A stretch of DNA of 64,000 bases from Chloroflexota bacterium. GTDB taxonomy: Bacteria > Chloroflexota > UBA11872 > VXOZ01. The notes under the pieces are model-generated. The model did no database searches, was not told where the DNA came from, and worked only from the letters and a program-made list of their open reading frames with translations. The position numbers and the translations under genes were made by a program. The stretch lies in contig OZ219802.1 in assembly GCA_964291655.2 (NCBI GenBank), positions 160,001 to 224,000 on the forward strand, read 5' to 3'. Within the stretch, counting starts at the first letter, position 1. The number at the start of each line of letters is the position of its first letter. Shown here in pieces: positions 1-64,000 of the stretch.

Positions 1-1087
1 CATTCTCACCCCCGACCCCACCCGGTGGATTGAGTGGACGGACAAAGGGTTTGTGCGGGAAGTCACCGACCTCTACAAGCGCGACCAGAGTCAACTCGGA
101 GACACCGTAGCGCTTGATTGGATCATTGACCCGCAGGGGCGCTTCTGGTCCATGCCCTATACGGCGCTCGGCACCATCCATATCTACAATACCTCCATCT
201 TCGACAAGTATGGAATCAGCGGGCCGCCAAGGCAATGGAATCCCTCCGGCGGCGGCGAGTATCTGGACGTCGCTCGGGAGATAACGAGTAGGTCCAGCAG
301 CGAACCAGACCCGATTTGGGGGATTTACACAGGCGCTGACTACACGACCGAAATGAGTACCTACATCGTTCAGAACGGCGCCAATTTCCTCTCCGACGAC
401 CTGACGCGGGCCACCATGCACGAGCCTGAGTTCATCGAGGCCATACAGTTCATGTATGACCTGGAGTTCAAGTACCGTGTGGCCCCGACCGCTGAAGCGA
501 AGGCTGCGTTCCAAGAGACCTTGGGCGAGGGCCGGCACCGCGACGCGCTGTTCGTGCACGGGCGCGCGGCGATGAACAATACCTGGTTCAACGCCGAGAG
601 CGGGTGGACCCACCCGGACGTGGATAACTTGCCCATGAAGGCGGTGCCCATGCTGGAGAACAGCAAGGGAGGGCCAACTTCCGATAAGGTTGCCGGTTGG
701 ACGGCGGTCCAGTACATGTGGTCCGGCGCTAAGCACCCGGATGCAGTGTGGGAGTTCATGAAGTTCGCCATGTCGGACATCGAGTTCGGTGTGGCGGTGA
801 CGACGCTGCTCAACTACGGTCTGTCGGCGAATGCAAATGCGTGGGACGATCCCCGTCTGGTGGCGACTAAGACCCGTCCGCCCCGCGAGATAGACTCCAT
901 TGCCACGCCGCTCCGTGAAGGCCGCGGCTTTATCACCCAAATCTTCCCCGGTTGGCGGGAACACCTGGGCTTCTTCAATGAACAGAAAAGTCTGGTGTGG
1001 AAGCAGGAGCTCACCGTTGAGGAAGCCATGCAGAACGCCAGCAAACACACGCAGGCGGTGATTGACGAGTATTGGGCCAATAAGTAG
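1..1087 (+). CDS. ABC sugar-type extracellular solute-binding protein, 5'-truncated by window edge
   Basis: Frame is open from base 2 (ILTPDPTRWIEW...). Colinear paralog of the next ORF (YNTxIxDK, SGxKHPDAxWExMKF). Confidence 0.85.
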   Translation, partial: ILTPDPTRWIEWTDKGFVREVTDLYKRDQSQLGDTVALDWIIDPQGRFWSMPYTALGTIHIYNTSIFDKYGISGPPRQWNPSGGGEYLDVAREITSRSSSEPDPIWGIYTGADYTTEMSTYIVQNGANFLSDDLTRATMHEPEFIEAIQFMYDLEFKYRVAPTAEAKAAFQETLGEGRHRDALFVHGRAAMNNTWFNAESGWTHPDVDNLPMKAVPMLENSKGGPTSDKVAGWTAVQYMWSGAKHPDAVWEFMKFAMSDIEFGVAVTTLLNYGLSANANAWDDPRLVATKTRPPREIDSIATPLREGRGFITQIFPGWREHLGFFNEQKSLVWKQELTVEEAMQNASKHTQAVIDEYWANK

Positions 1088-1291
1088 TAGAGAATTGTCA
1101 AGAGGACGATTGGCATCAGCCTTCGCTTGTATTACAATGCAATCGGGGATGTCAATCGTCTGCCTTGGACGGCGGACGCTGGCTTGAGAGGAGGTAAGAG
1201 GAGCCGTGAGGTAATTTACGCCCATAGTTGTCGAGGGTTGCGCTATGGGCACACGAATATTGTATTGATTAGAGGACGGAGGCAGCAGAAA

Positions 1292-2728
1292 ATGACTGAA
1301 CAACGAACTCTAATGACGCGTCGAGGGCTCTTGGCAACGACAGGGGGCATGGGCTCCCTGGCAGTACTGGCCGCCTGCGGTCAGGTGCAGGCGCCGGCGG
1401 CGATGCCTGAAGCAAGCGACGATGCGCCGCAGTCCGACGACATGCCCCAGATGGAAGAGGCAACCGTCAACGTTAACTGGGTCGTGAACATCGCCGAGAA
1501 CGCCGGGGCTTTCGAGGACCTCGTGCTCGGCCCGTTCAAGGAACTGCACCCCAACATCACGGTCAATTGGCAGTCCTTGGGCTACCGGAACCTCATGGAA
1601 AAGCAGGTTGTAGAACTTGCTGCCGGATCGTCTCCGGACATCCTGGGTCCAGAACCTACCCGCTACCCTCAGTATCGGGACGCAGGTTACGTGACAGACC
1701 TCACACCCTTTGTCCAGCGCGATGCGGCAGTGCTCGCAGACGTAGTAGGTATCGACTGGCTGCAGGATCCGGAAGGCAAACTGTGGACGTTCCCGTACGG
1801 CGTGCTGGCAACCATTCAGATCTACAACACGGCCATTCTCGATAAGTTCGGCATCAACGAACCGCCGAAAACCTGGAATCCAAGCGATGGCGGCGAGCTG
1901 CTGGAGACGGCGCAGGAAATCACGCAGCGCTCCAGCGCCGATCAGGAGCCGATCTGGGGATTCTGGAGCCGCAACGACTCCACGACCGAAGTGCCAACGA
2001 TGCTGATCCAGAACGGCACAAACTTCGTGACCGACGACTATGCCCGCTTCCGGCTGCACGAACCTGAATTCATCGATGTCATTCAGTTTCTCTATGACCT
2101 CGAGTTCAAGTACCGCGTGAAGCCGACCTCGGATGACATTGGTGCTCTCAATGAGACCATTCCGGAAGGGCAGCGGCGTGATTCACCGTTTACCCAGCAG
2201 CGGGCGGCGGTGTACCATACCTGGTTCAATGCCGAGTCTGCCTGGAACGTGCCGGGCGTTGAGGAACTGCCGGTCAAGGCGCGGCGCTTCCCGGCCCACA
2301 CCGTGCAGAGCGAAAACTCGAACGCCGTGGGCAGCTACACGCCGGTGCAGTACATGTGGTCCGGCACCAAGCATCCGGACGCCACCTGGGAACTGATGAA
2401 GTTCCTCAGCACCGATCTTGAGGTGCAGGTAGGCGTCACCACACTGCTGAACTACGGCATGCCCGTGGTCAGAGCGGCGTGGGATGACCCGCGCCTGGCG
2501 GAACAGAAGGCGCGTCCGCCGCGCGAATTGACCCCGATTACGGAGCCGATTGGCGAGGGCAACGGCTTCATGACACAGCTCTACCCCAACTATGGGGAGA
2601 TCCGTGGTGTCTACTTGGACCACATGCGCATGGTGTGGAATCAGGAGATGACTGTCGCGGACGCCATGCAGAGCGCCGGCAAGATCATGCAAGCCATGAT
2701 CGACGAGTATTACGCCAATAAGAGTTGA
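1292..2728 (+). CDS. ABC sugar-type solute-binding lipoprotein with Tat signal
   Basis: ATG at 1292 after GGAGG; MTRRGLL twin-Arg motif and LAAC lipobox; SBP_bac_1-like motifs. Confidence 0.85.
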   Translation: MTEQRTLMTRRGLLATTGGMGSLAVLAACGQVQAPAAMPEASDDAPQSDDMPQMEEATVNVNWVVNIAENAGAFEDLVLGPFKELHPNITVNWQSLGYRNLMEKQVVELAAGSSPDILGPEPTRYPQYRDAGYVTDLTPFVQRDAAVLADVVGIDWLQDPEGKLWTFPYGVLATIQIYNTAILDKFGINEPPKTWNPSDGGELLETAQEITQRSSADQEPIWGFWSRNDSTTEVPTMLIQNGTNFVTDDYARFRLHEPEFIDVIQFLYDLEFKYRVKPTSDDIGALNETIPEGQRRDSPFTQQRAAVYHTWFNAESAWNVPGVEELPVKARRFPAHTVQSENSNAVGSYTPVQYMWSGTKHPDATWELMKFLSTDLEVQVGVTTLLNYGMPVVRAAWDDPRLAEQKARPPRELTPITEPIGEGNGFMTQLYPNYGEIRGVYLDHMRMVWNQEMTVADAMQSAGKIMQAMIDEYYANKS

Positions 2729-2760
2729 GCATACCTTCTTTTCGTGTAGTCTTGGTCAGA

Positions 2761-2792
2761 CATTCGCCCCCTCCAAAACGAGGGGGCGAATG
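2761..2792 (+). terminator. Stem-loop terminator after the SBP
   Basis: Perfect 13-bp inverted repeat CATTCGCCCCCTC-caaaac-GAGGGGGCGAATG; weak U-tract. Confidence 0.65.
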
Positions 2793-2840
2793 CTCATTGC
2801 AGCGACAAACGGGCACTTGCAGTTTTCCCAATTCAATTGG

Positions 2841-2929
2841 GCTTCCTCACCTTATGTCACTTGCGCTTCCTCACTTGATGTCATTCGCGCTTCCTCACTT
2901 AATGTCATTTCGAGCGTAGCGAGAAATCT
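2841..2929. repeat. 3 x 24-bp tandem repeat running into a REP-like palindrome
   Basis: Units GCTTCCTCACCTTATGTCACTTGC / GCTTCCTCACTTGATGTCATTCGC / GCTTCCTCACTTAATGTCATTTCG; the third continues as TGTCATTTCGAGCGTAGCGAGAAATCT (2903-2929). Confidence 0.85.
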
Positions 2930-2964
2930 AGAGTCAGACCACAAGCAATCCAAGGAGCAGTTCA

Positions 2965-3360
2965 ATGAAAAGAGAAACAGTTCTCGGCGCGGGCGTGTGC
3001 CCGCCCTTCAGCAACTTTTCCCAGGGCCTCATGATCGATGGCATAAGGCGCGTCCTCTTCATCGCCGGACAGTTTCCGCTCGACGAAAACGGAGAACTCG
3101 TAGGCAAGGGTGACATCGAGGCGCAGGCGCGCAAGGTCTATGCCAACATCGAGGCGCTGTGCGAAGCGGCGGGCGGCTCACTAGCCAACGTGGCGCACCT
3201 CAACATGTACGTAACCGACATCCGCTTCCGCGCCGTCGTCACCGGTATCCGCAATGAGATCTTCGAGCCCCCATATCCCACTGCCACCATGGTGCAGATC
3301 GGCTCGCTCTCAGGTGAGGACTGGTTGGTGGAGATAGACGCAATCGCGGTGTTTGACTAG
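2965..3360 (+). CDS. RidA/YjgF family protein
   Basis: 131 aa; IAGQ, DIEAQAR, YPTATMVQI, LVEIDAIA motifs; AAGGAG RBS. Confidence 0.9.
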   Translation: MKRETVLGAGVCPPFSNFSQGLMIDGIRRVLFIAGQFPLDENGELVGKGDIEAQARKVYANIEALCEAAGGSLANVAHLNMYVTDIRFRAVVTGIRNEIFEPPYPTATMVQIGSLSGEDWLVEIDAIAVFD

Positions 3361-3729
3361 AAGATTGCGTTCTGCCTACCGAACTCAATTGAGAAGAGGC
3401 AATGCTTCGAGGAATGCCATGCGTTGCAAGGACTCATGCTCTGCGCGGAAGTGCTCTTCGAAATCTGACGCGCGATTGCATACCCGCCGGCCTCGGAGCC
3501 GAACCGATTCTCTCAGTTTTCAGTAATTCACTACTCGAACGATTAGTGAATTATCCCGAGTTCCCCCAATTTTACAGCCCAATTAAAGGGCTTGGCTTTG
3601 GACTGTCACGGGGAGAACTGTGCCTTAAGCTAGCCACACGCGCAGATGCGGTAGTCCAGGAAGTTCTATAGCGCGTAGTCTTTACTTTACAAAATCAATT
3701 GTCGGGTAAGACACTTCTTTTTCATGAGG

Positions 3730-3738
3730 TGCTATAAT
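3730..3738 (+). promoter_or_regulatory. Extended -10 promoter element
   Basis: TGcTATAAT, a perfect extended -10, in an AT-rich intergenic stretch. Confidence 0.55.
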
Positions 3739-3744
3739 AGGTTG

Positions 3745-3864
3745 GAAAGTGAGGAATCCACGTAGCCTCAATGATGAGGAATGTCAACATGACGTGGCAG
3801 GTTCGGAATACCTTGCTTTCAATTACGAGCAGCCAGAGAGACCGCACCGCTGGTGATCCCAGCG
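3745..3864 (+). ncRNA. Candidate structured small RNA or leader
   Basis: GAAAGTGAGG (3745-3754) pairs with CCTTGCTTTC (3811-3820) and encloses the CCACGT/ACGTGG and CCTCA/TGAGG stems; it starts 7 nt after TATAAT. Confidence 0.35.
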
Positions 3865-4267
3865 TACCCCCAAGTCCGCTTGCAGCATTGCTTGCGCTGC
3901 AGTTCACCACGTGTCGGTTGATCTCTACGAATGACGCACCTGCGGATTCCCTGGTAAGAGACCAACTTTTCGATAAATTGGGCGCCGGTGGCCTTCTCTT
4001 GCCAACTTCCCCAAGAACCCCCTTTTCGGTACCTATCAGCTCCAGATTACTTGGAATTTCTGCACAGAAACTGATAGGTGGAAGACTCTCAGCACAGTCC
4101 TGCAGCGAAACACCTCACAATGCTCGGTACAACGCACTTGAATCAAATGTGAAGTCGATACGATGCATGCCGTCGGGCAAAGTCATACAGTTGCGGAGTC
4201 ATTCAACTTAGTTGTGCGTAGGTTGCCATGGACATAGAAGACCTAGAATCCACTTTGGAGTCCTAGC

Positions 4268-6091
4268 ATGCCGATGCAATCGCGTTACGCATGGAAAGCT
4301 AGTTCTCGCAGTATTTCCCGGCGGCTGGTCCTGAAAGTCGCTGCTGTACCCGTTGTGGGCATGGCAACCGGGTCGGCCTATGGCGTGATTCGCTCTCAAT
4401 TAGGCAGATACGCGTTGCCTGGGACATTCATCGGTTCTGTAGACATTTCCGGAATGTCGGTCGATGAGGCAAGCGCGCAAGTCGAGGCTCAGTGGCAAGG
4501 CTATCTGCGCAACCCAGTGGTTTTCGGCCATGAAGAAGCCACTTGGGCGCCCTCAGCAACGGAAATTGGACTCATCGTGCAGATCAAGAAGGCAATTCGC
4601 ACCGCATTCGCATTAGAACGGCGGCGCATGTGGCTGTGGTTCTTGGGATTGAGCTCACGCAACCAGGTAGATCTGCCAATCTTCTTGGATTCTACGGTAG
4701 CCTTAGGATTCCTGGGTGCGGTTGCAAGTCATATAGACCGACCGCCCATCAACTCTCTGCTGGAACGCCAGGCCGATCGTGTCCGTGTTGTCCCCGGCGC
4801 CGAAGGCAAGCGGCTAGACCGTGAAGCTACGCTTGGCTTGATGAAGCTGCCCACAGACCCACCGCAGCTCCAGGTAATAGAATTGCCTGTCGTATCACTA
4901 ACGCCACCGATCACCTTACAAATGGCAGAAAGAACAAAGTCAGTCTTTGAAAAGCTCGTTACCCAAGGTTTGCGATTTGAGCTTGATGGAGATGGTTGGG
5001 AAGTGCCGGGGAGCATGCTAAAGTCCTGGATACAAATCTATCAAGACCCGGAGCAGGGCCGTTTGGCGATCATGGGTGAGCAGGAGATGCTACAGAACTG
5101 GTTAGCCCGAGTTGCCGTCGAGGCTACTCGGCCTCCATTGAACGCCCGATTTACCGTCCGGGAGAAGCGTGTGCACCTGGACGTGCCTGCCAAGCAAGGC
5201 TATCAGACCGACTCAGATGTCCTCATTGCCACAGCACAGGCCGCCATCGAGCAAGGCGTAACGGCCCTCTATCTCCCCGCTGAGGTACGAGAACCGGTCT
5301 ATACCGCGGACAACATGCATAATTGGGGCTTCGAGGAAGTCATTGCTGAGGGCACCTCATTGTTCGCCGGTTCGCCGCCTGAGCGCGCCCACAACATTGC
5401 CTTGGCAGCGTCGAAGCTTCATGGCTATGTGATCCCACCTGGAGAGACGTTCTCCTTCCTGAGCGTACTCGGGCCGATCACGCGTGGGGGCGGCTACCAG
5501 TCCAGCCTGATAATTTTTGGCGATCAGACAGTTCCGGGTGTCGGCGGGGGGGTGTGTCAGGTATCCACAACCATGTTCCGGGCGGCATTCTGGGCCGGAC
5601 TGCCAATCACGGAACGCAATCAACACTCTTACAGAGTTGGATACTATGAGCGAGACGGGAGCCCGCCGGGCTTCGATGCCGCAGTCTATGACCCGGGTGT
5701 CGATCTCAAGTTTGTCAACGATTCGGAACACCCCATCCTCATCCAAACGCATGTTGACAAAGAAGCCATGGAGCTCAAGTTTGTTTTCCATGGTCGCAGT
5801 CCTGATCGGTGGGTGCGCATGCTTCCCGCTGTCGCCAAGAACTGGGTGAAACACGGTCCACCCCTGCCGGACAAAGTAGACCCTGATCTCCCGCTGGGCG
5901 AACGCTTGCAGGTGGAATGGGCGGTGGACGGCGTAGATGCCGAGATACATCGAGAAATTGTGGTAGCCGGAGATTCCCAGTACGATCAATTTCGCAGCCG
6001 CTACCGGCCGTGGCGGGAGCGCTGGCTCGTTGGCACGAAGATTGTGCCGCCGGGGGAACAACCGGATTCTGCTCCACAACTGCCGGGATAA
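4268..6091 (+). CDS. VanW family protein with PG-binding_4 (YoaR-like) domains
   Basis: N-terminal anchor, DISGMS motif; RAHNI, GETFSF, GGGVCQVSTT, ERNQHSY and DLKFVND are VanW motifs. Confidence 0.9.
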   Translation: MPMQSRYAWKASSRSISRRLVLKVAAVPVVGMATGSAYGVIRSQLGRYALPGTFIGSVDISGMSVDEASAQVEAQWQGYLRNPVVFGHEEATWAPSATEIGLIVQIKKAIRTAFALERRRMWLWFLGLSSRNQVDLPIFLDSTVALGFLGAVASHIDRPPINSLLERQADRVRVVPGAEGKRLDREATLGLMKLPTDPPQLQVIELPVVSLTPPITLQMAERTKSVFEKLVTQGLRFELDGDGWEVPGSMLKSWIQIYQDPEQGRLAIMGEQEMLQNWLARVAVEATRPPLNARFTVREKRVHLDVPAKQGYQTDSDVLIATAQAAIEQGVTALYLPAEVREPVYTADNMHNWGFEEVIAEGTSLFAGSPPERAHNIALAASKLHGYVIPPGETFSFLSVLGPITRGGGYQSSLIIFGDQTVPGVGGGVCQVSTTMFRAAFWAGLPITERNQHSYRVGYYERDGSPPGFDAAVYDPGVDLKFVNDSEHPILIQTHVDKEAMELKFVFHGRSPDRWVRMLPAVAKNWVKHGPPLPDKVDPDLPLGERLQVEWAVDGVDAEIHREIVVAGDSQYDQFRSRYRPWRERWLVGTKIVPPGEQPDSAPQLPG

Positions 6092-6626
6092 GCAAATAGC
6101 CTCACCGCACCTGCGCCTGGATGTGCCACTCGATCCCCGCAGCCATTCACTGAACCAATGGTGAGTAGGTGCGGGATTTTCCATTCGCCGCACCACAACG
6201 GCTGTCTACGAGGTTAGCCCTTTCCGTCCACTCTGGGCTCAGCCAACTCTTCCTTGCAAAGTGCGACACTCAGTTGCATTACGACTCTTCTAGGCGTAGA
6301 TGGCCAGTATGAATTCTGCAATAACCTTCACGGCTCTTCGCACGCCAAGTCGTTGACGTGGGGAGTTTGACGACTCTCCACGACTGGACTTGTAGTAACA
6401 GCTGCCGCATTGCCCGTGTGTACGAGCTTACAAAGTGGGCCTTGTATGGGCAAAGTCTTGGGCGCCAAGGTCCCTCATTCATGTACAATCTCGTCGCAGC
6501 AAGAGTGAATGTGGTCGTCATTTGATTCTGACCGAATTGGCAGCACGCCTCATTCAAACAGTTGACGGATTAGTCGGGAGAATATTCGCCCAGGCGCGGC
6601 GTTAATTGGTTGCGTGTGCCAGAAGC

Positions 6627-6644
6627 TTGTGATATGTTTCACGT
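6627..6644. promoter_or_regulatory. Rex operator (ROP)
   Basis: TTGTGATATGTTTCACGT vs consensus TTGTGAA-N4-TTCACAA, 30 bp upstream of rex. Confidence 0.7.
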
Positions 6645-6673
6645 GGCAAAAGCTTCTGATATGAGGAGCGCCA

Positions 6674-7351
6674 ATGTCTGGGTCGCCGAGGGGAAAAGCG
6701 CCGCAAATGGCGATTAGACGCCTCTCTATGTACTATCGTACATTGGCCGCGCTACGGGAACAGGAAGTTGAGAGCATATCCTCTGAACACCTCTCCAATC
6801 TGACTGGCTCCACTGCCGCCCAGGTCCGCCGCGATCTCGCTTACTTTGGAAACTTTGGGAGGCGCGGGGTCGGGTACGACGTACAATCGCTGCTCGTGCA
6901 CATGCAGGAAATCTTGGGAATTGGCGAAGGATGGCCCATGGCGCTCGTCGGTGTCGGCAATCTGGGCTCCGCCCTGCTGGCGTATGATGGGTTTCCACGC
7001 CAGGGCTTTCGCATTGTAGAGGCCTTCGACTCTGATCCCCGCCGGGTCGGCACTGTGATCCGCGACGTGGTCGTAAAGCCGATGGACGAGATCCGGGAGA
7101 CCGTTCAGGCGCGCAAGATCGTCATGGCGCTTTTAGCCGTGCCGGCAAAAGCCGCACAGGCAGTAACCCAACAGCTCGTCGATGCCGGCGTGCGCTGCGT
7201 GCTCAATTTCGCCCCAATCTCGCTTAAGGTGCCTCCCGACGTTTACTTGGCCAGTGTAGACCTTTCAATCGAAGTAGAGTATCTCTCATACCTGCTGAGG
7301 GAAAGTGTGGCGGAAGACCAAGCATCGGGCAGCACATGTTCAGACGATTAG
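6674..7351 (+). CDS. rex: Redox-sensing transcriptional repressor Rex
   Basis: RRLSMYYR, QVRRDLAYFG, GRRGVGY, VGVGNLGSAL, LNFAP motifs. Confidence 0.97.
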   Translation: MSGSPRGKAPQMAIRRLSMYYRTLAALREQEVESISSEHLSNLTGSTAAQVRRDLAYFGNFGRRGVGYDVQSLLVHMQEILGIGEGWPMALVGVGNLGSALLAYDGFPRQGFRIVEAFDSDPRRVGTVIRDVVVKPMDEIRETVQARKIVMALLAVPAKAAQAVTQQLVDAGVRCVLNFAPISLKVPPDVYLASVDLSIEVEYLSYLLRESVAEDQASGSTCSDD

Positions 7352-7466
7352 ACCGCGCAACCGGACTTGAGGCGCGCTGGAGTACGGTTGTAAATGGTGA
7401 ACGATTCGTCCATTATAAGACCGGAGTGCGCTGGCAACAGTCATAGAGTAGGGTAGGGCGTTAGGC

Positions 7467-7844
7467 ATGGAGTATTACGTTGGATACATCCCGTTCTTGG
7501 TGCTCTTCGTCGCTGCGTCTGCATTCGGCATCATCGCGCTGGCTCTTGCTTCCGTACTACGACCGAAATTCAAGCCGGGACCACTGCGCACAATCCCTTA
7601 CGAATCCGGGATTGGCCCCAGTGGCTTGGTGGGCGATACGCGCGGTCGTCACGGCGTGCACTTCTACTTGGTGGCGATTGTGTACGTCGTCTTCGACCTG
7701 GAGCTTGCGTTTCTCTTCCCATGGGCCGTTATCTTGGCATCGCTCGGCCTGTTTGGTCTGATTGAAATGGCGATATTCATTGCTATCTTGCTCGTGGGCT
7801 ACGTTTACGCATGGAAGAAAGGAGCGTTCGATTGGGGGTTGTAG
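7467..7844 (+). CDS. nuoA: NADH-quinone oxidoreductase subunit A
   Basis: [25 protein letters not shown]. Confidence 0.96.
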
Positions 7845-8392
7845 AAGATACACTTACCCTGCCGACTGCGCAGACCGCTGGGCAGAAAACCGGCGCTTCC
7901 GGCTTTGTACTCGCTTCCGCTGATCAAGTCTTGAACTGGGGACGGGCAAATGCGTTGTGGCCAATGACGTTTGGCCTGGCGTGCTGCGCAATTGAGATGA
8001 TGGCGCTGTTTGCCTCACACTATGATATGGACCGCTTCGGCATGGCACCGCGGGCAACGCCGAGACAGTCCGATGTGATGATTGTGGCAGGCACGGTGAC
8101 CAAGAAGATGGCGCCCATCATTCGCAACCTTTGGGAACAAATGGCGCGGCCGTGTTGGGTGATTGCCCATGGCAATTGCGCGACGTGTGGAGGTCCGTAC
8201 CGCTCCTATAGTGTGCTCCAAGGCGTAGACCTTGCGGTTCCTGTTGACATCTACGTGCCCGGTTGTCCGCCGCGGCCGGAGGCGCTGCTTGAAGGACTGA
8301 TGTTATTGCAGCAAAAGATCAAGCAAGGCGAATGGGCAGGCTCTGAGGAAGCCCTGCTCACCGCCCGTGCCGCTGCGGCGGCCAAGGAGTGA
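7832..8392 (+). CDS. nuoB: NADH-quinone oxidoreductase subunit B
   Basis: [23 protein letters not shown]; likely TTG start at 7832 (AGGAG 7 nt upstream), alternative ATG at 7811. Confidence 0.96.
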
Positions 8393-8874
8393 GTGGAGTC
8401 GTGAGCATTCCGCCGCCGGTTGCCGCGGATACTATTCAGGAACGTGTGCAAGCGGTCCTGGACGATAAGGTCATTGCTGCAAATACCCAACGCAATTTTC
8501 TGACGATAGAGATTGCGGCGGCGGACCTTCTGGCGGTCGCAACGGTATTGCGGGATGACCTGGAGCTTCGCTTCAATTACTTTGGTGACGTGACGGCGGT
8601 ACACTGGCCGGGCGAGACGCAGGAATATGAAGTCGTCTACCACCTGCGCTCGATTCCGGATAATCGCAGCATTCGCGTCAAGACGCGCATTGCCGCGAGC
8701 GAGTCGATAGAATCTATGGCACAGGTCTGGCCCGGCGCCGACTGGCCGGAGCGTGAAGTCTACGATCTAATGGGCATAAAGTTCGAAAACCATCCGGATC
8801 TCCGGCGCATCCTAATGGATGAAGACTACGAATATCACCCACTGCGCAAAGACTTCCCCCGGGAAGGTCTCTGA
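8389..8874 (+). CDS. nuoC: NADH-quinone oxidoreductase subunit C
   Basis: [32 protein letters not shown]. Confidence 0.96.
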
Positions 8875-8913
8875 TTGATAGGGCGGCTCCGTAAGGAGTA
8901 GTGAGAGCGTCAG

Positions 8914-10119
8914 ATGGCGACTGTCGAAGTTGAACGCATCGCAGGTGAAGGCGATTCAGGACTGATCCTGAATATGGGGCCGCAGCATCCCAGTACGCAT
9001 GGTGTGCTGCGCGTCATCTTGAAGATGGATGGTGAATACATCGAGGAAGCCGTACCCATCATCGGCTACCTGCATCGCGGCACTGAGAAGATTGCCGAGA
9101 GTGAAACGTATACGCAAATTCTCGGCTACACGGACCGCATGGATTACACCGCAGCGGCGTCCAGTAACCTTGGCTGGTTGGTGGCCGTAGAAACGCTTGC
9201 AGGAATAGAAGTGCCGGAACGCGCGCAATGGCTGCGCTGCATTGTTGGTGAGTTGGGACGTCTGGCAGGACATCTGGTCTGGATCGGCACCCACGCGCTG
9301 GATATCGGCGCCATGTCGGTCTTCCTCTATGCCTTCCGTGCCCGTGAACGCGTGCTCGAACTCTTCGAAGAGCTTTGCGGTGCGCGGATGACCCACAGCG
9401 TCATGCGGCCCGGCGGCTTCCTGGAAGAGCCGAGCGAGACCTTCTACGAAAAGCTTGAGAGTTCACTGGACTACTTCATTAAGGAAATCAATCAATTCGA
9501 CAAACTGCTCAGCAAGAATGAGCTCTGGCTGGGACGTACTGTGGACGTGGGCGTCATTTCCGCCGATGACGCGATTGCGATGGGTCTTTCCGGCGCTTGC
9601 TTGCGCGGCTCGGGGGTGGAGTGGGACATCCGCAAAGCGGAACCCTATGCCGCTTACGATAAGGTGGAGTTTGACGTCCCAATCGGAACCGGCAAAGGCG
9701 ATGTCTATAGCCGCTATCTGCTGCGCCTTGAGGAAATGCGCCAGAGTGTGCGCATTTTGCGGCAAGTAATCGAACACTTGCCACCGGGCCCGGTCATGAC
9801 GGATGACGCGCGCGTCGCCCGACCCGACACGCCCCGCCTCTATACCGATATGGAAGCAATGATCAATCACTTCTGGATGTACATCCACGGCTTCCCGGTG
9901 CCACGCGGTGAGACGTACGCAGCTATCGAGGCGCCAAAGGGCGAACTGGCTTTCTATGTTGTCAGCGACGGCAGCGGCAAACCGTACCGTATGCACGTGC
10001 GCTCGCCGTCTTTTGTAAATCTGCAGTCGCTGCCGTATCTGGTTAAGGGACGGCTGCTGGCAGACGTGGTTGCGGTAATTGGAAGCATTGACATTGTGCT
10101 TGGAGAGATTGATCGTTAG
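8914..10119 (+). CDS. nuoD: NADH-quinone oxidoreductase subunit D
   Basis: NMGPQHPSTHGVLR, GYLHRGTEK, C-terminal GEIDR. Confidence 0.97.
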   Translation: MATVEVERIAGEGDSGLILNMGPQHPSTHGVLRVILKMDGEYIEEAVPIIGYLHRGTEKIAESETYTQILGYTDRMDYTAAASSNLGWLVAVETLAGIEVPERAQWLRCIVGELGRLAGHLVWIGTHALDIGAMSVFLYAFRARERVLELFEELCGARMTHSVMRPGGFLEEPSETFYEKLESSLDYFIKEINQFDKLLSKNELWLGRTVDVGVISADDAIAMGLSGACLRGSGVEWDIRKAEPYAAYDKVEFDVPIGTGKGDVYSRYLLRLEEMRQSVRILRQVIEHLPPGPVMTDDARVARPDTPRLYTDMEAMINHFWMYIHGFPVPRGETYAAIEAPKGELAFYVVSDGSGKPYRMHVRSPSFVNLQSLPYLVKGRLLADVVAVIGSIDIVLGEIDR

Positions 10120-10180
10120 CAACGATTTGCCTAGTGGACGAGTGGTCTCAAAATTCTGCGGTGGGTGAGAAGAGGGAAAG

Positions 10181-12742
10181 ATGCCGGTAACACTGACAGT
10201 TGACGGTCAAGAGGTAACGGTACCTGACGGGTCGACAATCCTCGATGCCGCGCGCAAGGCTGGTATCTACATTCCTACACTCTGTTTTGATACCTTCCTC
10301 AAGCCGTACGGCGCCTGCCGCATGTGCGTGGTTGAGGTCGAACGGGCCCCTAAGCCGCTCTCTTCCTGCAATACCATGGCCATGGACGGCATGGTGGTGA
10401 GCACCAAGACCGACCCGGTGGTGCATGCGCAGCAAGGCATCATGGAGATGACCCTACAGCACCACCCGCTCGACTGCCCGTATTGCGACAAGTCCGGTGT
10501 CTGCGACTTGCAGCACACCGCTTATGAGGTGGGCGTATACCGCAGCAAGTTGGGCAGCGACAATCCAAACGAACCGGACCACGAATTCAGCCCTCTAATC
10601 GAGTGGGACCCAAACCGCTGCATCTATTGCGGCAAGTGCGTGCGAGTCTGCGATGAAAGAGTCGGAGATAGCGCCCTTACCTTTAATCTGCGCGGCTTCC
10701 ACAGCTATATCGGCACGCAGTTCGATGAGCCGCTGGACTGCGTCGAGTGCGGAGAGTGTATTGAGGTCTGTCCGGTTGGCGCTCTGCTGAGCCGGCCCTT
10801 CATGCACAGCGGCCGCGCATGGCAGGTGCACCAGAGCGAGTCTATCTGCAACCACTGCAGCGTTGGCTGCCAGATGCACGTGGAGACGCGCATGGGCGAG
10901 GTGCTGCGCACAAAAGCGAATCCGGCGCTCCGCGACCAAACTCCGGTAAACACGCGAGACCGGGGCCCTGGAGACGGCATGCTCTGCACGCGCGGACGCT
11001 TTGGCTACGACTACATTCATGATGACGCGCGCGTGACTCAACCGCTGGTGCGCAGAGACGGTCAACTTGAAGCCGCAAGCTGGGACGAAGCGCTCAGTTT
11101 GGTCGCGGCGCAAATCACGGAAGCAAAAGCGCAGAGTGGACCCGATTCCGTAGCGGCCATTACCTCCGGGCGGCTCTCAGATGAAGAAAACTATCTCGTG
11201 TCGCGTCTCATGCGGGACGTCATCGGTACCAACAACGTAGACAGCACTGAGCGCTGGACGTTCATACCCACCCTCAGCACCTTAGGACCTGCCGCCTTCA
11301 ACTTCAGTATCGACCAGATGCAGCACATGGATGCTTTCTTGGTCGTCGGTGGCGACATTATGGAAAGCCATGATGTGCTTGGTATGCGCATGCGGCAGTG
11401 GGTACGCGACCAAGGAAAATCGCTTATCCAGGTCAGTAGCTTGCCGAGCAGACAGGACAACCGCTTCGCTAGCCATGTGTTGCGTGTGCGCCCGGGATCG
11501 GAAGAGCACCTGGTTCAAGGACTAGCCGGTGATATTTTGCGCCGATCAGAGAACGATAACGCGCCGGAGGAATTGCGTGGCTATACTCTGGAGAGCGCTG
11601 CCACAGATACCGGTATCGCTGCGGAGGAGATCGGCCAGGTTGCAGAATTACTCGCGCAGGCTGGCAACGTCGGCATAGTCTGGGCCCTCGGCAATTGGCT
11701 GATTGGCAGCGCCGAGAGCTTTGCTCAAGCGGCGGCCAATCTCAAGTTAGCCTTGCCAAGTGCAGACCTCTTCCCGCTGGCCAATAAGGCAAACTCCAGA
11801 GGCTTGGTGCAAATGGGCGCGGGAGCAGACATACTGCCGAATTTCCGCAGCGTTGATGACGCCCAGGCTCGCAGCGCGCTGGGCAGGCTGTGGGACGTGG
11901 TGCTGCCAGATTCTCAGGGACTAACAGTTGACGATCTCTTGGCCGGCGCCGATGTTGCTGTGCTCTTCGTAATTGGAGAGGATTTAGCCGCGAGTGCCCG
12001 CAATCGCAACCAAGCGCAAGCAACTCTTGAGCAAGCTGACTTTGTAGTAGTGCAAGACATCTTCGTAAGTAGCACGGCGGCGGAACACGCCGACGTCGTT
12101 TTGCCTGCCGTCAGCTTTGCGGAGAAGACCGGGACGTACACCAATTTGGAGGGGCGGTCTCAACGAGCCCAAGCGGCAATCCCGCCCGTAGGCGAAGCGA
12201 AACCCGATTGGCAAATATTGACTGAACTTGCGCTACAGCTTGGCGCGCAGTGGACATATCGGAATTCGGACTCGGTTGCGCAGGAAATTGCTGCAGTGTT
12301 GGCTGACATCCCCATTACGCACAGCACGCAGGGCTTCGGCTGGCAGGATCTCCCCACGCTCCCAAGCGTGAATGGAGACGGCAAGCTGCTCTTGGTAACC
12401 CAAGACCACCTCTTCGTGCCGGGAATTACCGGACGCTACAGTAGCAACTTGCGCCGGATGGTCGCAGAGCCGATAGCTGAATTGCATCCGGCACAGTTAG
12501 ACCGCATCGGCGTTCGAGACGGCGAAAAGGTAGGCATTCAGGCGAACGGCGCCGATCTGGTAGTTACTGCGAAAGCCAATGACCGATTGGCGGAAGACAT
12601 TGTCTATGTTCCCGTTGGCTTCCCGGATGCGCCGGTGGGCGCATTGCTAGGAGCGGAAGCCGCGGTGGCGGTATCAGTGCGAGCCGCAGTTACGTCATCT
12701 ACAGCGGCGGCGTCGAAGCCGACGACGCCGGGACAGAGGTGA
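10181..12742 (+). CDS. nuoG: NuoG-like Fe-S subunit (molybdopterin-oxidoreductase fold)
   Basis: IPTLC, GACRMC, HPLDCPYCDKSGVC, CIYCGKC, CVECGECIEVCP and CNHCSVGC (N7-type) cluster motifs; VVLP..FAEKTGTYTNLEGR. Confidence 0.9.
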   Translation: MPVTLTVDGQEVTVPDGSTILDAARKAGIYIPTLCFDTFLKPYGACRMCVVEVERAPKPLSSCNTMAMDGMVVSTKTDPVVHAQQGIMEMTLQHHPLDCPYCDKSGVCDLQHTAYEVGVYRSKLGSDNPNEPDHEFSPLIEWDPNRCIYCGKCVRVCDERVGDSALTFNLRGFHSYIGTQFDEPLDCVECGECIEVCPVGALLSRPFMHSGRAWQVHQSESICNHCSVGCQMHVETRMGEVLRTKANPALRDQTPVNTRDRGPGDGMLCTRGRFGYDYIHDDARVTQPLVRRDGQLEAASWDEALSLVAAQITEAKAQSGPDSVAAITSGRLSDEENYLVSRLMRDVIGTNNVDSTERWTFIPTLSTLGPAAFNFSIDQMQHMDAFLVVGGDIMESHDVLGMRMRQWVRDQGKSLIQVSSLPSRQDNRFASHVLRVRPGSEEHLVQGLAGDILRRSENDNAPEELRGYTLESAATDTGIAAEEIGQVAELLAQAGNVGIVWALGNWLIGSAESFAQAAANLKLALPSADLFPLANKANSRGLVQMGAGADILPNFRSVDDAQARSALGRLWDVVLPDSQGLTVDDLLAGADVAVLFVIGEDLAASARNRNQAQATLEQADFVVVQDIFVSSTAAEHADVVLPAVSFAEKTGTYTNLEGRSQRAQAAIPPVGEAKPDWQILTELALQLGAQWTYRNSDSVAQEIAAVLADIPITHSTQGFGWQDLPTLPSVNGDGKLLLVTQDHLFVPGITGRYSSNLRRMVAEPIAELHPAQLDRIGVRDGEKVGIQANGADLVVTAKANDRLAEDIVYVPVGFPDAPVGALLGAEAAVAVSVRAAVTSSTAAASKPTTPGQR

Positions 12743-12757
12743 ATTAGGAACTGATTC

Positions 12758-13777
12758 ATGACTGAGCTTGTCATTGCCGTAATCTTCAAGTCGTTCATCG
12801 CCTTCCTGGTTCCGCTGCTGGCCGTGCCGCCCCTGATTTGGGCAGAACGTCGCATTCTGGGCCGCATCCAGTCACGAGTTGGCCCCAACCGCGTCGGCCC
12901 CTTTGGCCTATTCCAAACGCTGGCCGATGCCGTCAAGCTCTTGGGCAAAGAAGACATGATTCCGGCAGGTGCAGATCGTGCGCTCTTCATTCTCGCGCCG
13001 TTTCTGCTCTTGGTTCCGTCGTTTATGGCTTGGTCTGTGGTGCCGATTGGCACCGAGCTGCACATCTTTGGACGAGTCATCGGCCTCTATCCCACTGATC
13101 TTAACGTCGGCGTGCTCTACATCGTGGCGCTAACGTCCGTTGCGGTATACGGCATCGTTATGGCCGGCTGGGCGTCCAATAGCAAGTACGCCTTGTTGGG
13201 TAGCCTCCGGTCGAGCGCACAGATGATTAGCTATGAGATTATGCTTGGCTTGGCGCTCGTCGGTGTTGTGGTGCTCGCCGGGTCGCTCTCCTTGCCGGAG
13301 ATTGTGCGACAGCAGCAGGTGCCATACGCTATACCGCTGTTTATCGGCGCATTTGTCTTTGTTTGCGCCGCGTTGGCGGAAACCAACCGCGCCCCCTTTG
13401 ACTTACCGGAAGCGGAAACCGAGCTTGTGTCCGGCTATCACGTAGAGTACTCCGGCGCGCGGTTCATGTTCTTCTTCCTGGCCGAGTATGCAAATATGGT
13501 GCTCGTCTCCTTCTTGGTGAGTGCGGTGTTCTTGGGCGGAGGATGGCCGGCCCAGTTGCTGGAGCCATATATCGGCCATCTCTTCACAACCTTGCTTGCT
13601 GTTGGCATCATGATGGGCAAAGTCCTGCTCTTTCTTTTCTTTTACTTTTGGATCCGCGCCACGTTGCCGCGGTTTCGCTACGATCAAATGATGAACTTTT
13701 GCTGGAAAGTGCTTTTGCCGCTGGGACTGGTGAACCTTGCAGTCGCAACAGTGCTAAAACTGACTGTTTACGCCTGA
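12758..13777 (+). CDS. nuoH: NADH-quinone oxidoreductase subunit H
   Basis: RVGPNRVGPFGLFQ, AETNRAPFDLPEAE, PRFRYDQ. Confidence 0.97.
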   Translation: MTELVIAVIFKSFIAFLVPLLAVPPLIWAERRILGRIQSRVGPNRVGPFGLFQTLADAVKLLGKEDMIPAGADRALFILAPFLLLVPSFMAWSVVPIGTELHIFGRVIGLYPTDLNVGVLYIVALTSVAVYGIVMAGWASNSKYALLGSLRSSAQMISYEIMLGLALVGVVVLAGSLSLPEIVRQQQVPYAIPLFIGAFVFVCAALAETNRAPFDLPEAETELVSGYHVEYSGARFMFFFLAEYANMVLVSFLVSAVFLGGGWPAQLLEPYIGHLFTTLLAVGIMMGKVLLFLFFYFWIRATLPRFRYDQMMNFCWKVLLPLGLVNLAVATVLKLTVYA

Positions 13778-13802
13778 ACCTAACTTCCGGAAAGGAGCCG
13801 CT

Positions 13803-14261
13803 ATGAGTTTTCGGATCGACTCGCTGCTGCCAATAGCGAGAGGGCTCAGTGTTACCCTCCGTGAGTTCTTCCGGCAGCCGGTAACAATCCGCTATCCGGA
13901 GGAGAAACGGCCCCTCTCTGCGATCTTTCGCGGTGCTGTTGGCATGCGGCGCAGGCCGGACGGTCGGCCGAAGTGCGTGGGCTGCGGCCTTTGCGAGACT
14001 GCGTGTCCGAACGAGTGCATTACCATCACGACGGAGTCGAATCCCGCACAACCTACCGATAAAGTGGTAACGTCATATACGCTTGACATCGGTCGCTGCC
14101 TCTTCTGTGGACTGTGTGTCGAAGCCTGTCCGGTGGAGGCATTGGAAATGACGAACGCGTACAATTTCTCTACGGATGACCGCAGTACACTCATCTACGA
14201 CGTTGATCGCCTGATGGACTTGGTGGACAAGCAAGGCAAGGAGGTAGCTACGCTTGAATAG
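13803..14261 (+). CDS. nuoI: NADH-quinone oxidoreductase subunit I
   Basis: Two CxxCxxCxxxCP motifs; VTIRYPEE. Confidence 0.96.
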   Translation: MSFRIDSLLPIARGLSVTLREFFRQPVTIRYPEEKRPLSAIFRGAVGMRRRPDGRPKCVGCGLCETACPNECITITTESNPAQPTDKVVTSYTLDIGRCLFCGLCVEACPVEALEMTNAYNFSTDDRSTLIYDVDRLMDLVDKQGKEVATLE

Positions 14262-14877
14262 CGAAACCTTGCTTACGTTGATTTTTGCGTACCTTGCAGT
14301 GGCGTGCGTCGCGCTAGCCGTGCTCGTGATCATGCTGCGCAATCCGGTCCAATGCGCGCTGGCACTTGTTGGTGTTGTATTCCATCTTGCGGGAATCTTT
14401 ATCCTGCTTCGCGCCGAATTTCTTGCCGTAGCACATATTATTATTTACGCCGGCGCCATAATCGTGCTCTTCCTCTTCACCATGATGCTGCTGAATCTTG
14501 GTGTAGTTGAGCGTGCGCGTCAGTTCCACGTCCAAGCGCCTCTCGCAATTGTGATTGGCGCAATTCTCTTTCTGGAGTTCATAGTCCTCACCGGGGCTAC
14601 TATTACGGTGGGAGCCTCGGGTCCCCACACGCCGGCCTGGGTGGTTGGACAGGGCGGCAACGTGCAAGCCTTGGGGCAAGTGCTCTTCCGCGACTATTTG
14701 CTTCCCTTCGAGGTAGCTTCGGTCTTGCTGACTGCTGCCGTAGTCGGCGCGATAGTCTTGGCAAGACAGAAGCCGAGACGACCCCGCTCATCCTCGCAGA
14801 TGGGTGTGGGGGAGTGGATGGCGGAACGGTACGAGAAAGCAAAACAACGAGAACAAGATCCGGCCAAGCCGCGTTGA
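14254..14877 (+). CDS. nuoJ: NADH-quinone oxidoreductase subunit J
   Basis: RNPV, YAGAIIVLFLF, PFEVASVLL; TTG start with AGGAGG. Confidence 0.95.
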   Translation: MNSETLLTLIFAYLAVACVALAVLVIMLRNPVQCALALVGVVFHLAGIFILLRAEFLAVAHIIIYAGAIIVLFLFTMMLLNLGVVERARQFHVQAPLAIVIGAILFLEFIVLTGATITVGASGPHTPAWVVGQGGNVQALGQVLFRDYLLPFEVASVLLTAAVVGAIVLARQKPRRPRSSSQMGVGEWMAERYEKAKQREQDPAKPR

Positions 14878-14894
14878 GGAGCTAGTCGACCTAA

Positions 14895-15203
14895 ATGATC
14901 ATCCCGGCCTTGGAGTATTACTTGGTGCTGGGTGCGGCACTCTTTATCATCGGTCTGCTCGGTGTGCTGGTGCGGCGCAATTTACTGATTGTATTTATGT
15001 CGATTGAACTCATTTTATTGGGAGCAAACGTCACATTTGTTGGATTTGCCGTAGCTCTGAACAACATGCTGGGGCAAGCCTTCGTCATATTTTCCTTGAC
15101 CGTAGCCGCTGCTGAAGCGGCGGTTGGGCTCGCCACAATCGTGGCGTTGTCGCGCCACAGGGATTCGCTCAATGTTGATGAAATTGACACTCTCAAGGGG
15201 TAA
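14895..15203 (+). CDS. nuoK: NADH-quinone oxidoreductase subunit K
   Basis: RRNL, IEL, AAAEAAVGLA. Confidence 0.96.
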   Translation: MIIPALEYYLVLGAALFIIGLLGVLVRRNLLIVFMSIELILLGANVTFVGFAVALNNMLGQAFVIFSLTVAAAEAAVGLATIVALSRHRDSLNVDEIDTLKG

Positions 15204-15218
15204 AGGCGCGCAGAAGCA

Positions 15219-17126
15219 ATGACCGATGTTGCCTGGCTAATTCCGCTCCTGCCGTTAGTCGCGTTTGCGATAAATGGCCTCTTTGGACGCGCTTACCTAA
15301 AGAAGCACACCGGTCTCATTGCCAACGCGGGTGTGCTGGGGGCACTTGTCGTAACCGTGGCCCTCTTCATCACCCACTTGGACCATGCGGAACCGGCCAC
15401 GGTTTCACTGTGGACGTGGGCCGTTTCCGGCGACTTTGCCTTGGACATCGCATTGCGCGTGGACGCCCTGACGCTTGTCATGCTCTTGGTGGTCACGAGC
15501 GTGTCGTTCATGGTTCACGTCTACTCGATTGGCTACATGGCCAACGACCCCGGTTTTTGGCGGTTCTTCACCTATCTGCCGCTATTCGTCTTTGCAATGA
15601 TCATGCTCGTGATGGCGACAAACTTGCTCGTCCTGTTCGTTTTCTGGGAAGCCGTCGGCTTGTGCTCCTACCTGCTGATTGGCTTTGGGTTCGAACGCCA
15701 GTCGGCTTCCGCGGCAGCCATCAAGGCCTTCCTTACGAACCGCATCGGCGATGTGGGCTTCCTGATCGGTCTCATATTGGCATGGCATGTCTTTGGGACG
15801 CTGGACTATGACGAGATCTTCGCGCAAGCTCCGGCGATTGCGGCTGCGATGCCGGGCATGCTCACCCTCATATGTCTCTTGCTTTTCGTGGGAGCCATGG
15901 GCAAGTCGGCGCAATTTCCGCTGCACGTCTGGCTGCCCGATGCAATGGAAGGTCCGACACCGGTGAGCGCCTTGATCCACGCCGCCACAATGGTGACGGC
16001 AGGCGTCTATATGGTAGCCCGCTTCAATCCGCTCTACGTGCTGACACCGAACGCAATGATGGTGGTAGCACTTGTCGGCGCATTCACTGCCCTCTTTGCG
16101 GCTACGATCAGCCTGGCCCAGAACGACATCAAACGAGTCCTTGCGTTTTCTACGGTCAGCCAGCTCGGTCTCATGTTCATGGCTCTCGGCGTGGGGGCCT
16201 TCACCGCGGCAATCTTCCACCTGGCTACGCACGCCTTCTTCAAAGGTCTCCTGTTCCTTGGCTCAGGTTCCGTGATTCACGGTACCAATGAGGAACAGAA
16301 CATGCAGCGTATGGGCGGCCTCTTTGGAAAGATGCCTGTCACTGGAACCACGTACATCATTGGCGGCCTGGCGCTGTCCGGTATCATCCCGCTGGCGGGC
16401 TTCTGGAGCAAGGACGAATTGCTGGGAGCCACGTTACTTTCCGGTCAACTTGGCTATCTTCTCTTCTTCTTGGGGGCCTCGGCCTCATTCCTGACAGCCG
16501 TATACACGTTCCGTATGATATTCCTTACCTTCTTTGGCAAGACCCGCATGGAGACGGAGCGTCATTCGCATGTTCACGAATCGCCCCGGGTGATGACGAT
16601 TCCGCTCATCGTCCTGGCAGTGGGCGCAATAGGAGCCGGTATTGTTGGCATTCCGCCGGAGCACGGGCTAATTCACAACTACCTCCACGACACGTTCTTG
16701 TCGGCTGAGCTTGCCGGATTGGTCCACAAGCCGTCAACGGCATTTGTGCTCGCGTTGATGGGTGTATCTACACTCATAGCGGTGTTTGGAATCCTCATCA
16801 CCTACAGCATCCACATACGCAGATCTCCGTCGCCGGAGGCTGTCGCCGGCGCGACCCCGTTCATCCATGCCCTCCTGGTCAACAAGTACTACCTGGACGA
16901 CTTCTACGACACGGTCCTGACGGGCGGAACGAAGGGCGTAGGCTGGCTCTTCGCCTGGTTCGACTTGAACGTCGTGGATGGACTGGTAAATCTCATTGGC
17001 TTGATTGTCAACGGCGTTGGCGGCGGCCTCCGCCGCATGCAGACCGGCCGCTTGGAAAACTATGCCTTTAGCGTTGTCCTCGGTACGGCGCTTGTGCTCG
17101 CTTTCTACATCATAATGGTGCGCTGA
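15219..17126 (+). CDS. nuoL: NADH-quinone oxidoreductase subunit L
   Basis: GKSAQFPLHVWLPDAMEGPTPVSALIHAATMV, HAFFK. Confidence 0.97.
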   Translation: MTDVAWLIPLLPLVAFAINGLFGRAYLKKHTGLIANAGVLGALVVTVALFITHLDHAEPATVSLWTWAVSGDFALDIALRVDALTLVMLLVVTSVSFMVHVYSIGYMANDPGFWRFFTYLPLFVFAMIMLVMATNLLVLFVFWEAVGLCSYLLIGFGFERQSASAAAIKAFLTNRIGDVGFLIGLILAWHVFGTLDYDEIFAQAPAIAAAMPGMLTLICLLLFVGAMGKSAQFPLHVWLPDAMEGPTPVSALIHAATMVTAGVYMVARFNPLYVLTPNAMMVVALVGAFTALFAATISLAQNDIKRVLAFSTVSQLGLMFMALGVGAFTAAIFHLATHAFFKGLLFLGSGSVIHGTNEEQNMQRMGGLFGKMPVTGTTYIIGGLALSGIIPLAGFWSKDELLGATLLSGQLGYLLFFLGASASFLTAVYTFRMIFLTFFGKTRMETERHSHVHESPRVMTIPLIVLAVGAIGAGIVGIPPEHGLIHNYLHDTFLSAELAGLVHKPSTAFVLALMGVSTLIAVFGILITYSIHIRRSPSPEAVAGATPFIHALLVNKYYLDDFYDTVLTGGTKGVGWLFAWFDLNVVDGLVNLIGLIVNGVGGGLRRMQTGRLENYAFSVVLGTALVLAFYIIMVR

Positions 17127-17136
17127 GGAAATCCCT

Positions 17137-18639
17137 GTGGAGTCATTCCCCATTCTCTCCCTCATTCTCTGGTTGCCGCTCATTGCAGCCGTAATCGTGC
17201 TGTTCCTTTCCGATCGCCGCGCGATGTTTGCGGTGTCCCTAGCAGGGGCCCTGCTTTCGCTCGTGCTGAGCGTTTTGGTATGGGCGAGCTTTGCTCCAGG
17301 CGCAGGCATGCAATTCCGCGAGACGTTCGATTGGCTGCCTGCCCTTGGCATTCAGTATGCGCTTGGCGTAGACGGCATAAGCCTTCTGATGGTGCTCCTG
17401 AATACGTTCCTGTTCTTCCTCTGCATCGTCTATGCATGGGCATCGGTTCACGATCGCGTGAAAGAATACCTCTTTACCATGCTCCTCTTGGAAGTGGGCA
17501 TAACGGGAGTATTTCTGGCGCTGGACTTCGTGCTCTTCTATGTCTTCTGGGAAATCATGCTTATTCCCATGTACGTGCTGATTGGCGTGTGGGGCGGAGA
17601 ACGCCGGGTGTATGCGACGGTTAAGTTCGTGCTGTACACGCTCTTTGGCAGTCTTCTCATGCTGGTTGCTATTCTGGCGCTCTATTTTGTGCACGGTAAT
17701 ACGACGGGCGTATACACGTTCGACATTCTCGAACTCACGCAAGGTACCTATGGTGAACGCTTCCAGCTTTGGGCGTTCCTGGCCTTCTTCCTCGCGTTTG
17801 CCATCAAGGTACCCATGGTGCCGTTCCACACATGGTTGCCGGATGCCCACGTGGAGGCGCCGACTACCGGCAGCGTCATTCTGGCCGGTATCCTGCTCAA
17901 GATGGGTGGCTACGGCTTTATTCGCTTTAGCCTGCCCCTTTTCCCCAGCGCAAGCCAGACAGCACAGACAGCCATTCTCGTGCTCTCCGTCATCGCGATT
18001 CTCTATGGCGCTTTGGTCGCATTGATGCAGACGGACCTTAAAAAGCTCATTGCCTACTCCTCAGTCAGCCACATGGGCTTTGTGACGCTGGGCATTTTCT
18101 CCTTTACGCAGCAGGGCCTCGACGGGGCCATCATGCAGATGTTTAGCCACGGCTTGGTGACGGGAGCGCTCTTCCTCTGTGTGGGGCAACTCTACGAGCG
18201 CACGCACGACCGGCTCATTGCCAACCTTGGCGGGCTTGCCCATCGGTGGCCGGTCTATGCCGTGCTCTTTCTCTTCTTCTCGCTCGCCTCAATCGGCTTA
18301 CCGGGACTATCGGGGTTTGTCGGCGAGTTCATGGTGCTGCTCGGGGCCTTCATGACCGGCACGCGCATCTTCGGTGTGCTGGCCGTGCTTGGCATCATTC
18401 TTTCCGCGGCTTACATGCTTTGGATGTATTGGCGGGTGATGCTGGGTTCATTGCGGGAAGCGCATCGCAAGCTAGAGGATCTTACACGACTTGAGACTGC
18501 GGTACTTGCCGCTCTCGCGTTGGTAATAGTGTGGGCAGGCGTGCAACCCCAGGGATTCATCGAGCTCTTCACTGCCGACACGAGCGGGATTGTAGAAGCA
18601 ATTGCAGCATCCGGAGTTACGAGCGCTCTGACAAGATAG
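17137..18639 (+). CDS. nuoM: NADH-quinone oxidoreductase subunit M
   Basis: PFHTWLPDAHVEAP, LLKMGGYG, YSSVSHMG. Confidence 0.97.
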   Translation: MESFPILSLILWLPLIAAVIVLFLSDRRAMFAVSLAGALLSLVLSVLVWASFAPGAGMQFRETFDWLPALGIQYALGVDGISLLMVLLNTFLFFLCIVYAWASVHDRVKEYLFTMLLLEVGITGVFLALDFVLFYVFWEIMLIPMYVLIGVWGGERRVYATVKFVLYTLFGSLLMLVAILALYFVHGNTTGVYTFDILELTQGTYGERFQLWAFLAFFLAFAIKVPMVPFHTWLPDAHVEAPTTGSVILAGILLKMGGYGFIRFSLPLFPSASQTAQTAILVLSVIAILYGALVALMQTDLKKLIAYSSVSHMGFVTLGIFSFTQQGLDGAIMQMFSHGLVTGALFLCVGQLYERTHDRLIANLGGLAHRWPVYAVLFLFFSLASIGLPGLSGFVGEFMVLLGAFMTGTRIFGVLAVLGIILSAAYMLWMYWRVMLGSLREAHRKLEDLTRLETAVLAALALVIVWAGVQPQGFIELFTADTSGIVEAIAASGVTSALTR

Positions 18640-18685
18640 CTCCTATTGGCCCGGTCTATCCGGGGCACGAGTGAGGACATAGCTA

Positions 18686-20161
18686 GTGCAAATAGAAGAC
18701 CTCATCAGCATCCTGCCCGAAATCATCATCACGGTGGTTGCCGCTTGCGTACTCATGGTGGACGCGTTCGGCGGCCGGCGGACTCATCGCGGCTTGTTGG
18801 GTCTGATTGTGGTTGGGAGTGTAGTCGCGATCCTCGTCACAGTCTTCGTGCGCGCTGACGGCGCAACTGCGTTTAGCGGTACCCTGCTGACAGATGGCTA
18901 CGCGGTATTCTTCAAAGTGCTCTTTCTCGCCATTGCCGCTCTCAGCATCGTGCTGGCGTTTGCGCAGTCGAAAGACGTTCCGTTTGCAGAGCTTGCGGCG
19001 CTCATTCTGTTCGCGACAGTCGGCATGCTTCTGCTGGGCGCAACGGGAGATCTGATCACGCTGTATCTTGGCATTGAGCTCACGTCTATTCCTGTCTACG
19101 TGCTCGTTGCCATCAAACGCGATCGATTCCGCGCGACGGAAGGCGCACTCAAGTATTTCCTGCTTGGCGCGTTTGCCTCCGGAGTTATGCTCTATGGTAT
19201 TGCCTGGCTCTTTGGCCTGACGGGCACAACGAATCTGGCGAATATGGCACTGTACGTGCAGAGCCAAGGTGCGGACAATCCCTGGTTCATGCTTGGACTC
19301 GGCCTCCTGCTTGCCGGTTTAGCGTTCAAAGTTGCTGCCGTTCCGTTCCACATGTGGACGCCTGACGCCTACCAAGGGGCGCCCACCCCGTCCACGGCAT
19401 TCCTGGCGGCCGGCGCCAAAATGGGCGCTATGGCGGGCCTTTTGCGGGTAGTTGTGCACGGACTCGGGCCCTGGCAGGACATGGTAGTGCCCATCGTGAT
19501 CGCGCTAGCCGTCGCAAGTATGATCGTCGGCAACTTTGTGGCCATCTGGCAACGAGACGTGAAGCGCTTGCTCGCGTACTCGTCGATTGCGCACACCGGA
19601 TATATGCTTGTTGCCATCGCGGTAGTGCATGCACAATCCGATGCTGGCGGACTCATGCGAGACGCCGTGGCGGCGATTCTGTTCTACGCCGCGGTGTATG
19701 CCTTGATGACGCTTGGTGCATTTGCCGTCACTTTCGCTGTGGAACGGCGCACCGGCGGCACGGAAATGGAGAACTTCCAAAACCTCGGTCGTTCTTCGCC
19801 TTTGCTGGCTGCTGCTATGGTGGTGTTCATGATCTCGCTTACCGGCATCCCACCGGCCGCGGGATTCTTTGGCAAGCTGTACTTGCTGCAAGTAGCCGTT
19901 AACGGCGGCTTGATTTGGGTGGCTGTCGTCCTTGTGCTGACAAGCACGGTATCGGCGTACTACTACCTGCGCGTTGTCGTTAACATGTACATGGTTGATG
20001 GGCAACCCCGCTTGCTTCCCGTTCCATCTTCCACCGCCATTGGCGCAGTGGTTGCCGTGGGCATCATTGGCACGCTTGTGCTCGGCATCTATCCCGCCGG
20101 AGCCATCGAGTGGGCGCAAGCCGCCTTTGAAGAGGTCGGCAAGCTGGCACTGTCACGCTAG
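18686..20161 (+). CDS. nuoN: NADH-quinone oxidoreductase subunit N
   Basis: EGALKYF, FKVAAVPFHMWTPDAYQGAP, KRLLAYSSIAH. Confidence 0.97.
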   Translation: MQIEDLISILPEIIITVVAACVLMVDAFGGRRTHRGLLGLIVVGSVVAILVTVFVRADGATAFSGTLLTDGYAVFFKVLFLAIAALSIVLAFAQSKDVPFAELAALILFATVGMLLLGATGDLITLYLGIELTSIPVYVLVAIKRDRFRATEGALKYFLLGAFASGVMLYGIAWLFGLTGTTNLANMALYVQSQGADNPWFMLGLGLLLAGLAFKVAAVPFHMWTPDAYQGAPTPSTAFLAAGAKMGAMAGLLRVVVHGLGPWQDMVVPIVIALAVASMIVGNFVAIWQRDVKRLLAYSSIAHTGYMLVAIAVVHAQSDAGGLMRDAVAAILFYAAVYALMTLGAFAVTFAVERRTGGTEMENFQNLGRSSPLLAAAMVVFMISLTGIPPAAGFFGKLYLLQVAVNGGLIWVAVVLVLTSTVSAYYYLRVVVNMYMVDGQPRLLPVPSSTAIGAVVAVGIIGTLVLGIYPAGAIEWAQAAFEEVGKLALSR

Positions 20162-20267
20162 ACTACGAGCCTCCTCACTCCCGGATGCCTCTGGTCTGGC
20201 CCACCACTGTTTGAGCCTCATGGCACGTGGCAGCCGCGCATCGTCTGGTATCATAGAAGACACACGA

Positions 20268-20342
20268 GCCCCCATAGCTCAGTGGATAGAGCACTGGCCT
20301 CCGGAGCCAGGAGCGGGCGTTCGAGTCGCCCTGGGGGTACCA
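20268..20342 (+). tRNA. tRNA-Arg(CCG)
   Basis: GCCCCCA/TGGGGGT acceptor stem, D arm, CTGGC-CTCCGGA-GCCAG anticodon arm, GGGCG-TTCGAGT-CGCCC T arm, encoded CCA. Confidence 0.97.
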
Positions 20343-20457
20343 AGACATCCATCTAGAGTGCCAGGTACATGCACGCATTTTCTCTTGACCTAGAAGGCTG
20401 ACTACCTTCCAGTACCGAGGCGAAACTTGCCTTCTATGCGTGAAAGCGGGGTGCATC

Positions 20458-21102
20458 GTGAATGCAGCCGAACCAGGGCAAATCATCATCCTGAACGGCG
20501 CGCCGCGATCGGGCAAGTCGAGCATCGTCCAGGTGGTCATGGACACATTTGATGGAGTGTGGATCAACCTTGGCGTAGATTGCTTCAAGCAGCAAACATC
20601 CCAGCGCTACAGTCCGGGCATTGGCCTTCGTCCCGGTGGAGTACTGTCAACAACGATCGAACCTCTCGTTCCGGTGCTGTATGCGGCCATGTACGAGTCT
20701 ATCGCTGCCCACAGCCGGCTGGGCGTAAACGTCGTTGTGGACGTTGGCCATCACGACGCGTATGCGGAGCCACGCGGCATCCTTTTTGCTAGCGCACGGC
20801 GTCTAAGCGGCTTGCCCGTCTTGTTTGTGGGAGTTCGTTGTCCTGTTGACGTGATCGTGGAGCGACGACAAAAGACGTGGGACCCAAGTCGGGGACTGGA
20901 CGAGCTCATTCAACGCTGGCAGCGTGAAGTCCACATTCCGGGCATCTATGACATTGAAGTCGATACTTCACGATGTTCTCCTCAGGAGTGTGCAGGTAAG
21001 ATTCGACAGTTCCTTGAAGAGCGTCCACGACTCTCGGCATTGGCTCAACTTGCCGAGATGCAACCGGACAACGGCAATTCAGTGTGTGAAGCAGCGAAGT
21101 AA
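20458..21102 (+). CDS. Chloramphenicol phosphotransferase (CPT)-like P-loop kinase
   Basis: IIILNGAPRSGKSS, VVVDVGHH, LFVGVRCP, YDIEVDTS; start uncertain (20440 or 20458). Confidence 0.85.
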   Translation: MNAAEPGQIIILNGAPRSGKSSIVQVVMDTFDGVWINLGVDCFKQQTSQRYSPGIGLRPGGVLSTTIEPLVPVLYAAMYESIAAHSRLGVNVVVDVGHHDAYAEPRGILFASARRLSGLPVLFVGVRCPVDVIVERRQKTWDPSRGLDELIQRWQREVHIPGIYDIEVDTSRCSPQECAGKIRQFLEERPRLSALAQLAEMQPDNGNSVCEAAK

Positions 21103-21171
21103 TCGTCAGGTCAGTGTGCCCTTTCCAAGCTTCACCTTCGCTTCTCCTCCGTAGACGTTTTGTGATAGGAA

Positions 21172-21882
21172 ATGAGCCAGAAACACAAGAACATCGTCTC
21201 AGTCCACGAAATCAGCAAGTCCTATTTCGACCAAGGCGAGCAGCGCGTTGTATTGAATAACGTGAGTTTGGAGGTCAGCGGCGGCGAATTCGTCGCCGTC
21301 CTGGGAAGTAGCGGCAGCGGCAAGACAACCCTTCTGCACCTTATCGGCGGGATTGATACACCCGATAGCGGCTCTATCACCATTGAAGGAAACGAGCTCA
21401 CCGCTCTCAGCGATACCGGCCGCACGCGCTTTCGCCGGCGTCACGTTGGCATGGTATTCCAGCTTTTCAATCTGATTCCCACGCTCACCGTATGGGAGAA
21501 CGTGCTCCTGCCGGCCGAGCTTGAAGGCGCAGTCGACGCCAAGCTCAAAGGCCAGGCAAGGGCATTGCTTGAGCGCGTGGGTCTCGCCGACCGCAAGAAT
21601 ACATTCCCGGACCGTTTGAGCGGCGGCGAGCAGCAACGCGTGGCCATTGTGCGCGCGCTGGCGCACCAGCCGCTCGTCGTGCTTGCCGATGAGCCAACTG
21701 GCAATCTCGACGCTGAGAACAGTGCGCGCGTGCTTTCACTCTTGCTCCAACTGACCCAAGAAGCCGGACGCACATTGCTGATGGCCACGCACGACCATGA
21801 GATTGCGCGTCAGGCCTCCCGTGTCTGCCGGCTTCACGCCGGTGCGCTCACTCTTCATTCCACCGTGACTGCCGCATTCTAA
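21172..21882 (+). CDS. ABC transporter ATP-binding protein (LolD/AttE-like)
   Basis: [26 protein letters not shown]. Confidence 0.95.
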
Positions 21883-21885
21883 GCC

Positions 21886-24453
21886 ATGAATCTTGCGATC
21901 GTCTGCCGTCTCGCCTATCGAGCGATGGAACGGCGCGTGCTGCAGAGTGCGTTGTTTGTCTTTAGTATTGTGGCCGGCGTCGCGTTAGTGGTGGGCGTTG
22001 ACGTCGCCGCCGAGTCGTCGCGACGTGCGTTCTCGCTAAGCGTTGCCAGTCTCCAGGGCAGCGCAACCCACGAAATCGTGGGAGGTCCCAGCGGGGTTCC
22101 TTCCGCGCTCTACCGCGACCTGCGAGTCGATCTTGGCATCCGCACTGCTGCGCCGGTCGTGCAAGGCACTGTTCGCGTGGGCGAAAATGACGCCGCGCTC
22201 ACGCTGCTGGGCATCGATCCTTTCGCAGAATCTCATTTTCGTCAGTTCCTCGTCGGCGCGTCCACGTCGGACGCTGACAGCGTTGAGAGTCTGGCGTTGC
22301 TTCGACTCTTGACCGAGGCAAACACCGTACTGGTCTCACAATCCGTAGCTGCACGGCTTGACATTGAACCTGGAGATCAGCTCGAGATCCACACGGCGCA
22401 GGGGTGGCGGAGTGTCACCCTTGTGGGCGTCATTCGACCCTGGAATGAGCTGAGCGAGCAGGCGCTCGCCTTCTTGATTGTCTCTGACATTGCCACTGCG
22501 CAAGACATCGTAGGAAGTCCGGGAGCACTAACCCGTATCGATCTGATGCTCTCCGACCCTCAAACGCTCTCCCGCATTCAAGATTCGTTGCCACCGGGAA
22601 CTGTCGTGAGGACAGTAGCAAGCAACCAGAACAACCTAGAGCAGCTAAGCGGCAGTTTCACACTCAATCTACAGGCGCTCAGTCTGCTCGCACTCGTCGT
22701 CGGCATGTTTCTTGTCTATAACATTATGTCATTCAGTGTTGTACAGCGGCGCGTGCAAATCGGTATGCTGCGCGCGATTGGCGCCACGCGCCGACAGATC
22801 TTCGCAACCGTCCTCATTGAGGCGCTCGTCTTCGGCATGCTTGGCACGGTGCTCGGTCTGGCTGTTGGCTATCTGCTGGGTGGACTCTTAGTTGGAGCGG
22901 TTGCCCGCACCATCACCGACGTCTACTATCGAGTTGAGGTCCAGGTACTGACACTCTCGTCGTTCACGGTCGCCAAAGGCGTGATCACGGGGCTAGTTGC
23001 GAGCTTGGGCGCGGCACTGCTCCCCGCCCTAAATGCCACTCGCATATCGGCCGCGAGCGCTCTCCGCAGCATCGACGCCGAGCAGGCGACGCGCTATCGC
23101 GTTGATTTTGCCGCGGCTACCGGTCTTGTCGTATTGGCTGCCGGCTTCATTCTGACCAAGTTGCAGACGCAGAGTCTGTATTTTGGCTTTGGCGCGCTCT
23201 TCTTGGTCCTCATGGGCAGCATTCTCTTCACGCCGGCGGCTCTCTTCGTGTGCATGCGCGCTGTGCAGCCCATTACAGGCCGCCTATTCGGCACACTTGG
23301 GGCTATGGCGCCGCGATCCATCAACCGATCGCTGAGCCGGACCGGTGTTGCGGTGGCGGCATTGGCGCTGGCAGTGAGCGTAATTGTCGGTGTTAGTGTG
23401 ATGATTACAAGTTTCCGAGGGACGGTAACGACCTGGCTCGACGGCGCATTGACCGCCGATGTCTTCATTTCCGCGCCAACAAGCGGCTTGCTCGAAACAA
23501 TAAATCTCGATCCAGGGCTGGCGGAGCAACTCCAACGTGTGCCTGGCGTAGCCAGAGTCCTAACGGCGCGCGACGTACCGGTGCTCGCACCGGACTACCC
23601 TGACCTGCCGCCGGTAAATCTTGTCGCGGTAAGTGAGGACCTGGCCGACCGCTCGCGCCGGTATCTGTGGCTTTTAATGCCAAGGGAAGACGTCTGGGAT
23701 GCCATGGAAGATGGGGCCATTGTCGTTACGGAGTCGTTCGCCTACCGCCGCGGCATTACACCTGAGAAGAGCACGCTCACGCTCCTCACCGACGCCGGTC
23801 CTCAAAGCTTCCCTGTAGTTGGCGTGTACCAGCACTATGGATCCGATCAAGGGATTGTGCTCATGGCAGCGTCCGTCTATCGCAAACTCTATGCCGACCC
23901 GTGGGTGTCAACCTTCGCGCTTTTTCTGACGCCCAATGCACGCAGCGAGAACGTTGAGGAGAGCGTTCGCCTGGTGGTTGCTGAACAAGGTCTGACCGTT
24001 CAGAGCACGCGCGAGTTGCGGACTCAAGTCTTCGCCATCTTCGACCGTGCATTCAGCATCACTGCCGCCTTGCGCAGCCTGGCTGCTGTTGTTGCCTTCA
24101 TCGGCATTCTGAGCGCCCTCATGGCCCTGCAAATGGACCAGAAGCGCACATTCGGCACGATGCGAGCCCTCGGCCTCACGGGGGGACAACTATGGAGGCT
24201 TACACTGCTGGAAACAGGGCTGATGGGACTCGCTGCGGGTCTCTTTGCGCTTCCAATCGGCTTGCTGCTGGCAAAGATGCTCATCGACGTTATAAATGTG
24301 CGCGCGTTTGGTTGGACATTTGCATATCTTGTTCCGGCGGGTTCTCTGCTGCAAGCGGTATTCATTGCCATGACAGCGGCTTTGCTGGCGGGAGCATACC
24401 CGGCATGGCGCGTTGCCCGTCTCACTCCGGCAGAGGCAATTCGCAATGATTAG
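21886..24453 (+). CDS. FtsX/MacB-type ABC permease (AttFG-like)
   Basis: Two repeats with IGMLRAIG / FGTMRALG; 855 aa multi-TM. Confidence 0.9.
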   Translation: MNLAIVCRLAYRAMERRVLQSALFVFSIVAGVALVVGVDVAAESSRRAFSLSVASLQGSATHEIVGGPSGVPSALYRDLRVDLGIRTAAPVVQGTVRVGENDAALTLLGIDPFAESHFRQFLVGASTSDADSVESLALLRLLTEANTVLVSQSVAARLDIEPGDQLEIHTAQGWRSVTLVGVIRPWNELSEQALAFLIVSDIATAQDIVGSPGALTRIDLMLSDPQTLSRIQDSLPPGTVVRTVASNQNNLEQLSGSFTLNLQALSLLALVVGMFLVYNIMSFSVVQRRVQIGMLRAIGATRRQIFATVLIEALVFGMLGTVLGLAVGYLLGGLLVGAVARTITDVYYRVEVQVLTLSSFTVAKGVITGLVASLGAALLPALNATRISAASALRSIDAEQATRYRVDFAAATGLVVLAAGFILTKLQTQSLYFGFGALFLVLMGSILFTPAALFVCMRAVQPITGRLFGTLGAMAPRSINRSLSRTGVAVAALALAVSVIVGVSVMITSFRGTVTTWLDGALTADVFISAPTSGLLETINLDPGLAEQLQRVPGVARVLTARDVPVLAPDYPDLPPVNLVAVSEDLADRSRRYLWLLMPREDVWDAMEDGAIVVTESFAYRRGITPEKSTLTLLTDAGPQSFPVVGVYQHYGSDQGIVLMAASVYRKLYADPWVSTFALFLTPNARSENVEESVRLVVAEQGLTVQSTRELRTQVFAIFDRAFSITAALRSLAAVVAFIGILSALMALQMDQKRTFGTMRALGLTGGQLWRLTLLETGLMGLAAGLFALPIGLLLAKMLIDVINVRAFGWTFAYLVPAGSLLQAVFIAMTAALLAGAYPAWRVARLTPAEAIRND

Positions 24454-25621
24454 ATCTTATGTCAAGAACAAATTGGTTTGGTTTTTCCTTCTAACTGCTG
24501 TGCTCGCGCTGCTCGCCTTTGTCATAGCGCGAGTTTCAACCAGGCCGGTTGACCCCATTGGCGCAGAGACCGTTTTGCTTCCACCTCGTCTCGATGCCGA
24601 CGGCTTCGCGCGTGCCGTGGGACCGTGGCAGTGGGACTTCCCACGGGACCACGGGCCGCATCCGACGTTCCAGACGGAATGGTGGTACTACACGGGAAAT
24701 CTGACAACGGCCGAGGGTCGACGATTCGGGTACCAATTCACCATTTTCCGCCGAGCCCTGACCCCCACCCTGCGAGATTCGCGGTCTGAATGGAACACGA
24801 ACCAGGTCTTCATGGCGCACTTCACGGTAAGTGATGTGGCAGACGGCACATTCTACCAGGAAGAGCGGTTTAGCCGCGGGGCGATCGGCCTTGCCGGCGC
24901 AGAGTCACTACCGCGCTTCCAGGTTTGGCTGGACGACTGGACGGTGACTGCAGCAGATGATTCTGCGGCGCAAATGAACATTCGAGCCAAGGCAAACGGC
25001 TATGCCATCGACCTGCTGCTCACGACTGCAAAGTCGCCCGCCCTGCATGGCGACAATGGCCTGAGCCAAAAGGGGCCCGAGCCCGGTAATGCAAGCTACT
25101 ACTATTCCCTGACACGCATCGAAACGACCGGCACGGTGGCAATCGGCAACGAAGAGTTCGCGGTTAGCGGCATGAGCTGGATGGACCGCGAGTTCGGCAC
25201 CAGCGCACTGAGCGTGGGGTCCGTAGGCTGGGACTGGTTTGCCGTGCACCTTAGCGACGGCCGCGATATCATGGTGGGCCAAATTCGGCGGCAAGACGGC
25301 AGTGTTGAGCCCTTATTTGGCGGCTTGCTGGTCATGCCGAACGGGCAGACTCGTTTCCTGCCATCGGAAGCGTTCACCATCAGGCCGATCGGCAGTTGGC
25401 GGAGCAGTCGCAGTGGCGCAACGTATCCTGCTGGATGGGAAATTACGATAGACTTCGATAACAAGCCCTTGCAACTCGTGCTGGAACCGCTTCTCGCAGA
25501 TCAGGAGGTCTTGAGCAGCGTGACGTACTGGGAAGGCGCCGTGCGCGTAAGCGGGGACGCTGAGGGCTACGGTTATGCAGAACTCACAGGGTATGCTCAG
25601 CCCCTGCGAGGCCTCTTCTAG
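24446..25621 (+). CDS. AttH-like lipocalin / CrtC carotenoid 1,2-hydratase family protein
   Basis: FPRDHGPHP, EWWYYTGNL, WMDREF, GWDWF, YWEGAV, GYAELTGY. Confidence 0.88.
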   Translation: MIRSYVKNKLVWFFLLTAVLALLAFVIARVSTRPVDPIGAETVLLPPRLDADGFARAVGPWQWDFPRDHGPHPTFQTEWWYYTGNLTTAEGRRFGYQFTIFRRALTPTLRDSRSEWNTNQVFMAHFTVSDVADGTFYQEERFSRGAIGLAGAESLPRFQVWLDDWTVTAADDSAAQMNIRAKANGYAIDLLLTTAKSPALHGDNGLSQKGPEPGNASYYYSLTRIETTGTVAIGNEEFAVSGMSWMDREFGTSALSVGSVGWDWFAVHLSDGRDIMVGQIRRQDGSVEPLFGGLLVMPNGQTRFLPSEAFTIRPIGSWRSSRSGATYPAGWEITIDFDNKPLQLVLEPLLADQEVLSSVTYWEGAVRVSGDAEGYGYAELTGYAQPLRGLF

Positions 25622-25649
25622 ACCTCTTGCAATTCCGTGCGATCAAAGT

Positions 25650-27080
25650 TCAGCCCTCCGGGGTTTGCTCACTCTCCTCGGCATCAGGCATTGCCTGAGC
25701 GGTGCGTGCTGGCTGTTCCCGCATTCGGTCGCAAAGCTCTTGCTCAAAACCAACAGTGCCGGGCTCATAGTAGCGTTGGCCCTCTAAAGGCGTAGGCAGG
25801 TACACTTCCGCTACCCAACTCTCATCGTACGAGTGGGGGTACCTGTAGTCTTTACCATGGCCAAAGGCAGCCATCAGCCCTGTTGGCGCATTGCGCAAAT
25901 GGAGCGGCACGCTGAGGTTCCCTGTCTCCTGAACAGCCTCCCGCGCCGCAGCATACGCCCGCAACGCCGAGTTGCTCTTGGGCGCCGTGGCGAGATAGAG
26001 CGTAGCCTGAGTGAGTGGGTAGATCCCTTCCGGCATGCCGATGAAGTGGACGGCTTGCTGAGCAGCCACAGCGACGCTGAGCGCATTGGGATCGGCGAGC
26101 CCAATGTCTTCCGATGCCAGGATCACTATCCGCCTCGCGACGAAATGCGGTTCTTCACCACCCTCTAGCATGCGTGCGAGCCAGTAGACTGCTGCATGGG
26201 GATCGCTGCCGCGAACGCTTTTGATGTACGCTGAAATAAGATCGTAGTGAAAGTCCCCCTTCTTGTCATGGGGGAGCACCCGCCGCTGCAACGCGCTCGC
26301 AATGTCGCCTTCAGTGATAGTAAGCTGGCCGCCGTCGTCCGCCTTGGCAAGCGTAACGGCGAGTTCGAGGGTATCCAGAGCCACGCGGGCGTCGCCATTC
26401 GCCATGCGCACAAGATACGCGAGGGCTTCCGGTTGCGCAGCCGCTTGCTGCTTGCCAAGTCCACGGGTCGTGTCTTCCAAGCTCCGAGTCAACAGGGTCA
26501 TGATCTCACCATCGGTGAGGGGTTCGAGCTTGTAGACCCGTGCGCGCGAGAGGAGGGGAGCGTTGACCTCGAATGATGGGTTTTCCGTCGTCGCTCCAAT
26601 CAGCGTAACCGTGCCGTCCTCTACGAAGGGCAGGATGGCATCCTGCTGGCTCTTGGAAAAGCGGTGAATCTCATCGATAAAGAGGATCGTGCGCTGGCCG
26701 GTGAGTTCAAGCCGCGCCTGGGCTTCCTCCACGACTTTGCGCAAGTCGGCGACTCCGGCGCTCACCGCACTGATGCCGGAGATCTTGGCCCTGGCGGTAC
26801 GGCCGATGATAGCTGCCAAAGAGGTCTTGCCTGATCCCGGCGGCCCCCAAAGAATCATCGATGGGATACGGTCCACCGTGATCGCCTGCCTGAGCACGCC
26901 ATTCTCACCAAGAAGGTGAGCCTGTCCCACGTATTCGTCTAACGTCAACGGACGCATGCGCGTGGCCAGGGGCACAGTAGCAGAGCTTGAACTTGTACGA
27001 GGAGATGCCGTTTCTTTGCCGGTATTCGCTTCCGCAAAGAGCGACGGGTGAAGATTCTCCTGGGGCGGCCGTCGTTTCAT
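25650..27080 (-). CDS. rarA: Replication-associated recombination protein A
   Basis: [53 protein letters not shown]. Confidence 0.96.
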
Positions 27081-27165
27081 TGCTCTTTGCGCCTACCTCC
27101 ACGACTCGCTTCTGTGCACAGGGTGGCGTTAGCGGATAAATGGGAGTAAGGGACCGTTGGATGGC

Positions 27166-27666
27166 CTAGCGAACAAATCGCTTCAATACCGTGCGTAGCG
27201 CGTTTTCCTTTTCGGAAGGGATGTACAGCTTCTGCTTTAGGGGGCGCTCTCCCTTCCCTTCAAGGAGGACGGTGCCGTTCTCAAATTCGTAGCGGCGATA
27301 GTTTTCCCACTTGTGGGCCTGACCGTTGCTAAGCGAATACCCCTCGGTCGTAAAAATGTAGGCTATGGGCACGATAGCGGCAATTACGACTGCCAACATG
27401 ATCATCAACTCAGTGCCCGGAAGCATGAATGAGAACTGAATCCCCGAAATGGGTATCTGGTTTACGAAGAGAAGAAGGAGAAGGGGGATTAGCGTGGGGC
27501 GAAAGACGAGCACTTTTTCGCGAATGCCAAGACGGATTTTCCCCAAGGGTTTTCCCGGTCGTTTTGGGGCAAATGGCAGGTAGATGCGCAGATACAGCAG
27601 CGCCAGCAAGAAGCTGGCGAGAGACGTGCCAATAATCTGAGAGAGTGTGGTGCCTTGATCAAACAT
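27166..27666 (-). CDS. Hypothetical membrane protein
   Basis: 166 aa; three hydrophobic segments plus a PH-like C-terminal tail. Confidence 0.7.
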   Translation of the reverse strand: MFDQGTTLSQIIGTSLASFLLALLYLRIYLPFAPKRPGKPLGKIRLGIREKVLVFRPTLIPLLLLLFVNQIPISGIQFSFMLPGTELMIMLAVVIAAIVPIAYIFTTEGYSLSNGQAHKWENYRRYEFENGTVLLEGKGERPLKQKLYIPSEKENALRTVLKRFVR

Positions 27667-27765
27667 AATCTAATCGAAGAATTGCGCACCCTGTAGTGGG
27701 CATCCCGCATGCAGTTGGGGCCTGGGGGGCAAGTCCAAATTCCGCCGTGAGGTGAATCACATCAA

Positions 27766-28155
27766 TCATCGCAGCACAATAGTCAGAGCTACCAAAATCA
27801 CCACCATACCCAAAGAGAGCAAGCCGATCCGCGTCAGGTCTCCTCGAATGTGATCAAGTTCCTCAACGGGCAGGTCGACAATTTGTGATCGCTTGCGGCG
27901 AGTAGGCCAAGCCGAACTCGCAGCAGCAGTAGATCCCGGCGATTGCGCGGAATCCAGCGCAACTTCATTCGCTTCAGATGGTCCCATAGAGGACTCTGCG
28001 GCCACAGCGGTGGCAGCCTCACTGCCCCTCGCTGCCAGTCCGTCCCCGTCTTGCGGGGGCCGAATGGCGTTTGGCGAACGCGGCTCCCTCGTTGCACTGC
28101 GGGATCGTGCCGGTTTCCGCCGCTGGCTGTTCGATCTTCGTCGCTTTCGCGCCAT
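27766..28155 (-). CDS. Hypothetical protein with basic N-terminus and C-terminal TM anchor
   Basis: MARKRRR..., HIRGDLTRIG followed by one TM helix. Confidence 0.6.
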   Translation of the reverse strand: MARKRRRSNSQRRKPARSRSATREPRSPNAIRPPQDGDGLAARGSEAATAVAAESSMGPSEANEVALDSAQSPGSTAAASSAWPTRRKRSQIVDLPVEELDHIRGDLTRIGLLSLGMVVILVALTIVLR

Positions 28156-28202
28156 GTTCTCAGGGCTCTCTCTGAAATTAACCGATCTTCATCGACTGTT
28201 CA

Positions 28203-28327
28203 TGGTCTGCAGGATCTCAAGTATCGAACTAACCGTACGAGTGCGATACCCCGGTCCGCATCGCCTCTCAAGCATCCGAGCAGCGACCGCCCACGATCTG
28301 AATAAGGCTGGCTGCCCTGCGGAACCA
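28203..28327 (-). ncRNA. Candidate rod-shaped ncRNA (6S-like) or structured leader
   Basis: 5' TGGTTCCGCAGG pairs with 3' CCTGCAGACCA; TATAAT lies about 7 nt upstream on the minus strand. Confidence 0.3.
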
Positions 28328-28399
28328 ATCCCAATTATACAGGGTCTCAATGGTTTCGGCATTGGATGGCCCGGAGAATTTACCATTCCGGGCGGATGC

Positions 28400-29161
28400 C
28401 TACCCACCTAGACTGTGGAACGCCGTGCGATAGTACTGCAGAATCGTGATTGGATCGGAAGATTCCTGGATTTCCGCACAGAGCCAGCCCTGGTAACCGT
28501 CCTCCTTCAAGAGCCCAAAGAGCTCACCGTACGGATAGTCGCTGTAGAGTCGATTGATATGGACATGCCGCACTCTATCCCGGACGAGAGCATAGCTCTG
28601 CGCAATTGAGCCCGAATCCACGTCCTGCGGGTTTGAATTCCAACACAGGGATACGCTGGGGTGGCTTGCGGTATCCATTATGTGGCGGATGTTTTGCGGT
28701 TCAGCGGTGTCGCGGCCGTGCATTTCCAGCCAGACTTCAACATTCACGTCCTGGGCCGCAGCGCCGACCTCATTGAGCGCTTCGCCAATCTGCTCAAGCG
28801 TCTGCTCTCTCGGTACTCCGGCCTCCAACTGCAAGCCGTTTGGACGCACCTTTATCCCGGCTGCCCCTAGGTCATGGGCAAGTTGCGCGAATTCCTTGGC
28901 AGTCTCGATATTCTCGCGTACTGTCTCCTTATCGACGTCATGAAACTCACACGTGGTTCCCAGTCCGACAATGGTGACTGGTGAGTCTGCGAATTGTGAT
29001 CTAATTTCGCGGCGTTCTTGCACTGAGAGAGTGGGTTCAACGCCGTGGGCGTGGGTTGTGCGGAGTTCTACTCCATAGATTCCAACCTCTTCGCAATTTG
29101 CAAGCATCGAGGGAATGTCCCAGTCTGCTGCAATGTTGTAGGTCACAATTCCAAGCCGCAT
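28400..29161 (-). CDS. Sugar phosphate isomerase/epimerase (TIM barrel)
   Basis: GVELRTTHAHGVEP, WLEMHG, CWNSN, HVHI, CAEI. Confidence 0.88.
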   Translation of the reverse strand: MRLGIVTYNIAADWDIPSMLANCEEVGIYGVELRTTHAHGVEPTLSVQERREIRSQFADSPVTIVGLGTTCEFHDVDKETVRENIETAKEFAQLAHDLGAAGIKVRPNGLQLEAGVPREQTLEQIGEALNEVGAAAQDVNVEVWLEMHGRDTAEPQNIRHIMDTASHPSVSLCWNSNPQDVDSGSIAQSYALVRDRVRHVHINRLYSDYPYGELFGLLKEDGYQGWLCAEIQESSDPITILQYYRTAFHSLGG

Positions 29162-29533
29162 AACGCTCTAGCTCCTCAAGACGTGGCGCGATTACCCTGT
29201 GCACTCATGCTAGCAGAATTCTTGGTGAAAGACAGTCACTGCCATAGTTCGCGAGGTATTCAAACAGACTATAGGAAGACACCTGGATTGCTCTTGCCAT
29301 CTCATTACCCTTGGTGCATGACAATCGGTATGACATACTTCATGTCTACCGCCAGTGCTCGTTCGACATGACTCCTTCACTTCAAGTTGGGCGCGAGCCA
29401 GATTTCAGAGCTTGCAATCACGTGATAACGCTGCAAACGCATTGCAACTTGGAGTGGGCGGGTCATACTTTCGCACGCTACAATAACACTTGGGCAGAGC
29501 GATTAGCCGAGAACCTGTGATGCAGTCCGAGGT

Positions 29534-30697
29534 GTGGCCGTGAAAATTGGGATAAATGCCCTGAAGCTCTACACCTCGCAGGATTATCGCAATGCCGGCA
29601 TTAGTCACTACATTCGCCAGTTGACCACGCACCTGCTTGATCACGACGGCAGGAATGACTACACCCTCTTTACGAACAATCTCATGCCACAATGGCAGGA
29701 GCAAACGCGATATGCCCCCAGAATTGTCACGAGTTGGCTTCCTACCGCTCGGCCGGTGCCGCGGATCCTATGGGAACAGACGCTATTGGCTTGGCATACA
29801 ACGCGTGGTAAACTAGATCTACTACACTGTCCGCTGAACGTAATCCCAATGGCGGCAGCCTGTCCCACCGTATTGACTATCCACGATCTTGCTTTCTTAC
29901 GCTATCCCCAGCTCTTTCCGCGGTTCAAACAACGCTATCTGCAGCTGTTCACTCGTATGTCTGCGCGCAATGCGAATGCCGTTATGACGGTCTCTGCAAG
30001 CACCCGGGACGATGTTGTGGAGATGCTTGGAGTGCCGAAGGACCGGGTGCATGTGATCTATCATGCCGCGGACGCCGACTTCTGTTTGCGCTCTCAGGAT
30101 GAGTGCAACACTTTCCGTGCATCAAAAGGACTAACGACCCGGTATATCCTCTATGTAGGGACATTGGAGCCACGCAAGAACGTTGACGTGTTGATCCGAG
30201 CGTTCGGGAAAGTTCTACGCGAAGAAGGGCTACAACATAAGCTGGTGTTGATAGGTGGAAAAGGCTGGATGACGCAGGCGATTCAGCAAGCGATAGAGGA
30301 CGCCGGTGTCGGTGATCGTGTGCTCATGCCGGGGTACGTGGCACGGGAGGAACTGCCCCACTGGTATAGTAGTGCTGATCTCTTTGTCTATCCTTCAACA
30401 TATGAAGGATTTGGCTATCCCGCGTTGGAAGCGATGGCTTCAGGTACGCCAGTGATAGTTTCAAACACTTCGTCACTGCCTGAGGTCGTAGGTGATGCCG
30501 GCGTACTAGTGCCGCCCCGGGACGTAAGCCAACTCGCCGCTGCCATGGCTGGCATTCTCACTGATAGCGAATTAGCAGGCAAATTGCGATCGCGCGGCCT
30601 CGAGCAAGCTACCAAATTCAACTGGGTAGACTCGGTGCATACGTGCTTGGACATTTACCAGTCTCTCGGCTCTCTCGCGCCGCCTGGGAGGTCATGA
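29534..30697 (+). CDS. Glycosyltransferase family 4
   Basis: TIHDL, YVGTLEPRKN, YEGFGYPALEAMASG. Confidence 0.95.
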   Translation: MAVKIGINALKLYTSQDYRNAGISHYIRQLTTHLLDHDGRNDYTLFTNNLMPQWQEQTRYAPRIVTSWLPTARPVPRILWEQTLLAWHTTRGKLDLLHCPLNVIPMAAACPTVLTIHDLAFLRYPQLFPRFKQRYLQLFTRMSARNANAVMTVSASTRDDVVEMLGVPKDRVHVIYHAADADFCLRSQDECNTFRASKGLTTRYILYVGTLEPRKNVDVLIRAFGKVLREEGLQHKLVLIGGKGWMTQAIQQAIEDAGVGDRVLMPGYVAREELPHWYSSADLFVYPSTYEGFGYPALEAMASGTPVIVSNTSSLPEVVGDAGVLVPPRDVSQLAAAMAGILTDSELAGKLRSRGLEQATKFNWVDSVHTCLDIYQSLGSLAPPGRS

Positions 30698-32154
30698 TGA
30701 TTGCCTCAATGGTTTCGCCGCCAAAAGTCAAGCGCAGAAAGCACGTAACCGGAAAGGTGCTCCTTGGATTGCTTGACTTGGCTCTTGCCGCTCTCGCCTT
30801 CTACGCCTCCTGGTGGCTGCGCTACGAGTTGGAGGTAGGACCGGATCTGAACGAATTTCAATACTTGCCGATTGAATTCTATCTGCCTGTCTTTGGTAGC
30901 TACCTAGCCCTCATATTTGTCGCCTTTCAGGTTACGCGTGTCTACCGGCTGCGGCGTTCAACCGGCCTGCTGGGTGAATTAGGGCGGATCATCCTGGGCT
31001 CTGCACTGGCCGTCTTTTTCCTCATAGTTATATTTTCCATGTATCAACCCACGGTTTACTCGCGGCTTGTCTTTACGTACGTCGGGTTGAGCACCCCGTT
31101 GATTGTAGGCGTCAGCCGCCTGCTGCTGCGCATAGGGGTCGATATGCTGAGACGTCGTGGCCGCCTGCTCGAGCAGTTAGTCGTCGTTGGCGGAGGCATG
31201 CATGGCAAGATGATCATGCAACAAGTGGTTACGCAGCCCAATTTGGGCTACCGGCTCGTTGGTTTCTTGGACGACGGCCACCACTCTCGGGGAGCGCACT
31301 TTGGCCGCATCAAGGTATTGGGGCCGGTTGATCGTCTGGCAGACGCGGTGCAGGCCCATGGCGTGGAACGTGTGATTATTGCGTTGCCGGCCACCGAGCA
31401 TCGACGTATCGCAGACTTAATCGATCAGTGCAAGGTTCAAGGTGTTGGCTTTCACCTCATACCGGACCTCTTTGAGATCCAACTCAACACGGTAGACATC
31501 GACTCAATAGGAGGCATCCCCATCATCGGCCTGAAAGATGGTGGGATCGCTGGCTGGGACCTCTTCCTGAAGCGCCTGCTTGATATCGTCGTATCCACTG
31601 CCGTGCTCGTCCTGGGTAGCCCCGTTTTCCTCATCATTGCGCTCGCCATCAAACTGGAGTCGTCAGGCCCGGTGATCTACGCGGCAGACCGCGTTGGTCA
31701 AGAAGGCAAGCCCTTTAGAATGTACAAGTTTCGCTCGATGCGCGAGGACGCGGACAAGCTGCTCGCTTCACTCGCCGGCCACAATCAGGCCGACGGTCCG
31801 CTCTTCAAGATGGCAAATGATCCCCGGCGCACGCGAATAGGCGCTTGGCTGCGCAAACTCTCGCTGGATGAGCTGCCGCAATTCTGGAACATATTGCGAG
31901 GCAACATGAGCCTGGTGGGCCCACGTGCTCCGCTAGCCGATGAGGTGGACCAATACGAGGAATGGCAAAAGAAGCGGCTCAGTGTCAGACCCGGTCTTAC
32001 GGGGCTGTGGCAGGTGAATGGAAGAAGCAACGTCCCCTTCGAAGAGATGGTGATGATGGATATCTACTACATAGAAAACTGGACGATTGGACTTGACATC
32101 AATCTGGCAATTCGCACAGTTCCAGCGGTCCTGCGTCGTGACGGCGCTTATTGA
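30694..32154 (+). CDS. Undecaprenyl-phosphate sugar phosphotransferase (WcaJ/CpsE-type priming GT)
   Basis: KRLLDI, YKFRSM, DELPQFWN, MSLVGPR, RPGLTGLWQV. Confidence 0.95.
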   Translation: MMIASMVSPPKVKRRKHVTGKVLLGLLDLALAALAFYASWWLRYELEVGPDLNEFQYLPIEFYLPVFGSYLALIFVAFQVTRVYRLRRSTGLLGELGRIILGSALAVFFLIVIFSMYQPTVYSRLVFTYVGLSTPLIVGVSRLLLRIGVDMLRRRGRLLEQLVVVGGGMHGKMIMQQVVTQPNLGYRLVGFLDDGHHSRGAHFGRIKVLGPVDRLADAVQAHGVERVIIALPATEHRRIADLIDQCKVQGVGFHLIPDLFEIQLNTVDIDSIGGIPIIGLKDGGIAGWDLFLKRLLDIVVSTAVLVLGSPVFLIIALAIKLESSGPVIYAADRVGQEGKPFRMYKFRSMREDADKLLASLAGHNQADGPLFKMANDPRRTRIGAWLRKLSLDELPQFWNILRGNMSLVGPRAPLADEVDQYEEWQKKRLSVRPGLTGLWQVNGRSNVPFEEMVMMDIYYIENWTIGLDINLAIRTVPAVLRRDGAY

Positions 32155-32494
32155 CTGTCTCTTGTGGCGACGAACGGTTCTGCCAGCACTCCGCAATGGC
32201 GAACGGTGCCAACGACGTTGGCGCAACCATATCCTCTTCAACGTCGTGCACAAATGCACTTCTCATTGAAGAGGAATTGATGGGTTGGTTGTGTGCAGAC
32301 GTGTACAGTTGGTTCACTTCAGCAGGCAAGTTGACGGCCTACAATCGCTTTCGTTCAAGCAATGTGCCAAGACTCGATGGGTCCATAAAGAATAGCTCTT
32401 GCTATCAGTTGCCGGCAGCCATTGGCCGCTGCCACTTAAGCCACTAAGCAAAGCCCGATTACTCTCTCAGCAGCGAAGAATGCCTCCTACTACA

Positions 32495-33628
32495 ATGCGA
32501 ATTGCCATTATCCATGACTATCTCAACCAAATGGGGGGCGCTGAAAACGTACTGCTCACGCTTCACGAGATCTTTCCTGAGGCGCCCATTTACACGTCAC
32601 TCTATCGTCCCGAAGCCATGCCGGCGGCGTTCCGCTCACTCGATATACGCACGACCTTCTTGCAGAAACTAGGACCCCTTACTCGCTATCCCCGTCATCA
32701 GAAGCTGCTACCGCTCTATCCGGTCGCCTTTGAGCAACTAGACCTCCGTGAGTACGACATTGTCATCAGTAACAGCAGCGCTTGGTGCAAGGGTGTCATT
32801 ACTCGTGAGGACACCCGGCACATTTGTTACTGCCTCTCACCCATGCGTTTTGCCTGGAACACCCACGAATACCTCGCCGGAGAGCGCTTTGGCTGGTTTG
32901 CGCGCAGGATCCTTCCATTGACGCTCACCTGGATTCGCGCCTGGGACGTGGCTGCGAGCGCGCGCGTAGACGACTTTATCGCAATTTCCCGCGTGGTTGC
33001 TGCCAGAATCCAGAAGCTCTACAGGCGCGAGTCTACAATTCTCTTTCCTCCCGTCGATACAACGCTCTTCACTCCTTCCGATCAGATGGACGACTACTTT
33101 CTGGTGGTTTCACGCCTGGTCCCATACAAAAGGGTGGACCTTGCAGTAAGGGCCTTCAATCGCCTTGGACTACCACTACGGATCATTGGCGATGGACGCG
33201 ACCGCGGTCGCTTAGAAGCAATGGCACAAGCTAACGTCCAATTCCTTGGCTATGTAGATGATGAGGAGCGAATGCGCCACCTCTCCAGGTGCCGAGCGCT
33301 GATATTCCCCGGCGAAGAGGACTTCGGTCTCGTACCAGTTGAAACCCAAGCTTCCGGTCGTCCGGTCATTGCCTACGCTGCCGGAGGAGCGCTCGACACG
33401 GTAATTGAAGGCGAAACAGGTCTTTTCTTTCACACGCAAGAGTTGGGCGCTCTCTGCGATGCCGTGGAGCGTTTCGCGACTATGGATTTCAGCGTGGAGC
33501 GAATTACCGCCCATGCCACGACCTTCGACAAGAGCGTTTTCCAGGAGAGAATTGAGGCGCTTGTTGAGAGTACACCAGGGCACCCATATCTTCCCCAAGA
33601 CCCTGGCTCTCAGTCTTCGCTGACGTAG
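32495..33628 (+). CDS. Glycosyltransferase family 4
   Basis: MRIAIIHDYLNQMGGAE, SRLVPYKRVD, EDFGLVPVE. Confidence 0.95.
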   Translation: MRIAIIHDYLNQMGGAENVLLTLHEIFPEAPIYTSLYRPEAMPAAFRSLDIRTTFLQKLGPLTRYPRHQKLLPLYPVAFEQLDLREYDIVISNSSAWCKGVITREDTRHICYCLSPMRFAWNTHEYLAGERFGWFARRILPLTLTWIRAWDVAASARVDDFIAISRVVAARIQKLYRRESTILFPPVDTTLFTPSDQMDDYFLVVSRLVPYKRVDLAVRAFNRLGLPLRIIGDGRDRGRLEAMAQANVQFLGYVDDEERMRHLSRCRALIFPGEEDFGLVPVETQASGRPVIAYAAGGALDTVIEGETGLFFHTQELGALCDAVERFATMDFSVERITAHATTFDKSVFQERIEALVESTPGHPYLPQDPGSQSSLT

Positions 33629-33679
33629 CCAAGGAATCTGCTATGATGGGGTGGTATCCAGCAATCACCAACACACCAT

Positions 33680-34435
33680 ATGAGCATCCAATCCTATCTC
33701 AGAATTCTCGGGGCCAGAAAGAAGCTCATTCTCGGCGTTACGCTCGTGGCCTTCCTCGGCAGTGTGCTCTTAGCGCTGCTCTGGCCGAACGCATATGAGT
33801 CAACGGTTCGGGTGCATGTCCAGCCGGTGCCACCACCAGCAGAACAAGGGGCTGGCTTCTATTACTCACAAGAGTACTATCGTCAGATTATTGCCCAGTA
33901 CAACATTGAAGACTTTTCTGAGATTGTCCGCGGACGCGCGTTTGCCACAAGCATTTCTGAAGTCGTTGCTGAAAGGTATGGGCTGCAGCTTGCCCCAAAG
34001 GTGATCGAAGAATCGCTCACCAGCGATCACAGTCATCGAGTCTTGGAGATCACCCTAGTCAGTGGTGAGGCGAGGGTTGCCCAAGCTCTCGCAGATGCCG
34101 CCCAAACTGTATTTGAAACAGAGTCAAAAGAGTACTTTCAAAGTGTGAAGGAAGGACTCGTTAGCGTAAAGATTATTGATCCCGCTAGCGATCCGGAGGC
34201 AACCTCACTGCTGCGTCTTGGTCTTGATGTTTTCGCTCGCACTCTGGTTGCGTTTCTCCTAATTACCGGAGTCGCGTTTGTCCTAGAGGTGGTTGCAGGA
34301 GTGAGTCGTTCGCGGGAAGACATTGAGGAAGTGCTTCGCGTTCCGATACTCACAACTATCCCGCCGATCGCCGGGCAGGAAGTGGCGCCTGCGGAGAATT
34401 CAGATGGAGAGTCGGTCGAAAGCAAGGCGCGCTGA
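33680..34435 (+). CDS. Polysaccharide chain-length determinant (CpsC/YveK/Wzz-like)
   Basis: Two TM helices flanking an extracellular loop; EDIEEVLRVPILTTIP C-terminal motif. Confidence 0.8.
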   Translation: MSIQSYLRILGARKKLILGVTLVAFLGSVLLALLWPNAYESTVRVHVQPVPPPAEQGAGFYYSQEYYRQIIAQYNIEDFSEIVRGRAFATSISEVVAERYGLQLAPKVIEESLTSDHSHRVLEITLVSGEARVAQALADAAQTVFETESKEYFQSVKEGLVSVKIIDPASDPEATSLLRLGLDVFARTLVAFLLITGVAFVLEVVAGVSRSREDIEEVLRVPILTTIPPIAGQEVAPAENSDGESVESKAR

Positions 34436-35128
34436 ATGCTTGAATTCGCATCGCTACGGCTACAGGATTATACTGGCGTCATTCGACGCCGATTCTGGAT
34501 TGTGCTCGTTCTTGCTCTGGTCGCCGTTTTATCTGCCTATCTTTACAGCAGCCGTCAACAGCCGGTGTACCAAGCGGGGGTAAGTGTCTTGGTAACACCA
34601 AATGTCATTGACTACTGGACGATTCAAGCCGTAGAGCGGTTGCTCAACACGTATGTAGAGCGTGTGCGCACCTGGGAGGCGGCACAACGCGTGGTCGATC
34701 GCAAAGAACTAGATGACTCGCCTGGCAATGTGCTTGGCGGCCTGCGCATGGTAGTCGTCCCAGCCAGCTACAAGGTGTTTATTCAGGCGGAGAGTTCCTC
34801 TGCGCAACAAGCGGTTCATGTCGCAAATGGCTTTGCTGAGGAGCTTGAGCAACTAGCTCAGTCGGAGCAAAGCAGTGGCCCAGGCGGTGACATCTTCTTG
34901 CGGGCAAAAGTCCTAGACAGAGCGAGTAGCGCGGCCCAGATAAGCCCGCGCTTGAGATTCAATGTGGCGGTTGCCCTTGTCCTTGGTGCAATTGCCGGCA
35001 TTGTATTGGCACTGGCGGCTGAATTTCTCGACGCGCGCGTCCGTTTGCGGCAGGAGGCCCAGCAACTGCTCGGTGCGCCCACTCTTGTCTGCGTCCCACC
35101 TGTATCCGGGTCCGATGCTGAGAGTTAG
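34436..35128 (+). CDS. Second chain-length determinant (CpsC/YveK/Wzz-like)
   Basis: LQDY..IRRRFW, PVYQA, SPR..N, EFLD..LGAPTL. Confidence 0.85.
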   Translation: MLEFASLRLQDYTGVIRRRFWIVLVLALVAVLSAYLYSSRQQPVYQAGVSVLVTPNVIDYWTIQAVERLLNTYVERVRTWEAAQRVVDRKELDDSPGNVLGGLRMVVVPASYKVFIQAESSSAQQAVHVANGFAEELEQLAQSEQSSGPGGDIFLRAKVLDRASSAAQISPRLRFNVAVALVLGAIAGIVLALAAEFLDARVRLRQEAQQLLGAPTLVCVPPVSGSDAES

Positions 35129-35171
35129 CAAGCTGCGTAGACGCTTCACCGGCATTTGACTAAATGAGGCA

Positions 35172-35837
35172 ATGATTACAATGACTTTACCCTCTGTGCA
35201 ACTCCCGACAATTCACCAGGCGAATAGTCCTGCTTCCGAGGCGTTTCGCGCCCTCCGCACGACGATACGTTTTCAAGCAGATGAGCATGCTCAGAAGACT
35301 CTATTAGTGACGAGCGCCGGGCCGCAGGAAGGCAAGAGTCTGGTGGCAGCAAACCTTGCGTCTTCATTGGCGCAATTGGGCCTGCGAGTCATGCTCATCG
35401 ATGCGAATTTGCGCACGCCCGCCTTGCACACCGCTTTTGACGTTTCTCAAGAACCGGGGCTCGCAGACTACCTTAGTGGCATGGAGAACGCAGCGTACCA
35501 CCAAGACTGCGGGACAGAAGGGCTGAATTTGCTGCCAGCAGGCGCTGTTCCAGAGAATGCCCCTGAACTGCTCGCTTCACAACGCATGGCGAAATTCATT
35601 GCGGACCTTGCACAACAATGCGACCACGTTATATTAGATACACCACCGCTTCTCATGGCGGCCGACGCCGCCGCACTGGCTCGTTGCGTTGACGGTGTGC
35701 TCCTCGTTGTGCGCGCCAATCAAACGCGGCGCGACCAGGTGCAAAGAGCTAAGGCCATGCTGACACAGATCGATGCAAACGTCCTGGGTGTAGTGTTTAA
35801 CGATGACCCCAATGCCAAGAATTCGCTTGTCGGGTAG
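35172..35837 (+). CDS. CpsD/CapB family BY-kinase
   Basis: EAFRALRT, GPQEGKS, DANLR, DTPP, VLGVVFN. Confidence 0.92.
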   Translation: MITMTLPSVQLPTIHQANSPASEAFRALRTTIRFQADEHAQKTLLVTSAGPQEGKSLVAANLASSLAQLGLRVMLIDANLRTPALHTAFDVSQEPGLADYLSGMENAAYHQDCGTEGLNLLPAGAVPENAPELLASQRMAKFIADLAQQCDHVILDTPPLLMAADAAALARCVDGVLLVVRANQTRRDQVQRAKAMLTQIDANVLGVVFNDDPNAKNSLVG

Positions 35838-37047
35838 CTGGCGGCATTGCGCTTTCAGCCTGCTACTTGCCCTTTGGCTGTCCCACATCGGAATCTCGCC
35901 GGCACTAGCAAGCGTAAACGGTGACCTAAGTGCCACCACTGATCCGCCAAATCAGGCGTTCTTTAGTGAGGTGTCCGGATACGGTGAAGGGTTCGGCTAT
36001 GTCATTCAGGATATTCCCGACGGCCCAGAATTCTTCACCCTGTTTCAAGCCCTTGGCGGCGCAGACTCTCTCGGCTATCCCGTGGCCTCTCACTTCACAG
36101 ACACAACTACGGGAGACATGTATCTGGTTCTGCAACGTGCGGTATTGGTTTGGCATAGCGCTACCGGCCAAACTTCTGTCGCCAACACCTTTGAACTCCT
36201 CGACAACGTCGGGCTTGAGTTATGGCTCTTCCACCGTGGCATTCCCCGGGCGATCAAGGACGACGGTGGATCCACATTTGAGGAGTCCCGGGCTATTCGG
36301 CTCTCCTGGCTGACCGATCAAGGGATCGCCGATCTCTTTCTGCAAAATCCGCTGGACCCGGGCAATCTTGAAGCCTCTATCGTGCTGTATGGCCTGCCAA
36401 TGTCACGGCCTGAGAAAATCGGCCCATTCGTCGTGCAGCGATTTCAAAGGGCGGCATTCCAACGCTGGGTTGAATCTGTGCCCGGCCAGCCGGTTCCTGG
36501 CTCCGTGACACGGGTCTTTGCCGGAGACCTCTACAAAGATGCCAATCTCATTCCGATTGAAGCGTTTCGACCGGAGCCAAACCCATTCGATAGGCCGAGC
36601 GATGCCTTGCTGGCCCAAATACGTACCCTACTCGCCGAACAACCGGCTACGGCGCATCTCGTGCCCTACTTAGAACACGTCATAGTCGGATATGCGCCTG
36701 ATCTGCTGGACACTGCGGCGTTGCGCGTCGGAAACTGGGTCTTGATATACTTGCATCCCGCGCTAAAGGATGCACGCTATGAAGCAGTCGCAGCGGTGCT
36801 CGCCCACCTCGCTACCTATCTGGAAGCCCAAACACTCTCTTCAGTTCCTTTTGAACAATCCCGTGATACGTGTCGAGAGCTGGTTTCAAACGGCCTGCGT
36901 GTTGAGGCAGCGCTTTGGCAGGCGCTCTGGGGCTCTGAGGGCACATACAATGCGAAATCGTATGAAGAGATATTGAATGGATACGTGGTGGAGTCTCAAC
37001 GATCGGCAAGCTGGGCGGACTTTCTTGCAGAGATCCACTGCACGTAG
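35803..37047 (+). CDS. Secreted hypothetical protein (LGYP / GLPMS repeat domains)
   Basis: Signal peptide (PALA); repeats GGADSLGYP..LQRAVLVW and YGLPMS..QRFQRAAFQRW. Confidence 0.7.
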   Translation: MTPMPRIRLSGSWRHCAFSLLLALWLSHIGISPALASVNGDLSATTDPPNQAFFSEVSGYGEGFGYVIQDIPDGPEFFTLFQALGGADSLGYPVASHFTDTTTGDMYLVLQRAVLVWHSATGQTSVANTFELLDNVGLELWLFHRGIPRAIKDDGGSTFEESRAIRLSWLTDQGIADLFLQNPLDPGNLEASIVLYGLPMSRPEKIGPFVVQRFQRAAFQRWVESVPGQPVPGSVTRVFAGDLYKDANLIPIEAFRPEPNPFDRPSDALLAQIRTLLAEQPATAHLVPYLEHVIVGYAPDLLDTAALRVGNWVLIYLHPALKDARYEAVAAVLAHLATYLEAQTLSSVPFEQSRDTCRELVSNGLRVEAALWQALWGSEGTYNAKSYEEILNGYVVESQRSASWADFLAEIHCT

Positions 37048-37060
37048 GACATAACCGCGG

Positions 37061-38035
37061 ATGTGGCGAACAGTAGGTCATGGTCGGGTGTTGCGTTTCC
37101 TGCAGCGCGCGATCGCCCAAAACTCTCTAGGACATGCAATTCTGTTTGCCGGCCCACAGTCGGTCGGCAAGCGGACTCTCGCCATCGACCTGACTGCCGC
37201 CCTACTCTGCGATGTCCAGCCAAGCGATCCGTGCTGGGAGTGCGTTCAGTGCAAAGGGGTTCTGCGTCAAGAGCACGCCGACCTTCACATGGTGGAGTTG
37301 GAAGAAGGCCGCAAATCAATCCGTATGGAGCAAGTTGCGGAACTGCAGCGAGCGGTCGCATTACGTCCCTTCCAAGCAGCGCAGCGCGTCTCCCTGATCC
37401 TCGATGCGCACATTCTCCAACCTGAAGCAAGTCAGCGCCTGCTTAAGACGCTCGAGGAGCCACCCGCGCACAACACCCTTATCCTCACTGCAACATCCAC
37501 GCAACTCCTGCCACAGACCCTACTGTCGCGTTGCCAGGTGTGGCGTCTCGCGGGACTCCCTCGTCGAGTTGTGCAGGCTGAATTAGAACAGCGCGGGGTG
37601 CCGGAGGAAGACGCCGCATTCCTTGCGGCGGCGAGCTTGGGGCGATTGGGGTGGGCAATCCGTGCAAGCGCGCAGCCGGATTTACGTGAGCAAGAGGATC
37701 TCATCGTACAATCCCTTGTGCAGACCCTCCAAGCCGACCGGGCATCGAGAACAGAGATCGTGGATCGGCTCATTGATCAAGTATCAGATCTTGAACGCCT
37801 GTTCGACCTGTGGTGTGAGTGGTGGCGCTCATTCCTCCTGCTCCAAGTGGGAGTCCCGGATGGCACCGCTACTGACAGCCATGCTCTCGGCAATGTTGCC
37901 GACCTCAGCATCTCTCCCCAGGAAGTTGTGAGCGCGATCAAGCGGGTCGACGAAGCGCGCGAGTGGGTGAGAGCAAACGTAAATGCACGTCTCGCCTTAG
38001 AAACACTTGTGCTGCACCTGCCAGAAGCGCCGTGA
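37061..38035 (+). CDS. holB: DNA polymerase III subunit delta'
   Basis: HAILFAGPQSVGK, Zn cysteines, HADL, LLKTLEEPP, SRCQ. Confidence 0.93.
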   Translation: MWRTVGHGRVLRFLQRAIAQNSLGHAILFAGPQSVGKRTLAIDLTAALLCDVQPSDPCWECVQCKGVLRQEHADLHMVELEEGRKSIRMEQVAELQRAVALRPFQAAQRVSLILDAHILQPEASQRLLKTLEEPPAHNTLILTATSTQLLPQTLLSRCQVWRLAGLPRRVVQAELEQRGVPEEDAAFLAAASLGRLGWAIRASAQPDLREQEDLIVQSLVQTLQADRASRTEIVDRLIDQVSDLERLFDLWCEWWRSFLLLQVGVPDGTATDSHALGNVADLSISPQEVVSAIKRVDEAREWVRANVNARLALETLVLHLPEAP

Positions 38036-38297
38036 GACGCATTACTACGTTCAGCCGTGAGTGGTATACTTGGAACTTGGTGGTTGCGTACAATCTTAGG
38101 GGTCGGACGGCAATTGCTTCACTGCAATAACAGGAACGAGGAAGTTGCAGGAATGCGGTAGGCTCAAAGTCCTGCAGTGTGCAAGTAGTGTAAGACACGA
38201 GTGTTCCACCTTTGATTAGACTAGATGGCAGGGGTTCGCCAAAGACTCTCGACTAACAATTGACCTGCCAGAATAATTGTGGAGGGATGTGGGTTCA

Positions 38298-38615
38298 ATG
38301 CCGTTGTACGAATATGAATGTGGTGATTGCAGCCATCGCTTTGAACGGCAGCAGCGGTTCAGTGATCCTCCGGTGACAAATTGCCCTGAGTGCGATGGTG
38401 CAGTGCGTAAGGTATTCCATCCTGCGAGTGTGATCTTCAAGGGAAGTGGATGGTACGTCACCGATAACCGCACGAATAATGGCAAGAGTGAGAAGAACGG
38501 CAGTCCAAAACCCAAGGAAGCTACGGCAAAGGATTCTGCCGAGTCGAAAGCAGCGGGCACGGCCAAATCGGACTCTGGTGGAGAATCGAAGTCTGCGCCA
38601 GCTAAGAAGGATTGA
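38298..38615 (+). CDS. FmdB family zinc-ribbon protein
   Basis: MPLYEYECGDC...CPEC...FKGSGWYVTD with low-complexity tail. Confidence 0.93.
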   Translation: MPLYEYECGDCSHRFERQQRFSDPPVTNCPECDGAVRKVFHPASVIFKGSGWYVTDNRTNNGKSEKNGSPKPKEATAKDSAESKAAGTAKSDSGGESKSAPAKKD

Positions 38616-38676
38616 CGCCTTCGTGTCCGTCGTGGACACACTGCTCACTGTTAGGCAATTCTATAGCGGTTGACTG

Positions 38677-38714
38677 GAAGGACAGCGTGGCATACAAAAG
38701 CCACCCTGTCCTTC
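38677..38714. terminator. Hairpin between convergent genes
   Basis: GAAGGACAG(c)GTGGC-loop-GCCAC(c)CTGTCCTTC. Confidence 0.55.
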
Positions 38715-38806
38715 TTCAATTGCCCTCATGATTGCCATGCTGCTGCGCTTGTCGAGTAGCCCACCTACAAGTGCAACCTCGCAAATTCATGAGCATTGGA
38801 ATTAAT

Positions 38807-39997
38807 TTATGTCATCTTAACAATCGGCTGTCCTTTGAGCCAATAGGCGAACCCGGCTGAAAACAGGAATGCCACGCCAAAGATCCCAAAGATCAACTGT
38901 TCACTACCTAAAAGGGCGATGATGGCTGCTCCTGCAAGGATTGCTATGCCGACGCCTAGGTCGCGCCACACAAAGAGCGACGCGATCGCAAGGTGACGAT
39001 TGCTGAAAGTGGTGAGATCGCCGATCATGGCATTGGTCGCCACCGGCACGGTGCTGTTCAGCAGGCCCATGGCAAGCGCGGCAATTCCCATGGTCAGAAC
39101 CCCACCAACAAATGTCGGTATGAGCAGACCCAAACCCGCTACGCCAAAGGAGAGAATGAGAATGTGCTCACGGCCAAGCCAGTCGGCAACGAATCCGCCA
39201 AGGTAGCTGCCAAAGATGCGCGTGACCCAGTACCCCGCGGTGATAAGCGCCAGCGCGCCATGACCTTGTTCGCCGCCAATAATCTGGCTGAAGCTGCCCA
39301 GAATGAGACCGAAAGCGAGTGACGAAAGAAAGAGAAAGAGCGCAGCCAGACCGGTGCGCGGTACGGTTAACACCTGGAATATCGGCGCCAGGCGCGGCTT
39401 TACGCGTTTTGTGTGCTGGTAGGGCAAGAAGAGGAATGTCGCGACGCCAATTGCCGTAATAGCGGCCGCCACCAGCGGGCCAAACTCAACGTTGGTAACA
39501 CTCATGAGCACCCCGAGCAGAAGCACGCCAATCGCTTGCCCGCCCGTTGTCGCCGTGTAAAGCAATCCGCTGGCGCGTCCGTAATGCGTGTCGGCGGTCG
39601 CATCCAGGAGTTGCGTTGTGCTTGATATCCACATGGCCGCGGCGCCCCACCCCCACATCCCCGCGGCAATGAGCAAGAGCTCAAAGCGATTCAGGGCGAA
39701 TGCGGCCACGGCAAAAAGCGAGTACGTCGCCGCTCCCAGCACGGTGCTCCAATACTCTCCCAGGTAGTAGAGGGTATACGCCACCACTGCGCGCCAGACG
39801 AGAAACGAGATGTATACCACCGCAAGTACAGTAGAAGCCTGGAAAGCGTTCGTAGCCCCCTTGTCGGTGAGATAGGGGATCAAGAACTGCTGAAAAGCGC
39901 TCGCGCCCATGAAGACAAAGAAGAAGCCCGTACTTAGAACAATGACGGTGCGCGGCATTCCCGCCGCCGGCTTCGCTAGACTTCTCAATGCCTTCAC
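38807..39997 (-). CDS. MFS transporter
   Basis: About 12 TM helices; GFVADWLGRE motif A; start uncertain. Confidence 0.9.
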   Translation of the reverse strand: MKALRSLAKPAAGMPRTVIVLSTGFFFVFMGASAFQQFLIPYLTDKGATNAFQASTVLAVVYISFLVWRAVVAYTLYYLGEYWSTVLGAATYSLFAVAAFALNRFELLLIAAGMWGWGAAAMWISSTTQLLDATADTHYGRASGLLYTATTGGQAIGVLLLGVLMSVTNVEFGPLVAAAITAIGVATFLFLPYQHTKRVKPRLAPIFQVLTVPRTGLAALFLFLSSLAFGLILGSFSQIIGGEQGHGALALITAGYWVTRIFGSYLGGFVADWLGREHILILSFGVAGLGLLIPTFVGGVLTMGIAALAMGLLNSTVPVATNAMIGDLTTFSNRHLAIASLFVWRDLGVGIAILAGAAIIALLGSEQLIFGIFGVAFLFSAGFAYWLKGQPIVKMT

Positions 39998-40087
39998 GCA
40001 GTGGTAACTTTCTTGTTATCGAGATCCGCAAGTTGGCAACACAAAGCGCCATATAACCAGAGGAGACTTGCAAGGCGTACCCAAAGC

Positions 40088-41293
40088 CTACGTCTGCTTG
40101 GGTACGGTGGGTGTACGCAGCCGCACGTATTCAGGCAACGGCTCACCAATCAATGGGCGGACATAGTCTAGGAATGCTGGAGTAACGGAATCCCCTGCCT
40201 CATTGAGGAAAGCATCAGGGAGCGGTCGCTCTTTGCCCGCCACCTCATCAACGCTAATGAGACCGGTGTTTACCGCATAGTCCTCCCCAGGAACGCGCTC
40301 CAACGTAACTATCTTGCCGGTCTCTCCGCCCACTGCCGCTGCCACTGCCGCTTGGCCGACGCGGTAAGACTCGTCGAGGTCTACCGTTGAAGCGAGGGAA
40401 ACGCATGCGCGCTGCATCGTGCCAGGCTTGTCTGTGCGGCTCTTCAGCCCCAACTCACTCGCCACCAATTCCGCGAGTAGCGTGCTCACGCCGCCGAGTT
40501 GTCCTCTGCCGAAGGCATCTCGGTCAACAGCGCGGTCTGAAGCAAAGAGCAAGTCTCCGTCCGGTCGACGCAACCCCTCGCACACGGCGACGTGTACATA
40601 CCCGTATTGGTCGTAAGCGTCTTGCACAGCCTGCAAGAAACTTTCCTGGGTAAGCGGGCGTTCCGGAACGAAAATAAGGTGCGGCGGATCTGCTTCCTCC
40701 CGCTTTGCCAGCGCAGTGGCGGCAGTTACCCAGCCGGTGTTTCTGCCAAACGTCTCCAGTACTTTCACCTGGTCGTGCGTGCGCAGCGCCCAGGAATCTG
40801 AACCCCCGTCCATGGCGGCCAGCGCCGCAAACCGCGCCACGCTCCCGTAGCCCGGCGTATGGTCAGTGCCCCACAGATCATTGTCGATTGTCTTCGGCAC
40901 GGCAATTGCATTGATGTCGTAGTCGCTCGCCTCGGCCCACCGGTTGACCGCCTGCACCGTGAGCGCCGAGCCATTGCCGCCAATGTAAATGAAATAGCGG
41001 ACTCCATGTGCCTGCAGCACACCCAGTGCCCTTGCGGCGTCCGACTCCAGCAGGCCGTAGCGACACGAACCCAGGGCGGCCGACGGTGTCTGCCTGAGCG
41101 CGCTGAGGAGCTTTGTTGAGACACTGCTCAGGTCTATGAACCGTTCTTGCAGCAAGCCTTCTACGCCGTTACACATACCGTAGACACGGTCCACGGCATC
41201 ACTCTGCAGCGCGGCGTCGAGCACGCCCGCAAGCGTGGTACTCAGCGTGGCGGTTGATCCACCTGATTGTCCGACAACTAAGGTTCCACTCAT
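40088..41293 (-). CDS. PfkA-family phosphofructokinase-like protein (divergent)
   Basis: GQSGG, LGSCR, IGGNGS, PKTIDND, GYGS, FGRGQLGG. Confidence 0.88.
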   Translation of the reverse strand: MSGTLVVGQSGGSTATLSTTLAGVLDAALQSDAVDRVYGMCNGVEGLLQERFIDLSSVSTKLLSALRQTPSAALGSCRYGLLESDAARALGVLQAHGVRYFIYIGGNGSALTVQAVNRWAEASDYDINAIAVPKTIDNDLWGTDHTPGYGSVARFAALAAMDGGSDSWALRTHDQVKVLETFGRNTGWVTAATALAKREEADPPHLIFVPERPLTQESFLQAVQDAYDQYGYVHVAVCEGLRRPDGDLLFASDRAVDRDAFGRGQLGGVSTLLAELVASELGLKSRTDKPGTMQRACVSLASTVDLDESYRVGQAAVAAAVGGETGKIVTLERVPGEDYAVNTGLISVDEVAGKERPLPDAFLNEAGDSVTPAFLDYVRPLIGEPLPEYVRLRTPTVPKQT

Positions 41294-41596
41294 AGTGCTT
41301 GCATGGCAATCGTAGGTTGCAGGATCTAAGCGAGCCTTGATGATGATCGGTTGCCTGGAGTGCGTGCCTACGCCAATGATTTCCGTCACAGCGCAGGCCG
41401 TCCCGGCAATTTTGCTGCGGTACGCCGTGTGTGAAGCTTGCTGCTCTCAGTGCATGCTACTGTCTACCGAATCAACCGTCAATTTGGGCTGGCGCCACAA
41501 TAATCCCGGCAACCTCGTTTCAGACCGGCAGTCGGTATAATTGCATGAGAGCTTTTGCGAAGATTACAGACTTACAGGTAAATAGGGGGTTTTGGC

Positions 41597-42367
41597 ATGA
41601 GGTTGCAGGGCAAAGTCGCGCTCATTACGGGGGGCGGGAGCGGCATAGGGGAAGCGATGGCATTGCGCTTTGCCGCCGAGGGCGCAGCCACCGCAATTGT
41701 GGACCTAAATCAGAAGGGCGCGGAACGAGTAGTATCCGCCATACAAGAAGCGGGAGGGCGGGCGCATGCCATTGCGGCCGATGTTGCAAGCGAGAACGAC
41801 GTGCGTGCCATGCTCGCTGAAACCCAAGACCAATTCGGCCCGTTGGACATTCTTGTGAACAATGCCGGTATCTACGTGGACAAGGACATCGAAGGCACAA
41901 CGGAGGACGAATGGGACCGCATCATGAATGTCAACGTCAAGAGCCTCCTTTGGACCTGTAAGTACGCTCTGCCATCCCTGAAAGAGACAAAAGGAGTAAT
42001 TCTCAACATTGCCTCGATGGTAGGCGTGCACGCACAACCGCACTCGATTGCCTACTGTGCCTCGAAAGGGGCGGTAATCACATTTACTCGAGCGCTTGCC
42101 CTGGATTGTGCCCAATATGGCGTACGGGCGAACTCGCTCTGCCCGTCAAGCGTTGCCACCCCGCTCTTCGAAAGCTTCCTCAATGTGCAGCCCGACCCGG
42201 ACGAAGCGCGTGCCGGCGTTGCGGCGCGGGCCCCACTGGGCTATATCTCTTCACCGAAACAGATGGCCGACGCCGCGCTCTTTCTCGTCTCGGATGAATC
42301 GTCATACTTTACGGGAACCGAACTCTATGCCGATGGCGGCGGTACGCTCGGATACAAGACTGGGTAG
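41597..42367 (+). CDS. SDR family oxidoreductase
   Basis: TGGGSGIG, NNAG, YCASK. Confidence 0.95.
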   Translation: MRLQGKVALITGGGSGIGEAMALRFAAEGAATAIVDLNQKGAERVVSAIQEAGGRAHAIAADVASENDVRAMLAETQDQFGPLDILVNNAGIYVDKDIEGTTEDEWDRIMNVNVKSLLWTCKYALPSLKETKGVILNIASMVGVHAQPHSIAYCASKGAVITFTRALALDCAQYGVRANSLCPSSVATPLFESFLNVQPDPDEARAGVAARAPLGYISSPKQMADAALFLVSDESSYFTGTELYADGGGTLGYKTG

Positions 42368-42395
42368 CAACACCTGTAAAGGTGAGGATTATGCT

Positions 42396-42428
42396 GCCTA
42401 TGGGCGGAGCAATTCGTTCCCCGTAGGC
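42396..42428. terminator. Hairpin between convergent SDR and MOSC genes
   Basis: GCCTATGGG..GGAGC / GTTCC..CCGTAGGC imperfect inverted repeat. Confidence 0.45.
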
Positions 42429-42429
42429 G

Positions 42430-42906
42430 CTATTCGTCGCCACCGGGCAAGATCTCAGCACCAACGCTGATTGTCCCCTCGGTCAATATCTCAGCGCGCA
42501 GGCCGCCGCGGTGCATTAGGTGGTTAACAATGTGGGAATGTCCGCTGGTTTCAGCGAGGATCGCGCACGGCTCGCAGAGCAGCAACCCCCGCAGGCGCAC
42601 GTCGCCAACAGTGAACTCCCTGTCGATGAGATGATTGAGCGGCACCCCGGAAACCAGCACGTTCCGGCGGGACTTTTCCGGTTCGAGACGGTATCCATAC
42701 TCCCGCTCCAGCGCATCGAGGCTTTCGCTCTCGATCAGTGTTAACTCCCGGTGCGGTCCCGCTCTATCCGAATACGTAGCGTTACCAATGAAGTAGCGGT
42801 CGCCTTCAATTCCCTTACCCGGCACCACACGCACTTCCTGCTGTGAGACCATTGGTTCCCGGCGGGCCGGGGCGGTATAGATGCTGAGGACTTTCCCTTG
42901 GAACAT
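42430..42906 (-). CDS. MOSC domain protein
   Basis: GIEGDRY, RRNVLV, CEPC, RGGLRAEI; ATG at 42906 after GGAG. Confidence 0.9.
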   Translation of the reverse strand: MFQGKVLSIYTAPARREPMVSQQEVRVVPGKGIEGDRYFIGNATYSDRAGPHRELTLIESESLDALEREYGYRLEPEKSRRNVLVSGVPLNHLIDREFTVGDVRLRGLLLCEPCAILAETSGHSHIVNHLMHRGGLRAEILTEGTISVGAEILPGGDE

Positions 42907-42916
42907 GCTACTCTCC

Positions 42917-43798
42917 TTACTCGAAAACTGAGAAATAGTGTGCGAAGAACCGATCGGCGTCAACCGTTTCCGCCACCTGATGGCAACCGGCGGCGTCATC
43001 TTTCTGCCAGTGCGTGAAGCCTGCGAGTGGCTGGCTCTCGAGCTCCACTCGTACGTTGCCGGAGGCAAAGGAACAGATACGGTCGTCGAAGACTGTCGTG
43101 GCGGCGAGAGGATCATGGAAGGTGATTTCGTCTCGCCGCTGAAAGAACACCTCGGCAAATGCAGCCACCGGCTGGAGTAACGGTAACTGAAAACGAGCGC
43201 GCACGTCTTTGGCGGACATGGTGACCTGCCGTGTAACGTCGAGACCGTGCGAGCGATGGTTGGCGGCTGAACTCTGGTAGACGATCGCCGCTGCGTGAGG
43301 ATCGCACGAGGCGTTCCACTCCACCGGCCCTCGTCCCGCCGCGCGCCCAAAGAACTGTCCGCACATGAGCGCAAGGCCCTTTAGCAATCCGGGGATCTCT
43401 GGGTCTGCGCGGAAGAGCAGTGCGACATTGGTCAGTGGGCCGACGGCAAGCAATGTGACTTCACCCGGGTGCGCTCGCACCGTTTGGCGCAGAAACTCGA
43501 TTGCAGCGCCCTGTAGGAAGTCCTTGTTATGCGGCCAATCGCCCAACACATCCGCCTGCTGTGCCTTGGGCTGCCTCTGTTCTATCAGCAAGGGACTCTC
43601 TGCTCCAGGATAGATGGGAACGTCCTTGCCTGCTGCCCGGCACAGGGCGCTGGCCAACATAGCGCGTCTGGTTGATTCACCGCTTACGGTGGTAATGCCA
43701 AGCAACTCGCATGCGGGCTGGGCAAGCAGATAGGCCAGACACACCGCGTCGTCTATGTCGGTGCCAATGTCGGTATCGAACAGCACTTTTTCTTGCAT
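42917..43798 (-). CDS. Nucleoside hydrolase (IU-NH family)
   Basis: [28 protein letters not shown]. Confidence 0.93.
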
Positions 43799-44105
43799 TA
43801 ATGGGACCTCTGGGTAGGCTCCGTCGCGCTCAGACCGCCGTGCCTGCTGCATCGCGGCATGTTCGATTATGCCACAGTCGAACTTCAGGGATAGGACAGC
43901 ATTCATGCCGAGGAGCGCTGCTCCTCAAGGCTGCCGGTGTCACAAGTCCCGTGCCGGGCCACACACTGCCCAATCTTGAGCCAGCGGCTACACAACAGAC
44001 GCGTAAGTAGGCTTCACGTGAGTAACTCGATGGCACGGGTAGAGTAGAATGGAAGACCAGAGAGCGCATCATGTTTTGAGACTTGCTTAGGGGAAGAGCA
44101 ACAAG

Positions 44106-45218
44106 ATGAGAGCATACGACGTCGCCGTCATCGGCGCCGGCATTATCGGGCTCATGATTGCGCGCGAATTACGCGCTGCCGGGCTGACAGTGGCGCTCCT
44201 AGAGCGGAGCGAGGTCGGCAAAGAGGCGTCGTGGGCGTCTGCAGGCGTGCTCATGAGCAGACCCTATCCCTACGAGAGCATTGTCGACTTTAGGCTGCGG
44301 GTGGAAGGCAGCGAGATGCTGCTGGCTTTGGGTCCCGTGCTTGCAGATGAGACTGGCATCGATATCGAGGCCGTGCGCCACCCTGCTCTCCATCTTGCCC
44401 TTACTGCGGAAGATGAAGCCAACATGCGGGCGCTACAACCGCAGTTAGAAGGGGCATGCCTTGGCTGTGAGTACATCAGCTCGGAGGAGGTTCAGGCACG
44501 CCAGCCAGAGATTACGCTGCCGGTGGCCCTCGGCATGGTGACGTCGTGCGCGAACATCGAGAACCGCCGCTTGCTGCGTGCCTTGGAAGTCGGCGCGCGC
44601 AAGGCGGGAGTCGACATTCTCACCGGCTGCGACGTCCGGGCACTCCAGGTTGAAGGCGGCAAGGTCACTGGCGTGCGCACGGCAAACCAAGACTTCCATG
44701 CCGGAGCGGTCGTAAATGCGGTGGGCAGTTGGGGCGGCACGCTGCAAGGAGCACCTGAGCACATTCCGGTGCAGCCGGAACGTGGGCAAATGCTCTCCCT
44801 CCACGCGGATACCGTTGCGCTCAGACTCCTCATCAACCTGCCGCAATTCATTATCATCCCGCGCAGGAGCGGACGTATCGTCCTTGGTGCGACTACCGAG
44901 AAGGTGGGCTACGACAGGCGCAACACGGCGGGAGCGATCCAGGGCATGCTTCACGCCGCCATCGAGGCTATCCCGGCGCTAGCGGCAGGGACGATCGAGG
45001 AACTGTGGTCGGGATTCCGTCCCTTCAGTCCCGATGGCTATCCCTTGGTCGGACCTTCCGCGCTCCCTGGCTATTACTACGCCGTCGGCCACCACAAGCT
45101 AGGCATTCAACAAGCGCCCATCACCGCTGAGATTGTCAAGGATCTCGTGACTACCGGCAAGACCAGCCGCCCCATTGACCATTGGATCCCCACCCGCTTT
45201 GGAACATCGGCGAGTTGA
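44106..45218 (+). CDS. FAD-dependent glycine oxidase (ThiO)/DAO family protein
   Basis: VIGAGIIG, ASWASAG, PERGQ, WSGFRP, GHHKLGI. Confidence 0.88.
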   Translation: MRAYDVAVIGAGIIGLMIARELRAAGLTVALLERSEVGKEASWASAGVLMSRPYPYESIVDFRLRVEGSEMLLALGPVLADETGIDIEAVRHPALHLALTAEDEANMRALQPQLEGACLGCEYISSEEVQARQPEITLPVALGMVTSCANIENRRLLRALEVGARKAGVDILTGCDVRALQVEGGKVTGVRTANQDFHAGAVVNAVGSWGGTLQGAPEHIPVQPERGQMLSLHADTVALRLLINLPQFIIIPRRSGRIVLGATTEKVGYDRRNTAGAIQGMLHAAIEAIPALAAGTIEELWSGFRPFSPDGYPLVGPSALPGYYYAVGHHKLGIQQAPITAEIVKDLVTTGKTSRPIDHWIPTRFGTSAS

Positions 45219-45232
45219 TCACAAGCGACAAT

Positions 45233-45676
45233 CTAGACCGTCGGCAGCGGATCAGCAGCAGCGAGCTCCAACCAGAACCTGACCGCCTGTTCTCGTTGTG
45301 CGGCAGTTCTTGCCACGCCCTGCCAGTCGCAGCGGGCAGAGTTGTTGACACCCGTCCCGCGCACGGCTAGGTGCACCGGCGACGCCTCCGCTAGACGCAA
45401 CCCCTTCTCCAGCACCTCTTCGACGGTGGCAACAGCGCTTGTTGGCGTGGGCGTTGGCGTCGGCGTAGCCGCAGGGGTGGAAGTTGGTGTCGGTGTTGCC
45501 GTGGCAGTTTGCCTCTCAGCCGCCGACGTCGTCTCTGCTTGCGCTCCGGCCCAAAAGACCATGCCAAACAGAACTGCCATCACCAGTGCGACGGCCAATC
45601 AACTGCCATACTGGGCAACATTACGAAACATTCTGTGCCGCAAGAAGCTTCTTGATCGCACAATGAACGGCGCCAT
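45233..45676 (-). pseudogene. Head gene B2: N-terminal fragment of a secreted protein with an internal stop, 3'-truncated
   Basis: ATG at 45676 (GGGAG RBS). MAPFIVRSRSFLRHRMFRNVAQYGS*LAVAL aligns codon-for-codon with the copy at 48180 (...GAGRLGVAL). TGA at 45599-45601; PT linker; VEEVLEKGLRLAEASPVHLAVRG domain cut off at 45233. Confidence 0.8.
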
Positions 45677-47093
45677 TATAGTCGCTCCCAGCTTTATCCC
45701 ATTCCTGCGAAACATCTACATCCCATTCGGTCGTTACATGCCAACTGTCACAGGATTGTCCGAGCAGCTGCGACGTCATCCATCGCGCTCGATCCTGTGA
45801 CGGGTTGGCTGGCACCAGGTTGCCGTCGGCATCTTGGCGTATCAAGTCTCGTCTGTCCGATCCGTCACGGGCAACCGTGAAGAGCGCGGGGGGCATCATG
45901 TCCCTGGTATAGTTGGTTCTGGGTGCAAAAAGGGTGAATACGGCGATGCGGGTGCCGTTGGGCGACCACGCAGCTATGTACGGTACGCCATCCTTCACAT
46001 TCAGTTCCGTTGACAACGCGGTCACCTCCCCATCCTCTAGGCTGACCACACACGCACCTTCTTCACAGGAGTAGAGTATCTGGGTGCCGTCCGGCGACCA
46101 CGCCACCGTGTGTACTTTGGACCTATAATTACTTTGGAATGCCCTGATGTTGTCGGTGATGGTAGTAATCTCTTTCAAGTCAGAGCCGTCGGCTGCCACC
46201 GTGAAGAGCGCTACCCTAACCTTTGCATACCCAACGTATTTTGCCACCACAAGTCTCTGCCCATTCGGCGACCATGAGGCCACGCTTACCACGTCCTCTG
46301 CTATCAGCGTCAATTCCGTCCCGTCTCTCCTCACCGTGTAGAGTATCTTCCGAAACGGTAAGAACGCCCCTTCGTATACTAGAAATGCCAACTTCTCGCC
46401 ATCCGGTGACCAAGCCGGCGGGAAGAGCGCAACGCCTCTGAGTCTTAGTATCGCGTCATCTTCCTCCCCCTTAAGCTGAACTTGTGATTGATTAAGTATT
46501 GGAAGCGTAGGAACCACGTGCCGCAAGTTCGACCCGTCAGCTGCCATCGTGTAGAGTCGCGCACCCAATTCATTTGAGTGGTTGTTAGGGCCCCTGACGA
46601 AGGCGATCTGGTTGCCGTCCGGCGACCACACCGGGTAATGGTCGAAGTAGCCCGAGATCGTGAGACGCTCTTGCCAGCCACCGTACAGATCGAATACGGC
46701 AATGTCATAATCGTACCCCGATGCTCCAACAAAAAACTCGCAGGCGGCGTTGACGATCCGGTACCCATCCGGCGAAATGTCAGCATGGAAACCGTACGGT
46801 AATACGTGCTTGGGTTCCAAGTCAACAAGCATGCGCGCCGCGGTTCCTTCAGTATTCACCTCCCACATTGTTGGGCCTCTCCCATCGAATATGAGATGGT
46901 TGCCATCTGGCGTCCACGCGAGAAAGTGCTTGTAATACACGCTAGGGTAATCGGACATCCGACGTCTACTACAACTGCTGCGATTCTCTTCCTGCTTTCC
47001 TAAATTTCCCTCAAAGGAATTCAATGTATCCTGCTGCGCGCAAGCGACAAGGCCCAAGGCGAGCACCAAGAGTATCGGCCACAATCGTCGCAC
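45621..47093 (-). CDS. PD40/TolB-like beta-propeller lipoprotein P6 (stop lost, C-terminal extension)
   Basis: LVAC lipobox; repeated WSPDG; RRDLIR..DGNL.PANP end. The expected TGA reads CGA at 45783-45785. Confidence 0.85.
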   Translation of the reverse strand: MRRLWPILLVLALGLVACAQQDTLNSFEGNLGKQEENRSSCSRRRMSDYPSVYYKHFLAWTPDGNHLIFDGRGPTMWEVNTEGTAARMLVDLEPKHVLPYGFHADISPDGYRIVNAACEFFVGASGYDYDIAVFDLYGGWQERLTISGYFDHYPVWSPDGNQIAFVRGPNNHSNELGARLYTMAADGSNLRHVVPTLPILNQSQVQLKGEEDDAILRLRGVALFPPAWSPDGEKLAFLVYEGAFLPFRKILYTVRRDGTELTLIAEDVVSVASWSPNGQRLVVAKYVGYAKVRVALFTVAADGSDLKEITTITDNIRAFQSNYRSKVHTVAWSPDGTQILYSCEEGACVVSLEDGEVTALSTELNVKDGVPYIAAWSPNGTRIAVFTLFAPRTNYTRDMMPPALFTVARDGSDRRDLIRQDADGNLVPANPSQDRARWMTSQLLGQSCDSWHVTTEWDVDVSQEWDKAGSDYNGAVHCAIKKLLAAQNVS

Positions 47094-47110
47094 GGCAACA
47101 CTCCTATTTC

Positions 47111-47623
47111 TCAGTCGACAAGTGTCTGATATTGCGCGTAGATTGCTAAGATGTCCATTGGATGCGGTGAACAGTCGTTCTCATCATGTAGATGGCTATA
47201 ATTCCCCGGAGCAATGTCGAAAGTTCCTGCGTCGTAGTTCATCACAGTCTCACTTAAGTGAGGATGCACAATTCCCAAAACATGTCCGGCCTCGTGAACC
47301 AAGTCTTCAGTAATCCCTTCTTCCGTCGTGCTGCACGTATTGAAGCTTACCGTTGGTATGCTCAATGTGCGTATCTCATACGCGCTGCGCCTAATCAAAA
47401 TGTCTCTTGTATAGAAGCACTTTGTAATGATGAATTCAAGAAACGTCTCCTCGTACTCTCTTTCGTTTGCGCACATTAGACCATCAACTCCACAAGCGCT
47501 AACGGCGACAAATCCGGAGAGTTGTAAAAAGTGGATGTTGACTTCGAGTGCCACGATGTGCGCAGCAGAATCGTCATACCTTACGATCTCGTTGTTCCTC
47601 AGATTTTCTTGGGGAAAATCCCC
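47111..47623 (-). pseudogene. Metzincin-type zinc peptidase C-terminal fragment, out of frame with head B1
   Basis: HEAGHVLGIVH (HExxHxxGxxH), TVMNY Met-turn, CSPHPMDILAIYAQYQT; frame is open upstream past 47620. Confidence 0.75.
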
Positions 47624-48180
47624 ATACGGTCGAAGGCCAGCGTGAGCGTGCTCGGCCCCGCCCCCAGCAGGTACTCGCTCGCCGTGTAATCCACGTAGCA
47701 GGTCAGGAAGAGATACTCAGTAGAAAGCCCGCCCCGCGCGATGGCGAGGAAGTTCGACTTGGCGGTCTCCTTGTACTCTGGATTCAGAGTGTCCAGCGTC
47801 ACCGTGAACAGAATCTCGAGAAACGACGCCGACGGCAGCGTGTCGGTGGACGACAGCCCCAGCCAGAAGCGGACGGCCGCCTCCCGTTGCGCCAACGTCC
47901 GCGCGATGCCCCGCCAGTCACAGCGGACAGAGTTGGTGACACCCGTGCCGCGCACGGCTAGGTGCACCGGGAAGGCCTCCGCTAAGCGCAGCCCCTTCTC
48001 CAGCACTTCTTCCACGGTGCCTGTTGGCGGTAGCCCATGAGCTTGGGCCCCAGCCCCGCACACCGCGCTCAGCAAGACTGCCAGCAGCAGTGCAACACCG
48101 AGCCGACCAGCGCCGGATACTACGCTCGTAATGGCGTTACGCTGCGCGAACGTGCAAAGGGGCATCAACCAAGAGGCCAT
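47599..48180 (-). pseudogene. Head gene B1: N-terminal part of a secreted protein
   Basis: Signal peptide ending AQA; VEEVLEKGLRLAEAFPVHLAVRG...CDWRGIART domain; ends 6 codons after a frame switch into the peptidase. Confidence 0.75.
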
Positions 48181-48239
48181 AGTAGCTTGTCCTAACTCTC
48201 TCCTAAATCTTGTGGGCCAACGTGCCACGCTCCACCACA

Positions 48240-49649
48240 TCACGGTGTCTCCTGTGGCGAGTTGGCTGGCGCAAGCTTGCCGTCGTCGTCCACTCGTACT
48301 AGCGCGCACAAGTCCGATCCGTCACGGTTCACGGTATAGATTTCAGGCGGTATGTTATCGTCCTGATTGCCTGGAACGTACAGAGCAATGCGGGAACCGT
48401 CCGGCGACCACGCCCCAACGCGCCATGCTTTGTCAAGGCGACTTCCAAGTTCAACACGGCGCACACTGCTGCCGTCTCGCCGGACAATGAAGAAGTGACT
48501 GTCAGAGCCAACCAGCAGTTCCAACCCGTCCGGCGACCACGAGACGTGAGAGACTTTCCAGCTCATCCCTTGCGATTCCAGAACCTGTGTAAGGTCAGTA
48601 CTGTCAATACGCACCGTGTAGACGCCAACGGGCTCGCCCTCCTCATCGGCCATCACAAAGGCCAGAAACTCTCCGTCCGGTGACCACGCCGGTAAGACCG
48701 GTGTCCAGAATGACATGAAAATCATCTGCAGATGAGGTAGGTATGTAGAGACCGGTCCGGCGACCCGCGTCCACTCACTCCCGTCGGCCCGGATTACATA
48801 AAGAAAACTCCCCTGATAGGATGCCAAGAGCGCCAAGTATTTCCCGTCCGGCGACCACAGTGGCGGCACATTCCCAACGGCGACGTGGTAGGTTTTCTCT
48901 TTTAATGTAGGTGTTATTGTTGCTGCGCCCTGCTCCAGATCGGACCCGTCCGCCTCAATGGCAACATAGAATTCGCTTTCCTCTCTTAGTGCAGGTGTCG
49001 TTAACGCTACCCCCTGTCGTACATCGGATCCATCCACCGCCATCGTATAAATCTCACCCCACCCAAACGGTCCACTAGCTGACGAGGAGAAGGCGATGCG
49101 CTTCCCATCAGGAGACCATACTGGATAGTCGTCAAAACTATCATTCCGCGTAAGCCGTTGCTTCCTAGTGCCATCCAGGTTGATGACGGCAATCTCGTAA
49201 CCATAGTGGTTCTCGCGTTTCGGATCTACATGCGGGCCTTCCGGTCGAAACTCGCATGACGTATAGACCACCCTCGTGCCGTCCGGCGAGACATCAAAGT
49301 AAAAGCCGTACGGAAAGTTAGACCGAGGAATTCGATTCTCAATCGGATATCGAGGATCTGCGTCCACGAGCGTGCGCAGTTGGGTTCCTTCACGATCGAC
49401 CACCTGTATTGTCCCTACGTAATCGAATAGCAGATACGTGCCGTCCGGCGTCCAATGAATAACCTGCTCGAACACGTACTGGCTGTACCCTTCAAGCATT
49501 GGACCGCAAGGGCCGTCCGACTCTCTAATAAGCCCAAACTTCCCTTTCGTAACCTCATCAGTAGTCTCACAGCCAACAAGACCTAGTGCCAACGCCAACA
49601 AAGCTATCCCCAGAAACATGAGTTGCACTCGATGCACAAGTGTGTGCAT
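48240..49649 (-). CDS. PD40/TolB-like beta-propeller lipoprotein P5
   Basis: LVGC lipobox; WTPDG/WSPDG repeats; DDDGKLAPANSPQETP end. Confidence 0.88.
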   Translation of the reverse strand: MHTLVHRVQLMFLGIALLALALGLVGCETTDEVTKGKFGLIRESDGPCGPMLEGYSQYVFEQVIHWTPDGTYLLFDYVGTIQVVDREGTQLRTLVDADPRYPIENRIPRSNFPYGFYFDVSPDGTRVVYTSCEFRPEGPHVDPKRENHYGYEIAVINLDGTRKQRLTRNDSFDDYPVWSPDGKRIAFSSSASGPFGWGEIYTMAVDGSDVRQGVALTTPALREESEFYVAIEADGSDLEQGAATITPTLKEKTYHVAVGNVPPLWSPDGKYLALLASYQGSFLYVIRADGSEWTRVAGPVSTYLPHLQMIFMSFWTPVLPAWSPDGEFLAFVMADEEGEPVGVYTVRIDSTDLTQVLESQGMSWKVSHVSWSPDGLELLVGSDSHFFIVRRDGSSVRRVELGSRLDKAWRVGAWSPDGSRIALYVPGNQDDNIPPEIYTVNRDGSDLCALVRVDDDGKLAPANSPQETP

Positions 49650-49664
49650 TGTCAATCCTATAAG

Positions 49665-49946
49665 CTACTGCGTCTGATAGAGCGCGAAGATCGCCATGAT
49701 GTCCAGCGGGTGCGGCGAACACTTGGGCAACCTTCCACCATAGCTCATGATTGCGCTATGTATATCCTCATTCGGATGGTGTACTTCTTGGCCCATGTCA
49801 TCTATGCCATCACGAATTCCAAAGTCATGACCCAATTCATGCACCAGCCAACCATACGGGATGTTATGTGTGTCTCTAGTGTTGATGTACGTGTTTACAA
49901 CCGCATCTCGTTTCAGGGCAGTATGTGGCATCCCAAAGTTAATCAC
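49665..49946 (-). CDS. Small metzincin-like peptidase tip M4
   Basis: HELGHDFG...HHP, AIMSY, CSPHPLDIMAIFALYQT; GTG start overlaps the upstream TGA. Confidence 0.7.
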   Translation of the reverse strand: MINFGMPHTALKRDAVVNTYINTRDTHNIPYGWLVHELGHDFGIRDGIDDMGQEVHHPNEDIHSAIMSYGGRLPKCSPHPLDIMAIFALYQTQ

Positions 49947-51376
49947 TGGCCCTCCTCAGGCGGGTTGGCTGGTGCCAGATGCCCATTGGCGTCCAGAGTT
50001 ATCAGGTCGCGCCGGTCTGTGCCGTCTCGGGCAATTGTGTAAAGCTGAGGCGGTATGTTGCGAGAGGCATCGCCTGGCATGTACAGAGCGACTCTTGTAC
50101 CGTCCGGCGACCACGCCACAACGATCCCTGTACTATAATCGTCGTCAGTAAACGGAGCCTTTTGGTCCACCGTGCGCAGACCACTGCCGTTCAGTTGGAC
50201 GAAGTGAAGCCCTTGCTGGGAAGCGACCAGTATCTCTGCTCCATCCGGAGACCATGAGAGATGGGATGCTTCCCATTCTGGCCCCTGCGGTTTCAGCAAT
50301 TGCTCTAAATCGGAGCCGTCGGGACGGACGGTGTAGACACCGGCAGACTTGCCTTCCTCATTAGCCATCACAAATGCAAGGAACTCGCTGTCCGGCGACC
50401 ACGACGGCAATACCAATGGGATGAAGATTTTCTGGTAGAGTTGCGGTAGACTCGGCACACCGATCGTCTCCCCGATCCGCGTCATCTCTGAACCATCGGC
50501 TCGAACCGAGTACAGAATGTGACGAAACGGTAAGTGCTGGCCTTCACTCACCAGGAACACCAAGCGCTCTCCATCCGGAGACCACACCGGCGGCGAGAAA
50601 GCTAGTGCTCCCAGCCATGCCTCTTTGGAATCCTTGTCCTTTTCCCCACGTGCCGTGTAGAACGCGTTCGTTCGCCAGTAGTAGAATCCTTCTGTATCTG
50701 TGCCTTCCCTAATCAACGTGGAGGCGGCCAAGCGCGTGTCTGATTCATCTGCTGCCATAATGTAGAGTTCCTTAAGATGAACACTGCCTCGACCGCGGGG
50801 ATTCGCAATGAATGCGATTCTACTGCCGTCAGGAGACCACACCGGGTAGTGGTCTAGATGCTCATTTTCCGTGAGCCTCAGTTTCCCCGTGCCGTCCAAA
50901 TTGATTGTGGCAATCTCGTAACGAAATCTCTTACGTTCAAATTCATACTCCGGATCTATGTCTATACTTTCCGTTGAGAACTCGCAGGTGGAGTAGACGA
51001 TGCGTGTGCCGTCCGGTGATACGTCGGCGTGGAAACTGAACCGTGCTGCGTGTCTAGGATTAGCGTCTACGAGCATATGGACCCAACGGCCCTCGCTATC
51101 TGCTGCCCAGATTCCTTGCCCTCTTAAAAGACCATACTGATCCGGGAGGAATGCTACTGGCACATAGTTGAACACTAGCTGGTTGCCGTCCGGTGTCCAC
51201 TCCAGGAAAAGTTCCTGATGCCCAGAGTCAAAAGGATCAAAGGATGGACCGCACTGATAATCGTACTCGGCAACAACTGACTGACCATCTTCACTGCAAC
51301 CGGCAGTTGCTAGAAGAAGCACCACCGCCAATAGCCCTGCCGTCGCCGACCACATCCGTCTCATGCCGACCCACAT
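49943..51376 (-). CDS. PD40/TolB-like beta-propeller lipoprotein P4
   Basis: TAGC lipobox; GGGAGG RBS; WSPDG repeats. Confidence 0.88.
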   Translation of the reverse strand: MWVGMRRMWSATAGLLAVVLLLATAGCSEDGQSVVAEYDYQCGPSFDPFDSGHQELFLEWTPDGNQLVFNYVPVAFLPDQYGLLRGQGIWAADSEGRWVHMLVDANPRHAARFSFHADVSPDGTRIVYSTCEFSTESIDIDPEYEFERKRFRYEIATINLDGTGKLRLTENEHLDHYPVWSPDGSRIAFIANPRGRGSVHLKELYIMAADESDTRLAASTLIREGTDTEGFYYWRTNAFYTARGEKDKDSKEAWLGALAFSPPVWSPDGERLVFLVSEGQHLPFRHILYSVRADGSEMTRIGETIGVPSLPQLYQKIFIPLVLPSWSPDSEFLAFVMANEEGKSAGVYTVRPDGSDLEQLLKPQGPEWEASHLSWSPDGAEILVASQQGLHFVQLNGSGLRTVDQKAPFTDDDYSTGIVVAWSPDGTRVALYMPGDASRNIPPQLYTIARDGTDRRDLITLDANGHLAPANPPEEGQ

Positions 51377-51392
51377 GTTCTACCTCCCGTGT

Positions 51393-51668
51393 CTACCGAG
51401 TCTGATAGAGCGCAAATATCGCCAAGATGTCCGCCGGGTGAGGGGAACAGTCGGGATCATCATGCAAGACTGTCTCGTCTGGCTGGGGTCTACCTTCATA
51501 ACTCATAACGGATCCCGCGATTGTGGGGTGGTGAATAAGCTGCCCGGCTCCATCATTACCAGTTCGAACCCCCAGAGCATGACCCGCTTCATGCACCAAC
51601 GAGCTGTAGGAATAGTTGTAATCATCATTCGTATTGGGGCACGGGTTGAAGGAGCCAAAATTCATCAC
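51393..51668 (-). CDS. Small metzincin-like peptidase tip M3
   Basis: FNPCPNTN, HEAGHALG...HHP, SVMSY, CSPHP. Confidence 0.7.
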   Translation of the reverse strand: MMNFGSFNPCPNTNDDYNYSYSSLVHEAGHALGVRTGNDGAGQLIHHPTIAGSVMSYEGRPQPDETVLHDDPDCSPHPADILAIFALYQTR

Positions 51669-52906
51669 GACCCCTCCTGTGGCGGGTTGGCGGGCGCTAA
51701 GTTGCCGTCATCGTCCAAGCGAATCAGGTCGCGGCGGTCCGTGCCGTCACGGGCAATTGTGTAAAGCTGAGGTGGCTCACGGTTGGAGAATCTCCTGCTG
51801 ACGAACACTGCAATCCGCGAGCCGTCCGGCGACCAGGCTACTTGGCGCCAAGCCTCCGGGTGCCCCGCAAACTCGAAACTGCGCAAACCTGTGCCGTCCG
51901 CTTGAACAATTAGAGCCTGCTCTCCGGAAACGATGAGTAACTCTGAACCGTCCGGAGACAGCGCGATCTGTGTGACGTTCCATTCTGCTGATTGTGGCGC
52001 CAGCACCTGTTGCATATCCGTACCGTCAGCCCGTACCGTGTAGATCCCGATTGCCTTATCTTTTGCGCCGTCTTCTTCCCATTCGCCTGATTCAGCATCG
52101 ATTTCGCTCGCCCGCGCAAACGTGAGAAACTCCCCGTCCGGCGACCACACCGGCGGGACAACCGCCTCGGCAATGCGCGTCAACTCCGTCCCATCTGTGC
52201 GCACTGTATACAATACGCGGCGATAGCCTACCCTCTTCACGCCTTCGCCGACCAGAAACGCCAAGCGTTCTCCATCCGGTGACCACACCGGCGGCGCTAA
52301 GTGAATTCCGCCCACTTCCTTCGTCTCGTTCGAACTCTCCCGCAGCGTGGATGCCATTACCAACCCCTGCTTGTTCGATTCGACCGCTGACATCGTGTAG
52401 AGCACACTACTGTAACCTTCACTAATGAATGCAATGCGGCTGCCGTCGGGCGACCATGACGGCACACTATTTGTGCCGGAGTCCTTTGTGAGCCGTTGTT
52501 GCCCGGTACCGTCCAAATTGATGACGGCGATCTCATATTCGTGCACGGGCTTCCCCGCCCTCAGCACGGTAAACTCGCACGTGGCATAGACGACCTGAGT
52601 GCTATCCGGCGACACGTCCGCGTAAAAGCCAAATATTGCACCTAGGGGGTCGGGGGTTGCAAGCTCCCACAACTGGGTTCCCTGCGCGTCCACCGCGTAA
52701 ACTGCTGATTGGTTATCGAATACGAGATGGGAGCTGTCCGGCGTCCAGTGGAGGAAATGGTGGGGGTAAAACGCGCTATAGTTGCGAGAATGAACCGAGC
52801 AAAGGCTTTGTCCATCAGAGACTCCATCCGAAGGCAATGACCCGCATCCGGTAAGACCCAAAGTCAGTGCCATTAGACCAAGTAATGTCAAGATACGCCG
52901 TGGCAT
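51665..52906 (-). CDS. PD40/TolB-like beta-propeller lipoprotein P3
   Basis: LTGC lipobox; WSPDG repeats; conserved C-terminus. Confidence 0.88.
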   Translation of the reverse strand: MPRRILTLLGLMALTLGLTGCGSLPSDGVSDGQSLCSVHSRNYSAFYPHHFLHWTPDSSHLVFDNQSAVYAVDAQGTQLWELATPDPLGAIFGFYADVSPDSTQVVYATCEFTVLRAGKPVHEYEIAVINLDGTGQQRLTKDSGTNSVPSWSPDGSRIAFISEGYSSVLYTMSAVESNKQGLVMASTLRESSNETKEVGGIHLAPPVWSPDGERLAFLVGEGVKRVGYRRVLYTVRTDGTELTRIAEAVVPPVWSPDGEFLTFARASEIDAESGEWEEDGAKDKAIGIYTVRADGTDMQQVLAPQSAEWNVTQIALSPDGSELLIVSGEQALIVQADGTGLRSFEFAGHPEAWRQVAWSPDGSRIAVFVSRRFSNREPPQLYTIARDGTDRRDLIRLDDDGNLAPANPPQEGS

Positions 52907-52921
52907 AGTCCTTGTTCTCCA

Positions 52922-53188
52922 CTAGGGTCCTGTTTGATAGATTGTATAGATCGCCATGATGTCCAATGGGTGCGGGGAGCAGTCCGGTTCAACTACGCCG
53001 GTTACCGTGGAGTAATTCATGATCGAGTCAGTAATGGAAGGATGACCTTGAAGTCTGGAGTCTGCCGCCTTCTTAGATGCTGCACGAATCCCAAGTGCAT
53101 GGCCCGCTTCATGCACTAGAGAGCTATAGGGATTGTTGTAATTGTCATTCGTATTGGGGCACGGGTTGAAGGAGCTATAATTCATCAC
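52922..53188 (-). CDS. Small metzincin-like peptidase tip M2
   Basis: FNPCPNTN, HEAGHALG...GHP, SIMNY, CSPHP. Confidence 0.7.
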   Translation of the reverse strand: MMNYSSFNPCPNTNDNYNNPYSSLVHEAGHALGIRAASKKAADSRLQGHPSITDSIMNYSTVTGVVEPDCSPHPLDIMAIYTIYQTGP

Positions 53189-54513
53189 GACCCCTCTTGT
53201 GGCGGGTTGGCGGGCGCTAAGTTGCCGTCATCGTCCAGGCGTATCAGGTCGCGGCGGTCCGCGCCGTCAGGAGTAACAGTATAGAGTTGCGGTGGGGGGA
53301 CATCGCCTGGTGTAAAGATTGCGACACGCGTGCCGTCAGGAGACCACGCCGCAGCGTGGGGGGTGATCCATGCGACTTCACTTTCGATCAACACTACCTC
53401 TCCGCTCGCCCAGTCGATGATACATGCAGCACCATCCTCACAGGAATAGAGTATCTGCGTCCCATCCGGCGACCACGCGAGGACGGGTACCGAACCATTG
53501 AAGGGAAGTCCCCAGCGAAGCCAAGCCAGACTGATAATGGTAGTGATGAACTGCAGGTCGGAACCGTCTGCCGCCAGGGTGTAAAGCCCTACATCATCCC
53601 CGGCAATCTTCGCCACCGCCAGCCGTTGCCCGTCCGGCGACCAGGCGGGCACACTAGCCACTTCCTCCGCAAGTAAGGTCATCTCTGAGCCGTCGGCTTT
53701 CACCAAATACAAGTCCCTCATGAAGATACTGAAGTGATCGGTATTAACTTGGAAGGCTAAGCGCTCCCCATCTGGCGACCAGACCGGCGGCGCCAGGGTC
53801 ATCCCATGCTTGCCGGGCGGCACCACACGGTGCACGTCCGAGCCGTCCGCCGCCATGGTGTAGAGCGCCATTCCCTCTGGTGCATAGTAGTACTCCCGCG
53901 TGGAGAGGAAGGCGACACGGCTGCCGTCCGGCGACCACACGGGATAGTGGTCGAGGCGTGGATTCCTGGTGAGCCGACGCTGCCCTGTGCCGTCTATACC
54001 GATGATGGCCACTTCGAAGTTGAAATCTATCTGCTCTGGATTCTGTTGATGTGGCGGGAAGGGATACTCACAGCTTGCATAGACAAGCTGTGTGCCGTCC
54101 GGCGATACGTCAGCATGGTGACCGTACTGGGACTCGCGACTGGGATTAGCGTCGACGAGCAACTCCAAGCGGCTGCCTGCTGAGTCCACCAGCCAGATAC
54201 CGGTGAAGATGTTCCAGTATCTCTGACTTCCTCCTGCAAAGTAGTTGAATACCAAGTGCGCGCCATCCGGCGTCCAGGCGAGAGAGATCTTACCTTCACC
54301 AAGGTTGATCGAAAACCCCAACGGACCACAGGGATAGCTGCCAATGTCGGATATGAAGTCTTCCGGGGTAGGCGAGGGCGCCACCGTTGGCGTACTGATC
54401 ATATCCGCCTCCTTCGTTGACCGCATAGCCCCCGGCTGCTGCTGACAGCCGACAAGCCACAGTACCAGCACCGCTAAGAGCCTCAATTGTGCCAACCTGC
54501 CTCGTAGCATCAT
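53185..54513 (-). CDS. PD40/TolB-like beta-propeller lipoprotein P2
   Basis: ATG at 54513 (AAAGGGA RBS); LVGC lipobox; WSPDG repeats. Confidence 0.88.
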   Translation of the reverse strand: MMLRGRLAQLRLLAVLVLWLVGCQQQPGAMRSTKEADMISTPTVAPSPTPEDFISDIGSYPCGPLGFSINLGEGKISLAWTPDGAHLVFNYFAGGSQRYWNIFTGIWLVDSAGSRLELLVDANPSRESQYGHHADVSPDGTQLVYASCEYPFPPHQQNPEQIDFNFEVAIIGIDGTGQRRLTRNPRLDHYPVWSPDGSRVAFLSTREYYYAPEGMALYTMAADGSDVHRVVPPGKHGMTLAPPVWSPDGERLAFQVNTDHFSIFMRDLYLVKADGSEMTLLAEEVASVPAWSPDGQRLAVAKIAGDDVGLYTLAADGSDLQFITTIISLAWLRWGLPFNGSVPVLAWSPDGTQILYSCEDGAACIIDWASGEVVLIESEVAWITPHAAAWSPDGTRVAIFTPGDVPPPQLYTVTPDGADRRDLIRLDDDGNLAPANPPQEGS

Positions 54514-54529
54514 GGTTGCATCCCTTTCG

Positions 54530-54799
54530 TTAGGATCCGATCTGATAAATTGCAAAGATCGCCATAATGTCCAACGGATGCGGGGAACAATCCTTCTCAT
54601 TGACCAGCATAAGCTTCCGATTGTAATTCATAACGGAGTCAGCGATTGAGGGATGACCCTGGAATTCGGGGTCTGCCGCCTTCTTAGAAGCTGCACGAAG
54701 CCCGATGGCATGACCCGCTTCATGCACCAACGAGCTCTTGGGATAGTTGTAATCATCATTCGTATTGGGGCACGGGTTGAAGGAGCTATAACTCATCAC
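54530..54799 (-). CDS. Small metzincin-like peptidase tip M1
   Basis: FNPCPNTN, HEAGHAIG...GHP, SVMNY, CSPHP. Confidence 0.7.
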   Translation of the reverse strand: MMSYSSFNPCPNTNDDYNYPKSSLVHEAGHAIGLRAASKKAADPEFQGHPSIADSVMNYNRKLMLVNEKDCSPHPLDIMAIFAIYQIGS

Positions 54800-56106
54800 G
54801 GCCCCTCCTGTGGCGGGTTCGCTGGCACTAAGTTGCCGTCATCGTCCAGGCGTATCAGGTCGCGCCGGTCAGTACCGTCCGGGGCCAAGGTGTAGAGATG
54901 TGGTTCCGGATCAGGCCTGTAGATTGCAATCCGGGAGCCGTCCGGCGACCACGCCGCAGCGTACGGAAAGAACCAAATAAATGGACTATCTTCCACCAAT
55001 GCCGTTACCTCTCCGCTCGCCAAGTCAATAAGGCATACCCCATGCTTGCAGGAGTAAACCAGTCGCGTGCCGTCCGGCGACCAATTCACAGTGGGTATTG
55101 TTTCCGAGAAGGGAGGCCCAGCCTTCATAACTTCCCGCTCGAAGATGTTCGTGACGAGTTGGTGGTCGGTACCATCAGCCGCTAGGGTGAAGAGTCCCAC
55201 GAAGTCGTCAGTATACTTTGCTACCGCCAGCCGCGTGCCATCCGGCGACCAAGCGGGCACACTGACCACCTCTTTCGCCAGCAGAGTCATCTCCGTGCCG
55301 TCGACCTTCACCGCGTACAAGTCCCTCTGGAGGTAGTAGGGGTCTGCGGTATTCACTTGGAATGCCAACCGTTCTCCGTCCGCCGACCACACCGGCGGCG
55401 CCAGGGTCAACCCATGCGGGTGGGGCTGTGTCACGCGCTGTTTTTCTGAGCCATCCCCCGCCATGACACTGAGCCTCAGATACTCATAATGGGGCTCAAG
55501 GAAGGCGATGCGGTTACCGTCGGGAGACCAGACCGGATAGTGGTCGAGGCTCCGGTTCTCCGTGAGCCGCTGCTGCCTCGAGCCTTCTAGAGTGACAACG
55601 ACCACTTCATAGTCAAAATCCTCCCGCTCCGGAACTTGCTTTCTGTAGGAGAATTCGCAGCTTGCATACACAAGCTGGGTACCGTCCGGCGAAATGTCTG
55701 CGTGGTTTCCGAACATGGAACCCTGACCGGGGTTAGCGTCAACGATCAGGATTACGTGGCTGCCCGCAGCATCCACCCGCCAGAAAGCCGTATGATACGG
55801 AATTTCCCCCGACCCGTAGTAGTCCGCTGGCCGGTAATTGAACACCAAATGCGCTCCATCCAGTGTCCAAGCGAGCACGAGCCTATCCATACCAAGGTTA
55901 TAATCAATCCAACCGAACGGTCCGCATGAATAGCTCCTCTCGACATCGAAAACCCTTTCACCTGGGGTCGGCGAGGGTACCACCGTTGGCGTACTCGTCG
56001 GTCCCACAATTACTGGCCGAAGGTTGGCAGGCTGCTGCTGGCAGCCAACGAGAACCAGTGTTAGCACTGCCAAGACTCCGAGACGCGGCAGCGATGTGCG
56101 TGCCAT
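54796..56106 (-). CDS. PD40/TolB-like beta-propeller lipoprotein P1
   Basis: ATG at 56106 (MARTSLPRLG...LVGC lipobox); WSPDG repeats. Confidence 0.88.
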   Translation of the reverse strand: MARTSLPRLGVLAVLTLVLVGCQQQPANLRPVIVGPTSTPTVVPSPTPGERVFDVERSYSCGPFGWIDYNLGMDRLVLAWTLDGAHLVFNYRPADYYGSGEIPYHTAFWRVDAAGSHVILIVDANPGQGSMFGNHADISPDGTQLVYASCEFSYRKQVPEREDFDYEVVVVTLEGSRQQRLTENRSLDHYPVWSPDGNRIAFLEPHYEYLRLSVMAGDGSEKQRVTQPHPHGLTLAPPVWSADGERLAFQVNTADPYYLQRDLYAVKVDGTEMTLLAKEVVSVPAWSPDGTRLAVAKYTDDFVGLFTLAADGTDHQLVTNIFEREVMKAGPPFSETIPTVNWSPDGTRLVYSCKHGVCLIDLASGEVTALVEDSPFIWFFPYAAAWSPDGSRIAIYRPDPEPHLYTLAPDGTDRRDLIRLDDDGNLVPANPPQEGP

Positions 56107-56122
56107 TATCGCAGAACTCTCT

Positions 56123-56571
56123 TTAAGGTATGGACTGATACAGTGCAGTGGTTGCCATGATGTCAAATGGGGTGGGAGAGCACTTATATTTTCTAAAGCC
56201 CTCTTTAATAACCGTGGATTCCTTGATTCGTGGGTGATGGCGCTCTTGACCTATGCCATCACTTCCGCCGCCAACGGTATGGCCGCCGTCGCCGTCTCAT
56301 CCACCGAAGATCCCCGCGTCTCCACCCGGAAGTTCACCAGGATGTCCGCGCTCGGCGCGCTGCTTGCCGTGATGGTGAAGATCGCCTCCTCGCCCTGCGC
56401 CACCGTCGCCTGCGACGACGCGATCGTCAGCGACGGCCCGCTCGACTGCGCCTGGGTCGCTACCGCATACACCAGGCTCAACAACACCACCAGCCCAAAC
56501 CCTATCCTAGACCGCCGAGCACCGGGTAATATGCGTTCAATCGAGATCCAAAGCGAAATTGTGCGGAGCAA
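56123..56571 (-). pseudogene. Head gene A: Calx-beta/Ig-like N-terminus fused out of frame to a peptidase tail
   Basis: Signal peptide plus SLTIA..VAQGEEAIFTITAS. The -1 frame (56296-56123) reads GGSDGIGQERHHP...CSPTPFDIMATTALYQSIP*, homologous to the M tips and absent from the ORF track. Confidence 0.75.
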
Positions 56572-56751
56572 CGCGCGAAAACGAGCCGTAGCGCTTTGCC
56601 CTAACCCTCAATTCGGTTCAGTGACTGTGCCTGCCGCTTCCTGTCCAGGCCAGCACCTGTCGTCCTCTTCACCGCACTGCTTGGTTCAGCCTGACAGGTC
56701 GATACTGATAGTTTCTTACTTGTCCAATACATACATGTTGCTAGTTACGTG

Positions 56752-56781
56752 ACTCTATCATTGGTCTTATTGTATTGTCAA
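56752..56781 (-). promoter_or_regulatory. Sigma70-type promoter for the cassette array
   Basis: TTGACA (56781-56776), 18-bp spacer, TGaTAGAGT extended -10 (56757-56752). Confidence 0.6.
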
Positions 56782-56971
56782 CTCCATAAACTATGTGATA
56801 TATACGTACTTTACTTGTGAAAATACTGTGGGGTATCAGCAGGCACTCCATCAGGTAGTGGCTATAGGTACACTAGCCGCATATTCCCATCCATGAAAGG
56901 CATGCCTGCGAATTCAATGACTTTACTAAGCCAAAAGCATCAAGATTCAGACGGTCTTGACAAATTAAGCA

Positions 56972-57003
56972 CATGACGGCCGTGACAATACACGGCCGTC
57001 ATG
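56972..57003 (-). terminator. Terminator after the DUF3179 gene
   Basis: Perfect 13-bp inverted repeat CATGACGGCCGTG-acaata-CACGGCCGTCATG. Confidence 0.7.
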
Positions 57004-57037
57004 GCGTCAATGAACTTGGGAGTGTAGTCTGGTTGGT

Positions 57038-58285
57038 TTAGTCGGGCAAGCCAAAAACGCGGGTGTCGGGCTTGAAGACAGCCCAAGCAAACCAGAAGTG
57101 GTTGCCGTTTACGATGGACTGCAGTTGCTTGCCGGTCAGCGGTCCTGCGATCGCGCGACCGAGAACGTTCCACTGCGATTGGGTTTCCGTATCCAAGATT
57201 TCACCGTCGTCATTCACTTGAAACTTCAGCGTTGCGCCGTCGACCACCGGCGCGAAAACACCGGCGGCGCCAATGTCTGCACCTGAGAATGGAGATATCG
57301 CGCCGGGTTGGTGAATTACCACAATCGGCTCGCCGCCGACGGAATCTTCCACTACCCGCTGCTCTGCCAGCACGTTGAAGGGATAGGCGGCATCTTCGCC
57401 ATTCAGCGACACCGTGACCACTCGTTCCATGGCGGGCAGGCGACCGTCGACCTCCTCGAAGAAGAGGAAGGGCGATGAAGAAATGTCGTCATAGCCGGGA
57501 TACGGGTTTCTGCCATACGATCGAGGATAGCCGGTTTCACGCGAGAGCACCTGACCTTCAGGATGCGTGCTGCGGAAGTCTGCGAAAGAAACTATCGACG
57601 CCGGCACCGTGGTTAGTTTCTTGCCGGTAAGTTCACCCACGATGGCCGTTCCCGTAATCTGCTGCCACCAACTCTCCGTCTGACGGTCGTACATGATCAA
57701 GTCGCTGTAGCGCAAATTGCCGCTAACACCAAAGTCATACGTGGTGCCATCCAGGCGCCGGTCGAAAGCAATCGCGGTATTGCAGAGCGGGCAGAACGTC
57801 ACCGTGACCGGCATCCCGCCGATAGTGTCGTTCACAATCTCGTGCCAAACCAGAATTTCAATCGGATAGGCCTTCGCCTCTCCGTTGACTTCAACCACTA
57901 CAACGGGTTTGCGATCATCAAGGTATGCCGCGGCTTCATCGGACGTGATGAAGGCCGGATCGTCAATTGGGGGGATGCCATCTTTGCCGGGACCGCCGGA
58001 GCTGATTTCGCTGAGCGGCACGCTATGCTTGGAAAAGTCAGTCTTCCACCCAAATGTGGAGAACTGGAGATTAGCGGGAAGCTCCGGTGAGGGAGAGGGT
58101 TGCACAGCCTCTGCTTCAGGAGTAACGGCGGGCTCGACTTCCTCTACGATCGTGTCCTCCGGCATCTGTCCGCAGGCCACTGCGGCTACGATAGCGACCG
58201 ATGCGGTGCCGGCCGCTAGCAGAATGTTGCGTCGACTCAAGAGGTTGCGCGGGGTCCTGTTCACTGGCTGACTTCTCCTATTCAC
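57038..58285 (-). CDS. DUF3179 family Tat lipoprotein
   Basis: SRRNILL + VAC; GGPGKDGIPPIDDP, WHEIVND, TFCPLCN, YDRQTESWWQQ, HFWFAW. Confidence 0.88.
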   Translation of the reverse strand: MNRRSQPVNRTPRNLLSRRNILLAAGTASVAIVAAVACGQMPEDTIVEEVEPAVTPEAEAVQPSPSPELPANLQFSTFGWKTDFSKHSVPLSEISSGGPGKDGIPPIDDPAFITSDEAAAYLDDRKPVVVVEVNGEAKAYPIEILVWHEIVNDTIGGMPVTVTFCPLCNTAIAFDRRLDGTTYDFGVSGNLRYSDLIMYDRQTESWWQQITGTAIVGELTGKKLTTVPASIVSFADFRSTHPEGQVLSRETGYPRSYGRNPYPGYDDISSSPFLFFEEVDGRLPAMERVVTVSLNGEDAAYPFNVLAEQRVVEDSVGGEPIVVIHQPGAISPFSGADIGAAGVFAPVVDGATLKFQVNDDGEILDTETQSQWNVLGRAIAGPLTGKQLQSIVNGNHFWFAWAVFKPDTRVFGLPD

Positions 58286-59034
58286 GTGTCCTGTTGCGCG
58301 CCATGGACGATATTCTCTAGCGCAGAACGGTCTGTCAGAGTAATCCGTTTACGTCCAATTTCGAGATAATTCTCATGCTTCAGCTTGTCCAACGTCGCCG
58401 TTACGGTCTCGCGATAGACGCCGAGCATGTCCGCCAAGTCCTGATGCGTAAGCCCCTGAATCTCATCGGAATCCTCTGCGAGCCGCAAAAGCAAAGCCGC
58501 CGTGCGGGCCGGCATGGTCAAGAATGCGCTCTCGTGCAGGCGCTCTTCGGCTTCTTGAAGTCGCTCGTTGAGCACTTGAATGAGGCGCAAGCCGATCCTG
58601 GGATAGGTGACGAGGATGCGTTCCACCTCAGTGCGGCCCAGTGTGCACAATGTTACGTCATCCACTGCTTGGGCCACCGAATCTCCCATCGCCTGCCCAA
58701 AGAGCGGCATTTCTCCGAAGAATGTATCCGGCCCCAGCATTGCCAGCACGAGCTTGCGGCCTTCAAATGATATGCGGTAGAGCTGAACGCGGCCCTCTTT
58801 GATAAGAAAGAGCATCTCTCGGTTATCTTCGGGCGTGTGAATTACCCCTCCCTTGTTTATGTGCACCGTCGCGCTGGAATGGTCTATCTTACTAATTTCA
58901 TGCGGCAGAAGGTCGGCGAAGATTTCAATCTTGGAGATGCAGGAAAGCGTATGGTTGTAAAGTCCCAATCGACCGTTCTGCCGTAGGCTTGTCCGCAGTT
59001 CCTTTGATCGAGAGGATACTCGGTAGTTTCTCAT
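58282..59034 (-). CDS. Crp/Fnr family transcriptional regulator
   Basis: FFGEM cNMP-binding domain; LTHQDLADMLGVYRETVT HTH; start uncertain (59034 or 58968). Confidence 0.92.
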   Translation of the reverse strand: MRNYRVSSRSKELRTSLRQNGRLGLYNHTLSCISKIEIFADLLPHEISKIDHSSATVHINKGGVIHTPEDNREMLFLIKEGRVQLYRISFEGRKLVLAMLGPDTFFGEMPLFGQAMGDSVAQAVDDVTLCTLGRTEVERILVTYPRIGLRLIQVLNERLQEAEERLHESAFLTMPARTAALLLRLAEDSDEIQGLTHQDLADMLGVYRETVTATLDKLKHENYLEIGRKRITLTDRSALENIVHGAQQDT

Positions 59035-59395
59035 GCGGCTACTTCCATTTGCAGGGCGGCAGCGAATTGCACTGACCTGGAGCCGATCTCTGTCCCTAGT
59101 TGAGAGCATATCATGCTCTCAAGCACCGTTTTGTACGCGAGACTACATTACGGCAGCGATGAGGGTTTTCGCACTCGCACCTCGTGCGCAGACTTGCCGA
59201 TGCCGGACGTTAGCGGCGTTAGCCAGGCAATGGGGAAGACTCGAAAGGTAATTCTTCAGATCCCAAAGTTGACGGTCTGCCGGCACGCTGCGCCACAGGA
59301 AAGATCTCCAATGCAGGAGCACGGCGCCAACTTAACGGACCGAAGAGGGGTCCTTCAGCGCGGGAAGTAGCCTGGCCCGAAAGTCTCGCAGTTGC

Positions 59396-60229
59396 CTAGC
59401 TGAAGAACGGGTTGTGGTCTCGCTCCTCCTGCACGGTCGTGGCCGGACCGTGCCCTGGCAAGAGACTTGTCGCGTGCGGCAACGTGAGAACGTGCTCTCG
59501 AATAGTCTGCAGCATCTTGGGGAAAGCTAGACTGCATCTTCCCATCGAGCCGGCAAACAACGTGTCTCCGGTGAAGGCGGCATTCTCGACGACGTAAGTA
59601 ACGCTCCCCGCGGTATGGCCCGGAGTAGGGACGACCAGGACGGAGAAACCTTCAAACTCCACCGTCTCGTTGTCTTTCAGTATCCGTATGCCTCCACTAA
59701 AAGCTCCTCTTGCAAGGTTTTCGTCGGCAGTGTGGACGTGGACGGCTGCGCCGGTCTCCTGCTGAATCGTGTCCGCCGCTTCCGTGTGGTCGCTGTGTCC
59801 GTGCGTGAAGAGAATTGCGAGCAAGCGGAGTCCAGCCTGATTGACGCGCTGCACAACCTCACTCCCCAGCCCACCAGCATCGATTAGCAAGGCAGTCTTT
59901 GTCTCGTTATTGACCAGCAGGTAGACGTTTGCATTGTACTCTGCAACGAGAAAGTGCTCGATGTCAATATAGTCACCGGCCGTGAAGCCGCATGATGCGG
60001 GTTCCCATTCTTCGCGTGCAATTGCCCCTAGCCGGTCCTCCTGCAGCCCAAGTGCGGCGGCAAGTCGGCCAACTACGGCCTGATCGGGCGTAAGTGTATA
60101 GTCCTCCATCTTCTCAACATCGCTCGAGCTGACACCCACTTGCTCCGCCACCGCGTCAACGCTCAATCCCAACCCTCGCCGCGCCTTGCCAATGATGTCA
60201 CCAAACTCGTCTTCCAATGCGTATGCCAT
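59396..60229 (-). CDS. HTH-fused MBL-fold metallohydrolase (glyoxalase II-like)
   Basis: LEDEFGDIIGKARRGLG HTH-like N-terminus; THGHSDH, TPGHT, GDTLF, PGHG. Confidence 0.88.
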   Translation of the reverse strand: MAYALEDEFGDIIGKARRGLGLSVDAVAEQVGVSSSDVEKMEDYTLTPDQAVVGRLAAALGLQEDRLGAIAREEWEPASCGFTAGDYIDIEHFLVAEYNANVYLLVNNETKTALLIDAGGLGSEVVQRVNQAGLRLLAILFTHGHSDHTEAADTIQQETGAAVHVHTADENLARGAFSGGIRILKDNETVEFEGFSVLVVPTPGHTAGSVTYVVENAAFTGDTLFAGSMGRCSLAFPKMLQTIREHVLTLPHATSLLPGHGPATTVQEERDHNPFFS

Positions 60230-60277
60230 TCCCAATTCTCCTCGATATCAATCAATTCGACTGCTTTTGAATGAGGT

Positions 60278-60652
60278 TCACTCACTTTTCTCGATGACGA
60301 CCTGTGTTCCGCTGGTCACTCGTTTGAAAGCGCCCGCATCACCGTCCACCCGTCCAAAGACGTTTACGGGTGAGGCGGGTCTAATCTCGTCGCCGTGGCT
60401 CTTGGGAGTCGGCCCAAAGAAGATGCAAAAAGCGCTGCCGGGCGGCCAGTAGCCGAGATCGCCCAGCTCTACTACTTCCTGAGCGTTGTCTTCCGTAAGC
60501 GCCATCGGGATGCGAAAGTATATCTCGTCACCCCACACGTTGGCGCTGCCTTTGATAGGCAGCGCTTCCCAGATCGCTTGGGCAGTGTTTGTCTCATTCA
60601 GATTCGCTGCTGCTTCCAATTCGCCGCAACGGATGCGAATACGTTTTGTCAT
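60278..60652 (-). CDS. Cyclophilin-like fold protein (TM1367/DUF369-like)
   Basis: WGDEIYF, GYWPPGSAFCIFFGPTP, PASPVNVFG. Confidence 0.85.
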   Translation of the reverse strand: MTKRIRIRCGELEAAANLNETNTAQAIWEALPIKGSANVWGDEIYFRIPMALTEDNAQEVVELGDLGYWPPGSAFCIFFGPTPKSHGDEIRPASPVNVFGRVDGDAGAFKRVTSGTQVVIEKSE

Positions 60653-60787
60653 AGGGCACTCACTTGGCCGGGTCTCCATCCACTCGCTCTCATTCTCTAA
60701 CACGTGCAAGAGCCAATTGGCAAGTAAGTAGATTTTCTCAACTTGCCAAAACCTGACTTCAATCTTGGTGGCGAATGACCCAAAGAG

Positions 60788-62287
60788 TTAGTTCTTCTCT
60801 TCAAGCCGCACGCGCACGACGGTCAGCCCAAGTGACGGTGCAACCACGTCTATCTGTCCGCTGGCATCCACGGTGGAAGAACCAGAATTCGGCCTGACTA
60901 CATTTGGCTCTTCCCAAGTGTTGTGTGCCTTGGGGTCGCCGCCGGTGAGCACCGCAGTCTTCAGGTCGGCGGTTGCTCGACGATCTCCGAATGAAACCTG
61001 GACTTCAACATCGTCTGTCAAGCTTCTGTTGACGAGAAAGACGCAGACGGAATCGCTTTCTGCGTGATAGCTTGCCGACACGTCCAACACCGGTACTTCC
61101 CCTCTGGACCCAGCCGTATACGTGGGGCTATCCACAATTGGCGCGAGCGACATGCCGCACGCGTGCTGTGAGAATAGCTGAAATGGATAGTAGATGCTCT
61201 GAATGAGCATGCCGTCAGGCTTTGTGAGAATGGGTGCGATGACATTGACGATTTGGGCGAGGCAGGCGATCTTCACGATATCGGCGTGCCGCAAGAAGCT
61301 ATTCAAGAATTGAGCGCAGACGAGGGCGTCCTCCAGGTTATAGACCTCCTCGATCAAGTGCGGAGCGTGAGTCCAAGCGCCATCTATCATGCGGTCCTTG
61401 TACCAGACATTCCACTCATCAAAGGCAACGTAGACCTGTCTGTCGCTTCTCTTGACGCCACGCACATAGGCCAGAAGACCGGCGTAGTCGTTCAAGACCC
61501 GGTCTATCTCCACGCCCTCCGCCAGGAACCACGCGCTGTCATCCTCGGAATTGCGGCTGTAGCGGTGGGCGGAGATATACGCGACGTCCTCCCAGCAGGT
61601 TTCCAGCACCACGCGGTCCCACTCCAAGTAGGATTCCATATAGCGACCGGAGGAGCCGCACGCCACGAGCTCTATGGCAGGGTCAATCCCGTGCATTAGA
61701 CGGGCAGCCTGCTGCGCCTTTCCCGCGTACGCTTCTGCCGAGCAATGGCCCGCCTGCCACGGTCCGTCCATCTCATTGCCCAGGCACCAGAGGTCAATGC
61801 CGTAGGGTTCGGAGTTGCCGTTCTGTCGTCGTGCGTCGGACCAATGCGTGCCGCCCGGAAAGTTGCAGTACTCGACGAGTTCTGCTGCTTCGCGCGGCCC
61901 CAGCGTGCCCAGATTGACCGCCATCATGGGCTCTAAGTCCATCCAGCGGCACCAGCCCACAAATTCGTCTACGCCAAACGTGTTCGGCTCAATGCTCTTC
62001 CACGCAAAGTCCGGCCGCACAGGACGCCGGTCTTGCGGCCCCACACCATCACGCCAATCGTAGTTGCTGACAAAGTTGCCGCCGGGATACCGCATGTACG
62101 GCATTCCCAGCCGCCGCAACGCTTCACCCACGTCGGTGCGAAAACCATTAGCATTGCTTAGCGGACTAGCAGGATCATAGATCCCCTCGTACACTGCCCT
62201 GCCCATGTGCTCGACGAATCCGCTGAAGATGCGCCGGTCAATCTCGCCGACGTGGCGGTCGACGTCCAAGCGAATCGATGCTTTCAC
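60788..62287 (-). CDS. Alpha-L-arabinofuranosidase (GH51)
   Basis: FVEHMGR, RYPGGNFVS, LGNEMDG, FDEWNVW, AQIVNVI; GTG start after GAGGAG. Confidence 0.93.
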   Translation of the reverse strand: MKASIRLDVDRHVGEIDRRIFSGFVEHMGRAVYEGIYDPASPLSNANGFRTDVGEALRRLGMPYMRYPGGNFVSNYDWRDGVGPQDRRPVRPDFAWKSIEPNTFGVDEFVGWCRWMDLEPMMAVNLGTLGPREAAELVEYCNFPGGTHWSDARRQNGNSEPYGIDLWCLGNEMDGPWQAGHCSAEAYAGKAQQAARLMHGIDPAIELVACGSSGRYMESYLEWDRVVLETCWEDVAYISAHRYSRNSEDDSAWFLAEGVEIDRVLNDYAGLLAYVRGVKRSDRQVYVAFDEWNVWYKDRMIDGAWTHAPHLIEEVYNLEDALVCAQFLNSFLRHADIVKIACLAQIVNVIAPILTKPDGMLIQSIYYPFQLFSQHACGMSLAPIVDSPTYTAGSRGEVPVLDVSASYHAESDSVCVFLVNRSLTDDVEVQVSFGDRRATADLKTAVLTGGDPKAHNTWEEPNVVRPNSGSSTVDASGQIDVVAPSLGLTVVRVRLEEKN

Positions 62288-62451
62288 ACAGTTTCTCCTC
62301 TGTGGTTGCGATACCGCCCAGCGCTGAGTATCCCACATGGCAGTCATGCTGACCGTAGCCGCAAGCCAGACGGTTCATATGACCGCAATGGAGACTAGTA
62401 TCGCAAATGCAGGGACAGTCAGGAAAGTGTCGGAGAGAGAACCGGTTGACG

Positions 62452-62910
62452 TTACCTGTACATCAGGATCGAATGCATCCGATAGCCATGCCGCTCGTAG
62501 AACTGAAAGGTGGCTAACCAGTCCACGTTGTTCGAGCCAACCATTGAGCGCACGATTCCTTCCGCTTCCGCTCTGTCCAAGAGAGCCTGCACGAGTCGCG
62601 TTCCAAGGCTCTGATCGCGGTGGTCGGCATGCACAAAGACCTCATCAACGTTCAAGTACTGCTCACCCTCGTGCCTAAAGATGTAGCCCTTACCAAGTTT
62701 CACGACGCCCGCAGCGTAAGCTACGACCTCGCCCTGAAACTCGCCCACGAGGAAGTAACCACCGTCGAGCCAGGACCGAAGATGCTCAGCCGTACACATG
62801 ACATAGCCGTCTGTACAGCCTTCTTCTGCCCACAGCCGCGATAGGTCTATGACAGTCTGCACATCATCTAAAGAAGCCGGCCTTACAAAAAAACCAGCGG
62901 CGCCGTTCAT
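62452..62910 (-). CDS. GNAT N-acetyltransferase
   Basis: VHADHRDQSLGTRLV motif A; FYERHGY. Confidence 0.88.
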   Translation of the reverse strand: MNGAAGFFVRPASLDDVQTVIDLSRLWAEEGCTDGYVMCTAEHLRSWLDGGYFLVGEFQGEVVAYAAGVVKLGKGYIFRHEGEQYLNVDEVFVHADHRDQSLGTRLVQALLDRAEAEGIVRSMVGSNNVDWLATFQFYERHGYRMHSILMYR

Positions 62911-63121
62911 TTCTACAAAACCCTAGAATGAGGTGGATTCAAGAATTCTTGCAAGTGTGTCTGGAATCAATGAGCACGCCGTGGTTCTAGACCGGACCTA
63001 GGTAGCCGCGGATGAAACAATGGCGCTTTGTGTTTGGACTTCAACAGAAACCCGCCCTTGACGCCAATGCCTCGCGAATATTCTGTGAGTAAGCACCGCG
63101 TTCAGAGCGCGGACGAAAACG

Positions 63122-64000
63122 TCAGGCTCGTGCGAGAACCGGCATCCAGCCAAGCTCTTCCTGCCAATTCGGCGCGACGTCGCCAAACCTGTCCATGCGC
63201 AGTCCGCTTATGTCAACGCTGGACTCGCCGTGCAAGACCAATTCGCTCACAACCTTGCCCGTGGCGGCTGCGATGGCGAAGCCATGCGCCGACGCGGAAA
63301 CAAACACAAAGTTGCTCGGGTGGTCCAGGATGTCAAAGATCGGCAGGGAGTCCGGGGCCTGTTCAATCACACCGGCCCAACTCCGAATTACCGGTACATC
63401 CGCCGCTACTGGAAACAGGTCCGCAAGTCGTCTGGCAATATTCCGTATGAGGGGCGTGTTTGGTTTGCTGGGATCAGAGGTCAGATCCACATCAATCCAC
63501 TCGTGGGGACCGCCACCGTAGAGCAGATTGCCCTTCTTGGCCTGGCGCCCGTAGAGTCCGTTGCCCACCAGGGCGCACTGAAAGAGTGGTTCTAGGGGGG
63601 CAGTGGCAATAATCTCCGCCCGTGCTGTCGCTAGCGGTACGCGCACGCCAACCATCTCTAGGAACAATGCCGTCTGTGGCCCGGCAGCACAAACCACTGC
63701 GTCTGCTTCGATGTCGCCGGCAGACGTCTCAACCGCCGAGACCCTCCCGCCGGTGAGCTTGAAGCCGGTGGCAGCAGTGTGCTGGTAAAGCCTGCCACCC
63801 CTATCTTGAAATGCCCAGGCAAATGCCTGGACCGACCGCTGTGGGTTGGCGTGAGCACCCATGGGGAAAAAAATGCCGCCGAGGGACCTATCGGTGACAC
63901 AGGGCGCCATGTCCTGTATGTCGGATGGGTCCAACACGTCCACCTGCACGCCGGACCGCTCCCCGACTTCGCGCTCGGTCACGTAGCGGCCCATTTCCGC
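63122..64000 (-). CDS. FAD-dependent oxidoreductase (DAO / sarcosine oxidase beta family), 5'-truncated by window edge
   Basis: VVCAAG, RSWAGV, HGFAIAAATG. Confidence 0.85.
   Translation of the reverse strand, partial: AEMGRYVTEREVGERSGVQVDVLDPSDIQDMAPCVTDRSLGGIFFPMGAHANPQRSVQAFAWAFQDRGGRLYQHTAATGFKLTGGRVSAVETSAGDIEADAVVCAAGPQTALFLEMVGVRVPLATARAEIIATAPLEPLFQCALVGNGLYGRQAKKGNLLYGGGPHEWIDVDLTSDPSKPNTPLIRNIARRLADLFPVAADVPVIRSWAGVIEQAPDSLPIFDILDHPSNFVFVSASAHGFAIAAATGKVVSELVLHGESSVDISGLRMDRFGDVAPNWQEELGWMPVLARA

Follow-up and report, generated by a model that had tools for sequence, protein, structure and literature searches.

Six PD40 propeller lipoprotein genes in a deletion-eroded remnant of a metzincin-containing operon of Chloroflexota

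The array of six lipoprotein genes in the window, the 64,000-nucleotide stretch of Chloroflexota DNA that we analysed, is a deletion-eroded A-P5-B/A-P-B locus derived from a three-gene operon found in relatives within one Chloroflexota class. In this operon, a stalked, predicted secreted metzincin (gene A) is followed by a PD40 propeller lipoprotein (gene P), and the third gene (B) encodes a large LRR/cadherin surface protein that is not a peptidase. All six P genes of the window have survived whole, whereas the two A and two B genes are destroyed, and neither an intact A nor an intact B exists anywhere in the window genome, extending to the whole genome the absence of a full-length effector that an earlier note on this DNA had reported for the window. 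We give an even chance to the reading that P is the cognate inhibitor or immunity partner of A, collected in arrays in the manner of orphan esaG genes.

Table 1. Features of the array and its flanks (window positions)
Feature	Position	Strand	Remark
Flank: FAD-dependent oxidoreductase (DAO family), core gene	44106..45218	+	
H3, 5' remnant of second B	45233..45598	-	runs into chromosomal flank near 45247
P6, PD40 lipoprotein, 490 aa	45621..47093	-	best cognate match L048
M6, final ~180 codons of second A	47111..47645	-	best match A of L048, as P6
H2, 5' half of B: signal peptide and half of NTR/TIMP-like head	47599..48240	-	80-91% to relatives' B heads
P5, PD40 lipoprotein, 469 aa	48240..49649	-	PD40, lipobox
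M5, 93-codon tip without ATG	49665..49946	-	Reprolysin_4 E 0.001
P4, PD40 lipoprotein, 477 aa	49943..51376	-	best cognate match L025, same operon as M4
M4, 90-codon mosaic tip	51393..51665	-	72% to A of L025
P3, PD40 lipoprotein, 413 aa	51665..52906	-	79% / 69% to orphan P at two G005 loci
M3, 87-codon peptidase tip	52922..53185	-	75% identity with M2
P2, PD40 lipoprotein, 442 aa	53185..54513	-	75% to cognate P of L032; dN/dS ~0.4
M2, 88-codon peptidase tip; ATG overlaps P1 stop	54530..54796	-	
P1, PD40 propeller lipoprotein, 436 aa	54796..56106	-	57% to cognate P of L032
M1, degenerate A 3' end, zinc motif (HExGH) lost	56123..56296	-	54% to A of L032
H1, 5' remnant of A: signal peptide and first Ig-like segment	56251..56571	-	matches full-length A N-termini
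Candidate sigma70-like promoter for operon	56752..56781	-	10/12 match, TG
P-end/tip-start repeat, three copies, 211-274 bp, 82-87% identical	51565..54954	-	copies at 51565-51838, 53085-53295 and 54696-54954
Flank: DUF3179 protein, core gene	57038..58285	-	

Each of the six P genes sits on the minus strand behind a C-terminal piece of peptidase A, as described before, M1 being degenerate. All six contain PD40 (E 1e-18 to 1e-28), 5-6 repeats of the WSPD type and a lipobox whose Cys falls between residues 18 and 27, and the 3' ends of P1 to P5 lie 1611, 1520, 1722 and 1703 nt apart, in agreement with the unit of about 1.5-1.7 kb proposed by the earlier note. Its statement that the head genes are all broken also holds, but these heads belong to two families, with H1 representing A and H2 and H3 the non-peptidase B. 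The remainder of the A gene that began with H1 has been deleted, while a deletion near 47620 truncated H2, to which M6 is fused out of frame. Short-read contigs reproduce the region, with a single contig spanning 44000-51641 with 0 differences and the remainder being tiled, indicating that the gene breaks are real rather than assembly errors. Contig joints with sides of 20-35 letters were left unused because such sides are typical of other PD40 genes. Read depth was lower over the P2/P3 units in one sample, and the runs disagreed. The promoter proposed for the operon exists as a site, and both of its boxes are largely conserved in two relatives whose site is occupied, but the scan found 4 promoter-like sites versus 6.6 in shuffles, so that the consensus alone does not rise above chance. 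As regards an integron-like cassette array, a scan of 25 further ORFs of the window and of the flanks found no recombinase.

In relatives, P is the next gene after A in 62 of 69 cases with a whole peptidase domain, as the earlier note's pairing implied for full-length homologues, and in 79 of 82 partial A ends. Natural A-P pairs that are intact lie, for example, at L025:4440-10878, L033:9847-15184 and L032:2904-7692. Among 84 genomes, A occurs in 33, all of which also carry P, while P occurs without A in 8; G000, G011 and G015 have 4-8 P genes each without an A stalk, and G040 has 10 P genes without A. P-B loci and solo P (P-LRR) loci also exist without any trace of a peptidase, and orphan P genes have been inserted at several A-free chromosomal hot spots behind housekeeping genes. 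In 5 of 17 congeners the window site itself is occupied, the content varying from one to another, and in 12 it is a gap of less than 0.6 kb. Occasionally the slot behind A holds an unrelated lipoprotein (DUF6174 or RCC1-like). Co-variation of peptidase and propeller, which the earlier note had named as a mark of pairing, was observed: nearest-neighbour agreement was 21/49 between A and P versus 16/47 between the two halves of A itself, and the partial correlation with P was 0.23 for the A catalytic domain versus 0.18 for the stalk, with the post-HExGH loops of A correlating weakly (0.13-0.17). Both this co-variation and the position of P behind the tip are expected from linkage alone too. A complex prediction for the A catalytic domain and its cognate P (the L025 pair, 48-row alignments, no controls) scored 0.00, which gives no answer either way.

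Gene A encodes a matrixin-like metzincin on an Fn3 stalk and is predicted to be a secreted zinc endopeptidase. H233, E234, G236, H237, G240 and H254 are invariant in 48 sequences, HExGH is present in 233 of 236 homologues, and the HExxHxxG..H zinc motif is found, with the third His displaced by an insert in most homologues. The structural model (pLDDT 76, pTM 0.80) has a metzincin fold with a Met-turn, whose residue is Met in the majority and Val in some, and it matched serralysin (1akl; Z 10.6, rmsd 4.1, 170 aligned) as well as MMP-2 and MMP-9 (9.9). The catalytic fold is that of matrixin (M10)/serralysin metzincins, from which A differs in having a helical insert and another of 5-30+ residues ahead of the third His; its variable loops lie at the zinc site and beyond the Met-turn. 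Foldseek returned no match at E<=0.001, the weak rows being mostly MMPs, and a PDB sequence search gave weak matches only, among which proteasome rows were judged to be chance. In the ESM Atlas, A lies close to matrixin clusters at 0.92-0.94. A good family model is absent for the A catalytic domain and for the B head. The peptidase domain is C-terminal in 235 of 236 homologues, with the Fn3 repeats N-terminal of it, and 96 of 96 pre-catalytic stalk matches in 84 genomes adjoin the same peptidase family when compared by eye. A rough test recognised a signal-peptide-like start in only 27 of 64 whole-domain A ORFs, and the Pfam hits of A include no delivery or self-cleavage domain.

The tips M2-M6 retain HE(A/L)GH and an H further along, together with a Met-turn-like (S/A)(V/I)M and CSPHPxDIxAI. 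In general, tips comprise the last 20-200 residues of a catalytic domain of about 300 residues, with most profile starts at 65-278 of 295, although a few orphans retain a whole peptidase domain (e.g. L041:4854-6722). The idea of a toxin-tip arsenal found no support in this comparison, given that the tips are partial domains of one peptidase family, that 48 of 84 partial A ends are missing HExGH and that many tips contain stop codons. Short tips begin at the Met-turn codons, and junctions cluster there and at the HExGHALG codons; in M4, the 5' part is common to M2/M3 and the switch comes after HEAGHAL. The TGATG at P-tip junctions was ruled out as normal P-to-B coupling, since just 6 of 47 P-B junctions have an ATG that overlaps. 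Tips tend to match the peptidase of the closest P, which was among the five best of 49 for 15 of 27 tips, but M2 and P2 do not form a cognate pair (rank 42 of 49). That tip and partner can be exchanged as a unit is borne out by one natural chimera, L041, in which tip and P were swapped with a crossover at HExGHALG, P following the tip; three further discordant pairs were seen among 47 proteins. The tip dN/dS of 0.2-0.4 was rejected as proof of tip function because the signal may date from full-length ancestors.

Gene B and the peptidase-free P genes had no place in the earlier note. The B head appears to share the fold of NTR/TIMP-fold domains: the best match was the laminin-binding NtA of agrin (Z 10.1, rmsd 3.2, 109 aligned), followed by the PCOLCE1 NTR, C345C and N-TIMP-3 (Z 7.5), and the top 11 rows were all NTR-fold chains (Z 10.1-6.2 versus 6.0 for other OB folds), with no Foldseek match at E<=0.001. 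A PDB sequence search with the head found no match, and the ESM Atlas value of 0.78 is a lead only. TIMP inhibitors bind zinc through an N-terminal Cys. Unlike TIMPs, the B head is without an N-terminal Cys ridge; its invariant Cys residues are internal (C35, C109), and there is no Cys at the mature start. The main rival reading, to which we assign well under an even chance, takes A-P-B as a host-matrix adhesion and remodelling module in which A would clip matrix or shed B, the NTR head of B would bind matrix or regulate A, and P would be a ligand-binding surface receptor, with P arrays as receptor diversification and tips passive. The resemblance of the B head to these matrix-type domains and of A to serralysin and MMPs, the P-B and solo P-LRR loci without A, and the LRR, Fn3 and cadherin domains (Pfam) of B and many P, the LRRs being common to both, are consistent with such a module; these three domains are enriched in sponge symbionts, according to the accessible part of PMC8163846. 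However, it does not explain why A has become so divergent (753 clusters when grouped at 50% identity) when the B head is conserved (59% in the median, versus 34%), why orphan P so often carries an A tail, or why 31 of 62 B ORFs are broken with P mostly whole.

The variable loops of P cluster on one face, and its nearest solved relatives include TolB and the propellers of S9/DPP peptidases. These relatives, together with one in-frame P-A fusion (P0057), could suggest that P is a positive subunit that tethers A to the cell or gates its substrates, as in split tricorn/S9 propeller-peptidases, with orphan P capturing the peptidases of neighbours. We consider this unlikely: only one of 236 proteins is such a fusion, and it resembles a deletion product; A already has its own long stalk; and a gating role sits poorly with the DUF6174 or RCC1-like lipoproteins that can take the place of P. 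Orphan P genes appear from their codon substitutions to be kept under purifying selection without A (dN/dS 0.21-0.47 in 23 of 24 orphan-orphan pairs), part of which signal may predate orphaning. Neutral decay, whereby deletions wore down tandem copies of the operon and P survived by chance or recency, is more improbable still. Although B starts have visibly been fused to A ends by deletion and about a dozen P genes are fragmented in relatives, this reading is already weakened by an orphan P dN/dS below 0.5 and leaves unaccounted for the A-free hot spots and the six intact P genes beside destroyed A and B. At 39-59% pairwise identity these P genes are not recent duplicates, in line with the earlier note, which called them divergent.

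As far as the accessible parts of the cited papers go, the A-P locus is most readily set beside the esaG/tipC T7SS immunity arrays, which are strings of non-identical partner genes that also occur in toxin-less strains and are gained or lost via recombination between conserved blocks spanning a gene end and spacer (PMC9484751). The A-P locus has the same non-identical partner strings, also without the enzyme, and the same expansion and loss between such blocks, but its spacer is the enzyme's own 3' end, its partner a PD40 lipoprotein with only putative immunity, and its enzyme a Sec-type metzincin. With Rhs/CDI/Maf systems, as described in the available text (PMC3967940, PMC3482391), it shares a large, secreted, repeat-containing protein that ends in an enzyme domain, orphan 3' fragments downstream that are each paired with a partner gene, and recombination that can bring in a new tip and partner (one clear chimera for A). 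It departs from them in that a single enzyme family is used and unrelated toxin domains are not interchanged, in that orphan tips are partial rather than complete domains, and in that the Pfam hits include no Rhs, filament or HINT domain; in the accessible part of PMC3482391, the rows for Tox-MPTase1-5 give Rhs repeats but no immunity protein. Similarly, the parts available to us link Tannerella KLIKK peptidases genetically to potempins, their membrane-anchored lipoprotein partners (PMC9890683), and describe Listeria Mtz/Tim as a pair of a metzincin and a TIMP-like lipoprotein, Tim being a substrate (PMC8235301). A secreted peptidase, MMP-like in some cases, is thus linked to a lipoprotein partner as in A-P, where P adjoins A as in potempin-type pairs (judged by adjacency and lipoboxes, with co-transcription predicted). 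Those partners are, in the same available text, beta-barrel/OB or TIMP-like proteins of 100-130 aa, unlike the 6-7-repeat propeller of P, which is collected as orphans while the TIMP-like fold sits on the third protein B.

If P is the inhibitor or immunity partner of A, it would act at the cell surface as potempins or immunity lipoproteins do, binding its cognate A and blocking it, and A would attack surface proteins of related cells or matrix that the cell itself needs. Orphan P arrays would then confer cross-protection, the window locus would now work as a collection of orphan partner lipoproteins, and the window genome would be that of a protected non-producer. The tips would be mainly hitch-hiking DNA carrying the P translation start, would also supply short homology for recombination, and long tips might occasionally donate new active-site loops and a new P to a peptidase gene. 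We counted for this inhibitor reading the A-P linkage and agreement, A never occurring without P, the orphan P dN/dS, the patchy hot spot, the tip ranks, the chimera, the replaced slot and the potempin and esaG precedents. Counted against it were linkage alone, the A-free P loci, the M2-P2 mismatch, the lack of a delivery domain and the few signal peptides of A; the NTR/TIMP-like head of B as an alternative regulator of A also counts against it. A broader picture, tentative and less probable than the inhibitor role by itself, is one of extracellular proteolytic conflict in a Chloroflexota lineage, in which a polymorphic MMP-like A would vary its specificity by exchanging nothing but its active-site loops, at the HExGHALG and Met-turn codons, along with a cognate propeller inhibitor, a conserved TIMP-fold adhesin would be co-factor or target, and up to ~20 inhibitors would be stockpiled behind housekeeping genes, making the MMP, propeller and TIMP-fold module a toxin-immunity arms race.

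No publication on the A-P-B operon was found in the literature searched, which included few subscription journals and no supplements. On the adhesion reading too, a bacterial operon joining an MMP-like enzyme, a propeller and an NTR/TIMP-fold domain is unannotated. Fn3, LRR, cadherin and propeller proteins of Chloroflexota are usually taken as host-interaction factors. If P inhibits A, it would be a metzincin-inhibitor scaffold of a new kind, whose hundreds of natural cognate pairs would lend themselves to specificity studies, and would be evidence for protease-based competition in uncultured Chloroflexota.

Three gene families, arranged as A-P-(tip-P)n-B, were defined by searching 41 relatives and 40 retrieved regions. 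A encodes a protein of roughly 700-1700 aa with Fn3 repeats and, where intact, a signal peptide, in which a conserved stalk of roughly 210 aa leads into a C-terminal domain of roughly 300 aa whose model is a metzincin fold (Z 10.6 against serralysin, 9.9 against MMP-2 and MMP-9), with variable inserts upstream of the third His and downstream of the Met-turn. P is a propeller lipoprotein, frequently with an LRR extension. Variable segments follow its IAF strand and precede each PxWSPDG, and we take them from propeller geometry to be loops on a single face. The large secreted protein B carries LRR, Fn3 and cadherin domains but no peptidase; all 11 best structural matches of its conserved 300-aa head (model pLDDT 81) are NTR/TIMP-fold domains, led by agrin NtA (Z 10.1). 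In-frame P-A and B-A fusions probably derive from deletions, and one gives a short whole-domain peptidase the signal peptide of B.

Given this order in relatives, the window is two eroded operon copies joined through a deletion, one comprising an A remnant, P1, four tip-P units and a B remnant, and the other an A remnant, P6 and a B remnant. The tandem array of peptidase tips (M1-M6, the 3' ends of A) and PD40 lipoproteins described in the earlier note is real: the six P genes (P1-P6, 39-59% pairwise identity) each lie downstream of the 3' end of one single peptidase family, the P1-P5 units repeat every 1.5-1.7 kb, HExGH is kept in M2-M6 with M1 degenerate, and short-read contigs confirmed the sequence. 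The proposed absence of a full-length effector was extended from the window to the strain, since in its genome (G000; 97.6% complete, 2 contigs) tblastn detected no further peptidase or head sequence outside the array, only a lone P and two P-LRR genes, and a stalk profile search gave zero matches.

Coordinates of the array, its relatives and neighbouring features (G, genomes; L, loci from relatives; C2, contig 2)
Location	Feature	Remark
Window 45233-56781, minus strand	six-P array
Window 45621-45800	P6 C-terminal extension	~55 residues past other P ends; overlaps B remnant start region
Window 56972-57003	13-bp hairpin 3' of DUF3179	also in filled site of G012; absent from empty sites compared
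Window 4268-6091	VanW-like protein	Pfam
Window 8914-20161	NADH dehydrogenase (complex I) cluster	behind Rex-like regulator; ordinary
Window 20440-21102	chloramphenicol phosphotransferase-like protein	Pfam
G000 C2:1988336-1989802	lone P, ABC permease hot spot	directly after stop codon; spacer resembles decayed tip
L023, L027, L028, L036	same hot spot, four congeners	3-6 P, no A
L052, L053, L060, L148	second hot spot, after core gene	one or two P and tip remnants
G000 C2:2606672-2610865	two tandem P-family PD40-LRR genes	peptidase tip not found; first gene divided over two ORFs within LRR part
L151 (G008:C50:14500-15500); L152	window site in closest congener
L131-L136 (G040, another family)	at least 6 solo P-LRR genes	dispersed among unrelated genes; A not found
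L041:4854-6722	chimeric A	no signal peptide
P0057; P0212, P0076; L021:15340-17097	in-frame P-A and B-A fusions
L078:7251-10601	A, then DUF6174 lipoprotein fused to B head
L118:718-9521	three tandem DUF6174-B head lipoproteins	each behind A tail; first two end in A's last residues
L116:8798-9895	RCC1-like lipoprotein	in P slot between A and B
L141:3586-5583	RCC1-like repeat protein	immediately upstream of a P
L140:2918-8893	1991-aa ORF	P-type propeller mid-protein; other repeat-like segments before

At loci picked around A, P or B matches in relatives that are not independent, P was the next feature after 62 of the 69 whole-domain A ends with enough flank, and after 79 of the 82 such ends that are partial. 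A PD40 lipoprotein does follow the full-length peptidase nearly always, with exceptions that include DUF6174 lipoproteins fused to the B head and an RCC1-like lipoprotein. The anticipated co-variation of A with P was present (Spearman 0.34, nearest neighbour common in 21 of 49 pairs), alongside that of stalk with P (0.27; 18 of 47) and of stalk with catalytic domain (0.35; 16 of 47), but partial correlations with P (0.23 for the catalytic domain, 0.18 for the stalk) leave function and linkage unseparated. For tips with HExGH, the A of the closest P was among the five best-ranked of 49 for 15 of 27 rows, some of them halves of frameshifted A genes (median rank 4). Within the window, M1-P1, M4-P4 and M6-P6 each indicated one operon, and M2-P2 was discordant.

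The tips are no ready toxins: HExGH is absent from 48 of 84, many carry stops, and all 96 stalks lead into the same peptidase family, results that argue against the toxin arsenal suggested earlier. Their left ends are non-random: Met-turn-like codons overlap the stop of P in 16 of the 28 short tips, compared with 3 cases among 47 P-B junctions and 1 among 46 P ends of other kinds (Fisher p 2e-6, overstated since rows are related). The loops after these codons are highly varied, which implies that such junctions arose independently several times. In longer tips, the end of P is followed by the start of B and then by a deletion joint into A; M2-M4 have a common junction repeat of 211-274 bp, and the M4 sequence changes after HEAGHAL. 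Exchange of a tip together with its partner was seen once, in a whole-domain A (L041) with 77-80% DNA identity to three relatives until the HExGHALG codons, beyond which its tip and P match another pair of relatives at 70-75% identity, indicating that tip and P are exchanged together at conserved codons of the active site. The array flanks and 25 ORFs elsewhere in the window showed no recombinase.

The tip-P units share an orphan-module logic with Rhs loci (PMC3967940), but the array differs from polymorphic toxin systems on two defining tests and should not be filed as one. PMC3482391 tabulates Tox-MPTase1-5 alongside Rhs repeats but gives no immunity protein for them, and a metzincin paired with a TIMP-like lipoprotein, which it cleaves, is described in PMC8235301. 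No published account of an A-P-B operon was found in the literature searched, a scope excluding supplements and most subscription journals.

All 70 loci from the best 80 of 225 matches in a GTDB pattern scan came from MAGs with Chloroflexota, Dehalococcoidia or Tepidiformaceae in the title. A occurred in 23 of 401 genomes and 4 of 217 genera of the phylum, all within the window's class, and its family forms 753 clusters at 50% identity. Among 84 class genomes, in which P counts are lower bounds, A pieces were present in 33, every one with P, while 8 had P only and 43 had neither. Of 17 congeners, 5 have the window site (DUF3179 / DAO-family gene) occupied, with contents that vary, and 12 have little or nothing there. 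Only ~0.6 kb of repeat-like DNA lies there in the closest congener, indicating that the 11.8-kb island was gained or lost after the two lineages diverged. At further hot spots, directly after an ABC permease gene and after another core gene, one to six P genes occur with no A, and many of them retain a decayed tip.

A-free loci of the P-B or solo P-LRR kind, as in G040, where 10 P genes but no A were found, together with the NTR fold of the B head, favour the main rival, a matrix adhesion or remodelling module with diversified receptors, which we regard as possible yet doubtful. That P tethers or gates A is unlikely. Neutral decay is the least probable reading; dN/dS of orphan-orphan P pairs was 0.21-0.47 in 23 of 24 (0.69 in one). 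Complete P ORFs number 129 and partial ones 34, of which many are just divergent, and 31 of 62 B ORFs are truncated.

Our favoured reading, held at about an even chance, is that a secreted MMP-like A has P as its cognate inhibitor or immunity partner. The data show the anatomy of the operon, its folds, linkage, asymmetry, selection and recombination, from which we infer A-P binding, inhibition and a target of A. Such pairs may operate in the manner of potempins (PMC9890683), and the P array in that of orphan esaG arrays (PMC9484751), with tips possibly providing translation leaders and arms for recombination. Orphan P genes would on this reading be collected and kept for protection from the enzymes of relatives. 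The A-P-B domain repertoire is similar to that reported for sponge symbionts (PMC8163846), and carriers may by analogy be host-associated.
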